DNA of 52,781 nt, the filler included, from Stramenopiles sp. TOSAG23-6 (Eukaryota), in assembly GCA_900128565.1 (NCBI GenBank). It is 2 parts of 2 records of this genome, joined end to end, with 100 filler letters (N's around TTAATTAATTAA, not from the genome) between each part and the next. Parts side by side here need not be neighbours in the genome. Positions count along the whole stretch, not along the records: positions 1 to 26,496 come from LT635986.1; 1 more part is not named here. One strand, given 5' to 3'. The translations under genes were made by a program, and so were the position numbers. A model generated the notes under the pieces. The model was given only the letters and a program-made list of their open reading frames with translations. It did not search any database and was not told the DNA's origin. Positions 1-52,781 of the stretch are shown here, one piece after another (within the stretch, counting starts at the first letter, position 1; every line of letters begins with the position of its first letter).

Positions 1-299
1 ATGTCCTACAAATAAATGAAAAGCAGCAACATTGCACAAATGATACTAAAAATGTATCGTTTGTTTCTGATGATTTTTGTGACGATTCCGATGAACAGCT
101 TTTACTTGATATTTCATCATCTTCATCTTGTAATTAAAATTATTCCTCGTTTTTTCCTGTACATTCATCTTCAGATTTCGTGTCCTAAGAACTTTCACTG
201 TACTATTAGCTACTTTAGAAAAGAAAATCGATATTTTTTTTACATTCAATAATAAATTTTATAAAAAATAGCTACGTATATACATGAATTAAACCTAAC

Positions 300-2358
300 T
301 CAACTCATTAATTGTCGGCATTCAATTGAGAGTAATATAGTTTCAATTCTCTCAATATCATTTGGTGTCAGTACAAGAGTTCCAATTTTCAAATTTAATT
401 TTTTTTTCGTAACTAACTTTGAATCTACCATTTGTTTTTCTATGTTTTGAACCGTATTGGACGACTTATTCTCATTAGATAATTTGAGTACTTTATGAGA
501 ATTTGATGTATCATCTTGACCTTCAAGCCATTTCTTACTTTTTATTTTCTTTTCTTCTCTTTTTTCAGTTTTTAATTCACCACGAGACTTTTGTCGATGT
601 ATAACAAACTCACCTGGACAAGGTGTACCAACTTTACTAGCAATACCATTCATACCAAAATTTTCATATAAAGTATTTGCCACGTTTCTACTGGTCCAAA
701 TCATGTATTGTGGAAAAATATTTCAAAAAAATATAAAAAAAAATGTTAGGTACAAAATTTACTATGAAAAAAAATTAGACAAAAAATTGAAAAAAAATAA
801 AACATACATATTTCCGCGACTTAAAGGTTTGCTTTGATCCCAACGAGAAAAGCACATGTATTACAACAAATATTTTGAAATAGTTTGAAATTTGTTAGGT
901 ACAAAATTTCGTATGAAAAAAATATACATTCGAAATTGGTAAAAAAAAAAAAAAAAAATCATGATAAAAAAATCCAAAAGAAAATTTAAAAAAAAATTGT
1001 TAGGTACAAAATTTGGTACGGAAAAAAACGTACATCTTAATACTTCTACTCATAACTTCAAGCGTGATACTGTCTCTTTTATACCANACAGATGTAAGTG
1101 AATATTCAATATCGTCCATATTAAATTTAATTTCATCGTTAGATATGCCGTATAATGTTTTCTCTCGCTCCATTGCCAACTGGAACGCTTTCGATTTGAA
1201 ATTTTTAGTCAATCTTTCACTTCCGATTGGTTTTATTGGCAGTTTTGCAATTTCGCAAAGGGTAAATGAAGCCATCCCCATACCAGCAACAGCTGGTGCA
1301 GTACCAAGTACTGGCATAATACGAAGTCTAAAATGAGCACGGGCACCAAAATGATCAGGATCNGCTTTCTGTGCGTCTGTTAGGGGTAACAAATTAACGC
1401 GTGGAACTTCAGAAGAAAATATACAAGGAATACCAATTTTTTTGCACGAATTTCTCGGGCCCAATTTTCCAATATTATACCTCTCACGAAGTTGTCTTCT
1501 TGTTGCGCAAGCTAATCCGTCAGATAACACGTCACTAAGATCAGCGATTTGAAGTCGTGTTGGATCAGCACGAGCACCAGCACCGAGTGCACTCACTACA
1601 CGAAGTTTTTTTTCCAAACATGCGGCAAGCAAATCAGCTTTTGTTCGAACATCATCGATACAGTCAAGAACAAAATCAGGATTTCCGGACAATAAGTCAT
1701 CTGAAGTCTCTGCACTGAATGTGTTGACACAGACTTCAACTGTACAAAACGGAGCAAATTTTTTGAAAAACTTTTGAAGAGCAATTGCTTTCGGAAGACC
1801 GACGTCATCGTATGTTGCACAAGCATGCCGGTTCAAAGAGGATAAAGTAACCATATCAAAATCGACGATTCGGATTTTTCGTACACCAGATCTAACCAAC
1901 ATATGAGCTGCATGACTGCCAACGCCACCAAGACCAACAACCACAACAAAAGCATCGTGGATAACAGCCTGTGCTTTGTCACCAAAAAAAGCACGATTTC
2001 GTGCAAATTGTTCCTCAAATATTTCTGGTGGTACGTCTTTTGGACCTCCATTTTCATCTGAACGTAAAGCTCTATACATTTTGTATGTATGTCGAATAGA
2101 TGCAAGAATGGCAGAGACCATACCCATTGGTTCTGATGCGCGGGAAAAGACTTCTTCAGGCCATAGAGATTTGTATTTGGAACTTTGCCCAGAAGTTTTT
2201 TGAGTCTCATTTTTGGAACTTTGCCCAGAAGTTTTTTGAGTCTTACGCAAAAAGAAAGCAACCATACCAGTAACAGCTGCTCCAGTAGCAGCAACTGTGA
2301 CGGCAACTGCAAATGGGCAATGTTTGGGTGAACTCTTTGATGAGCTACAGCTTGCCAT
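300..2358 (-). CDS. tRNA threonylcarbamoyladenosine dehydratase (TcdA/TCD1-TCD2-like ThiF/E1 family); exons 2358-1034, 855-808, 702-300
   Basis: VVVVGLGGVGSHAAHMLVRSGV, DFDMVTLSSLNRH, VLDCID and GAGARADPTR motifs, plus an N-terminal hydrophobic anchor. Removing two non-canonical introns gives ...SIKM-CFSRWDQSKPLSRGN-MIWT..., matching the RWD..P...N C-terminal motif of eukaryotic TCD proteins. Confidence 0.88.
703..807 (-). mobile_element. Non-canonical introner-like intron (105 nt, GT...CAT, AT/AT direct repeat)
   Basis: AAT AT|GTATGTTTTATTTT...TTTGTACCTAAC...CCACAATACAT|G ATT TGG restores the frame. Confidence 0.85.
856..1033 (-). mobile_element. Double-length non-canonical intron (178 nt) with two element cores
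   Basis: AAG AT|GTACG...GTAATACAT|G TGC TTT. It contains two AAATTTTGTACCTAAC cores (+ strand gttaggtac at about 894 and about 999). Confidence 0.8.
2177..2243 (-). repeat. 36-bp tandem duplication in coding sequence (TQKTSGQSSK x2)
   Basis: Two copies of ttggaactttgcccagaagttttttgagtct. Confidence 0.9.
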
Positions 2359-2611
2359 TGTAATATAATATCAAAATCGTAAAGTATATAACCTACTGTA
2401 GACTGTAGTATACGTAGCGGATAGGCATGTGACCAGTCTTGTCATAACAGAACAATATATAATTGGTACGAATTTTCGTACCAACGGTCAAAAAGCACCC
2501 TATAGAAATTCGCTGGCTTCCTTCCTTGTCTTGCGCCTCGGGATCTCGGGTCTTGTCTTTTCGGCTTTGTTCTGTTTGCCGACCCTTGTTTTTTCACTCA
2601 TACTTTCAAAA

Positions 2612-2980
2612 ATGCCAAAATCTACCCCAATTAACGAACTCTCTGACATCCAGAAGTCTGAGCTTGCAACTTCATTGGCTGCTCTCGTTCTCGTTGACGG
2701 CGAAAAGGAAATCTCTGAAGAAAACCTTAACGCTGCTATCAAGGCTGCATCTTGCACTGTTGAAGCTTACTACCCTACAATGTTCGCTAGTCTCCTCTCT
2801 AAAACCGATGTTGATGTTAAAGACATGATCAAACTCGGCGGTGGCGGCGGCGGCGGCGGCGGCGCTGGTGGTGCTGGTGGTGCTGCAGCTGAAGAAGCTG
2901 TTGTTGAAGAAGAAGAAGAAGAAGAAGAAGAGGTCGAAGTCGGAAATATGTTCGGCGGTGATGACGATGATGCTTGGTAA
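2612..2980 (+). CDS. RPLP1: 60S acidic ribosomal protein P1
   Basis: SELATSLAALVLVD...ISEENLNAAIKAA..VEAYYPTMFA, Gly/Ala hinge, acidic tail ending MFGGDDDDAW. The true ATG is at 2612, within the longer ORF. Confidence 0.9.
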   Translation: MPKSTPINELSDIQKSELATSLAALVLVDGEKEISEENLNAAIKAASCTVEAYYPTMFASLLSKTDVDVKDMIKLGGGGGGGGGAGGAGGAAAEEAVVEEEEEEEEEVEVGNMFGGDDDDAW

Positions 2981-3656
2981 ACTACCGGTCACACATGTAA
3001 TCACGTTATGAATAGAGCGTCCTATTGTGGATGAGTATTTCTTAGCCTTGAAAATCAGTAAAAAACTTGGGGCAAATCAAATCTCTTGTTTCATATTTCT
3101 TATATTTTAGTTTTAAAATCTTTTTATGATCTTGTGAACTTCTCAAACTCAAGTGAGCTTATGCATGATTAGGGTTAGGGTTACTCTTGAATATGCTAAA
3201 TATATCTAATATAGATAATACGGCTGAGTCTAATATGCTCTAATTTACAAACTGTACTCTCCACGCTGCTAAATTAGATACAGAAAATGTTGTGCTCAGT
3301 AGCACCGTCAGCTGGAACAAAACTGCAACAAAACTGGTATCTCGAAACTTCTTTATTTTGTCCTCTACTTTTTCTCTATTTCACTACTATATTTATATTC
3401 GATTCTATTACATTGTTGCTTGCGTCATTTACTCCGCTTCAATGTATATCATCTGTACGTATCCTCACTGCAACAAAATTGCTGTATTTGTTTTGCAGAA
3501 TTTAGAAAAACACTGTGCCACTGCCACGTGTCAAAATAATAGTCAGTCCGATAGAACGAATTATTGGAATTATCGGTCGTCCAATCCGTAATTAATNCGA
3601 TACCCATTGGCCATTGCTATGAAATAGGTTTAAAACATCTTTCATTCGACAATAAC

Positions 3657-5078
3657 ATGGACAAAACTACACTATTAACACTTCTAGTATTTGCTAGTAC
3701 TATCTTGCTGACTCAGTCTGCTACAGAACCACNTGTGAAAAGAGCTCGAAACTCTGAATCTGAAGAGTCATTGCAAACTCGTGATTTTACGTTGGAAAAT
3801 CTATCGGACGAAAACTCTGATGTATTTACTTATTTGTTAAGTTTTCTCCCGGATTCTGATATTAGAAGNGTCCATGCTGTTTCAAAGAGATTNCGAGGAG
3901 NAATACTCGAGCATATCTATNTTGATTATTATAAAAAGGCAGTACAACGATATAAAGAAGTATATGATAGGATTAACACTTTACCGAGANACCTATTACC
4001 TCTCTCATCTGAGTTNGGNCCATTGCCTTCNGAAGAAGTTGACAAGACAATGNTTCTGCAAGGTTTCGANCGGCTTCNAAAGGCATCAGAACCAATATTT
4101 GTTGCTTTAANAGATATGGAAGATTGGGAAGTGAAATTTGGGTTTTTGGCTTGGGAAGAACAATTTTCAGTAAGAAGAAACAAATTATCAGTTGGTCAGA
4201 ATTACGCAGTTACCTTATTAGAGGATGGNAGTGTATACACATGGGGAAAGGGAATTTTTGGTACACTTGGTCATGGCAGGAAGCATGATGTACTCTTGCC
4301 TAAACGTGTGAGAAAATTGAGAGGTGTGAAAGTAGTAAAAGTTGCAACTGCTTCTGTACACGTTGTTGCATTAGCTGAAGATGGTAGAGTATTTGCTTGG
4401 GGAAATGACTATACTGGTATACCTGCTACTAGCNTCAACTCTTATGCACAACTCTTCCCTAAGCAAGTAGATATTCAAAANAAAACAATAGTGGATATAT
4501 CAAGTGTTCGTGAACACACTGTTGCATTAGCAAAAGATGGTACTGTATACACGTGGGGATCTGGAAAATATGGTCAACTTGGTCATGCTACACTTAGGNT
4601 TAGACATGAATNCATACCTAGACAAGTGGAAGCACTAAATGACGAGAAAGTTGTGAAGGTAGCAGCTGGTGCTTGTCACACTGTTGCATTAACANACGAT
4701 GGCAAATTATTCACATGGGGTTGTGGAATGGCTGGTATTCCTCATGTAGTTCAATATCATGTGAATGCCAGTACACCTACGCAAGTGTTAAAAGGTATTA
4801 AAGTATTGAAATTTTCAGTTGGTATGGCTCACACTGTTGNATTATCAGAAGATGGTAGAGTATTCACATGGGGCATTGGATGTAATTTCCAGCTTGGTCA
4901 TGGTAATGATCATGATCAATTCGTACCAAAGGAAATAGAATNGTTGAAACAAAAGGTTTCCCGGTTAGGACTTGAAACTGATAAAATAGTGGATGTAGTA
5001 GCTGGTAAATATGACACTGTAATATTCTTTGCAACGGGTCGGATTATACGTGTTGGAAGAAGTAATATAATTGNCTAA
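3657..5078 (+). CDS. Signal-peptide + F-box-like + RCC1-repeat protein
   Basis: N-terminus MDKTTLLTLLVFASTILLTQSA; F-box-like VFTYLLSFLPDSDIRxVHAVSKR; about 5 RCC1 repeats (VYTWGxGxxGQLGH, VAAGACHTVAL). Confidence 0.8.
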   Translation: MDKTTLLTLLVFASTILLTQSATEPXVKRARNSESEESLQTRDFTLENLSDENSDVFTYLLSFLPDSDIRXVHAVSKRXRGXILEHIYXDYYKKAVQRYKEVYDRINTLPRXLLPLSSEXXPLPXEEVDKTMXLQGFXRLXKASEPIFVALXDMEDWEVKFGFLAWEEQFSVRRNKLSVGQNYAVTLLEDXSVYTWGKGIFGTLGHGRKHDVLLPKRVRKLRGVKVVKVATASVHVVALAEDGRVFAWGNDYTGIPATSXNSYAQLFPKQVDIQXKTIVDISSVREHTVALAKDGTVYTWGSGKYGQLGHATLRXRHEXIPRQVEALNDEKVVKVAAGACHTVALTXDGKLFTWGCGMAGIPHVVQYHVNASTPTQVLKGIKVLKFSVGMAHTVXLSEDGRVFTWGIGCNFQLGHGNDHDQFVPKEIEXLKQKVSRLGLETDKIVDVVAGKYDTVIFFATGRIIRVGRSNIIX

Positions 5079-5197
5079 TTATCTATAATTTTATATTTCT
5101 TGACTTTTATTAATTTAATTAGGATTTGATAGATTTCATGTTGTCGTCAAAATGACAAGACGCTTTTTGCTCNCGGTATATGGCCNAACACGTAACT

Positions 5198-6910
5198 CTA
5201 ATCTCCACGCTGCCAAAGCTGACACAGAAAATTTTGTGCACAGTTTACGTCAAAACTTTCAACTGGAACAAAACTTGTATCTCGAAANTCNTCTGTTTCT
5301 CTACTACTTATACTTGATTCTATTACATTGGTGTTTGAATCATTCAGTACATCACTCTGTCTACCATCTGTATCTTCGCTTAAATCGAATTGCTGCACAA
5401 CACTACTTGCAGTTTCTGTTTTTGCATCTTCTGGAGGGTTATTACTACTACTTGTATTTCGTATCTTGTTTTTTATTGCTTGGTCATTTACATTACTCGC
5501 GAGAATATGCGTAGTAATNCTTGGTTGTTTATCACTAGTTAGCAGGTTGTTTTCATTGACTTGTTTTTTTTTCGAAATTTTTTCCTGNTGGCTTTTTTTA
5601 TTTCCGTCTTTATAAGTATTTTCTACGCAGGGCAAATGTATACTATTCTCGTGAAAATCGAGTATTGAATTATTTACGACACAGTTCTCCGAAGAATTGA
5701 GTATTGNATTATTTTTTGAATTTTCTGCTTGATTACTTGCTGCGCTGGCTGATGCACCAATAATAGATAATAACTTGGGATGCGTCTTCAAAGTATCCCA
5801 ATAATTGGAGTTGACACCCTCTATAACATTTCTATTTGTACCTAAATCACCAAATTTTTTTCTATATTCCGTACCAAGGGCACAAAGTTTCTCTACNAGT
5901 TGTAAAGCCTCTGCTCGCATGCTCTCCATCTCAATTAGTTTTGTGGGAGTAATTTGTGTNATGCTCTCCATCTCAATTAGTTTTTTAGAAGTAATTTGTG
6001 TTGATAATTCAATATCAGCAGGAGGAGCAGTTGTTGTCTCTTTAACTGACAGATTGTGNTTTTCAATTTTCATGATATTATTATGTTTTTCATTCTTCAT
6101 GCTAGTCGGAGATTTTTTTCGATTTACATTACCTCCATTTTGATTCAATAGGGAAAAAAAATCGTAGTCCTTTTCTTTTGATGATATCGAATCAGTATTA
6201 TTAGTATAGGTACTGTTTTTTGCACTATTTTGAATACATTTTGGTAGTATTTTTGAATTCTTNACGTCAATGTTCATCNTATTGTATTTTTCTACGTGAG
6301 GAGAGGGAGATAAAGAGTCAGAAAGTGCACTTAAATCACACTCAAAGATTTTCTTTTTGTGCTCGGTTGAAAATAGCCGTGCATTTGTTTTAATAGTTAC
6401 GTCAAGGTCCCGATGCTTTGGACTTCTACAAAATTTTGGATCGTATTCCTCGAGTGAGCTTTCGTCATTTTTCGTGCTATGCAAAGTATCGTCACTGTCA
6501 CCACCGGAATAATCAGAATCAAATGCTTTCTGTCTGACACATTCTTTTATNACTTCTAAACGATCCCTCTTGATTGTTCCTTCAGCAATGGCGTTGTCGT
6601 AGGCCTTGAGAAATTCGTCAATATTTCCAGTGCGTAACGCAACAGACATTTTCTTAACAAGATGTCTTTCAATCTGGCGCTTTGTACGTGAAATCCCTCC
6701 TTGACTTGTTGATGAATCACTTGGACAACTTGACACTGTAACTATTTCTACACTAATATCTTTAGCTAACCTATTANTTTTCCTCTTTCTTGCTCTTCGA
6801 CGTTTACTTTTTAAGTTTTTCCTATTCTTTTTATTTGAAGTCAAATGTTTAGTATTTGGCGGAATATTAGATACTTGAGTTATCTTTTTCTTCCGCTTTC
6901 CCCGTGTCAT
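5198..6910 (-). CDS. Hypothetical basic/low-complexity protein
   Basis: About 570-codon open frame from MTRGKRKKK, NLS-like and Asn/Ser-rich. No recognisable domain. Confidence 0.6.
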   Translation of the reverse strand: MTRGKRKKKITQVSNIPPNTKHLTSNKKNRKNLKSKRRRARKRKXNRLAKDISVEIVTVSSCPSDSSTSQGGISRTKRQIERHLVKKMSVALRTGNIDEFLKAYDNAIAEGTIKRDRLEXIKECVRQKAFDSDYSGGDSDDTLHSTKNDESSLEEYDPKFCRSPKHRDLDVTIKTNARLFSTEHKKKIFECDLSALSDSLSPSPHVEKYNXMNIDXKNSKILPKCIQNSAKNSTYTNNTDSISSKEKDYDFFSLLNQNGGNVNRKKSPTSMKNEKHNNIMKIEXHNLSVKETTTAPPADIELSTQITSKKLIEMESXTQITPTKLIEMESMRAEALQXVEKLCALGTEYRKKFGDLGTNRNVIEGVNSNYWDTLKTHPKLLSIIGASASAASNQAENSKNNXILNSSENCVVNNSILDFHENSIHLPCVENTYKDGNKKSXQEKISKKKQVNENNLLTSDKQPXITTHILASNVNDQAIKNKIRNTSSSNNPPEDAKTETASSVVQQFDLSEDTDGRQSDVLNDSNTNVIESSISSRETXXFRDTSFVPVESFDVNCAQNFLCQLWQRGD

Positions 6911-7095
6911 CTCTCTAAGAAGAAAAACTATATGAAAACGCACACTATTCGTGAGGTAGTGTAGAAGTGAAGAAGTCGTTTTACAGTTACAAAAAAAATA
7001 AAAAATCCCTTTTTTGGTACAAAGTCAATAGGTATTACTTGATGGAATTCAAGAGCGGTATCTATTTTCATTTCCCTTCCATTGATTAAAAAGGA

Positions 7096-9376
7096 ATGAA
7101 TGATGAAAACTATGACAAATGGCGCCGCTATCATCAAGCTATACGAGGTGGTCGTAGCCCTTTATCTTTTGCAAAAAAAGCTACCCCAATGTGGCAAAAA
7201 GTGCATGAGAGTAAATCACGCCTACCTCCGATGCGTTGTGGTCAAGACTTAATTGAGGTTATTGGAGGCGACTATAATCTTGAAGGCTTACAAGCTGCAA
7301 GAGCAAAAACAGCTATTGTAAAAAATACACCCAAAATAATGCAAAAATTTGCGAATGCTACNCGTGCAGTCACCTCACTTCATTCAACAAAAAGAAAGAA
7401 GAACAACGCTAATCGAAGTGCGTTCAAAAGTACTTCCGATAAAATGTTTTTCGGGCTCACGGCTAGTGAAAGGCTTACGAATAGGCTGCAAGTTTCAGCT
7501 ATTAGTAATGTGAATGAACTTCGAGAGTCATTACATTGTAATGGTATGCGTAGTCATAAACCTAGTAAAAAGAATAGCAGTGACAGCAGTAGTAACTCTG
7601 AAATCAACTTCAGCAACCAAGTAGGAGAAAATGTTTTTTACAGCTCTAAAGTGTGCTTCGAGTTTAAAACAACGGAAGAAAGTCTATGGCTCTCTGTTGA
7701 TAAACATGGAGTAGTAGCAGCACGACCTCGAAAAACAGANGGATCACAATTAGGATTTATTTTTGTATTTTCCTTAATTAATATGAAAAATATTGGGGAT
7801 AGTGGTAAAATATTATTTGGAGANGACGTATCAATTTGTATTAGTAGAGGCGAAGGTCATCGTTGGCAATCGGGAAGTGTCATTGGTAGTCGCATGCATA
7901 ATGCAATAAATCTTATAAAAGAAACGAGACCTGACAACTATATCATGGGNGATGCTGTTCCAATATGCGCTAGTTTGCCTATTGACCAAGNTAATGAACG
8001 ACGACAAGTAAATGTATGTTTTATTTTTTTTCAAATTCCAATTTGTTTTTCGTACGGAATTTTGTACCTAACATTTTTTTTTTTTAATATTTTTCCAAAA
8101 TACATAGAACTGCGAGTGTTGTTAGTAAATTTAAGTTTCGACCTGCTCTTAAAGAAGAAGCATACCATAACGGCGGACGACTCAAAGCAAAACANATTGC
8201 TCTAGAGAAACTAAATAATCCAAGTGTAACAAAAAATGGNGATTCCGCAGTAAAAAGAAAACTACCCAAAGCATCACAGTTGTTTAATGCGTGTCCGATT
8301 TATTTAGAACAAGACTGGTATATTTTGGGTACTGAAAATGGCATAGAAAATACTCAAAAACATAGTGGTAATAATAAAACGAATACTGCTACAAGTAGTT
8401 CTAACGCAGCAAATAATAATGATGATGTGACTAATAAATCGAGAAAAGCTGTGTTACAAAAAATAATATGCTCAACACAAGCGAAGTCTAGTTTATTTTC
8501 AGTACCAATGTCTGGAGTTTGGATTTTGCGTCTNGTAAAAGCGTCTACAAATGGTAAGAGAACAGGTGGAGATACATACGCNGAAATACTAGCATCAAAA
8601 GCAACAGACCAACTACAAAAATCAGCACACCTGAGAGGAGGAAAGTTGTCATATCCCAAAGAAGGGATTCGTGGTGGTACAAATTTTGCACTAGATTTAC
8701 GACAGAAAATGTTAGAAAAGGATGTATCTACTGAAAAGAAGTTTCTTTCAAATCAATATGAAACATCTACATTGCATTTCGAAAATGGGAAATCGAGTAT
8801 GCAAAGTTTTCTAGTTGATTGTCTAGAAGACAACCTAAACCATTCCATTATCCGAGTTCAAACCCATCATCGGCCAANTTATAAGAGAAATACTCAGTCT
8901 TTTGGAATGAATGCTAAAAGAAGAACATGTATGTGTTATTTTTTTCAATTATGAATTTATTTTTCGTACGCAATTTTGTACCTAACAAATTTAAGTTTTT
9001 TTTTNTNATATTTTTCCAAAATACATCTATAAGAAACAAAATGAGGAGTTTAGGAATTTACAAGAAAAAGAAACCCCGTTTCCCATTAGGCCAGAAGCTT
9101 TGGTATAAAGGGATGTGTGGGTCAGATTTGNCAGCTGTTGATCGTTCTATTAATGATATTATTGACGCTGAAAATAAATTAACAGCTGATGCATTGAATG
9201 AANCNCGTGCTAGGGCAAAGGTGCGTGGTGAAGTTGGATTACATGAAGAGGTTGTCCATGGTAAGCATATTGCAAAGCATTTGAAAGAGGTTGATGAAGA
9301 TATGATCAAAATATTGAAGCACTGCAGGAACAATCGTGATTTTATTGAACTGTATGATGGCTTGTTCAATGGATAA
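7096..9376 (+). CDS. Hypothetical protein; exons 7096-8013, 8106-8928, 9027-9376
   Basis: Three ORF pieces join into one frame when two element copies are removed (RQVN-RTASVV; KRRT-SIRNKM). Confidence 0.7.
8014..8105 (+). mobile_element. Non-canonical intron (92 nt, GT...CAT)
   Basis: GTA AAT|GTATGTTTT...CGTACGGAATTTTGTACCTAAC...CAAAATACAT|AGA ACT. Using the adjacent AG (8106-8107) gives a stop within 6 codons. Confidence 0.85.
8929..9026 (+). mobile_element. Non-canonical intron (98 nt, GT...CAT)
   Basis: ACA T|GTATGTG...TTTGTACCTAAC...CAAAATACAT|CT ATA restores the frame. Confidence 0.85.
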
Positions 9377-9642
9377 AAACTCATAAAGTATAAATACGTT
9401 TGATATTTTTTCAATTTGTTTTATCATCATTCTCAACTTTCTAAAATGTTTAATGAATCTCCAAATTTAAAAAAAAAAAAGAGTCGGAGGAACTTGACAT
9501 TTTTTTGTATTATGACTATTACATTTGTTTGTTATCTTTGTAGTAATGCCCCTATAGTTTAGTTAAATGTATATACAAAAATGTATATAAAAAATGTATA
9601 ATTGTGATTACTTTCGATTAAGATGTTACATTTATGACTGGA

Positions 9643-12600
9643 CTACCAATCAGATGACCCATTATCAAGACTATTTTTCACACTTCCAAACTTTTTCATA
9701 TCCGCATGAGCAACTTTAAGATCTTTTCGAACTTTTTTACGCATGTAGAATATAGGACAATCCTTATTACTACACAATACATCTTGGTGTAGTGATCCCT
9801 GACACCGTTGACATTGAGACCAGAGACGTGAAAATCGTGTTTCTAAATCATGTAAATTGGATAATTTTTCAGTATATGTTTGAACTTCATTACCTGAACA
9901 ATGCTTGCAAAAATGTCCATTCTTTTTTGTCCATCCACTAGGAAGNACAGCTTTACACGAAATACACTTATCCTTTTTCACAGCAAACATCATGATACCA
10001 CCTGCTTTGGCTTTAGGTAGAGCTTTCTTAATAGTACGCGTATGATCACCGGCGAATAGAGATGAGACATTCTCAATAATGGGACTGAAAATTCGTTCCA
10101 AAGGTTTTTTCAACTGATTTTCCAAATAATATTGAGTATCCAATGGCAAATCATTTTCAAGTACATATAACGGATCTTCAGATTTTTCAAATGCACGAGC
10201 TCCTTTGCCTTTCTGAACAATAACATACGGCACGCGATCGCCAACGACAGGAGCACTTGAAGGATCCCGTTGAGCCATACGCCTTGCAAGTTCCACATGA
10301 GCTTGTTTGTTTTTATATTCGTCACTATCAATAGGTTTAGACAAAGATTTTGTAATCACAAGTAAAGAAATGTCAACCTTGTTCTGTAATAATTGAGAAA
10401 TCATGTGTTTGGTGTATGCAATTGCTCCCTCCACATCACGCTGTACAATAATTTTGTCGAGAACTTTACCTACGACATTACGAACTAGACCGGAATTATC
10501 TCTGCGAACAGTTTCAATACCTTTTGAATCTAATTTATCCCACTGATCAGGTCTGGTCCAATACAGTCCTGCATACCTTTTTTTATTCATTAATAAATAT
10601 GGAAAATAAACTTTTTCAAATTCAAGCTTTACTGGTGATGGAAACAACTTGGTACATATCTCCGCAGCTTTCACTCCAAGGTCCATTGCTTCTTTCACTG
10701 TATCGACACCAAATTTAACCATTACGGAATCAGTGTCGCCATAAACGACTATAGCATCNGCGGGATGTCCGTTCTTAATAGTGTATATTTCTTCAACTTT
10801 CTCTTTTGTTTGCTGAATCATATCACGACCGAATGCAGTGACTGAAGAAGATATTGGTAGGCAAGGGAGTTGACCAACAGTGGCACCTGTAAATCCATAT
10901 ACTGAATTAGCAGAAATCTTCAAAGCCAACTGTCGTCCATTTTGNACNGCTTTAACCATAGGATCTGTCGCTGCTTTCATATCCTTTTTTGCTTGAGATC
11001 GCGCAGATAATAATTCTTCTAAAATCGTTGGAAGTAATCCTTTTTTGACTTCTTTTTTCACGAAATAGTCTCCAGTTGGTGTTTTTTCGTATTGATCAGG
11101 ATTTAATTTATGAATATCTTCAGCGCAAACTAATGTAGAGTAGCATAAGTTATGTGCCATCATAATAGATGGGTATAGAGATGCAAAATCCAATGTTGCA
11201 ATAGGGGTATCATAATAAGCACGCTTTGGTTCGATAACTGTTGCACCTTCATAACCATCAGCACCACCTGCATTCGCTGATCTTTGTACAGTAGGTACTA
11301 ACATGTTCTTTGTTCTGGCCTTTCTGTAAAGCATTGATAAAACTTTAATCTGTTGTCCACGTTCTAAGAGAAATGATAATGGTACACCAGTGACTCGCGC
11401 CATTTCTACATGATTCACGAGAACCATTAATTTATCCATAAGACGCTGTGGAAGATATGCATCTTTAATACAATACACAGCTAAACGTCTTCTGTCAGCA
11501 TCACTACCTCTTTGTAGATCTGAAATGATCGAATGGTGAACATCTTCCTTCTGTTGTTCTAAGAAATGCGCAGAAACAGAATTTAATGAATATGACGATA
11601 ACTTATGATTCCGCCGCATATAAGTGATCATATCAAAAACTACTCGACCATCAATNTCCGTTGTTATACTATCACGCCGACCATGGGCAGACGATTGAAA
11701 TGTTGTTTCTTTCATTCTACATTGTCTACCAATTACACGACCCCAACGTGCAAATTGGTTATGAATTTTTAGTGCTTTTGCACGATTTAATAAATATGGA
11801 ATATCAAAATTTCCAATATTGTAGCCAGTAATTATATCAAAATCCACAGCAGTTATAAATTTTGTCCAGTTATTGAGAAGCTCTTGTTCAGTTTCATGCG
11901 AAAAAACCTCAGCACCGACAATAGGAAGACAACCTTTAAGCGTAAATACGTTGCGAACCATACTTGTTTTTTCTCCTTGTACGGTTACGATATTTGCGAT
12001 TTGGATCACTGGATCTTTATCAGCTTCTGGAAAGTGATTTTTCCGACCCATGCACTCAATATCGAATGAGAGAACACGAAGTGGAGCTAAACCCATCCAT
12101 TCACCTTCAGGTTTGTGCGAAATAACGGAATCAAAACAGATATCAAATTCTGCTTGACACAAAGTGAGATGATCTTTTTTTTCTCTCATTGAGTATGTTG
12201 CTTTTGGAAGTTCTAACCAATTACATCCAACAATATCGCAGTCAATCATGAAACGTAAAAGGAATGGCATATTAGCTTCATAACACTGATATTTGCGAAA
12301 TGAATGCCCAGGAGCTGCGAAACCATTCTGCATTATTCCACGAGCTGTAGCAACAAAGTTTGGCATACAAACATATATTTTGAGGAACTTGCTCTTTACG
12401 CGCCCATGAAAGCCAAGAATAGACTGCTTCATTTCTTCTTGGATTCCAAGGATGTACGTTGGGATAGGTTGACCACGAGCACGCTCGCGAACTGCAGAAT
12501 CTAGTGCTGAACGAAATGGTCCGGTGTGTTCAGGTTTAAAACCAGGTGGAGCTTGAACATAAAAATATGGTGTAAACCCATGAACATGCGCAAGAACACT

Positions 12601-12975
12601 GTTACCCAGGCGATTGACACCGTATAACCGAATAATTGGTACTGGTTTACCCTTATTTCCGGGTACTTCCCTTCCCTTGGCAGGATTCTCCGATAGTGCA
12701 CGTCCTGAATACATATCAATATCAACAGTTTGAAACGAAACTGAATACGTCTGTGTATTTATTACCGGCAACGCAGGTCGAGCCCAACACTGTCCATCTA
12801 TTTCTGCATCGTTGCCTTCACCATTTTTGAGAAAATCAGGTTGGGATAGTCGTGCTTCTTCAGCAGCAGCAGACACATTATCTACTTTGAACTTTTTCTT
12901 TGATCTTTGCGATACCTCTGGAGCTCTCTGCATGCGCTTGTTTTCTTTATTAGCCGTTGCAGTATCTGAGCTCAT
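9643..12975 (-). CDS. POLD1: DNA polymerase delta catalytic subunit
   Basis: Exo motif [35 protein letters not shown], and C-terminal CysA/CysB ([23 protein letters not shown]). Intronless. Confidence 0.98.
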
Positions 12976-13367
12976 TCCTCAATGTTATATTATGCTCGAT
13001 GTNTGAATTTGCTTCACAGTTAACACGCCGTGTGATTTTAATCAGTTTCCCTCTGTCCACAGAGTGAATGCAATGACACTCTTGGCTTCTTGTGAAAACA
13101 TCATCCATCAAAATTTAGCGCGATTTCGATTTTTGTTCTTTTTTTCGTTTTGAATTTTGACCGACTTCTTCTTGAGTCGGGACTTGACTAACTTTTGTCG
13201 GAAGTATACCGAAGTCTACTATGGCACTAGTGCCGTTTGGTATCTTTTTGTTACCCAAGAAACACAAAACTAGTACAGTGTTTCAGAGGGGAAAGAATTT
13301 CTCATTTGGCGACTATAAGTAATTGATACAGAATCCTGTAAATCACTTTCTGATTACATGTGTTGAA

Positions 13368-13919
13368 ATGTCAACTGATAGTCCTAGAGGGTGTGGAAAT
13401 TTGGTTACACAAGGTGTCTCTCCACTTGGTTATGAACTTGCACAACGTGGCGTTTTCGATCATACTCCGGGCCATTGCTGTTGTCCTTATCTTTGTCCCG
13501 GAGCAAAACAAATAGATCATGATATTTTAAAGAATCGATATAAAACACTCGAGGGTCAAAAGTTGTGTAAATTCATTCTTTCAGATTTATGGGGGAAAGA
13601 AGTTTCTTCTTGGCTTGTTCCAATATGTCATCCCGAAAAAGTTCGAGGGTTTTGTGGTTCGAGTGGCCGTTACCGAACACATATTACTAGCAAACCAGTT
13701 ACACCAGGAAAGTATTACCTCAGTGCAACGCACAAGAGCGATAAAATATATGGGCATGTCCTCCTTGATATAACTGAAGGCGAAACTACGTATGCTTTAT
13801 ATGAATGGGGAACTCCTTTTTTCTGGAAAGGTAATCTTACCCAAGTAACTCACGATGAAGTATATAATATAAAATATTCTGATGGGAGTATGAGCTACCA
13901 AGGTACAAGCAATGCGTAA
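13368..13919 (+). CDS. Hypothetical protein
   Basis: About 183-aa Cys/His-containing ORF from the first ATG. No family recognised. Confidence 0.55.
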   Translation: MSTDSPRGCGNLVTQGVSPLGYELAQRGVFDHTPGHCCCPYLCPGAKQIDHDILKNRYKTLEGQKLCKFILSDLWGKEVSSWLVPICHPEKVRGFCGSSGRYRTHITSKPVTPGKYYLSATHKSDKIYGHVLLDITEGETTYALYEWGTPFFWKGNLTQVTHDEVYNIKYSDGSMSYQGTSNA

Positions 13920-14013
13920 TGATCATATTTTGGGATAGAATAGATAGTCTCATCGAAAATTTATTAATTTTTCAAATTATTTCAAAGCAATAAAAATTGG
14001 TTTCTATATATTA

Positions 14014-15636
14014 TTATTTTGACGTTTGTAGTTTTTTCTTTCTTTGTTTCCACCATATTTTAGCCGTCGCCCATTTGTTTTTTTTATCATTTGTAAATCC
14101 TNCGTGACGTTTAGAATTTTCCGTGTTAGGTATATCAACTGTTTGTATATCTGNTGTGTTCTTTTCCACATGGCCTTTTAAAGGTTGATTTTNCTTTGGT
14201 TCTTTTGCTATATTTTCCCTAAAAGATTGATCTTGTATTGGTTCTTCTTCCACCTGTTCTTTTAAAGCTTGATCTTGTATTGGTTCTTCTTCAACCTGTT
14301 CTTTTAAAGCTTGATCTTGTAGCGGTTTTTCTTCCACCTGTTCTTTTAANGTTTGATCTTGTAGCGGTTTTTCTTCCACCTGTTCTTTTAAAGTTTGATC
14401 TTTCATTGGTTCTTCTTTCACATGTTCCCTTAGGGATTGATCTTGGATTGGTTCTTTTTCTACATTTGCTTCTAAAATTTTCATTACTTTTTTTTTCAAA
14501 TTAATTGGTCTTGGAGGTAATGGTGGGACCGAATTTAACAAATTAATGAAGCGCAGTAATTTAAGATGAGAATCACTTTGACCAAACGCTGTCATATCCT
14601 TGCCACCATATTCTATTGACAAGTTTTGTTCGTCTACTAACTCTAACAGAACTTTCTGCATATCTTTTCTTGATCGTACTATAATCAAGTTTTCCTTTAG
14701 TTTTTTATCAATCATTGGCGAAATTAATTTCCAAAGTAGATTGAACGTCCTTGGGGTATTCACTATAACGGTTTTATTCATACCCTTTTTCGGATAATGG
14801 TTACTTATGACATTGTTAAAGTATTGGATGATTTTCCTATTTCTTGCTACATTGGATATAAATTCTCTTATTTTTAGNCCTTTCAAATCTAAAATAGAGA
14901 GAGCACCACCATCTCCACCAGCATCAAGAAAGTTATAAAAGTATTCACAAACGAAAATTTCATATTTTGCTAAATCAGCAAGAGTAAATGGAGAGTTCTT
15001 TAAACTTTGAAAACTTAATTGGCCGACTTTTACACTCCAAATATGCCCTCCAGTTTTGGTTTTCTTCCCTATTTCTGATGGATAAAGTTCTTTTATTGCA
15101 TGAAAATCATTATACGGAATTTTCATCAAGTTATCGACGCCTGTGGCCCTCCGCCAACTCATTGTTTCCTTGTGACGTTTTTCCGCTTCACTCTTTGGAC
15201 TTTCAAATAGGAAGCAACCTAATAGCACATCTTCCATGACCAAAGTCGAGTTTTTGGGATCTTGTGTAAAAGTATTATTCAAAGGATTTTCATGCTTACT
15301 TGGTTTTGAATCAATTTTTTCTACATCCTTATTGCTTGTATATGGTCTAGCTGGGGGTAAACGTCCATTCGGATGCAGTGGTTGTGAAGAATTACTATCA
15401 AACAAATTAGATTTTTTCTCGTCATTTACAAAAGTAGTATTTTTTTGTACGTTTTTATGCTTATCAATACAACTCTTGAGTACATCTATATTGGGCCTAA
15501 TAGGTACAGTTGGAATAGTGGAAAAAGGTAGTTTTGTGAGCTCTATTTTGAATTCCTGATTTCCGTTGACACTCTTTTGAGTTGTCTCTGGAACTAAAAC
15601 CCCGTCAGCTACAACGGTGCCTACTATTTGTGGCAT
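14014..15636 (-). CDS. CRAL-TRIO/Sec14-domain lipid-binding protein with C-terminal repeats
   Basis: ILDLKxL...NHYP...IVNTPRTFNLLWKLISPMIDKKLKENL...NLSIEYGG is the Sec14 signature. Confidence 0.85.
   Translation of the reverse strand: MPQIVGTVVADGVLVPETTQKSVNGNQEFKIELTKLPFSTIPTVPIRPNIDVLKSCIDKHKNVQKNTTFVNDEKKSNLFDSNSSQPLHPNGRLPPARPYTSNKDVEKIDSKPSKHENPLNNTFTQDPKNSTLVMEDVLLGCFLFESPKSEAEKRHKETMSWRRATGVDNLMKIPYNDFHAIKELYPSEIGKKTKTGGHIWSVKVGQLSFQSLKNSPFTLADLAKYEIFVCEYFYNFLDAGGDGGALSILDLKXLKIREFISNVARNRKIIQYFNNVISNHYPKKGMNKTVIVNTPRTFNLLWKLISPMIDKKLKENLIIVRSRKDMQKVLLELVDEQNLSIEYGGKDMTAFGQSDSHLKLLRFINLLNSVPPLPPRPINLKKKVMKILEANVEKEPIQDQSLREHVKEEPMKDQTLKEQVEEKPLQDQXLKEQVEEKPLQDQALKEQVEEEPIQDQALKEQVEEEPIQDQSFRENIAKEPKXNQPLKGHVEKNTXDIQTVDIPNTENSKRHXGFTNDKKNKWATAKIWWKQRKKKLQTSK
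14226..14460 (-). repeat. 39-bp coding tandem repeat (EEPIQDQALKEQV-like, about 6 copies)
   Basis: Repeated ttgatcttgtattggttcttcttccacctgttcttttaa-type units. Confidence 0.9.
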
Positions 15637-15855
15637 ATTTAGTATTGCGTAAGAAGACGTAGTATAGTTACAGTAGAAGTTTCACAAGCAGTTGTTGTTT
15701 ATAAAAAAGTTCCTATCGCCGGTTTTTTTTACGGTTACAAAAAAATAAACAAAAAGAGTGTTACTAACCTACTACTATCACAAATCGTAGTATAATACTA
15801 CAAATAAATAGTACAATTTTCCACTAATTTGCATAGAAACTAACTCGATAGCGTG

Positions 15856-16941
15856 ATGGGTAAGAAAAAGGGCAAGAAAGCAGCAAAAGGTCCAGTGGTG
15901 AGTGGACCAAGTGTTGAAGTTTTAGAGCAAAACTACAAAACTTCGTGTAAAAATATTGGTGCAAGTCAAGAGGCAGTGGTACTTAAAAACTTTAGTGGTG
16001 GTGGCGAAGAAGATGGAAAAGGAGGTGTATTTTCACAGCTTAATATCGGTGAATGTAATCTTAAAGCATTAGGCGTGCGAGCATTGGTGTCCGCTATCCT
16101 TGGGAAAGGAGATGGAATGTCCGGAGAAACGTACGAAAATCTCTTAGCAATTCGTTTATGGAGTTGCAATATTGGTGATGACGGAGCTGTTGCAATTGGA
16201 GACCTATTTAGGAACGGTGGAAGTTCCATTCGCATAGCCATGTTGGAATTACAAGATAATAATATTGGTCCTCAGGGTGCAAAATCGTTGGGAAGTTCAC
16301 TTGGTAAGTCAGGATATGGACTTTTGACACGATTGGTACTAGATAACAATATAACTCTTGGAGCAAATGGAGGTCAGGGGTGCATAGAGCTTTGTAAAGG
16401 GCTTTCCACAAATTGCAGTATAAAAAAATTGTCACTGGGACATTGCAAACTTCCCCCTCAAAGTGGACATGGACTAGCAAGAGTCCTTGGTAATAAAGGT
16501 TCGGTACTGGAAGATCTTCATCTCCCCCATAATGATCTGGGTCCTGATGGACTACTAGCAATATCCCAGGTTCTTAAAAAAAATTCGACATTAAAACGAC
16601 TCAATCTTTTTGATAATAAACTTGGCGAAAAATTTGACTCGGAGCATAAGTGCACCGGAGAAGAAGACGATGATGGTTCACAATCAACGTTTAATGTACT
16701 AGCTGAGGCCCTAGCTGTGAATACTTCACTCGAGTTCTTAGACATCGATCAGAATCACATGAACTTACCCGATGTTGAAGCTTTGAAAGAATCATTATCA
16801 CAAAATAAAACTTTATCTGTTTTTCTTGTTGATCATAACTTACCTGCTGAAGTCTTTGCTGCCCTAGGGAGAGATGGATCATCTGGAAAGAAAAAGGGAG
16901 GAAAGGGGAAAAAGAAGAAAGGAAAAAAAAAGAAAAAGTAG
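15856..16941 (+). CDS. RNI-like leucine-rich repeat protein with Lys-rich termini
   Basis: Repeated LxxLxLxxNxIGxxGA units, with KKKGKK ends. Confidence 0.85.
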   Translation: MGKKKGKKAAKGPVVSGPSVEVLEQNYKTSCKNIGASQEAVVLKNFSGGGEEDGKGGVFSQLNIGECNLKALGVRALVSAILGKGDGMSGETYENLLAIRLWSCNIGDDGAVAIGDLFRNGGSSIRIAMLELQDNNIGPQGAKSLGSSLGKSGYGLLTRLVLDNNITLGANGGQGCIELCKGLSTNCSIKKLSLGHCKLPPQSGHGLARVLGNKGSVLEDLHLPHNDLGPDGLLAISQVLKKNSTLKRLNLFDNKLGEKFDSEHKCTGEEDDDGSQSTFNVLAEALAVNTSLEFLDIDQNHMNLPDVEALKESLSQNKTLSVFLVDHNLPAEVFAALGRDGSSGKKKGGKGKKKKGKKKKK

Positions 16942-17042
16942 TCAGAATATTTGTTTATTGTTTTCGTTGTTTCACTTTTTATAATAAATTCTATAGTGTA
17001 CGTATTCAATTTTTACTGCAATATTACTACAATATTACAATA

Positions 17043-19096
17043 TTACAGTCTTGAAACAAGAAGGTTCTGCTTTCTTCCCAACTGACTTTCTTTANTGTGT
17101 TTACGGACAGTCGCTTTGATCTCTCTTGCCCAGACTTTGCGTTTGTTACCTGATAGTGGAGCTCTCAGCCAGGTAAAATGATTTCGGGGAAGTTTCTTTA
17201 ACTCATCAATAACAGGAGTTGATATTATGGGTACACCTGCACGCTGGATTGTTTCTTCAAACTTTGCTGGATGTGCTGTCAGTACAGCAACAGTTGGAAT
17301 ATTTGTATTAGTTGACTTACATNGAAATTTGTCAAGTGCAAAAATTCCAATGTACCATGAAAAATATATTTTATGTTGGACATTGGTTAGTGATGGAATT
17401 TGGAATTAAAAAAAAAATGAATTAAAATGATGAAAACATACATGGCAGAATGTGGGCAAAGTATATATTGGTTTTCTCTGAATACTTTTCTAATAGTAGC
17501 CAGAGTGTCAGTATCAGATACAGCAATTGCTGTGAAAATATCCTGTAATTTCTCTAATAAAATATTTCCTAATTGAACGCCGCGATTTTGTTCAAATTCT
17601 GTCATTATATATTTTACTTGTCTTGAGTTGTGACCACTTGCAAAATATAAGTATTGTGAAACATATAAAAAAAAATAAAATATTTGTTAGGTACGAAATT
17701 TTCAGATGCAAAAAAAAAGTTTGAAATTCAATTTTGAAAACAAACAAAACTCTTTCTAAATTGTATGCAAATTGTATATCCATAGCGGGTGACTCTGTTT
17801 TCTGATTAATACCAAACGACATATCGCCAAAAGTAAGTGTTCTATATACAACATCATTAGCATTCGTTGCACAACAAATATTTCCTATTGGAACGCCCAT
17901 GCACTTGGCTAAAAATCCACCCATTGCATTTCCCATGGCTCCAGAGGGAATAATAAAGTTCACAGGTCCATTTGCTTCCTTGTTCATCTGAGTGTAGACC
18001 CAAACATAGTATGAACTCTGCGCCATAATGCGGGCCCAATTAATTGAATTTATAGAACAAACATGTAGTGGGAAAAAAAAAAATGTGTAAAAAATGTTAC
18101 GTACGAAATTTGGTACAAACAAAAAAANTTCGAAATTCAATTTTGAAAACGAACATTGTGTGAAGAAGTAAATTCCGAGTCTAGAAATATCTCTTTTAAC
18201 GCTTCCGCTTGTTCGTCAGTATTNCCTTCCGTACGAAAAACGTGAACATTAGGACTGTCTACAGTTGTCAGCTGCATTTCTTGTACGGAAGTATTGTGAA
18301 AAATATTTTTTCTTTGAATAAAAAGTTTGTTAGGTACAAAATTTGGTACAAAAACAAATTAGGCAAAAAATCCAATTTTGAAAATGTACAAGAAACTCNT
18401 TGATGAGGATAAAGACAGAATATTGAAACAAAAGGGCAATTTTTCACTGCAGCGACAGCTGCTGGTCCTGTATCTCCGGAAGTCTCTACGATGATTGTCG
18501 CTTGACCGTTTCTTTTTTGAAGATAATAATTGAGCAACTGAAAATATTGTGTACAAAATGTAAACTATAAAAACAGATAAAAACAGTTCTGTTATAAAAT
18601 ATTGCGCTCTTGATGAATTGTACAATAAACAAAATACGCAACGATTTGCTGGCCTATGTCTTTAAATGCGAGTGTTGGGCCTCTACCAGTGTCAAGCATC
18701 ACCCTTCCACCAACTTTCAACAGAGGTAAAGGAGGTTCACAACCACCGTTAAAAGTTTGAAATCCGGCTGTTGTCATTTTCAGGCAATCATGGAGAGGTA
18801 TANCCGTAAACTTGTGAATGGTTTGTGCACAAACCTGAGCCTTTGATGTAAATAAAACATGTAGTTTAGAAGTTAGAAACGTTATTTCATTGAAGAAATT
18901 AAAATATTGTAGAAACAATACTTACCATTGTGTACTTTTGGGCTGCCCAGTTTCTGAGCTCAGTAAGTGTGTAGAAAGGCAAAGTTTCTGGTACATAAAG
19001 ACCTCCATCTGAGGCATATGCGGAAAGCAATACCTTCTCAAATGATGTACCCCTGTCGCCACCTCTGGTGGAACAAAATAAAGGTGGGAAAGACAT
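17043..19096 (-). CDS. thrC: Threonine synthase; 7 exons, 1 canonical and 5 non-canonical or diverged introns
   Basis: STRG, ASDGGLYVP, GPTLAFKD (PLP lysine), ETSGDTGPAA, LYP..VS.VQE.Q.TT, SINSINWARI, PSGAMGN, SPAMDI..YNLER, CPHSA.G, TAHPAKF. Ends ...LLVSRL-stop. Confidence 0.93.
17350..17441 (-). mobile_element. Diverged non-canonical intron (92 nt, GT...CAT)
   Basis: GCC AT|GTATGTTTT...CACTAAC...CATGGTACAT|T GGA gives CPHSA-IG. The palindromic core is lost, while the ends and CTAAC are kept. Confidence 0.85.
17649..17745 (-). mobile_element. Non-canonical intron (97 nt, GT...CTT, TT/TT direct repeat)
   Basis: GTT TT|GTTTG...CGTACCTAAC...CACAATACTT|A TAT gives NLERV-L-YF. Confidence 0.87.
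18063..18154 (-). mobile_element. Non-canonical intron (92 nt, GT...CAT)
   Basis: CAC AAT|GTTCG...CGTACGTAAC...CACTACAT|GTT TGT gives HN-VCSINSINWAR. Confidence 0.87.
18289..18389 (-). mobile_element. Non-canonical intron (101 nt, GT...CTT, TT/TT direct repeat)
   Basis: TCT T|GTACATT...TTTGTACCTAAC...CACAATACTT|CC GTA gives YPHQxVS-S-VQEMQLTT. Confidence 0.87.
18542..18637 (-). other. Intron with uncertain boundaries (96 nt GT...TTT, or 105 nt GT-AG at 18538-18642)
   Basis: An intron is required between KDIGQQI and LLNYYL. Both boundary choices are in frame. Confidence 0.6.
18841..18925 (-). other. Canonical GT-AG spliceosomal intron (85 nt)
   Basis: ATG|GTAAGT...TTCTAAC...CAAAG|GCT CAG, in frame and unrelated to the repeat family. 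Confidence 0.88.
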
Positions 19097-19409
19097 TTCA
19101 ATAAATAATGTCGGATAGAAGAGAGATGAAGAAAGTGACGGTCTTGAAAGTGACGGTCAAGGTCGTTCAAAAAAAGGTCAAAGTTTAACAGCGACAGGTT
19201 TGTTTCGAGATTAGAATTCTTGGTACGAATTTCTCTAGTTAAACTGATTTAGATTATTTATAGCAGTCAAGTGGTTGATACTATACGGACAACCTTACCT
19301 ACCACAACCGTTTAACCTTTTATACTGACAGTTTGATAAAATAAAGAGCAAAGTTATTGTACAACATTGCAATCTGGAGAGCGCTTTCTCGTGAAAAGCT
19401 AACTATAAA

Positions 19410-20264
19410 ATGCCTAGATTAATTCGATTTCGTAATCCACCTCCAAAATTAGTTGTCACTGTTGATGAAGAGAATACAAAACCTCCGCTGCCTCCTTCAA
19501 GCCCAGTTAATATTGAACGTCATCAGCAAGAGATACGAAAGCAAGAATTCTGGAAAACAATGGATGATGTCGCAGCTATTTATTCCCCTATTATTACAAA
19601 AAACCGTTATCGGACATATGAAACTAGTAGTCCAATGAGTGAAAGTGGGAGTTTTTCAACCACATCAACAACACCAACAAGTGTCTTGAATTCCTTTGAA
19701 AGATCTGCACCTTCTTCGCCAGTATATGCTCGCCAATCTTTTGTAGATGAGAAACGACCGAATTTAAATTATGTTGCTTCCCCAGTCATGTATAACCAAA
19801 CGTGCTTGCGTTGTATTCCTGAGATACTTGAAGAAGATTCAGTCATAGAACCTTCGAGAAGACGTCAGGGTTCAACGGATTCTGTGAGCTCTCAAGAACT
19901 TCCCTTTGACGTTGGTACAATATCCCCCTTATCTGCGGGTAAAGGCAGTAACATTACCAANATTGATGCTACTCTAGATGGCCCAATGGTACCAAGTTAT
20001 TCTTCAGTAGAAAAAGTGTATAGTAGAAAAAGTAGCGAGGGACGGCTCGATGATTCACTCGGAACAGCTTTCAAAAATTCGCACAGCCTGCGGAAGTGCC
20101 TGGAACTCGCCATGCGCACAGCAATAGAAGATAGGGATGTTACTGAGATGTGGGATGTTATAAAGGGGGCACAATATATAGGAATGTTTGATACAGCGAA
20201 AAAAGGATTTCAAATCCTGGATGATTGGAGACGTGGGGAAAAGGTTGAAGAGGCAATTGTTTGA
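19410..20264 (+). CDS. Hypothetical Ser/Pro-rich protein
   Basis: 284-aa ORF with an ATG in aaaATG context and a helical C-terminus. No family recognised. Confidence 0.65.
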   Translation: MPRLIRFRNPPPKLVVTVDEENTKPPLPPSSPVNIERHQQEIRKQEFWKTMDDVAAIYSPIITKNRYRTYETSSPMSESGSFSTTSTTPTSVLNSFERSAPSSPVYARQSFVDEKRPNLNYVASPVMYNQTCLRCIPEILEEDSVIEPSRRRQGSTDSVSSQELPFDVGTISPLSAGKGSNITXIDATLDGPMVPSYSSVEKVYSRKSSEGRLDDSLGTAFKNSHSLRKCLELAMRTAIEDRDVTEMWDVIKGAQYIGMFDTAKKGFQILDDWRRGEKVEEAIV

Positions 20265-20607
20265 CTTTGCCTCGATGTCAATTGTAAAGGTTTCTTATGT
20301 ATTTCACTATTTAATTATAAAATTACTTCAATGTATTCAATGTATAGTTTATACCAATATTATGATAAATTATCGTACATAGCAATATAAAATAAAATGT
20401 GCAAATAACAAAACTGAGTCTATTTTTAGTATTTTTACTTTATAGTTTTGTGTCGTTACCCTTCACACAGAATTACACTTCATACTAGCATAGCAATGCA
20501 CTAGACGACTACATTGATCACATATGAAGTGTATAAGATACATAAACATCTCCTTATTTGGTATGAATCAAGCTCTTTCAACTATGACCCTGTAGCTCTT
20601 TGGTGTT

Positions 20608-20910
20608 TTATTTTGTTTCTTCAAGATTCTTCATCCGCAACTTCAACTCAGCTAATTGCTGCCGCAAGACGTCTTGCTCTGTTGCAACATCTTTGCTAAG
20701 CAAAAGAATGCTTTCAGTCATTATGCTATGGCCTCTAGAAAAGTGATCATATATGTAAGTATACGCCAGAAGTGAAGAAATCGTAAATCCAAAAGCAAAA
20801 CCCGAAACTTTGCCTCCAAAACTACTTTTTGCAATGGAGCTGCTGAAAGATCGACCGGTGGACACCGTTCTATACAGAAGGGGGCTGCGACGTACCAAAC
20901 TGACTATCAT
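20608..20910 (-). CDS. Small putative mitochondrial membrane protein (presequence, one TM, coiled coil)
   Basis: Arg/Ser-rich acid-free N-terminus (RSFSSS), GFAFGFTISSLLAYTYIY TM segment, C-terminal heptads. Confidence 0.6.
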   Translation of the reverse strand: MIVSLVRRSPLLYRTVSTGRSFSSSIAKSSFGGKVSGFAFGFTISSLLAYTYIYDHFSRGHSIMTESILLLSKDVATEQDVLRQQLAELKLRMKNLEETK

Positions 20911-21214
20911 TTAAATCTAATACGTGTTTTGAGAAACAGCTGTTATATATCTATAGTAACTTCGTCTGTTTGAGATTGGCGAAGACCTTTTAGTGCGTGT
21001 GTATTTACTTTTTTCCTTGCTCTTTTTTTCTCAAGTGCCATTTTTTGACAGTTTTGTGAGATGGCCACCCAAAACCCCGGTAACGTTTAAAATCCGTGAC
21101 TGACTTTCTTGTTGTTTGTAATTATACCTGCGTTATCTACCTGCGTTATACCATAGTAATATAATTTTGCTGTGATTTTCTCTTCTATCCATTGATTGAT
21201 AACAAATATTCACA

Positions 21215-21985
21215 ATGAAATACATTAAAAGGTTAAACCTACTAGTTTTTGGTGTTGTTTTTATCTCCATTATAAAAACTGCTTGCTCTAGTGGTTCTGG
21301 TGATGAAATTCCTGGAGTGATAGAAGATTCTGAAACTTTTTCCCATGAACTTTCTTCTCTCAAACCTTTACCGCCAACCGAGAACGACAAAGAATCACAA
21401 AGCCCGCGTACAAGTGTAATAGATGTTAAAGTAGATAAAAGCGTCCCCATTCCCGACAATTATTACGATTCTATTACATATGAAATATTAACTGACCCAG
21501 TGAGTACTAGAAGAAGCGCTGAAAATGTACCTGTCCTTAATAGAAGCACTTTGTTACGTGTTTTACGCGAATCTCAGAAAAGAAATCCGCCTCTTATGTC
21601 TGCAAAACATCCATTTACCCAAGAGTCTTATACTATGATGGATATAGAGCGTGCTCACAATTTAAGAGAAGAAATCCGAATTTTTTTTCAAGAGAACGCT
21701 ATGGTTGAAGAGTATGAAAAGGCTCAATCGCAAGAAAGGCAAGAAAGGCTTACACGAGAGCAAGAAAGGCTTACACGAGAATATGGAAGACCAGAAAGAA
21801 ATCTACGATATGGAATACCAGTTTATGGAATACCAGATGATGTAATAGTAGATTATGAAATACCAGAAAGACTCTACCGGATGTTAAGACGTCGAGGTCA
21901 AATAACTCGTCTTTTTTTCTTTCTTCTAATAGCGTTGAATGGTATATTTCTTATATGTTATTTTTGTTGGTATATTAGTNCATAA
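21215..21985 (+). CDS. Signal-peptide + U-box-like domain + C-terminal TM protein
   Basis: Hydrophobic N-terminus; IPDNYYDSITYEILTDPV...NRSTL...HPFTQE resembles the U-box consensus; C-terminal LFFFLLIALNGIFLICYFCWY. Confidence 0.7.
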   Translation: MKYIKRLNLLVFGVVFISIIKTACSSGSGDEIPGVIEDSETFSHELSSLKPLPPTENDKESQSPRTSVIDVKVDKSVPIPDNYYDSITYEILTDPVSTRRSAENVPVLNRSTLLRVLRESQKRNPPLMSAKHPFTQESYTMMDIERAHNLREEIRIFFQENAMVEEYEKAQSQERQERLTREQERLTREYGRPERNLRYGIPVYGIPDDVIVDYEIPERLYRMLRRRGQITRLFFFLLIALNGIFLICYFCWYISX

Positions 21986-22220
21986 NAAATCCAATAAAAT
22001 GATTTCTTCGTATTTATACTCTTTATCAAAGTTAATCCAAACCCATGGATGAAGAATGGTGTGAGATTACGTGCTTCATTAATAATTGTACATTTTTTAT
22101 ATTTTTGGTAAATATTAAAAAAAATATTTTCATTATTAATAATATATATAATAATACTGCGTTATTACTTGAGAGAAACCCCGTCCTTTCGCTTATACCT
22201 GTGTTTGAAAGCTACAAATT

Positions 22221-23924
22221 CTATAAAATATAATCACTTGGGGCAAGTCCGTCATTTGAAGCCTGATTAACATTAGCACCAGCAGCAAGAAGGTCTGTAA
22301 TTACTTGAACATGATAGAACTCTGAAGCAATCCTTAATGGGGATTGTCCCAATAAATTAGCCTTATTGACATCAGCACCAGCAGCGATTAGTTGTAGAAC
22401 TACTTTAACATTACTATTTCTTGAAGCAATCAACAATGGGGTTTCTCCGTCTCGCAAAGTCTGATCGACTTCAGCACCAGAAGCAATAAGTCTTTCAACT
22501 ACTTTATCATGACCATACTTTGAAGCAATAGATAATGGGGTATCTCCGTGTTCATTAGCCTGATTTACATTTGCACCTTTATCAATAAGTTTTTTAACTT
22601 TTGTATCGTTACCATCCCTTGAAGCTTTACACAAATCTTTGCTTAGATTTTGTTTAACTTCAAGTAGTTTGATTATGTTTCTATATGGTGGTTTATCCTC
22701 TCTATTTTTATCTTTTTTTGCATCCTTTGCAATCGACATTGGGGTATTTCCGTGTTTATCAGGCTGGTAAACATCAGCCTCAGCATCGAGAAGTAGTCGA
22801 ACTACTTTTTCATGACCATTCCGTGAAGCAGCATACAATGAGGTCTGTCCGGAATCAGTAGTACGCATATCTTTATCAGCATGAGCCTCAAGAAGTAGTT
22901 TAACTACTCCTTCATGACCACATACTGAAGCAAGATATAGCGGGGTTAATCCGAGGCCCCAACTACATTGATTGACATCAGCACCTGCATCAATAAGTTG
23001 TGCAACTACTTTTTCATGACCATAAAGTGAAGCAAAAAACAATGGGGGTTTTAATGTTCTATTAGCCTTATTGACATCAGCACCAGCAGCGATTAGTCTT
23101 GCAACTACTTCAACATGACCATTCTGTGAAGCAGTAATCAATGGTGTAGCTCCGTATTCGCTAGCCAGATTGACATTAGCACCAGCAGCTATAAGTCTTT
23201 GAACCATTTCTTCATTACCAATCTCTGAAGCAAAAAACAATGGGGTTTTCTCATCAACATCAGCGCCAATTGCCAGTAAAACGTCAACCATCGTTACATT
23301 ATTATCTATCACAGCTTTCAAAAGTGGATGGTCGCCCTCTTCAAATGGCTGACTTAGTTTCAACTTGTTTTGTGTGACATAATCAGTAAAGTTTTTTTTC
23401 TTTTCCTCCACTGACATGCTATTCCATGTCTCAGCTCTTTTTTTCTTTTCCAAATGCCTTTTAAATCCAGCAGCAAGTGCTTCCTCACCAGGCATGTCAC
23501 GAGGTATATAGCGAGCATTTATTCTGCTTCTTAAAGCTGGCAGCAGCGGATCTGAATCATTTGGGAGAAATTCCAAGACATGTAACCAGGGATTCACACC
23601 TGAAGCATTTTGAAAAATCTTTTCCAGAGCTTGCATCGAAAAAGGAAAGTTCCATGACTGAAAGATTTTAGGAGAAACGTCTGACGTTGATTCATCAATA
23701 CGATGTTTTGTGGAAAACTCGAATAAGGCGCGTGCAAATGCCAAGCGCTGACGAGCCCTTGAAAGAAGGACATCCCTGTTTTCATCCTCAAACTTTTCTG
23801 CAATCTTTCTCCATTTTGATTTAACATGTTCTTCTGACAAAGCGAGTTCTTTTCGACTGGGGGTTATTGCAGCGTTGGATACGTGTAACGCAATCAGGCT
23901 TGATAATTTTAACCACTTCATCAT
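22221..23924 (-). CDS. Ankyrin-repeat protein with possible signal peptide
   Basis: About 10 repeats of TPLxxASxxGHxxVVxxLIxAGADVN. N-terminus MMKWLKLSSLIALHVSNA. Confidence 0.9.
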   Translation of the reverse strand: MMKWLKLSSLIALHVSNAAITPSRKELALSEEHVKSKWRKIAEKFEDENRDVLLSRARQRLAFARALFEFSTKHRIDESTSDVSPKIFQSWNFPFSMQALEKIFQNASGVNPWLHVLEFLPNDSDPLLPALRSRINARYIPRDMPGEEALAAGFKRHLEKKKRAETWNSMSVEEKKKNFTDYVTQNKLKLSQPFEEGDHPLLKAVIDNNVTMVDVLLAIGADVDEKTPLFFASEIGNEEMVQRLIAAGANVNLASEYGATPLITASQNGHVEVVARLIAAGADVNKANRTLKPPLFFASLYGHEKVVAQLIDAGADVNQCSWGLGLTPLYLASVCGHEGVVKLLLEAHADKDMRTTDSGQTSLYAASRNGHEKVVRLLLDAEADVYQPDKHGNTPMSIAKDAKKDKNREDKPPYRNIIKLLEVKQNLSKDLCKASRDGNDTKVKKLIDKGANVNQANEHGDTPLSIASKYGHDKVVERLIASGAEVDQTLRDGETPLLIASRNSNVKVVLQLIAAGADVNKANLLGQSPLRIASEFYHVQVITDLLAAGANVNQASNDGLAPSDYIL

Positions 23925-24184
23925 TCTTGAAATCTTTCGGAGTTCTTTTCTTTGAAGTTTATTTTTAAAATACCCTAATCTCAAAACTGAAAAATCGCAC
24001 TGAACACAAAACTATTAAGTGACCCGGGTATCAGGTTCGAATTCATCATGATCGATTTTTTTGACTAAAAAATTCCAAAATATTCCCAGAAATTCAGTCA
24101 CGTCAAAAAATGCGTCAACAAAATCAAAATTGACTGCATACATAATTATTAATTTTTCAATACGCAAGCGCTCATCATTTGCAA

Positions 24185-26278
24185 ATGGCAGTTTTACGGA
24201 AGAAAAAGAATAGATTGAAAGTTAAATCAGGTGTACGAGCTGCACATGTATTACAGTTGGACCTATTGCAAGGTTGTTTTGACAAACTATTGGAGAAATG
24301 GGATTCTGTAGGCCCTGAAACGTCGACCGTGTCCAATGAGCTTGTTCAGTCTACTCGCGAAGCTGCGGCAAAAGTATTTCTTCAAGGTGCATGTAAGGTG
24401 TTTCTGCAATTAGCTATTGATGAAGAAAGCGATAATGATATATTAGGTACATCAAATGTCAGTAATTCTAATATATCTTTGGAAGAGGGTAAGGATATTA
24501 AATATAGTTTGAAACAGCTAGGCTTACTTCATGTTGCTATTGAGTTGACAGTTTTGTGGGGGTTTTATGCTTCGCCTACAAGTAAGCTATTATCTCCAAC
24601 GTCCCGACCCGTCCTTAAATCGACTCGTATGTTTCCTAAGACACTACAGCAATGTATGCGCTATCGTCGTGAGGCATTTGAGAATGAAAGAACAACATTA
24701 GTTCGTTGCTGTGCTGTACTTCGACTACTTCGCTCACCGCGTTTAATGATGTTGTTACCTCGCTTCGCAACTGACGTTACTGGTGTATTACTCCAATTAG
24801 CTTCTCCTTCTATTCCAAACTCTCGTGAAAGTAGTACTTTGTCATTATCAAAAGAGGATAAAAGTCAAGCGAGTATTTTATTGAAGGGACTACTTTCTTC
24901 AGTGACCATGCCCCAGAGGCTTCAAATTGAAACTCTATTTGAGTTACTACATGGCAGACCAAATAGTTCATCACTGTTCAAGCGCCGTGTAGGCACTCTC
25001 TTATCACATAATTTAATGAAACCCGGTACTGTTGCACTTGTCATTGACCATTTACTAGGTCACGTTGGGATTGGTACAAATCCGGCAGCTCAACTAAAAG
25101 TAGCTCGGTTAGTGAATACCCCACCTCTACAAGCTTTATCAGCGACACAATATTTTACACATATTTGCCCTCAGATTATATCAATGGTTGAGAATACTTC
25201 TCTAATATCAACAGTAAGTGCTACTAGGGACGGAGCTTCCCCTATATTTGCCGATACTTTGGCTGCTGCAAAAGCTGCAAGGACAGCTGCAGAGGTAAGA
25301 GCGAGTAAAGATTCGCCTTATAAAAGTAGTATAAAACAGGAAAAATGGCTTAAACGCCAAAATGATAGAGTACACGCCGCAAAGAATCAAATAAACGAAC
25401 AAAAAGAATTGCGGAATACAATGCTACAACATATTGGTATTCTTATTATCAATGATTTAGTTGAAAGAAGACCAAAAGATGCTATTAATTTCCTATTAGT
25501 ACCTCTTTTAGCCCCCTTGCGTTCATTTGGAGGACGAAGTCCGACGAAACATTTTTTTGTTGGACATTCTAAGTTGCTATCTGCGGTTAATAATGTTTTG
25601 AAACTCATGGTAGACTACACGCCCTCCCCATCTTTACTGAACATTTTGAAAGGTAGTGGAGTGTTTGAATCATTATTTCATTTATACTGTCTTTGTTGTA
25701 AGGTGGAAAATGAAAAACAAGTAGGTGAAGCAAAAAATGGTATTTCTGTTGTGTCTGAAATTCCAAAGACGTCTTTGGTATTGAAAAAACATTTTTTAGA
25801 AAATGTTCAAATTATGAAACATCGAACGGCTTTAGCACTTAGTGCATTTTTGCAAAAAAATACTTATACTTTAGATACTATTATGAAACTAAGTCTTGCA
25901 CCACTTTCAGGGCTACAATATTGTTCAAATTTTACTACTTTTGTACAAAATGATACAACGAATGGTGAAAATGTAAAAAATATAGAAAATATAGAAAATT
26001 TAGGAATTTCTTTATGTTTGTGTAGAGACGGTGATGAAGAGAAATATGCTTTGAATGATTCGAATGATTTACACAAAGCTCGATGTATTATTCAATTGTT
26101 ACATGCTGAAGATCAACGTGTTTTTTCCGTACCAAATTCCGTACCTAATAATATTGTAGATGCAGATAGTCATTTAAGTTTACTGTTTTTAGATACTTTA
26201 CGGGAATTTATTAATTTTCGTGTATTGACTTGGTCCGAGTGGAGTGAAGATGAAAGTTTTATGATGCAAAATAAAAGC

Positions 26279-26310
<32 letters not shown>

Positions 26311-26445
26311 TAGTTTGAGTGACAAGGAGGATGATTGTTGTAATAAGGATACTTTTACCCTATGGAACAATGCAAATCGGATTCATATAAAATCTTCTGA
26401 TAATGGTGTTCGTGTTCAAGGCACAGTTGGTGCTATAAATAATAT
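24185..26445 (+). CDS. TANGO6/Rtp1-like ARM-type protein, 5' part (truncated at contig end)
   Basis: VARLVNTPP....YFTHICPQII resembles the TANGO6/Rtp1 conserved block. The ORF runs into an element copy and then the gap. Confidence 0.55.
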
Positions 26446-26496
26446 GTATGTTTTATTTTTTTTTAATTTCGAATTTATTTTTTCGTACGAAATTTT
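26446..26496 (+). mobile_element. 5' half of non-canonical intron, cut by contig end
   Basis: AT|GTATGTTTTATTTT...TTTCGTACGAAATTTT followed by Ns. Confidence 0.8.
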
Positions 26497-26596
26497 NNNN
26501 NNNNNNNNNNNNNNNNNNNNNNNNNNNNNNNNNNNNNNNNTTAATTAATTAANNNNNNNNNNNNNNNNNNNNNNNNNNNNNNNNNNNNNNNNNNNN
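26497..26596. other. Artificial contig spacer
   Basis: 44 N + TTAATTAATTAA (stops in all six frames) + 44 N, 100 nt in total. Confidence 0.95.
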
Positions 26597-26650
26597 TTGT
26601 ACCTAACGATTTTTTTTAGATTTTTTTTGAAATATTTTTCCAAAATACAT
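26597..26650 (+). mobile_element. 3' half of non-canonical intron, cut by contig start
   Basis: TTGTACCTAAC...CAAAATACAT|ATT CAA. Confidence 0.8.
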
Positions 26651-29600
26651 ATTCAATCAATAGATGCTGGCCANGAGTCTGTTGTTGCAATTTTAAAAGA
26701 TGAAATTGAAATATTAAATAAAGATTCTTTACAATTGCGAAAAGACGTCACAAATTTAAAAGAGAAATCTTCAAAAAGTTCATCGAATTTAAGCGAAGCT
26801 ATACAACAACATAAAGAAGAAATTGTAAAAATTAAAATTGAAAATGAAAACAAAATGAAAAAACAAAAAAATGAATGTGAAGACAAAGTCCACAATTTAG
26901 AAACTCAAGTATCAGAATGGAAAAAAACACATGAAATTATAGTACAAAAATTTGATTCTAGAGAACAAACTCTTCTTGAAAATCAGAAATCGATTACAGT
27001 CCATGTTTGTTTTATTTTTTTTTTCAATTTTTAAAAAAAAAAAATTTGGTTTTTCGTACGACATTTTGTACCTAACAAAAAAATCGAATTTTTAATTTTT
27101 TTTCACAAAACATCATCAAAAACAAATTTCGGATTTGACTATACGACTAAAAAACGAAAACAATTTAGCAATAGAACGGTTACAATCGAATCATCTGGAA
27201 GAAATGGCAAAGCTGCAAAAAGAAAGATATTCTTTAAAAGTTGAATTGTCAACCTACATTCAAAAGTTGAATGATGCAAAAGTTGAAACAAAGGCTCTGC
27301 AGAGTAATAGTGTAGATGATGAAAATCGGTTGAATACGCAAGTATTGCAGTTAGAAGATTTACTCGAGGATACTATAAAAAAACACGAAATCGTATTGAA
27401 AGAGAAATCAGCATCGCATTCGGATGCTATAGCTAAATTATGTGAGAAATATACTCTAGAATTAGAAAAGTTACGTCAAACATCAAAGTCAAATTATCAA
27501 ACCGAACTCGATACAATTCATGAAAATCATTTGAATACATCGAAACAATTAGAAATGAAGGTGTATGTTTTATATGAATTTCTAATTTAAGTTTTTTTCA
27601 TACGAAATTTCGTACCTAACGATTTTTTTTTGAAATATTTTTTCACAATACGTCATTGAATGGAAAACAAAGTACGAAAATGACGTTCAAAAAAATGAAA
27701 TAAAATTTGAGGAAGAAAAGAAACATCATACATTAGAAATTTCACATATTTTGAAAGAGCATAAACATACAATAACATGCTTACAACAAAAATATTCTGT
27801 GGATGTTGAACGCTTAGCTCAGCATTATAGCAACCGCACAGACCAAGTTCAGAAAATAGCTGGAAGTTATAGAAAGGAAGTCAAACGCCTTGAGAATGAA
27901 GTAGATGAATGGAAAATGAATCATAATCGTCTGATTGAGGAGCATGTAAGTTCTCGTTTTTTTTTCAATTTTTTTTTTTCAATTTTTTTTTATAAAAATG
28001 TTGTACCTAACAAAAAAAAATGAAATATTTTTACAGTACATGAATCTGATGAAAAAGAGAGGATTGCGACATTTCAAGATACACTTCAGCGACTCGCCGA
28101 TCNTCACAAAGATGAACTTTCAAGATACGTTGAACAATTTGAAAATGAGAAAGCTATTTCATTGAATAGATTACAAGATTCACATAATGATGAGGTGACA
28201 CGTGTCCGATTACAAATTACAAATTCACAGAATTCACTTTCAGATGTAACGGCAACTCTTGAAGAAAAGCACAAAACCGTCCTGCTAGAAAAAGAACAAA
28301 ATTACCGCNATAAAGAAGCAAAGTTGATTCTTGAGCATAATCATGAGAAAGAGAAAGTTTTATCTGACTTGAGAAAACAACATTCNATAGAGATAGACCG
28401 CTTAAACACGCAAATTCGTCGTTGGAAAAGTTCTTATGACGATGCTCTCGTAAGGAACGATCTTATTCTTGTGGAGGGAGAAAAAATAAGGAAAGATGAA
28501 ATGTCTGGTATTACACAAAAATTTGAAGAGGATTGTAAAGAATTGAAATTGAAATTCGAAATAGAAAAAAAAAGCGCCATTGAACAACACGAAATAAAAA
28601 ATAAATCAGATCTATCTCGAATGGAAAGAATGGCTACAATGTGGAAAGACTCTCATTATAAAGCAACTCAACAACATGAAATTTCATTGAAAGAGCTCAA
28701 AAGAGATCACGATGAATTGGTCAAAGAAAACCATCAGCTTCAATTGGAAGCACTACAATTTCGTAATCAATACATTGATCAAAGCTCCAACTATGAACGA
28801 ACTTGTAAAATGAGTGATATAAGAAAGATTAAAGAAGAGTTGTACGAATATAAAAAAACTTCTGTATCTCTTGAGAAATACAAGAACGATATGAAACAAA
28901 AAGATGATACATGTATGTTTTATTTTTTTTTTCAATTTTGATTTTTTTTCGTACGGAATTTTGTACCTAACGAATTTTTTTAGAATTTTTTGAAATATTT
29001 TTCCATGATACATATTCAAAAGAAATTATACAAATGCAAAAAGACAATAAAAAAATAATTTTGGAGATGGAAAGAAACAAAAAAACACTTGAAAATTCGN
29101 TAGCTACGAAAATTNGTACCGATTCATCAGTTCATTCTCAAATTGATGAAAAAATGAAAATTAAAGCAATTATTTCAGGACAAACNTTTTTGAGTACAGA
29201 CGATTCAAAAACAACTGATGAGCTTCAGTGTAATGTATGTTTTATTTTTTTATTTCGATTTTTTTTCATACNAAATTTCATACCTAACGTTTTTTTTTTT
29301 TNAAATATTTTTTCATAATCCATATAAACAAAGTTAAGAATTTTCAAATCGTTGTGAATGAATGGAAATGTAAATATGATGATGTTTTGAACAGAAACAA
29401 AAGTTTGATTTGTAAACATGAAAATGTATGTTTTTTTTTTTGTATGAATTTTTTTTTTATAAAAATTTTGTACCTAACAAAATTATTTTTTTTTGAAATA
29501 TTTTTTCACAATACATGTAATTTCAATGTTGCAGGAGTCGCATAAAAATACATTACAAATGGTGACAGATAGCTTGATGAAAGAGTTTACCATTGAAAAA

Positions 29601-32582
29601 ACGACNGTGGAAAAAATGTGTAAAGATTCTCATGAAAATTTGGTACTCGTTTTGGTACAAAATTGTAAGAAAAAATACGAAGAGGAAATCAAAGAATTTC
29701 AGTGTACAATTCAAATAATGAAAGAAAATTATGAAAAGTGTAAAAAAGAACTTGAGATTCTAGATGAGAAGCACCAAATGTATTGTAAACAAACATTGGA
29801 AAGTCAAACTAANGAGTATTCAAAATTAGAAACTGACTCTATTGCAAAGATTAATTCTTTGCGACAAGAAAAGTTTTTATTGGAAGAAAACCTTAAAAAT
29901 ATAAAAGAAACACACCGAGATGAGATAGCTACCATTCAGTTGAAGAGTGCATCATCTGACGATTCATTGAAAATAGCTTTACANACTCAAAATGAAAAAA
30001 TCAATGAACTTATTGCACAAAGTTTGAAACATGAAAAATCGGAAAGTTTTCATACAAGTACCATACAAAAGTACGAGGCTCAATTAAAATCCATGCAAGA
30101 AACAATAAAGAAAAAATCTGAGCTGCGGCGTACGACNGATCGTCATAATAAAAATCAGATTTTATTATTGGAGGAAAATATTTCAGAATGCTTACAAGAA
30201 CAAAAACTTGTAAAAAAAAGGTATGAAGAAAATCTTGCCAAACTTGAAGAGAAACTTAATGATAAAGAAACCATTTTGAAAAATGTAAATGCACAACACC
30301 TCAATACTGTTGATGATTTACATCGCAAAATAGCTGAAATCTCAAAGGAATATAAAGCTTCCCTTGAAACATATCAAACAAAAAATGATGAACTCAGTGA
30401 AACTATAACTACTTGTAAGAAAGCTAATTCCCAATTAGAAAGAAAAATGATGGAAAGACTCAATAATTTAAAAAAAAAACAAGATGTTGAAATGACGAAA
30501 AGATTGAATTACATAAAAAAATCACAAGATATTGAAATATCAGAGATAATTGCCAAACATAAGTCAAATATTGCGTCACTGAAAAAATCCCAGAATTTGG
30601 TTAAAACACAAGAACTGAGGGAACAGTTTGAAATTTATGAAAAAGAATTAAACAATGTTAGAAATGATCTCTGTGTTGCAAATGACAGAATTCAACGTGT
30701 ATGTACGTTTTATTTTTTTTCAATTTCGAATTTATGTTTCGTACGAAATTTTTTACCTAACAAATTTTAGTTTTTTTTTTGAAATATTTTTCCAAAATAC
30801 ATTGAACGAGTCAAAGATATTCGAAAATGAAAAAAATGAAAAAACGAAAGAAAATACAAAGATCAAAGATGATTTGGATAAGCTTCATATAAGAGAACAA
30901 AAGTATCAATCTCAACTAAATCTCACATTGAAAGAATTGGAAAAAGTACAGATGTGTATGTTTTATTCTTTTTTTCAAATTCGAATTTTTTTTATAGTAA
31001 ATTTTGTACCTAACAAATTATTTTAGATTTTTTTTTTGAAATATTTTTCTAAAATACATCATTAGCCAGAGAAAAAGAAAAGAATTTTTTCCTCATGACA
31101 CCTCCACCAAGAAAAAAACCTGAGACATCTCAATTGAATAATCCTTGTCATGTGGATACATATCCAATGTCATCTCTAGATAATCATTTGTTATATACTG
31201 ATGAGAAGTATGGCGATTGTCAAATTTCATCACCTGAAGAGCTACCAGTAACTGCATTGGATGAAAAGGAACATACAAATATATCCGAAGCTTCAAGTAA
31301 TACATTGATGAAAACGAATAAAATTTCATTACTTTTGAAAAACTATTTTTCAGCTTGGAAAGATGCAGTTCAAATGTCGGTAATCGAATCTCTGTTAGTA
31401 GACTGTCGAAAATGCGCAAAAGAAGAATTGAATACAACACTAATAAAAGCNGAGAAAGATATGCAGTTTCGTGTTTCTGAGATAGAAGATGCTCATGTAG
31501 TGGCGTTTGAAAAATTAAAAGAATATACACAAGTTGAAATGCAGAAAAAAATGAAAGATGTGCATAAAAAACACGAAATTCAGCTACAAACTGAAAGAGA
31601 AGAAGCAATCTCAAACATGCACAAACAATTACTCGATATAGAAACGCAGCATAATATAGATCTACAAAATGTACAAAAAGAGGCGTACGCNGATATGCAC
31701 AAAAAGTTAAATGAAAGAGAAACGCAGCATAATATAGATCTACAAAATGTAAAAATTGAAAGAGAAGAAGCAATNTCAAATATGCACAAAAAGTTAAATG
31801 AAAGAGAAAAAGAGTTCAAGATACAAATGAAAAATGCACAACTTAAACGAGACTCGAAAGTAATATTTCCTGTAAAAAAAACGGGATGTAAGATGGCTTT
31901 CTTCCTTATGCGAATTATGATTGTCAAAAAATCTGCTGATGCAAGAGGGAAAGCCTGGGCCTTCCAACGTCTGATTGCAGAAACTATAGGACATCGTCGT
32001 GAGGTGACATTAAATAAATGGGAGCATGATCGTGTAGTTGCAATGCAATTTCATGCAGAATATACAACTAAACTGAAAGAAGCAGAAAGAAAGCTTGCGT
32101 TGGCATTAAATACAAACGACAATGTCGACGAAGAAAGTCTTGGTATATTAGATAGGTCTGCAGGATCTGTTGCTGTAGATAACATTCAGTTACGTCAGCG
32201 ATTGCATACGGAAGCAGAAAATGCTGAGAAAAGAGAAGAAGAATTTTTGACAAAGTTGGCAGTCTTACAAGCTGAACTACAATGCAGTCGATCNCTTACT
32301 AATCAAAATGCTTCAAATATTGAAGATTCAAATTGTCAGCCAAAATTGTGTAATTCACCAATGACAGTCTTACGCAATATAAATAACAAATACAATATAA
32401 CGGAAGAAATTGTTTCGTGCTCTGATTNAAAGACGTCTCTACGAGAATTTGGGCGAATTTTATTTGACGAAAAACTCCGTAAAACGCAACAAGACGAAGA
32501 AAATATTTTGGATGATGAAGAAAATATTTTGGATGATGATGATTGGATGGAGGGCGAAATCACATTAGCTGAGATACAATAA
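26651..32582 (+). CDS. Large coiled-coil protein (5'-truncated); exons 26651-27004, 27114-27562, 27654-27945, 28042-28912, 29014-29234, 29324-29425, 29517-30702, 30803-30955, 31060-32582
   Basis: E/K/Q-rich heptad ORF pieces form one continuous frame after removing 8 element copies. Confidence 0.8.
27005..27113 (+). mobile_element. Non-canonical intron (109 nt, GTTTG...CAAAACAT)
   Basis: GTC CAT|GTTTG...|CAT CAA in frame. Confidence 0.85.
27563..27653 (+). mobile_element. Non-canonical intron (91 nt, GT...CGT, GT/GT direct repeat)
   Basis: AAG GT|GTATG...CACAATACGT|C ATT GAA TGG in frame. Confidence 0.85.
27946..28041 (+). mobile_element. Non-canonical intron (96 nt, GTAAGT...CAT)
   Basis: GAG CAT|GTAAGT...TTACAGTACAT|GAA TCT. 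The CAG 5 nt upstream is out of frame. Confidence 0.85.
28913..29013 (+). mobile_element. Non-canonical intron (101 nt, GT...CAT)
   Basis: ACA T|GTATG...CATGATACAT|AT TCA in frame. Confidence 0.85.
29235..29323 (+). mobile_element. Non-canonical intron (89 nt, GT...CCAT)
   Basis: TGT AAT|GTATG...CATAATCCAT|ATA AAC in frame. Confidence 0.85.
29426..29516 (+). mobile_element. Non-canonical intron (91 nt, GT...CAT)
   Basis: GAA AAT|GTATG...CACAATACAT|GTA ATT in frame. Confidence 0.85.
30703..30802 (+). mobile_element. Non-canonical intron (100 nt, GT...CAT)
   Basis: GTA T|GTACG...CAAAATACAT|TG AAC in frame. Confidence 0.85.
30956..31059 (+). mobile_element. Non-canonical intron (104 nt, mismatched flanks GT/AT)
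   Basis: ATG T|GTATG...AAAATACAT|CA TTA in frame. Confidence 0.83.
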
Positions 32583-32800
32583 AAAAATATCGCGGAGAAA
32601 TTTGATTGGATGAAAGTATTTATAATATGAATAAAGACAAATAGTATATATATTATCTCAAAGATAAAACAATTGTGTTATTGTCTTTCTTANATATTGT
32701 TTTCACTGATAAGATATAAAAAGGAACANTGTTTTCTACTTGTACGATATAATAAAATTGATGGCCTAAGTTTAAGAAATTTTATGGAAATAATCGTTTT

Positions 32801-35800
32801 TTAACTGATAGCAGACTCAAAGTCATTCATCTCTAATTGGTCNGCCGAAAATCTATTCCCAATCCGATGAATGCTCCCATCTACTGTATATGATGTTTTA
32901 CGTTTTTGACCAACGTCAAATTTTGGTTTCCCTGTCATTTGATCTCTTTGGTTTTTTGGTGANGTAAAAGATTTAGTGCTTAACCTATTATTATTTTTAT
33001 CATTTCGCATAGATGATTTACTATTTTGATGATTTGTTGAAGTGTTATTGTCCAATAGAACAGGTAATAGTGAACCAAGACCGGAAACGATCGCCTGATC
33101 CTTTGCAGTTTTGCCAGCAACATCAAGACTCAGCATGAAATTATCAAATGCCTTAGAGGGTGATGGGGTCCTCTGACTGTTCTTTGTTTTTTTTCTGCGT
33201 TTAGCAATTGCTGTACGTTGTTTACGAATGATAGGCAGTCCTTCTCCTGGTCGCATACCAACATCATGAGCAGCTGGCGACACAAACTTGTTGTACTTGG
33301 TGTTAATACGAGGATTCCGTTGTCGACTTGCCATACCCCCACGAGGCGTATATTTTGTGTGCTTTAGAATAGAATATATGTTTTGGGTTTCACCTGGAAT
33401 ACCTATTTCAGAGAGGTATTTAGAAATTTCAAGAACTCGGCAAACTTGTTGCACTTCTTGTTGAAAAACAGGTTGAAGCAAATGATCGATAGCAGAATGT
33501 ATTAGATCCGTATTGTACCCTTGTCCAGNTTCCGCTAAAGCACAGAGAGCTTCAGCAGCACTGGAACCTGGAACCTTCGAGGTAACAATATGGACATCTT
33601 TGCGAAGGCGTCTCTTTGCTTCAGCGCCGTTACCTTTTTCATTAATACAACGATTTAGAAGCTTTGTCCAGTGTTGCTTAAATTTAGACCTTGAAGGAAT
33701 GTAACCATTTCGATAATACTCTACAAGATCTGCCTGCTTTGATACTTTAGATGTTAAACCAGGGTACAATATTATGGCAGAAGCCCATTCTCGAGCCTCC
33801 TTTTCTTTTGGGTCTTCTTGCAAATTCAAATCTCGGCGAATTATCCGGCATTGTTTGCGAGAAATAGCACCTCGCATTATGCGCTGCATTGATTTTGCTG
33901 CATCATGTTTACTCATCTTGCGGTATTTGCGCCGGCTCTGGCGCCCACGCGAAAGTTTCTGGATTTTTATCGCATTTTCATTTTCCCATTTGTGCTGTAA
34001 CTCGCGTGTAGTTATTTTCTTGGACTCAAGATCCAATTTTACTTGACGTGCAGCATGCCGTCGAAACGAACACTGTATTTCAAGTGCAGCTTTTTCCCTT
34101 TGCTTATTCATTTTTCTTCTTTCTCGTTTTACATGAGCTTGCATATCATCGTGCTTTTTTAATACGGCATCTATTTTTCCTTCATTGCTAGTGTACATTT
34201 CCTGCAATCTAGCAATAGTTCGTCTTTTCTTCTTTGATAATATCTTTTTCAAATCCGAGTCCATATTATTTCTTTGCATTGAGCCTCGAGCAANGCATTG
34301 TATTTTGATGGCTGCTTCTTCTCTCAACCATTCAGATTCCTCCTCTTCGTCTACAGGAAACTTATAATCTATATTTGGTTTTGTTAATTTGGTTTTGTCA
34401 ATATCGAATTTGAGACTCCATCTTTTGTCACGCCAGGATTGCAGAGTTGATAAATAATCGGGATTTATAGGTTTGTCACTTTGATCCCTAGCCAGCTGCA
34501 CACATTTCTCAAGATATTTGATTGATTTTTCATATTCTTGCATAGTATGGAGACTCAACGCGAACTCGTACAGAACATGAGGATCATTTGGAGATAAAGC
34601 TGCTGCAATAGAACGGCAATCTAGAGCAATGATATTATCTCCTCCTTTAGAAAAGTCTTCTGCAAAACGAGAAAATCCATGAGCACTCTTGCGCCAACCT
34701 TTCCACGAATTGGTGTTTCCATTATACTTATTTGCTTTAATCTTTGAAAATNTAGGTTTCCAAATGGAAGTGAGACCATCATCTTGCCATGGTTTTGATT
34801 TCATGGATTTGGGATTATCATTAGTATCTTGAACTTTGTGACGAGTGGGGTATATTTTTAATTCTTTGTTTCTTGCAATTAAAAAACATATGTGCAATGG
34901 TTTATAATCTTTCGGTGGATTAGACAATATATATGAAAAGTAGACTGCAGCCTGAGAATACATACCGAGATGTTGCATGATGGAAGCTGAAAGAAAAACT
35001 ACTTCATTAATTTTTGAAAATGACGGGAATTGTTTGATCATTATACTTAGAGTTTGCGCAGAGGCTTCAAAAGCACAAAATTGTAAATATAGACGGGCCA
35101 TTTCAAGCCAAAATGATGGGTTTGCAATATTCATCAATGCCTTTGATGCATATTTGTACGCGGTAAATGTAGCTTGTAGGCGTGAATTTGTTTGTTCTTT
35201 TTTCCACTCAACATAATGAGAGCGACCTAGCGCATGCCACACTCGACCAGTAGCAACGCTTTTATTTTCATCAATAGCGCGTTGAAATGTTGAAGCAGCG
35301 AGGTTGTAGTCCCCATCATTATACTGTTTAAATCCAAGAGAAATTAGCAGTTTGCTNCGCTGTTCAACATTTTTTGTCCCACATATATGTCGCTTCAGTT
35401 CAGATTTAGTCATAGTCACAGCAGTATCCCTTTTCGCAACGGCATCCTTTACCACACCCCACTTAGTTGATTGATCGATAAGATTGACAGCGAGTTTTTG
35501 TCGATTTAAAGTAATCTCTTCAACACCAATCATCTCATCATGTTTTGCCTTTTTTAATCGACTTACATTTAGATTACCGGAGTCACTTATGTCTACAAGA
35601 GGCTGAAGTTTTAGTGCTGGAATGGAGTCTCGGTTTCTTTCAATAATGAGGGCGGTGGATAATTGTGCATACATTTTCTGCCGGCGATAATGAAGCAAGT
35701 CACCCGCATCTTGTTGCGCTTGTGCAATCCGTTCATCTGAACCATTCTTAGCTGCAACTTGCACTTCAAGCTGTGCAGCCTCCACTGCTTCACGGAGTTG

Positions 35801-37582
35801 TTTCCGTTCCCCACGGATTTGAGTAGCATTAACTTCACACTGGTGTATTTTTTCTGAGGCTATAGCCATTGCTGCTTCAGCAGGTTTTCTAACTTCTTCG
35901 TGTTTTAATAATGCAGAAGTAAGGTTTTCAACCCTTGCTGTCAATGCTTCCAACGATTGTACAATTTCTTTATGTAATGTCTTCCCTGACATTCCAGTCC
36001 TTTCCAATTGATCTTTAGAATCATTATAGTCTGCGATCTGGCGATTGATATTTTTCAATTCAGCATTATAAGCCATCGATGTAGCTGTTGCAATATCAAA
36101 GGCTTTGGCGATATCGACAGAATTACTCTTCGCTTCTTCAACATCCTGAATAGCACGTTTCATTTCTAATTGNTGATCTTTAATGCTTTCTTCTGCAAGG
36201 TGCAGTTTCTGTTTTGCCTCATCAAAGGCATGTTTTGCATATTCCCAGTTCTGAGATGGTGCTTCTGCAAATGATAAAAGGTGATTCTTCTCTTTTGTTT
36301 CATATTCATGTGCACATGCTGAAAGACACCCAAAGAACTCAAATTTAGACAGATGTAATTCATATTTCATTCCAATTTGATCAGTAACAAATATTTTTAC
36401 AGAGGTACTATCGTTCTCTGATTCTTCCTCTATGATGAGTTGCATTGTGACCCAACACACACCTTCCCCTCTTATAATATGTTTATGGTGATACACACAT
36501 TTATCATTATGATGAGGTGGAACGTCGTCCTTATCAGATACCTTAAAGTTTATCGATGGAAGCATCAGCTGATTGGTATCTCTATTTTTAGTTATCTCAT
36601 TTACTTGTTTTATCCCATGCCATATATCACCTTTGCTAAATAATACTGCCTCTTTGATATCTGGATCATCAGCCCGTGATCTAAGTCGAATAAGATCTGC
36701 AAGGGTGTGAAGAAGAAGCCATCGATTTTCATGCCGACGGTCTTTTGATATACCTGGCTCAAGTAAATTGGGGTTTAATTCTTTCATGACATCATAAATC
36801 ATATCTTGTGGTATAGCTACTTCATGGCATCTATAGTCATCATCATGAAGAGTGAAAACTATTACGGGTTTAGACGTTTTTCTTTTTTTCCTTTTTTCTG
36901 TAATTTGCATTACAGTAATAACCATATGTAATTCCTCAGTCGAGCCTTGAACTTTGCGAGTTAGCTTACAAAGAGTATACTCTCCTTCAAGACGATCTAG
37001 TCCCCATAGCTGACGCTTATCTCCGTCATCAAAATCGGCTTCTTGACCTCGGAGTAGAAATGGAACTTCCTCTTCTGATCCAACTATGACCCTTTCATGC
37101 AATGGCATCAACGGCTCTTTCTTCCGACTAGCAGTTTTAGATAGTAAACTAATAACGCTTGATACACGCTTACGAGGTGGTATCAAAACCAGCNTCTTTT
37201 TATTTGGATTATTTCCTTTAGCACGTCTGAAGCATAGACAACAAGTAAGAAAATATAACATATGCCATCTCTTTGACACATCTAAAAGTTGAGGCTCGAG
37301 CTTTAACAAGTCTTCCACATCATAGCGAGAAACATCGACAGAATATTTTCGATAATATTCATCAGTTACAGTAAACTCTAGACGGTCTTTTACCTGACGA
37401 ATCACCACTTTCTGTTGAAGACCTACAATCATTCGAGCAACTGAAAGTAGTTCAAAGTCTCCATAAAAATTTTCAAGACTCCATGACCAGCGTGGGTCGT
37501 TCTTTGTAAAGGTTTTTACTGGAACTTCATCTTGATTATAATTACCAATTATTACACCTCCACAAATCATTGATGACGGCAT
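32801..37582 (-). CDS. Large coiled-coil/TPR/IQ-motif protein
   Basis: About 1590 aa, intronless. TPR-like helices (VWHALGRSHY, VLYEFALSL..EYEKSIKYLEK) and four IQ motifs (AAIKIQCxARG, AIKIQKLSRG). Confidence 0.8.
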   Translation of the reverse strand: MPSSMICGGVIIGNYNQDEVPVKTFTKNDPRWSWSLENFYGDFELLSVARMIVGLQQKVVIRQVKDRLEFTVTDEYYRKYSVDVSRYDVEDLLKLEPQLLDVSKRWHMLYFLTCCLCFRRAKGNNPNKKXLVLIPPRKRVSSVISLLSKTASRKKEPLMPLHERVIVGSEEEVPFLLRGQEADFDDGDKRQLWGLDRLEGEYTLCKLTRKVQGSTEELHMVITVMQITEKRKKRKTSKPVIVFTLHDDDYRCHEVAIPQDMIYDVMKELNPNLLEPGISKDRRHENRWLLLHTLADLIRLRSRADDPDIKEAVLFSKGDIWHGIKQVNEITKNRDTNQLMLPSINFKVSDKDDVPPHHNDKCVYHHKHIIRGEGVCWVTMQLIIEEESENDSTSVKIFVTDQIGMKYELHLSKFEFFGCLSACAHEYETKEKNHLLSFAEAPSQNWEYAKHAFDEAKQKLHLAEESIKDXQLEMKRAIQDVEEAKSNSVDIAKAFDIATATSMAYNAELKNINRQIADYNDSKDQLERTGMSGKTLHKEIVQSLEALTARVENLTSALLKHEEVRKPAEAAMAIASEKIHQCEVNATQIRGERKQLREAVEAAQLEVQVAAKNGSDERIAQAQQDAGDLLHYRRQKMYAQLSTALIIERNRDSIPALKLQPLVDISDSGNLNVSRLKKAKHDEMIGVEEITLNRQKLAVNLIDQSTKWGVVKDAVAKRDTAVTMTKSELKRHICGTKNVEQXSKLLISLGFKQYNDGDYNLAASTFQRAIDENKSVATGRVWHALGRSHYVEWKKEQTNSRLQATFTAYKYASKALMNIANPSFWLEMARLYLQFCAFEASAQTLSIMIKQFPSFSKINEVVFLSASIMQHLGMYSQAAVYFSYILSNPPKDYKPLHICFLIARNKELKIYPTRHKVQDTNDNPKSMKSKPWQDDGLTSIWKPXFSKIKANKYNGNTNSWKGWRKSAHGFSRFAEDFSKGGDNIIALDCRSIAAALSPNDPHVLYEFALSLHTMQEYEKSIKYLEKCVQLARDQSDKPINPDYLSTLQSWRDKRWSLKFDIDKTKLTKPNIDYKFPVDEEEESEWLREEAAIKIQCXARGSMQRNNMDSDLKKILSKKKRRTIARLQEMYTSNEGKIDAVLKKHDDMQAHVKRERRKMNKQREKAALEIQCSFRRHAARQVKLDLESKKITTRELQHKWENENAIKIQKLSRGRQSRRKYRKMSKHDAAKSMQRIMRGAISRKQCRIIRRDLNLQEDPKEKEAREWASAIILYPGLTSKVSKQADLVEYYRNGYIPSRSKFKQHWTKLLNRCINEKGNGAEAKRRLRKDVHIVTSKVPGSSAAEALCALAEXGQGYNTDLIHSAIDHLLQPVFQQEVQQVCRVLEISKYLSEIGIPGETQNIYSILKHTKYTPRGGMASRQRNPRINTKYNKFVSPAAHDVGMRPGEGLPIIRKQRTAIAKRRKKTKNSQRTPSPSKAFDNFMLSLDVAGKTAKDQAIVSGLGSLLPVLLDNNTSTNHQNSKSSMRNDKNNNRLSTKSFXSPKNQRDQMTGKPKFDVGQKRKTSYTVDGSIHRIGNRFSXDQLEMNDFESAIS

Positions 37583-37776
37583 CACAACTAAATAGATCAC
37601 AAAATAATCATGGGAATACTGTAATAAGTGAGCTTGTAGGATTTTATTGTGATGTACTATCTTCGATCCTAGAATTTCAATGTCAAATTGTAACTGTAAA
37701 ATCTTTTGACTAGTACTTACTGATCGATTTCGATCCCAGGATTTGAGATTTAACCTGATACACTCATTTGAATGTC

Positions 37777-38319
37777 ATGACAGCCTTCACTGGCGTGAAT
37801 TTACGACAGGGTGGTGGTTACTGGGAGCTCTCTGGACCTATGCCGATCAATAGATCTTCTTCCAGTTGCCGAGCTTGTAAAAAAGTTATTTACAAAAACT
37901 CGATGGTTATGGTCCGTGATGGACGAAAAATGCGTTTTTTCTATCACCAAGAGTGCTTCAGGGGTGATGCAGACCCAAGGACCCAATCGGGCGAAGGCAT
38001 TAATAGTACGTTTACAGATCCAAATTATAAAGAATATCACAAAGAATTAGCTCCAGATGTTTCAGGCCTAGAAAAAAATTTAAAGGTTTTCCAACCGGAA
38101 CCACCGGACGACGTTGGACACGGGAAGTGGTCAACAACTCGTGGATATCAACCTGTAGCTTCCTCCGTATGCTATATGGGTAAACATGGCGCAACAACAA
38201 CAACAAGACTCGTTAGAAGTTCCCATGTTGGTCCTAAAAACTCACCCACAAAAAATAAAACTCCTTCAAAAAATCGCAAAACAAAAACTACAAAGAAGAA
38301 AACTAAATTAAAAAAATGA
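37777..38319 (+). CDS. Small protein with PARP-type zinc-finger-like motif
   Basis: SSCRACKKVI...FYHQECF (CxxC...HxxC) and a basic tail. Confidence 0.65.
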   Translation: MTAFTGVNLRQGGGYWELSGPMPINRSSSSCRACKKVIYKNSMVMVRDGRKMRFFYHQECFRGDADPRTQSGEGINSTFTDPNYKEYHKELAPDVSGLEKNLKVFQPEPPDDVGHGKWSTTRGYQPVASSVCYMGKHGATTTTRLVRSSHVGPKNSPTKNKTPSKNRKTKTTKKKTKLKK

Positions 38320-38329
38320 CTGGAAAAGG

Positions 38330-39637
38330 TCAGGAGCGGAAGTCATCTGTNCTGCTCAAGTTTACATAATTATACCCTTTCTTACTATAGCTTAAATCAT
38401 CATTTTTATTTTTATTAATTGTAGGGTTATTAGAGTTAGGGTTAGGGTCAGATGATGCGATAGTTGGAGAGACTGATAACTCTGCGTCAATAGATTGAGC
38501 TAAATTATAGTGTAAAACACCAAAATTTGGTAAAATTTTCACTGCAATTTTGTATGAAATTGTGGCTTCTTTGTATCGTCCGATATCTTGCAATGCCACT
38601 CCCAAATTCGCATGGATTATGAAAAAATATTTCAAAAAAATCTAAAAAAATTTGTTAGGTACAAAATTTCGTATGAAAAAAAAAATCGAAATTGAATTTG
38701 AAAACGTACATGTCCTTCAGCTGAGTTTGGTAGAACTTTCAAAGCATCTTTGTATTGCTTTATTGACTCGTCAAAACGTCCCATATCCTTGTATATACCT
38801 CCGAGATTAATCATCGCTTCTGGAAAAGAATTAGATGAATCAATAAGGTTTGATTTTTTTGATTTTTTTGAGTTTTTTGAGTTTTTTGAGTTTTCCTTTT
38901 TTCTTATTTTAATTGCATTTTTCAGGTCTTGTGAAGCATTCAGTAACTCCCCATTATTCCTATATAGATTTGCCCGACGGAAAAGAGCATCTGGGAATAA
39001 TGGGTAAATGTCTATTGCTGCATCATAAGCCTCTAATGCAACATGGAAATCCTTTTTAGTTGTTTTGACAGTAGACCCCGTTGAAAGACTCACTGAAATA
39101 TTTCCAATATAGAAATGTAGTGCTGCTTTGAATGTATTTTGGAAAAATATTTCAAAATGTTTTTTTGTTAGGTACAAACTTTCGTACAAAAAATAAATTC
39201 GAAATTGAAAAAAAATAAAACATACATGGCACAAAAGTTTTGTACACTTTTCCATTACTCATAACATTAATGACAGAAACTGTATCAGGTGTATGTGTCA
39301 GATCATTATTGATCCGTGCAAGAATACCTTTATACACTGTAAGAGCTTTGGCTTCAAACCTAAGCATCTGATAACAATGACCAAGATTCCAAGATGCCAT
39401 AGAATAATTATGATGTAGATCTAATGAAACTTTGTATTTGCGTATTGCTCCTTGTATATCATTCAAGCTCTGTAATCTCACACCCTCATCAAAGGCAGCT
39501 TGGCCTTCGTTTAACTTTTTGTTTTGTGCTTTATCAACATTGATGGAACTCTTTTGTTGCAATAATGACAACACCATTGAAAAATACTTTGTAAATGATA
39601 ATACAAGCACCACGCATATAAATTTGAATCGTTGCAT
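38330..39637 (-). CDS. Signal-peptide TPR-repeat protein; exons 39637-39226, 39131-38710, 38611-38330 (C-terminus possibly chimeric)
   Basis: Several TPRs. Intron removal rebuilds a perfect TPR, PNSAEGH-ANLGVALQDIGRYKEA. Confidence 0.8.
38612..38709 (-). mobile_element. Non-canonical intron (98 nt, GT...CCAT)
   Basis: GGA CAT|GTACG...CATAATCCAT|GCG AAT TTG GGA. Confidence 0.87.
39132..39225 (-). mobile_element. Non-canonical intron (94 nt, GT...CAT)
   Basis: CCA T|GTATG...CAAAATACAT|TC AAA in frame. Confidence 0.85.
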
Positions 39638-40028
39638 TTCATTCAATTCTGCTTGTCTATACTAGAAAGATATATTTATTGAGAAGAAAACACTTAAAGA
39701 GTCAATCTAATTTCATCAAAACAAAAGAAAGAAGAGCATCGCGTTTATAAAATTTAAAAAACATTTTGACCTCTTGACCGACAACCGACGACGATGTCGT
39801 TCCAAAATTACATTTTCGATTTTATTTTCAGCTCAATTCAGTGCGAGTGAAAACCAATCAATCAAAAAATAGTTTTGCTCTTTTTGCTCTTTTTGCTCTT
39901 TTTTTTGCTCTCCTCCTCCTGGAGTCGAATTAACATTAAAGTTTCTCAAACTTATACACCATCTCATTACAGTTGGTTCGAATTTGAATAGATAGAAGTA
40001 TCATCAGAATTAGTGGTAGCTATAAATA

Positions 40029-40821
40029 ATGATGGAAGCTCGATTTCTCTCGCGTGTCTTTGCAAAGACAATAAATAAAAGGTTTGCAAAGCCAGCTCAA
40101 TTTAGCACCAATAGTACCTGTCTATGGTTGTCTTTTAGACAACGATTAGCACCCATAAATAATTTCATGTATCGTCGCCCTGTATTCACTTCAATTGTAG
40201 TGACAACAGTTAAAGCATGGGCTGCCGATTTAGTCATCCAGAAGGCTGTTGAAAACCGCGAAACTGTAGATTACAGACGGTCTGCTTTATTTGCTAGCTT
40301 TGGCTGCTTATATCAAGGATGTGTCCAATATTGGATATATAACGTTCTATTTGAGAAGAAGCTATTTCCAGGCAGAGCGCTTTCAATGGTGGTTAGAAAA
40401 ATTGTTGCAACGAATTTATTTGTTGATCCAATTCTTTTTTTTCCTATCTTTTACACCATGAGAGAAATGCTCAATACGGAATGTATTCGTGACATTAACG
40501 TCTTTTCGTGTTTCGAGAAAGCGATTGGAAAATATAGTGAAAATTTCTTAGACGATTGGTTCAATTCGTGGATAGTATGGGTCCCCGCCCATTGTGTGAC
40601 GTATACGGTTATTCCAGCTCATGTATGTTCAAAATTAAATTTCAAAATTGTTTTTTTCGTACCATATTTTGTACCTAACAAAACAATTGAATTTAAAAAA
40701 AAAAATTTTCATAATACATGCGCGAATGCCTTGGATCGCTGCGGTTTCTTTTGGGTATGTATGTATTTTGTCGTTTACTAGAGGAGATAGAGGGGGGGGA
40801 GAGAGCAAGACACGATTTTAA
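40029..40821 (+). CDS. Mpv17/PMP22 family membrane protein; exons 40029-40622, 40720-40821
   Basis: ADLVIQ..DYRRS..F..FG, WIVWVPAH..TY.VIPAH-ARMPWIAAVSFGYVCILS after intron removal. Confidence 0.88.
40623..40719 (+). mobile_element. Non-canonical intron (97 nt, GT...CAT)
   Basis: GCT CAT|GTATGTTC...TTTGTACCTAAC...CATAATACAT|GCG CGA. There is no AG anywhere in the element. Confidence 0.9.
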
Positions 40822-41058
40822 ATAAAGAAATAGGGTTAGGGTTTTTAAATAACAAAATAGCGTCGCTTGATTTTGGAGGGTTAGAGAAATAGAAATATTT
40901 AATATTCACTTATTAAGTTTTATGATGTAAATGCTTTACATATATAATATATAGTAATCTAGTTTATAAATACATTTGAAATGAATTAGCATTGAAGAAA
41001 GGGTATAATTATGTAAACTTGAGCAGNACAGATGACTTCCGCTCCTGACCTTTTCCAG

Positions 41059-41601
41059 TCATTTTTTTAATTTAGTTTTCTTCTTTGTAGTTTTTGTTTT
41101 GCGATTTTTTGAAGGAGTTTTATTTTTTGTGGGTGAGTTTTTAGGACCAACATGGGAACTTCTAACGAGTCTTGTTGTTGTTGTTGCGCCATGTTTACCC
41201 ATATAGCATACGGAGGAAGCTACAGGTTGATATCCACGAGTTGTTGACCACTTCCCGTGTCCAACGTCGTCCGGTGGTTCCGGTTGGAAAACCTTTAAAT
41301 TTTTTTCTAGGCCTGAAACATCTGGAGCTAATTCTTTGTGATATTCTTTATAATTTGGATCTGTAAACGTACTATTAATGCCTTCGCCCGATTGGGTCCT
41401 TGGGTCTGCATCACCCCTGAAGCACTCTTGGTGATAGAAAAAACGCATTTTTCGTCCATCACGGACCATAACCATCGAGTTTTTGTAAATAACTTTTTTA
41501 CAAGCTCGGCAACTGGAAGAAGATCTATTGATCGGCATAGGTCCAGAGAGCTCCCAGTAACCACCACCCTGTCGTAAATTCACGCCAGTGAAGGCTGTCA
41601 T
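41059..41601 (-). CDS. Duplicate of the PARP-zinc-finger-like gene
   Basis: Mirror of 37777-38319. Confidence 0.65.
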   Translation of the reverse strand: MTAFTGVNLRQGGGYWELSGPMPINRSSSSCRACKKVIYKNSMVMVRDGRKMRFFYHQECFRGDADPRTQSGEGINSTFTDPNYKEYHKELAPDVSGLEKNLKVFQPEPPDDVGHGKWSTTRGYQPVASSVCYMGKHGATTTTRLVRSSHVGPKNSPTKNKTPSKNRKTKTTKKKTKLKK

Positions 41602-41795
41602 GACATTCAAATGAGTGTATCAGGTTAAATCTCAAATCCTGGGATCGAAATCGATCAGTAAGTACTAGTCAAAAGATTTTACAGTTACAATTTGACATTG
41701 AAATTCTAGGATCGAAGATAGTACATCACAATAAAATCCTACAAGCTCACTTATTACAGTATTCCCATGATTATTTTGTGATCTATTTAGTTGTG

Positions 41796-44700
41796 ATGCC
41801 GTCATCAATGATTTGTGGAGGTGTAATAATTGGTAATTATAATCAAGATGAAGTTCCAGTAAAAACCTTTACAAAGAACGACCCACGCTGGTCATGGAGT
41901 CTTGAAAATTTTTATGGAGACTTTGAACTACTTTCAGTTGCTCGAATGATTGTAGGTCTTCAACAGAAAGTGGTGATTCGTCAGGTAAAAGACCGTCTAG
42001 AGTTTACTGTAACTGATGAATATTATCGAAAATATTCTGTCGATGTTTCTCGCTATGATGTGGAAGACTTGTTAAAGCTCGAGCCTCAACTTTTAGATGT
42101 GTCAAAGAGATGGCATATGTTATATTTTCTTACTTGTTGTCTATGCTTCAGACGTGCTAAAGGAAATAATCCAAATAAAAAGANGCTGGTTTTGATACCA
42201 CCTCGTAAGCGTGTATCAAGCGTTATTAGTTTACTATCTAAAACTGCTAGTCGGAAGAAAGAGCCGTTGATGCCATTGCATGAAAGGGTCATAGTTGGAT
42301 CAGAAGAGGAAGTTCCATTTCTACTCCGAGGTCAAGAAGCCGATTTTGATGACGGAGATAAGCGTCAGCTATGGGGACTAGATCGTCTTGAAGGAGAGTA
42401 TACTCTTTGTAAGCTAACTCGCAAAGTTCAAGGCTCGACTGAGGAATTACATATGGTTATTACTGTAATGCAAATTACAGAAAAAAGGAAAAAAAGAAAA
42501 ACGTCTAAACCCGTAATAGTTTTCACTCTTCATGATGATGACTATAGATGCCATGAAGTAGCTATACCACAAGATATGATTTATGATGTCATGAAAGAAT
42601 TAAACCCCAATTTACTTGAGCCAGGTATATCAAAAGACCGTCGGCATGAAAATCGATGGCTTCTTCTTCACACCCTTGCAGATCTTATTCGACTTAGATC
42701 ACGGGCTGATGATCCAGATATCAAAGAGGCAGTATTATTTAGCAAAGGTGATATATGGCATGGGATAAAACAAGTAAATGAGATAACTAAAAATAGAGAT
42801 ACCAATCAGCTGATGCTTCCATCGATAAACTTTAAGGTATCTGATAAGGACGACGTTCCACCTCATCATAATGATAAATGTGTGTATCACCATAAACATA
42901 TTATAAGAGGGGAAGGTGTGTGTTGGGTCACAATGCAACTCATCATAGAGGAAGAATCAGAGAACGATAGTACCTCTGTAAAAATATTTGTTACTGATCA
43001 AATTGGAATGAAATATGAATTACATCTGTCTAAATTTGAGTTCTTTGGGTGTCTTTCAGCATGTGCACATGAATATGAAACAAAAGAGAAGAATCACCTT
43101 TTATCATTTGCAGAAGCACCATCTCAGAACTGGGAATATGCAAAACATGCCTTTGATGAGGCAAAACAGAAACTGCACCTTGCAGAAGAAAGCATTAAAG
43201 ATCANCAATTAGAAATGAAACGTGCTATTCAGGATGTTGAAGAAGCGAAGAGTAATTCTGTCGATATCGCCAAAGCCTTTGATATTGCAACAGCTACATC
43301 GATGGCTTATAATGCTGAATTGAAAAATATCAATCGCCAGATCGCAGACTATAATGATTCTAAAGATCAATTGGAAAGGACTGGAATGTCAGGGAAGACA
43401 TTACATAAAGAAATTGTACAATCGTTGGAAGCATTGACAGCAAGGGTTGAAAACCTTACTTCTGCATTATTAAAACACGAAGAAGTTAGAAAACCTGCTG
43501 AAGCAGCAATGGCTATAGCCTCAGAAAAAATACACCAGTGTGAAGTTAATGCTACTCAAATCCGTGGGGAACGGAAACAACTCCGTGAAGCAGTGGAGGC
43601 TGCACAGCTTGAAGTGCAAGTTGCAGCTAAGAATGGTTCAGATGAACGGATTGCACAAGCGCAACAAGATGCGGGTGACTTGCTTCATTATCGCCGGCAG
43701 AAAATGTATGCACAATTATCCACCGCCCTCATTATTGAAAGAAACCGAGACTCCATTCCAGCACTAAAACTTCAGCCTCTTGTAGACATAAGTGACTCCG
43801 GTAATCTAAATGTAAGTCGATTAAAAAAGGCAAAACATGATGAGATGATTGGTGTTGAAGAGATTACTTTAAATCGACAAAAACTCGCTGTCAATCTTAT
43901 CGATCAATCAACTAAGTGGGGTGTGGTAAAGGATGCCGTTGCGAAAAGGGATACTGCTGTGACTATGACTAAATCTGAACTGAAGCGACATATATGTGGG
44001 ACAAAAAATGTTGAACAGCGNAGCAAACTGCTAATTTCTCTTGGATTTAAACAGTATAATGATGGGGACTACAACCTCGCTGCTTCAACATTTCAACGCG
44101 CTATTGATGAAAATAAAAGCGTTGCTACTGGTCGAGTGTGGCATGCGCTAGGTCGCTCTCATTATGTTGAGTGGAAAAAAGAACAAACAAATTCACGCCT
44201 ACAAGCTACATTTACCGCGTACAAATATGCATCAAAGGCATTGATGAATATTGCAAACCCATCATTTTGGCTTGAAATGGCCCGTCTATATTTACAATTT
44301 TGTGCTTTTGAAGCCTCTGCGCAAACTCTAAGTATAATGATCAAACAATTCCCGTCATTTTCAAAAATTAATGAAGTAGTTTTTCTTTCAGCTTCCATCA
44401 TGCAACATCTCGGTATGTATTCTCAGGCTGCAGTCTACTTTTCATATATATTGTCTAATCCACCGAAAGATTATAAACCATTGCACATATGTTTTTTAAT
44501 TGCAAGAAACAAAGAATTAAAAATATACCCCACTCGTCACAAAGTTCAAGATACTAATGATAATCCCAAATCCATGAAATCAAAACCATGGCAAGATGAT
44601 GGTCTCACTTCCATTTGGAAACCTANATTTTCAAAGATTAAAGCAAATAAGTATAATGGAAACACCAATTCGTGGAAAGGTTGGCGCAAGAGTGCTCATG

Positions 44701-46577
44701 GATTTTCTCGTTTTGCAGAAGACTTTTCTAAAGGAGGAGATAATATCATTGCTCTAGATTGCCGTTCTATTGCAGCAGCTTTATCTCCAAATGATCCTCA
44801 TGTTCTGTACGAGTTCGCGTTGAGTCTCCATACTATGCAAGAATATGAAAAATCAATCAAATATCTTGAGAAATGTGTGCAGCTGGCTAGGGATCAAAGT
44901 GACAAACCTATAAATCCCGATTATTTATCAACTCTGCAATCCTGGCGTGACAAAAGATGGAGTCTCAAATTCGATATTGACAAAACCAAATTAACAAAAC
45001 CAAATATAGATTATAAGTTTCCTGTAGACGAAGAGGAGGAATCTGAATGGTTGAGAGAAGAAGCAGCCATCAAAATACAATGCNTTGCTCGAGGCTCAAT
45101 GCAAAGAAATAATATGGACTCGGATTTGAAAAAGATATTATCAAAGAAGAAAAGACGAACTATTGCTAGATTGCAGGAAATGTACACTAGCAATGAAGGA
45201 AAAATAGATGCCGTATTAAAAAAGCACGATGATATGCAAGCTCATGTAAAACGAGAAAGAAGAAAAATGAATAAGCAAAGGGAAAAAGCTGCACTTGAAA
45301 TACAGTGTTCGTTTCGACGGCATGCTGCACGTCAAGTAAAATTGGATCTTGAGTCCAAGAAAATAACTACACGCGAGTTACAGCACAAATGGGAAAATGA
45401 AAATGCGATAAAAATCCAGAAACTTTCGCGTGGGCGCCAGAGCCGGCGCAAATACCGCAAGATGAGTAAACATGATGCAGCAAAATCAATGCAGCGCATA
45501 ATGCGAGGTGCTATTTCTCGCAAACAATGCCGGATAATTCGCCGAGATTTGAATTTGCAAGAAGACCCAAAAGAAAAGGAGGCTCGAGAATGGGCTTCTG
45601 CCATAATATTGTACCCTGGTTTAACATCTAAAGTATCAAAGCAGGCAGATCTTGTAGAGTATTATCGAAATGGTTACATTCCTTCAAGGTCTAAATTTAA
45701 GCAACACTGGACAAAGCTTCTAAATCGTTGTATTAATGAAAAAGGTAACGGCGCTGAAGCAAAGAGACGCCTTCGCAAAGATGTCCATATTGTTACCTCG
45801 AAGGTTCCAGGTTCCAGTGCTGCTGAAGCTCTCTGTGCTTTAGCGGAANCTGGACAAGGGTACAATACGGATCTAATACATTCTGCTATCGATCATTTGC
45901 TTCAACCTGTTTTTCAACAAGAAGTGCAACAAGTTTGCCGAGTTCTTGAAATTTCTAAATACCTCTCTGAAATAGGTATTCCAGGTGAAACCCAAAACAT
46001 ATATTCTATTCTAAAGCACACAAAATATACGCCTCGTGGGGGTATGGCAAGTCGACAACGGAATCCTCGTATTAACACCAAGTACAACAAGTTTGTGTCG
46101 CCAGCTGCTCATGATGTTGGTATGCGACCAGGAGAAGGACTGCCTATCATTCGTAAACAACGTACAGCAATTGCTAAACGCAGAAAAAAAACAAAGAACA
46201 GTCAGAGGACCCCATCACCCTCTAAGGCATTTGATAATTTCATGCTGAGTCTTGATGTTGCTGGCAAAACTGCAAAGGATCAGGCGATCGTTTCCGGTCT
46301 TGGTTCACTATTACCTGTTCTATTGGACAATAACACTTCAACAAATCATCAAAATAGTAAATCATCTATGCGAAATGATAAAAATAATAATAGGTTAAGC
46401 ACTAAATCTTTTACNTCACCAAAAAACCAAAGAGATCAAATGACAGGGAAACCAAAATTTGACGTTGGTCAAAAACGTAAAACATCATATACAGTAGATG
46501 GGAGCATTCATCGGATTGGGAATAGATTTTCGGCNGACCAATTAGAGATGAATGACTTTGAGTCTGCTATCAGTTAA
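41796..46577 (+). CDS. Duplicate of the coiled-coil/TPR/IQ gene
   Basis: Mirror of 32801-37582. Confidence 0.8.
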   Translation: MPSSMICGGVIIGNYNQDEVPVKTFTKNDPRWSWSLENFYGDFELLSVARMIVGLQQKVVIRQVKDRLEFTVTDEYYRKYSVDVSRYDVEDLLKLEPQLLDVSKRWHMLYFLTCCLCFRRAKGNNPNKKXLVLIPPRKRVSSVISLLSKTASRKKEPLMPLHERVIVGSEEEVPFLLRGQEADFDDGDKRQLWGLDRLEGEYTLCKLTRKVQGSTEELHMVITVMQITEKRKKRKTSKPVIVFTLHDDDYRCHEVAIPQDMIYDVMKELNPNLLEPGISKDRRHENRWLLLHTLADLIRLRSRADDPDIKEAVLFSKGDIWHGIKQVNEITKNRDTNQLMLPSINFKVSDKDDVPPHHNDKCVYHHKHIIRGEGVCWVTMQLIIEEESENDSTSVKIFVTDQIGMKYELHLSKFEFFGCLSACAHEYETKEKNHLLSFAEAPSQNWEYAKHAFDEAKQKLHLAEESIKDXQLEMKRAIQDVEEAKSNSVDIAKAFDIATATSMAYNAELKNINRQIADYNDSKDQLERTGMSGKTLHKEIVQSLEALTARVENLTSALLKHEEVRKPAEAAMAIASEKIHQCEVNATQIRGERKQLREAVEAAQLEVQVAAKNGSDERIAQAQQDAGDLLHYRRQKMYAQLSTALIIERNRDSIPALKLQPLVDISDSGNLNVSRLKKAKHDEMIGVEEITLNRQKLAVNLIDQSTKWGVVKDAVAKRDTAVTMTKSELKRHICGTKNVEQXSKLLISLGFKQYNDGDYNLAASTFQRAIDENKSVATGRVWHALGRSHYVEWKKEQTNSRLQATFTAYKYASKALMNIANPSFWLEMARLYLQFCAFEASAQTLSIMIKQFPSFSKINEVVFLSASIMQHLGMYSQAAVYFSYILSNPPKDYKPLHICFLIARNKELKIYPTRHKVQDTNDNPKSMKSKPWQDDGLTSIWKPXFSKIKANKYNGNTNSWKGWRKSAHGFSRFAEDFSKGGDNIIALDCRSIAAALSPNDPHVLYEFALSLHTMQEYEKSIKYLEKCVQLARDQSDKPINPDYLSTLQSWRDKRWSLKFDIDKTKLTKPNIDYKFPVDEEEESEWLREEAAIKIQCXARGSMQRNNMDSDLKKILSKKKRRTIARLQEMYTSNEGKIDAVLKKHDDMQAHVKRERRKMNKQREKAALEIQCSFRRHAARQVKLDLESKKITTRELQHKWENENAIKIQKLSRGRQSRRKYRKMSKHDAAKSMQRIMRGAISRKQCRIIRRDLNLQEDPKEKEAREWASAIILYPGLTSKVSKQADLVEYYRNGYIPSRSKFKQHWTKLLNRCINEKGNGAEAKRRLRKDVHIVTSKVPGSSAAEALCALAEXGQGYNTDLIHSAIDHLLQPVFQQEVQQVCRVLEISKYLSEIGIPGETQNIYSILKHTKYTPRGGMASRQRNPRINTKYNKFVSPAAHDVGMRPGEGLPIIRKQRTAIAKRRKKTKNSQRTPSPSKAFDNFMLSLDVAGKTAKDQAIVSGLGSLLPVLLDNNTSTNHQNSKSSMRNDKNNNRLSTKSFXSPKNQRDQMTGKPKFDVGQKRKTSYTVDGSIHRIGNRFSXDQLEMNDFESAIS

Positions 46578-46795
46578 AAAACGATTATTTCCATAAAATT
46601 TCTTAAACTTAGGCCATCAATTTTATTATATCGTACAAGTAGAAAACANTGTTCCTTTTTATATCTTATCAGTGAAAACAATATNTAAGAAAGACAATAA
46701 CACAATTGTTTTATCTTTGAGATAATATATATACTATTTGTCTTTATTCATATTATAAATACTTTCATCCAATCAAATTTCTCCGCGATATTTTT

Positions 46796-49700
46796 TTATT
46801 GTATCTCAGCTAATGTGATTTCGCCCTCCATCCAATCATCATCATCCAAAATATTTTCTTCATCATCCAAAATATTTTCTTCGTCTTGTTGCGTTTTACG
46901 GAGTTTTTCGTCAAATAAAATTCGCCCAAATTCTCGTAGAGACGTCTTTNAATCAGAGCACGAAACAATTTCTTCCGTTATATTGTATTTGTTATTTATA
47001 TTGCGTAAGACTGTCATTGGTGAATTACACAATTTTGGCTGACAATTTGAATCTTCAATATTTGAAGCATTTTGATTAGTAAGNGATCGACTGCATTGTA
47101 GTTCAGCTTGTAAGACTGCCAACTTTGTCAAAAATTCTTCTTCTCTTTTCTCAGCATTTTCTGCTTCCGTATGCAATCGCTGACGTAACTGAATGTTATC
47201 TACAGCAACAGATCCTGCAGACCTATCTAATATACCAAGACTTTCTTCGTCGACATTGTCGTTTGTATTTAATGCCAACGCAAGCTTTCTTTCTGCTTCT
47301 TTCAGTTTAGTTGTATATTCTGCATGAAATTGCATTGCAACTACACGATCATGCTCCCATTTATTTAATGTCACCTCACGACGATGTCCTATAGTTTCTG
47401 CAATCAGACGTTGGAAGGCCCAGGCTTTCCCTCTTGCATCAGCAGATTTTTTGACAATCATAATTCGCATAAGGAAGAAAGCCATCTTACATCCCGTTTT
47501 TTTTACAGGAAATATTACTTTCGAGTCTCGTTTAAGTTGTGCATTTTTCATTTGTATCTTGAACTCTTTTTCTCTTTCATTTAACTTTTTGTGCATATTT
47601 GANATTGCTTCTTCTCTTTCAATTTTTACATTTTGTAGATCTATATTATGCTGCGTTTCTCTTTCATTTAACTTTTTGTGCATATCNGCGTACGCCTCTT
47701 TTTGTACATTTTGTAGATCTATATTATGCTGCGTTTCTATATCGAGTAATTGTTTGTGCATGTTTGAGATTGCTTCTTCTCTTTCAGTTTGTAGCTGAAT
47801 TTCGTGTTTTTTATGCACATCTTTCATTTTTTTCTGCATTTCAACTTGTGTATATTCTTTTAATTTTTCAAACGCCACTACATGAGCATCTTCTATCTCA
47901 GAAACACGAAACTGCATATCTTTCTCNGCTTTTATTAGTGTTGTATTCAATTCTTCTTTTGCGCATTTTCGACAGTCTACTAACAGAGATTCGATTACCG
48001 ACATTTGAACTGCATCTTTCCAAGCTGAAAAATAGTTTTTCAAAAGTAATGAAATTTTATTCGTTTTCATCAATGTATTACTTGAAGCTTCGGATATATT
48101 TGTATGTTCCTTTTCATCCAATGCAGTTACTGGTAGCTCTTCAGGTGATGAAATTTGACAATCGCCATACTTCTCATCAGTATATAACAAATGATTATCT
48201 AGAGATGACATTGGATATGTATCCACATGACAAGGATTATTCAATTGAGATGTCTCAGGTTTTTTTCTTGGTGGAGGTGTCATGAGGAAAAAATTCTTTT
48301 CTTTTTCTCTGGCTAATGATGTATTTTAGAAAAATATTTCAAAAAAAAAATCTAAAATAATTTGTTAGGTACAAAATTTACTATAAAAAAAATTCGAATT
48401 TGAAAAAAAGAATAAAACATACACATCTGTACTTTTTCCAATTCTTTCAATGTGAGATTTAGTTGAGATTGATACTTTTGTTCTCTTATATGAAGCTTAT
48501 CCAAATCATCTTTGATCTTTGTATTTTCTTTCGTTTTTTCATTTTTTTCATTTTCGAATATCTTTGACTCGTTCAATGTATTTTGGAAAAATATTTCAAA
48601 AAAAAAACTAAAATTTGTTAGGTAAAAAATTTCGTACGAAACATAAATTCGAAATTGAAAAAAAATAAAACGTACATACACGTTGAATTCTGTCATTTGC
48701 AACACAGAGATCATTTCTAACATTGTTTAATTCTTTTTCATAAATTTCAAACTGTTCCCTCAGTTCTTGTGTTTTAACCAAATTCTGGGATTTTTTCAGT
48801 GACGCAATATTTGACTTATGTTTGGCAATTATCTCTGATATTTCAATATCTTGTGATTTTTTTATGTAATTCAATCTTTTCGTCATTTCAACATCTTGTT
48901 TTTTTTTTAAATTATTGAGTCTTTCCATCATTTTTCTTTCTAATTGGGAATTAGCTTTCTTACAAGTAGTTATAGTTTCACTGAGTTCATCATTTTTTGT
49001 TTGATATGTTTCAAGGGAAGCTTTATATTCCTTTGAGATTTCAGCTATTTTGCGATGTAAATCATCAACAGTATTGAGGTGTTGTGCATTTACATTTTTC
49101 AAAATGGTTTCTTTATCATTAAGTTTCTCTTCAAGTTTGGCAAGATTTTCTTCATACCTTTTTTTTACAAGTTTTTGTTCTTGTAAGCATTCTGAAATAT
49201 TTTCCTCCAATAATAAAATCTGATTTTTATTATGACGATCNGTCGTACGCCGCAGCTCAGATTTTTTCTTTATTGTTTCTTGCATGGATTTTAATTGAGC
49301 CTCGTACTTTTGTATGGTACTTGTATGAAAACTTTCCGATTTTTCATGTTTCAAACTTTGTGCAATAAGTTCATTGATTTTTTCATTTTGAGTNTGTAAA
49401 GCTATTTTCAATGAATCGTCAGATGATGCACTCTTCAACTGAATGGTAGCTATCTCATCTCGGTGTGTTTCTTTTATATTTTTAAGGTTTTCTTCCAATA
49501 AAAACTTTTCTTGTCGCAAAGAATTAATCTTTGCAATAGAGTCAGTTTCTAATTTTGAATACTCNTTAGTTTGACTTTCCAATGTTTGTTTACAATACAT
49601 TTGGTGCTTCTCATCTAGAATCTCAAGTTCTTTTTTACACTTTTCATAATTTTCTTTCATTATTTGAATTGTACACTGAAATTCTTTGATTTCCTCTTCG

Positions 49701-52700
49701 TATTTTTTCTTACAATTTTGTACCAAAACGAGTACCAAATTTTCATGAGAATCTTTACACATTTTTTCCACNGTCGTTTTTTCAATGGTAAACTCTTTCA
49801 TCAAGCTATCTGTCACCATTTGTAATGTATTTTTATGCGACTCCTGCAACATTGAAATTACATGTATTGTGAAAAAATATTTCAAAAAAAAATAATTTTG
49901 TTAGGTACAAAATTTTTATAAAAAAAAAATTCATACAAAAAAAAAAACATACATTTTCATGTTTACAAATCAAACTTTTGTTTCTGTTCAAAACATCATC
50001 ATATTTACATTTCCATTCATTCACAACGATTTGAAAATTCTTAACTTTGTTTATATGGATTATGAAAAAATATTTNAAAAAAAAAAAACGTTAGGTATGA
50101 AATTTNGTATGAAAAAAAATCGAAATAAAAAAATAAAACATACATTACACTGAAGCTCATCAGTTGTTTTTGAATCGTCTGTACTCAAAAANGTTTGTCC
50201 TGAAATAATTGCTTTAATTTTCATTTTTTCATCAATTTGAGAATGAACTGATGAATCGGTACNAATTTTCGTAGCTANCGAATTTTCAAGTGTTTTTTTG
50301 TTTCTTTCCATCTCCAAAATTATTTTTTTATTGTCTTTTTGCATTTGTATAATTTCTTTTGAATATGTATCATGGAAAAATATTTCAAAAAATTCTAAAA
50401 AAATTCGTTAGGTACAAAATTCCGTACGAAAAAAAATCAAAATTGAAAAAAAAAATAAAACATACATGTATCATCTTTTTGTTTCATATCGTTCTTGTAT
50501 TTCTCAAGAGATACAGAAGTTTTTTTATATTCGTACAACTCTTCTTTAATCTTTCTTATATCACTCATTTTACAAGTTCGTTCATAGTTGGAGCTTTGAT
50601 CAATGTATTGATTACGAAATTGTAGTGCTTCCAATTGAAGCTGATGGTTTTCTTTGACCAATTCATCGTGATCTCTTTTGAGCTCTTTCAATGAAATTTC
50701 ATGTTGTTGAGTTGCTTTATAATGAGAGTCTTTCCACATTGTAGCCATTCTTTCCATTCGAGATAGATCTGATTTATTTTTTATTTCGTGTTGTTCAATG
50801 GCGCTTTTTTTTTCTATTTCGAATTTCAATTTCAATTCTTTACAATCCTCTTCAAATTTTTGTGTAATACCAGACATTTCATCTTTCCTTATTTTTTCTC
50901 CCTCCACAAGAATAAGATCGTTCCTTACGAGAGCATCGTCATAAGAACTTTTCCAACGACGAATTTGCGTGTTTAAGCGGTCTATCTCTATNGAATGTTG
51001 TTTTCTCAAGTCAGATAAAACTTTCTCTTTCTCATGATTATGCTCAAGAATCAACTTTGCTTCTTTATNGCGGTAATTTTGTTCTTTTTCTAGCAGGACG
51101 GTTTTGTGCTTTTCTTCAAGAGTTGCCGTTACATCTGAAAGTGAATTCTGTGAATTTGTAATTTGTAATCGGACACGTGTCACCTCATCATTATGTGAAT
51201 CTTGTAATCTATTCAATGAAATAGCTTTCTCATTTTCAAATTGTTCAACGTATCTTGAAAGTTCATCTTTGTGANGATCGGCGAGTCGCTGAAGTGTATC
51301 TTGAAATGTCGCAATCCTCTCTTTTTCATCAGATTCATGTACTGTAAAAATATTTCATTTTTTTTTGTTAGGTACAACATTTTTATAAAAAAAAATTGAA
51401 AAAAAAAAATTGAAAAAAAAACGAGAACTTACATGCTCCTCAATCAGACGATTATGATTCATTTTCCATTCATCTACTTCATTCTCAAGGCGTTTGACTT
51501 CCTTTCTATAACTTCCAGCTATTTTCTGAACTTGGTCTGTGCGGTTGCTATAATGCTGAGCTAAGCGTTCAACATCCACAGAATATTTTTGTTGTAAGCA
51601 TGTTATTGTATGTTTATGCTCTTTCAAAATATGTGAAATTTCTAATGTATGATGTTTCTTTTCTTCCTCAAATTTTATTTCATTTTTTTGAACGTCATTT
51701 TCGTACTTTGTTTTCCATTCAATGACGTATTGTGAAAAAATATTTCAAAAAAAAATCGTTAGGTACGAAATTTCGTATGAAAAAAACTTAAATTAGAAAT
51801 TCATATAAAACATACACCTTCATTTCTAATTGTTTCGATGTATTCAAATGATTTTCATGAATTGTATCGAGTTCGGTTTGATAATTTGACTTTGATGTTT
51901 GACGTAACTTTTCTAATTCTAGAGTATATTTCTCACATAATTTAGCTATAGCATCCGAATGCGATGCTGATTTCTCTTTCAATACGATTTCGTGTTTTTT
52001 TATAGTATCCTCGAGTAAATCTTCTAACTGCAATACTTGCGTATTCAACCGATTTTCATCATCTACACTATTACTCTGCAGAGCCTTTGTTTCAACTTTT
52101 GCATCATTCAACTTTTGAATGTAGGTTGACAATTCAACTTTTAAAGAATATCTTTCTTTTTGCAGCTTTGCCATTTCTTCCAGATGATTCGATTGTAACC
52201 GTTCTATTGCTAAATTGTTTTCGTTTTTTAGTCGTATAGTCAAATCCGAAATTTGTTTTTGATGATGTTTTGTGAAAAAAAATTAAAAATTCGATTTTTT
52301 TGTTAGGTACAAAATGTCGTACGAAAAACCAAATTTTTTTTTTTTAAAAATTGAAAAAAAAAATAAAACAAACATGGACTGTAATCGATTTCTGATTTTC
52401 AAGAAGAGTTTGTTCTCTAGAATCAAATTTTTGTACTATAATTTCATGTGTTTTTTTCCATTCTGATACTTGAGTTTCTAAATTGTGGACTTTGTCTTCA
52501 CATTCATTTTTTTGTTTTTTCATTTTGTTTTCATTTTCAATTTTAATTTTTACAATTTCTTCTTTATGTTGTTGTATAGCTTCGCTTAAATTCGATGAAC
52601 TTTTTGAAGATTTCTCTTTTAAATTTGTGACGTCTTTTCGCAATTGTAAAGAATCTTTATTTAATATTTCAATTTCATCTTTTAAAATTGCAACAACAGA

Positions 52701-52727
52701 CTCNTGGCCAGCATCTATTGATTGAAT
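46796..52727 (-). CDS. Duplicate of the intron-rich coiled-coil gene (5'-truncated)
   Basis: Mirror of 26651-32582. Introns at 48319-48422, 48576-48675, 49862-49952, 50055-50143, 50365-50465, 51337-51432, 51725-51815, 52265-52373 and a partial one at 52728-52781. Confidence 0.8.
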
Positions 52728-52781
52728 ATGTATTTTGGAAAAATATTTCAAAAAAAATCTAAAAAAAATCGTTAGGTACAA

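Follow-up and report, generated by a model that had tools for sequence, protein, structure and literature searches.

Canonical and probable GT-NT introns in one threonine synthase gene of a MAST-3-type stramenopile

The threonine synthase gene and its introns

The window analysed here, a stretch of 52,781 nucleotides of Stramenopiles sp. TOSAG23-6 (filler between its two parts included), contains the threonine synthase gene thrC, which is interrupted by six introns (Table 1). Because the 18S gene of this genome carries the MAST-3 FISH probe site, we regard the organism as a MAST-3-type stramenopile. Once the six introns were taken out, the coding sequence had no internal stop, while retention of any one of them led to an early stop. 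The product was identical to its closest homologue at 343 of 490 residues (70%), and a domain search returned a THR4_C match. An independent seawater DNA run covered the gene with all six introns and no clean joint was seen in it; the three exonic differences among those listed were all synonymous. The intact frame and the synonymous differences make it unlikely that thrC is a pseudogene, and to judge from its sequence it is probably a working gene. The closest homologue carries an insertion of 10 residues directly before GPTLAFKD that other homologues lack, and this may be a mis-called intron in that relative.

Table 1. Features of thrC and splicing genes; positions count along the window unless a contig is named, and a slash marks the predicted cut at an exon-intron border
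Feature	Position	Strand	Size	Description
thrC, threonine synthase gene	17043..19096	minus	1491-nt CDS, 496 aa	7 exons
Intron 1	18841..18925	minus	85 nt	G/GTAAGT...TTCTAAC...AAG; canonical, not family-derived
Candidate branch box CTAAC of intron 1	18872..18876	minus		A at -33; putative role
Intron 2	18542..18637	minus	96 nt	Best boundary GC/GTATTTTG...CACAATATTT (GT-TT); TATAAC at -51
Intron 3	18289..18389	minus	101 nt	Family; TT/GTAC...AATAC-TT; GTACCTAAC at 18337-18329
Intron 4	18063..18154	minus	92 nt	Family; AT/GTTCGT...CTAC-AT; GTACGTAAC at 18104-18096
Intron 5	17649..17745	minus	97 nt	Family; TT/GTTTGT...AATAC-TT; GTACCTAAC at 17694-17686
Intron 6	17350..17441	minus	92 nt	Diverged family copy; AT/GTATGT...CACTAAC...GGTAC-AT; CACTAAC at 17392-17386
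U5-U2-U1-U4 cluster	contig C1146 (L024:9-645)		within 640 bp	
U2AF2-like gene	contig C433 (L106:664-2628)			Two RRMs, each like RRM1 of human U2AF65, and a UHM

Only intron 1 has an AG acceptor (GT-AG). The best boundaries of the other five lack it, introns 2, 3 and 5 being GT-TT and introns 4 and 6 GT-AT. An earlier note on this DNA had described intron 1 as ordinary, and its signals and length bear this out, as does the closest homologue, whose alignment runs through it gap-free. Eight homologues likewise aligned without gaps at the junctions of introns 2-6. Boundaries were scored against a profile of 28 homologues, with all in-frame GT/GC-AG pairs within 60 nt as alternatives. For intron 1 the called pair was the best of 12, its AAG acceptor standing only 0.7 bits apart from a CAG 6 nt further. 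Introns 2-6 had 25, 14, 4, 8 and 4 such pairs, of which the best AG-ending ones cost 8.7, 21.2, 64.3, 16.7 and 23.4 bits, and a narrower boundary scan found no in-frame AG alternative for introns 3, 4 and 6. The boundary of intron 2 is the least secure of the six: its best GT-AG alternative adds one residue, which all eight aligned homologues lack, and a shift by one base (TA-TT) leaves the protein identical. In introns 4 and 6 an AT-AC register ties with GT-AT.

Introns 3-5 were thought to belong to a repeated family, and their best identities to other family copies (0.73-0.75, against shuffled maxima of 0.52-0.56) agree with this. Intron 6 reached 0.64 against 0.58; as judged earlier, it has lost the palindromic core and kept GTATGT, CACTAAC and TACAT, although TACAT is not a fixed block. 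The family 3' end is TAC plus two bases that usually copy the last two bases of the exon; in introns 3 and 5 these two bases are TT, like the TT of the preceding exon. On its sequence, intron 6 is still family-derived despite the missing core. Intron 2 had been described as almost devoid of family likeness, which holds for its unalignable body (0.52 against 0.54 for shuffled sequence) but not for its ends: among 1953 background pieces of AT-rich sequence, 0.26% reached its 3' block score and 1% its donor score. It is probably a family copy too. Intron 4 reads GTAAC rather than CTAAC in the assembly; run contigs carry at position 18100 the base that gives CTAAC, though these contigs may partly represent copies at other loci.

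Shallow contigs of three RNA runs, a pair of which came from one sample, and of the DNA run were aligned to positions 14480-21970. No spliced joint was seen there in the contigs of the RNA runs, which read unspliced across introns 1, 2 and 4, entered intron 3, covered intergenic DNA as well and look like DNA carry-over. Because these runs were shallow and available as contigs only, the missing joints are no evidence against splicing.

The intron family and its duplicated target bases

In the incomplete and fragmented assembly (21.1 Mb in 6236 contigs), the core GTACCTAAC had 11,047 matches, a count inflated by duplicated contigs, compared to 179 for the reversed control. Exact removal of core-anchored copies in 639 kb opened the frame, with at least 25 codons on each side, in 130 of 141 cases; the controls gave 35 and 46 when the cut was shifted by one base and 29 on the antisense strand. 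A search by donor and 3' block alone yielded 259 candidates in 824 kb, of which 212 had an open frame and 159 passed stricter filters (100 dropped). The last two bases carried no weight in the search that gave these 159 frame-confident copies. The copies start with GT in 148 cases and end in AT (128), TT (11), GT (7), AG (7) or other dinucleotides (6). Identity to the nearest neighbour had a median of 0.79 and was at least 0.9 in 16 copies, and many similar introns lay at unrelated sites, as in introners and MITEs. Canonical-type introns, by inspection, were few in the same 824 kb, with about four clear cases against the 159-212 family copies; they combine a GTAAGT or a non-family GTACGT donor with CTAAY and YAG. 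A signal-based search for them gave 7 matches against 6-11 in controls, which is no excess, and the genome-wide pattern G/GTAAGT..CTAAY..AG had 57 matches, below its control of 199. An ab initio HMM and an unrestricted GT..AG search were too noisy for counting them.

In 110 of the 159 copies the intron closes with the same two bases as the exon before it. Among the 31 non-AT ends, 18 were duplicated upstream (mean of 2.5 and maximum of 9 in shuffles), and all 11 TT ends came after an exon TT; we therefore regard this as a real 2-bp duplication, like the target-site duplications of introners and MITEs, beyond a mere preference for AT. Where the two dinucleotides were unlike, a departure from AT was seen 36 times in the upstream copy and 5 times in the downstream copy (p=8e-7). 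The frequency of mismatches at exon position -2 differed with codon position, at 19 of 44 for third, 17 of 70 for second and 4 of 45 for first positions. When the downstream dinucleotide was kept instead of the upstream one, two copies acquired a stop, and a Myb-like QCRERW motif was broken. From the 36 to 5 asymmetry, the third-position bias and the two stops, it follows that the upstream copy acts as exon and that the cut is GT...NT and not NT...AC. Some copies end in AG, so the family is able to yield canonical introns: at L009, L038 and L093, three family introns preceded by AT end in AG, and two preceded by AG duplicate it.

The 106 AGs found within 15 nt of the ends of 152 non-AG family introns were spread over the three frames as 32, 34 and 40, with 32 in frame, and thus had no frame preference. 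That one cell handles both acceptor types, as the earlier note proposed, is indirectly supported by this lack of an in-frame AG excess, together with the intact 496-aa frame of thrC, the stops caused by retained introns and the synonymous exonic differences.

The family ends are inverted over 4 bp, with 3 or 4 of the 4 bases paired in 125 of the 159 copies, but they did not covary (49 perfect pairings against 49.8 in shuffles of the 159). No family ends were found around the DDE_Tnp_4 or DDE_3 transposase frames examined, these being the two transposase families searched; intact frames of 420-508 aa lacking family ends lie at L208, L209, L213 and L214. Telomere-like TTAGGG/CCCTAA repeats occur within 6 of the 259 candidate copies (L048, L052, L055, L063 and others), and the branch box CCTAAC is itself one register of such a repeat.

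The thrC introns had been read as being of different ages. Their sequences have indeed diverged to different degrees, but divergence is the sole basis for this reading and gives no dates. The accompanying claim, that what survives decay marks the splicing signals, failed when old and young copies were compared. By an age proxy independent of the core (110 against 49 copies), retention of CTAAC fell from 96/110 to 28/49 in the older copies and that of the right GTAC arm from 90/110 to 33/49, so that CTAAC was lost no more slowly than the core. Grouped by core score, CTAAY was present in 99 of 112 high-core and 7 of 15 low-core copies (control 0-3), and CTAAC was not singled out in the profiles by core score or by duplication state. 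Single A and T bases were kept at 76-99% throughout. The decay profile is confounded, because A and T survive everywhere in this AT-rich context, and the branch A is the sort of base that persists there regardless; survival of the donor and the 3' block was partly built in, as both had served to find the copies. Metagenome relatives of thrC were found at 80 loci, 78 of them at 33-41% identity and each as a single aligned piece. The GC-rich locus L127, which has a frame break, shares 0 of 6 intron positions and is too distant to date intron 1.

Branch box, snRNAs and splicing factors

CTAAY precedes the end by 33-45 nt in both intron types. Of the 133 family copies that have this box, 121 place it at a distance of 31-50 nt (median 39), while 13 of the 159 have no TAAY in the branch window; in the handful of canonical-type introns a CTAAY-like box lies 33-47 nt before AG. 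Internal YAGs located 10-19 nt past the family box are bypassed (15 cases), as are two CAT triplets less than 31 nt from the box in thrC intron 1. Because this spacing is common to both types, it is the best argument for a single U2-type route.

The genes of the U5, U2, U1 and U4 snRNAs stand head to tail on one contig, with a duplicate, which suggests that they may form one transcription unit; U6 lies elsewhere. No U2-U1 cluster was found in metagenome contigs. The U2 GUAGUA, the U5 loop and the U6 ACAGAGA agree with the Rfam consensus. U1, in comparison, starts with AAACGUACAUGG where the consensus has AUACUUACCUGG, the changes being at positions 2, 5 and 9, which face donor +7, donor +4 and exon -1. 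Among the 159 family donors, +7 is T in 155, +4 is C or T in 155, both of which pair with the changed U1 G, and exon -1 is T in 139. The GT donor is thus complementary to U1, as in major U2-type introns. On average 9.1 of 11 positions form Watson-Crick pairs with this U1, against 6.9 with the consensus, and by computed pairing it beats the consensus at 154 of 159 donors (median -9.9 against -1.9 kcal/mol); the donor motif helped to find these copies but had been derived earlier and independently of U1, and exon -1 was unscored. At thrC intron 1 the order is reversed, with -2.3 kcal/mol for the U1 of this genome and -11.0 for a standard U1. The U1 gene scored 54.1 bits, below the Rfam cut-off of 69.5, and its loops have diverged. 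No second U1 was found by Rfam (41 of 253 candidates scored) or by BLAST in this fragmented assembly, which may miss one, and none of the 17 standard-U1-type 5' patterns lay within a U1 fold (scanned at 16 loci, one of which overlaps the 17th).

A Prp8 gene and one U2AF2-like gene were found. The former (L103:4088-10000 and 2727-4169) contains no family intron core and has one frame break near clustered Ns. U2AF1 was absent among 16 zf-CCCH matches (11 loci read) and from two matches of a sequence motif, in an assembly that is incomplete.

A probable single spliceosome for two kinds of intron

The match of U1 to the donor, the standard U2, U5 and U6 motifs and the shared CTAAY spacing support the GT cut and a single U2-type spliceosome. 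The U2-type mechanism favoured by the earlier note is supported on these grounds, but not by its decay argument. We think it likely that one U2-type spliceosome removes both the canonical introns and the GT-NT mobile family. Intron 1 of thrC would be one of the few ordinary G/GTAAGT...AG introns, and introns 3-6, probably also intron 2, would be older or younger copies of a mobile intron family of about 95 nt, presumably of transposon origin, with the layout exon-NT / GTAYGTTTT ... GTACCTAAC ... TTTTTCAMAATAC-NT /. In this layout NT, mostly AT, repeats the last two exon bases as a target duplication of 2 bp. The major (U2-type) spliceosome would remove both types from pre-mRNA, presumably as lariats: the changed U1, if expressed, would pair with AU/GUAYGUUU and direct the cut before GT; U2 would use the A of a putative CUAAY branch box at 31-50 nt from the end; and the branch spacing together with the U-rich/CAMAAUAC block, not the first AG, would place the 3' cut after the duplicated dinucleotide (AT, TT, GT, sometimes AG).

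We further suggest, more tentatively and as a possibility that we would not yet favour, that a selfish family retuned the only major spliceosome of its host. U1 would have been rewritten to the family donor and its target T, and the check for a last-base G at the acceptor dropped, possibly through loss or change of U2AF1. The ancestral G/GTAAGT-AG introns such as thrC intron 1 would persist as a minority, about 2%, that is matched poorly.

Other explanations have to be weighed against the single spliceosome. Where the duplication is intact, the register NT...AC gives the same mRNA as GT...NT, which would account for the tie in introns 4 and 6, and the same pieces could be removed in this AT-AC-like manner by a minor spliceosome or a variant. 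We consider this highly improbable, because the upstream dinucleotide acts as exon, by the asymmetry that speaks for GT...NT over the AT-AC register of U12-type introns, by the third-position bias and by the stops, and because U1 pairing fixes the GT register. No match to U11, U12 or U6atac was found, a weak negative given the incomplete assembly and prokaryotic controls. Ordinary GT-AG splicing at neighbouring AGs, yielding proteins with small insertions or deletions, could draw on the in-frame pairs available to all five non-AG introns of thrC, on the low cost of the alternative in intron 2 and on the 7 family copies that do end in AG. However, the losses in bits concern conserved segments of the protein, and the AGs near family ends showed no preference for a frame, so that this is very unlikely.

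It is also unlikely, in our view, that two machines are at work, with a standard U1 missing from the assembly for the rare GTAAGT-AG introns and, for the family, the changed U1 acting alongside divergent 3'-end factors. Intron 1 fits a standard U1 far better, the genome is incomplete, and the divergent U2AF paralogues of Fritillaria borealis offer a precedent (PMC13326754). Yet a single U1 sequence came out of the searches described above, no standard-type 5' pattern sat in a U1 fold, the branch spacing is common to both types and one U2AF2-like gene was seen. The inverted ends of 4-6 bp with a direct repeat resemble elements removed by other means, either by structure-guided RNA excision as in euglenids or by DNA excision as in ciliate IESs. 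Such a non-spliceosomal route is hardly credible here. Five thrC introns, all but intron 4, had no stable fold (z -1.6 to +0.8), the ends do not covary, and the conserved end-joining base pairing of euglenid nonconventional introns was not found. The orientation is strictly sense, U1 matches the donor, and the independent DNA run retained all six introns.

The single U2-type route has partial precedents. Introners of Micromonas, Aureococcus and others supply the donor from the element and take the acceptor from duplicated target bases (PMC11282704). The present family is similar in being a high-copy, short, repeated intron with the same division of donor and acceptor; unlike there, where the co-opted acceptor is AG, it is here mostly AT, also TT and GT, and the duplication is 2 bp, the inverted ends only 4 bp, and no partner transposase was found. 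In Fritillaria borealis and F. pellucida, non-canonical U2 introns are, as here, transposon-like, with 3' AT as the commonest end, a YAY-like last triplet repeated upstream, a small canonical minority and no minor spliceosome found (PMC13326754). In F. borealis, however, introns mostly start with AG, U1 versions share identical 5' ends, and adaptation came through U2AF duplication and m6A (PMC13326754), whereas the present family retains GT, the change lies in the U1 sequence, and the host is a stramenopile rather than an animal.

U1 snRNAs that co-evolved with atypical donors are described in Entamoeba and Mastigamoeba (bioRxiv 10.1101/2022.06.08.495308). Our U1 shares the ACGUAC hexamer with that of Mastigamoeba and the extra A facing +7 with that of Entamoeba; unlike both, it has a further C9-to-A change facing the last T of the exon, which comes from the insertion target, and the passages on those cases connect them neither with a repeat family nor with non-AG ends. 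The introners of Amoebophrya (PMC7789003) and the nonconventional introns of euglenids (PMC11282704) are likewise non-GT-AG and repeat-derived, with direct and inverted repeats. These have inverted repeats of 8-20 nt or conserved end-pairing and variable ends, whereas here the ends are fixed in register and unstructured; U1 was not found in Amoebophrya (PMC7789003), and here it is present and matched. Target-duplication acceptors in introners, 3'-AT introns in Fritillaria and changed U1 5' ends in Archamoebae are thus already published, and the added evidence is the U1 matched to the family donor. Open-licence PMC/bioRxiv texts yielded no account of this U1 or of GT-AT introners in MAST-3; supplements of introner surveys might list this genome.

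Few features of splicing are as conserved as the AG acceptor and the 5' end of U1. An AT-ending majority with standard GT, U2, U5 and U6 would isolate the last-base check as the sole change, and such a lineage offers a natural experiment on the choice of the 3' end. The matched U1 would be a concrete mutual fit of host machinery and mobile intron outside animals, and thrC, because it holds both intron types, is a compact substrate for tests. Gene finders that assume AG will mis-model Stramenopiles sp. TOSAG23-6.

Elsewhere in the window, positions 26597-38383 and 40995-52781, from contig C36, form a perfect inverted duplicate of 11.8 kb. It is probably an amplification or assembly artefact, and several more contigs show the same mirror pattern.

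Follow-up and report, generated by a model that had tools for sequence, protein, structure and literature searches.

The question raised by this locus is at which base an intron of a long gene ends when a good CAG stands five bases ahead of the CAT that seems to close it, and what would direct the splicing machinery past that CAG. The window, by which we mean the whole stretch of DNA analysed (52,781 nt), is made of two contigs joined by an N-flanked spacer (26497-26596). The second contig (26597-52781) is a perfect inverted repeat of 11.8 kb; palindromic or duplicated contigs occur elsewhere in the same genome assembly (G000), which is probably an artefact of amplification or assembly. The organism, an uncultured marine protist, is a stramenopile, probably MAST-3; the named close matches of its polymerase delta are mostly stramenopile, and for another protein an identical entry to the one in G000 bears a label that reads as MAST-3. 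The polymerase delta gene (window 9643-12978, minus strand) shows no intron over 1,111 codons. The elements of the intron under study, its exons and the related copies in the window are the following.

27946..28041, plus strand: family intron GT...CAT, 96 nt, phase 0, with an in-frame TGA at 28021-23 (from sequence and frame check)
27943..27953, plus strand: 5' splice site CAT/GTAAGTTC, making 9 of 11 pairs with the organism's U1
28003..28011, plus strand: branch-point motif GTACCTAAC, with the putative branch A at 28010, 31 nt from the end
28024..28041, plus strand: 3' block, formed by AATAT, a T-run (28028-32) and then ACAGTACAT
28034..28036, plus strand: decoy CAG, with G at family position -6, where the consensus is A
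28039..28041, plus strand: putative acceptor CAT, whose AT repeats exon bases 27944-45 (2-nt direct repeat)
27654..27945, plus strand: upstream exon of a long gene, probably for a coiled-coil protein
28042..28912, plus strand: downstream exon
27005..27113, plus strand: family copy in the same gene, GT...AT
27563..27653, plus strand: another copy in this gene, with a CGT end and a direct repeat of GT
28913-29013, 29235-29323, 29426-29516, 30703-30802 and 30956-31059, plus strand: five further copies in the same gene, all with CAT ends
51337..51432, minus strand: identical mirror of 27946..28041 in the second arm of the 11.8-kb perfect inverted repeat
8014..8105, plus strand: family copy with an AG directly behind its CAT end, the CAT being in frame and the AG out of frame

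It had been claimed that splicing at the CAG leads to an early stop and that the CAT end keeps the frame, and both statements hold. The cut GT27946..CAG28036 takes out a 91-nt intron and runs into a stop 42 codons after the junction, whereas the cut GT27946..CAT28041 takes out 96 nt and leaves 299 open codons, reaching the next family copy; retention of 27946..28041 brings in the TGA at 28021-23. Each of the flanking exons has a single open frame (upstream, 104 codons versus 2 and 3 in the other frames; downstream, 299 versus 1 and 40). The CAT at 27943-45 lies directly before the GTAAGT that starts at 27946, and the 3' end reads TTTTTACAGTACAT/GAA, with the intron closing at 28041. The use of the branch motif would follow from its likeness to the sequence that pairs with U2. 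In the copy at 8014-8105, for which the AG behind the CAT had likewise been described as out of frame, the CAT end leaves 282 open codons and the AG at 8107 leaves 5, in agreement with that description.

Taken alone, the frame at the copy 27946..28041 leaves in-frame G[TC]-AG pairs possible; there are 23 of them, the nearest being 27950/28036, which adds three amino acids, and 27946/28059, which removes six. Considering that a single frame result is a 1-in-3 chance event, the support for the CAT end comes from the family. The mirror at 51337..51432 is not an independent copy, since it lies inside the perfect inverted repeat. No homologue of the host protein was found at E<=0.001 among 1.84 billion representatives, and a FAM184 match was weak and below the cut-off.

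A strict pattern combining the branch motif and the terminal block gave 5,509 matches in 21 Mb of this genome and 0 in the control, a count that is inflated by duplicated contigs and deflated by the strictness of the pattern. About 860 kb of fetched DNA (overlaps included) held 276 candidates, 163 of them with both ends called from intron-internal motifs. The family statistics exclude the copy at 27946, because the automatic caller put its donor at 27956 and it fell outside these 163 confident copies. The final bases were AT in 131 copies, TT in 11, GT in 9, the canonical AG in 6 of the 163, and others in 6; at 28036 the CAG is out of frame. Removal as GT...NT restored the frame in 99 of the 106 copies with clear exon frames. 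The lengths are spread evenly over the three remainders after division by three (54/53/56 in the 163 copies), and this ruled out that the copies are read through as protein. There are apparently thousands of copies of a small mobile intron, ending at CAT and passing over nearby AG sites, and the copy at 27946, which is not special by itself, follows a rule that holds across the genome.

The donor matrix of the family is GTAYGTTTT, and it is accompanied by a CCTAAC branch motif and a T-run. Where the copy does not end in AT, the end repeats the upstream exon directly in 19 of 32 cases (mean of 2.0 in shuffles, with 0 of 10,000 reaching 19), and this covariation of the two ends fits a target duplication of 2 nt. 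The inverted repeat at the ends is limited to GTAT/ATAC, about 4 nt, and does not covary. Starts other than GT at the family donor position were seen in 19 of 132 copies (AT 9, GA 3, GC 3, GG 2, TT 1, TC 1), at loci L033, L037, L039, L043, L092, L126, L141 and others; of the 8 clear cases that start with AT, 6 keep the frame, which suggests AT...AT introns.

Counting from 8 nt beyond the branch A, the first AG keeps the frame in 29 of 99 copies, which is the chance level, while the family end keeps it in 92. The claim that the 3' end is not found by scanning to the first AG is thus borne out, and it agrees with the lack of decoy depletion and with two conserved genes treated below. The AG-TACAT decoy occurs in 112 copies, versus 138 with C or T at position -6, a comparison that has no matched transition control; changes creating an AG at -6 are not visibly depleted, which is moderate evidence against heavy leakage. 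Twenty-six distinct decoy copies were collected in 30 loci, and an automatic rule assigned 15 of the 18 with clear frames to the CAT and 3 to the AG. Examined by eye, one of these three uses the CAT, completing an ankyrin repeat, one has an eroded donor and one has an A at donor position +1; this last cannot be told apart from a shifted GT-AG intron. AG is slightly depleted over the first 9 bases of the exon (61 versus 76 expected), which was not used as evidence. An AG acceptor is probably still usable in this organism, since canonical-looking GT-AG introns with GTAAGT donors persist, and the copy at 27946 itself has a GTAAGT donor and a textbook TTTTTACAG.

Conserved genes allowed the cut sites to be placed exactly. 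For threonine synthase, an HMM of 31 homologues was used to score all the cut pairs in these introns.

18841..18925, minus strand: intron 1, non-family, canonical-looking GTAAGT...AG
18542..18637, minus strand: intron 2, GT...TT, without direct repeat, ending 4 nt before a CAG
18389-18289, minus strand: intron 3, GT..TT
18154-18063, minus strand: intron 4, GT..AT
17745-17649, minus strand: intron 5, GT..TT
17441-17350, minus strand: intron 6, GT..AT

The non-AG end scored above the best G[TC]-AG pair in introns 2 (114.6 versus 105.8), 3 (112.7 versus 90.0), 5 (76.6 versus 57.3) and 6 (77.2 versus 53.3), and for intron 4 there was no open AG option. Intron 2 fixes the register as GT...TT, because it has no direct repeat and a left-shifted register would give F at a codon which, in the 68 homologues examined, is A or G in 42 of the 46 that match and F in none. 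Among the copies with a broken repeat, 25 retain the AT on the 3' side and 8 the AT on the 5' side (p 0.005). The length of intron 1 matches the closest homologue. This intron pairs poorly with the variant U1 described below (6 of 11), and a second non-family, canonical-looking GTAAGT...AG intron was seen at L033:6182 (plus strand).

A mitochondrial carrier with the same decoy scored 95.1 bits with the GT-CAT cut, which yields the homologous motif length, and 86.9 with the shifted GT-AG cut, which inserts three residues into a motif held at exact spacing by 97 of 119 homologues. The public model of this carrier, P0241 (L104:1452-1548), uses the shifted pair and gains three residues, by the same +4/-5 shift as in 27950/28036; this junction is probably a prediction error. 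In IFT54, which has the same decoy as well, Pfam positions 9-71 and 74-154 are contiguous over the CAT junction. Homology in the carrier and in IFT54, as aligned, favours the CAT end. We regard it as very probable that the CAT is the productive acceptor, also in the case that some splicing leaks to the CAG.

The only U1 found begins with AAACGUACAUG, where the Rfam consensus has AUACUUACCUG, and differs from it by three substitutions. These face donor positions +7, +4 and -1, at which the family has T (98%), T or C (96%) and T (87%); positions +4 and +7 were part of the scoring, and -1 was not. By its sequence the variant U1 is complementary to the family donor CAT/GTAYGTTT at all three changed positions. 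For 155 of 156 donors its pairing is better than that of the standard end, with a mean of 9.6 pairs of 11 for the organism's U1 versus 7.1 for the standard end. A pattern for a U1 5' end of the standard type gave 0 matches in this incomplete assembly, from which, being fragmentary, a second U1 could be missing. The GTAAGT at 27946 had been called a perfect donor, which is true for a standard U1 only; as the organism's U1 mismatches the A at +4, GTAAGT is a slightly weak donor here. An A at +4 is rare in the family (2 of 156), and 109 of the 156 family copies pair better with this U1 than the copy at 27946 does. In metagenomes the U1-variant pattern occurs at at least 120 loci, and among the matches listed none was similar to the snRNA cluster by blastn, which is uninformative.

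The genes for U5, U2, U1 and U4 form a head-to-tail cluster inside 640 nt (G000:C1146:9-645, L074). Stem-loop II of the U1 departs from the consensus, and the usual AUUGCAC loop is absent as such. The pairing regions of U2, U5 and U6 are standard and U4 is present too; U6atac was not found in the incomplete assembly. U12-type donors are of the RTATCCTT type, from which the family donor matrix differs. The following marks of U2-type introns were found: a 5' site complementary to U1, a branch motif with a pyrimidine tract, and U2, U4, U5 and U6. The genome holds one U2AF65-like gene, with an F at what we take to be the site where the animal ligand motif has W, which is not diagnostic; no U2AF35-like finger was seen in the loci of 17 zf-CCCH matches of the fragmentary assembly. 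Prp8 is nearly identical to the human protein over the inspected stretch, which we take to include the alpha-finger, and no altered pocket was seen there. In the Prp8 gene the frame changes within an N-rich stretch (L123:6086-6170, minus strand), which is probably due to a sequence error.

In the reading that we prefer, and that as a whole we hold to be likely, the copy at 27946 would be one of a family of transposon-like introns of about 95 nt removed by the major (U2-type) spliceosome. Its donor would be recognised by the variant U1, altered at its 5' end in a way that suits the family (CAU/GUACGUUU); the family's CCTAAC would serve as branch point and, at a guess, U2AF65 might bind the T-run. 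The 3' cut would be made where the element itself ends, some 10 nt past the last T-run and after a CA(C/A)AATAY block; the last two bases would be supplied by the 2-nt target duplication (mostly AT, also TT, GT and AG), and AG would not be required. The CAG at 28036 would be a point change inside the block, the productive mRNA being made at 28041.

A fixed distance from the branch point was considered as what sets the 3' end and was ruled out by its range of 23-54 nt (SD 5.1, 163 copies). The distance from the last T-run to the end has an SD of 1.1 nt, and for the A4 run of one subfamily the spacing is exact in all 53 copies; these spacing figures are partly circular, as the ends were called using the block, and they may be inherited from the element. 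Between AATAT and TACAT the copy at 27946 has 8 nt where 103 of 117 copies have 10, and this speaks against a strict ruler. The earlier note had proposed that the 3' site is specified by end pairing or by the terminal block. The second half of this proposal fits better than the first, and a block mechanism for the 3' cut is likely. None of the 57 copies with C at +4 has the compensatory G at -6 and 55 of them keep A, 11 of 13 copies with T at +3 keep T at -5, the non-AT ends copy the exon in the 19 of 32 cases given above, and no more than 60 of 156 copies have a predicted end pairing above 2.5 bp. It is for the absence of compensatory change in the ends that the T-run with the terminal block is favoured over pairing.

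Other explanations were weighed against this one. Both ends could be used at 27946..28041, the GTAAGT and TTTTTACAG being joined canonically in a large share of transcripts, out of frame and destined for decay, and the CAT giving the protein. The persistence of canonical-looking GT-AG introns speaks for it, as do the atypical +4 A and block spacing of this copy and the fact that frame arguments at steady state are blind to wasted isoforms. Heavy leakage should nevertheless deplete G at -6, and the counts of 112 versus 138 for two bases do not show it, with moderate force for want of the matched control; moreover, the CAG lies so near the branch A (26 nt) that only 2 of the 163 family ends are as close or closer. 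We consider this explanation unlikely. That an in-frame GT-AG pair is the real intron, either 27950/28036 with three more residues or 27946/28059 with six fewer, is quite improbable: a donor at 27950 makes 5.5 pairs with U1 versus 9, ends as far as 49 nt or more from the branch point are seen in 2 of 163 copies, and the same shift in the carrier disturbs the spaced motif and lowers the score, as described above, even though both pairs keep the frame, no homologue of the host protein excludes either of them, and P0241 was built with that very +4/-5 shift.

Base pairing of the ends, in which the short inverted repeat and the palindromic AT repeat would fix the 3' cut as proposed for euglenid nonconventional introns, is very unlikely. 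Besides the missing compensatory changes, the bases concerned are needed for pairing with U1, the fold of the copy at 27946 has a z-score of 0.28, and the family median is 1.3 expected bp, with more than 2.5 in only 9 of 58 non-AT/AT copies. In its favour, CAUGUA pairs with UACAUG in both the MFE and the centroid structure of this copy, where a 6-bp end helix is predicted (4.35 expected bp), and there are weak, non-significant hints of covariation (p 0.08, 0.10). A true register two bases to the left (AT...AC), possibly served by the minor spliceosome, would yield the same mRNA at 27946..28041 by virtue of the AT direct repeat. It is extremely unlikely, however, considering that threonine synthase intron 2 needs GT...TT, that broken repeats keep the 3' AT in preference to the 5' one, that U1 pairs in the GT register, and that U6atac was not found in the assembly, incomplete as it is.

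Beyond the cut at the element's end that we prefer, a broader proposal can be made, to which we would give an even chance: an introner invasion would have retuned the major spliceosome at both ends. U1 would have been rewritten at three positions, including the one that pairs with exon base -1, and the second step would ignore the terminal dinucleotide; the block would set the end and the duplicated target would supply it, a YAG five bases upstream would be ignored, and A, GC and GA starts would be tolerated.

Among the closest known systems is the chordate Fritillaria borealis, in which most introns lack an AG end, 3' AT ends included, and are removed by the U2-type spliceosome, with the 5' end of U1 strictly preserved and the U2AF subunits duplicated and divergent (PMC13326754). 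The non-AG ends and the apparent U2-type removal, here inferred from sequence, are alike; unlike Fritillaria, this organism is a stramenopile with mostly GT donors and one dominant family, and the 5' end of its U1 is rewritten by three substitutions. In Entamoeba and Mastigamoeba the 5' end of U1 has coevolved with an unusual donor consensus, to which it is now complementary, and no such change is reported for 69 yeasts, five Mamiellales-type algae and Thecamonas (10.1101/2022.06.08.495308). An apparent coevolution of U1 with the donor is common to both cases, but there the change is not reported to go with a repeated family or with loss of the AG acceptor, and here exon position -1 is covered as well. 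Euglenid nonconventional introns have no U1 complement and a stable end pairing, neither of which describes the family.

Introners are sequence families that form many introns in unrelated genes and carry a target-site-like direct repeat, and a 2025 survey gives AG and AC as their known 3' ends (PMC12130899). The family has similar introns in many unrelated genes and the target-site duplication too; unlike the introners of that survey, it ends in AT, TT and GT. Uncultured stramenopile assemblies are among the inputs of another introner supplement (PMC9860276). The introner elements of Amoebophrya, a marine protist, are repeated non-canonical introns with direct repeats at their borders; they have inverted repeats of 8-20 nt, direct repeats of 3-5 nt and no consistent border motif (PMC7789003), whereas here the donor, branch point and 3' block are stereotyped, with an inverted repeat of about 4 nt and a direct repeat of 2 nt. 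ISL2EU transposons duplicate a 2-nt AT at targets of the type A/AT/T (PMC4482050). The AT duplication is shared by the family, but the base before it is A in 27% and the base after it is G in 53% of the flanks, and there are TT, GT and AG repeats as well. No report of the family or of its U1 change was found in the literature searched, which covered few subscription papers and part of the supplements of PMC12130899 and PMC9860276.

Altogether, the three U1 changes that match these introns point to a splicing machinery that may have been reshaped by transposon invasion, and the weight of the finding lies in the genome-wide system and its U1 match, not in the copy at 27946. It bears on how the spliceosome picks the 3' AG and on whether introns or snRNAs change first: the three U1 changes suit the donor of the family, and U2, U5, U6 and the part of Prp8 that was inspected look standard. 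The genome contains one intron in thousands of natural versions, roughly a hundred of which share an AG decoy in the same position, and with the matched U1 they make both acceptor choice and the coevolution of U1 and introns testable from one transcriptome. Gene models of this organism constrained to GT-AG are probably wrong at many junctions, P0241 looking like one case.

Two seawater metatranscriptome runs (X1, X2) contained 8% of the words of 26597-32700. Over 26675-28308 pieces of the family repeat were covered and the exons were essentially uncovered, with no exon-exon joint, which is no evidence either way. Hundreds of short contigs from these RNA libraries match the family repeat on window 27555-27664, with a high summed depth, and some of them wrap from the 3' part of the repeat back to its 5' part. 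Intron circles were considered for these joints and dropped, as one joint matches an internal tandem duplication in L043. Such duplications, with two branch motifs, are present in some copies (window 703-1043, minus strand; L043:7032-7150; L031). A near-palindrome of the GTACGAAATTTYGTAC type lies just 5' of the branch motif and overlaps it, for example at window 27600-27615, and 67 of 156 copies are predicted to form a hairpin there of more than 2 expected bp.
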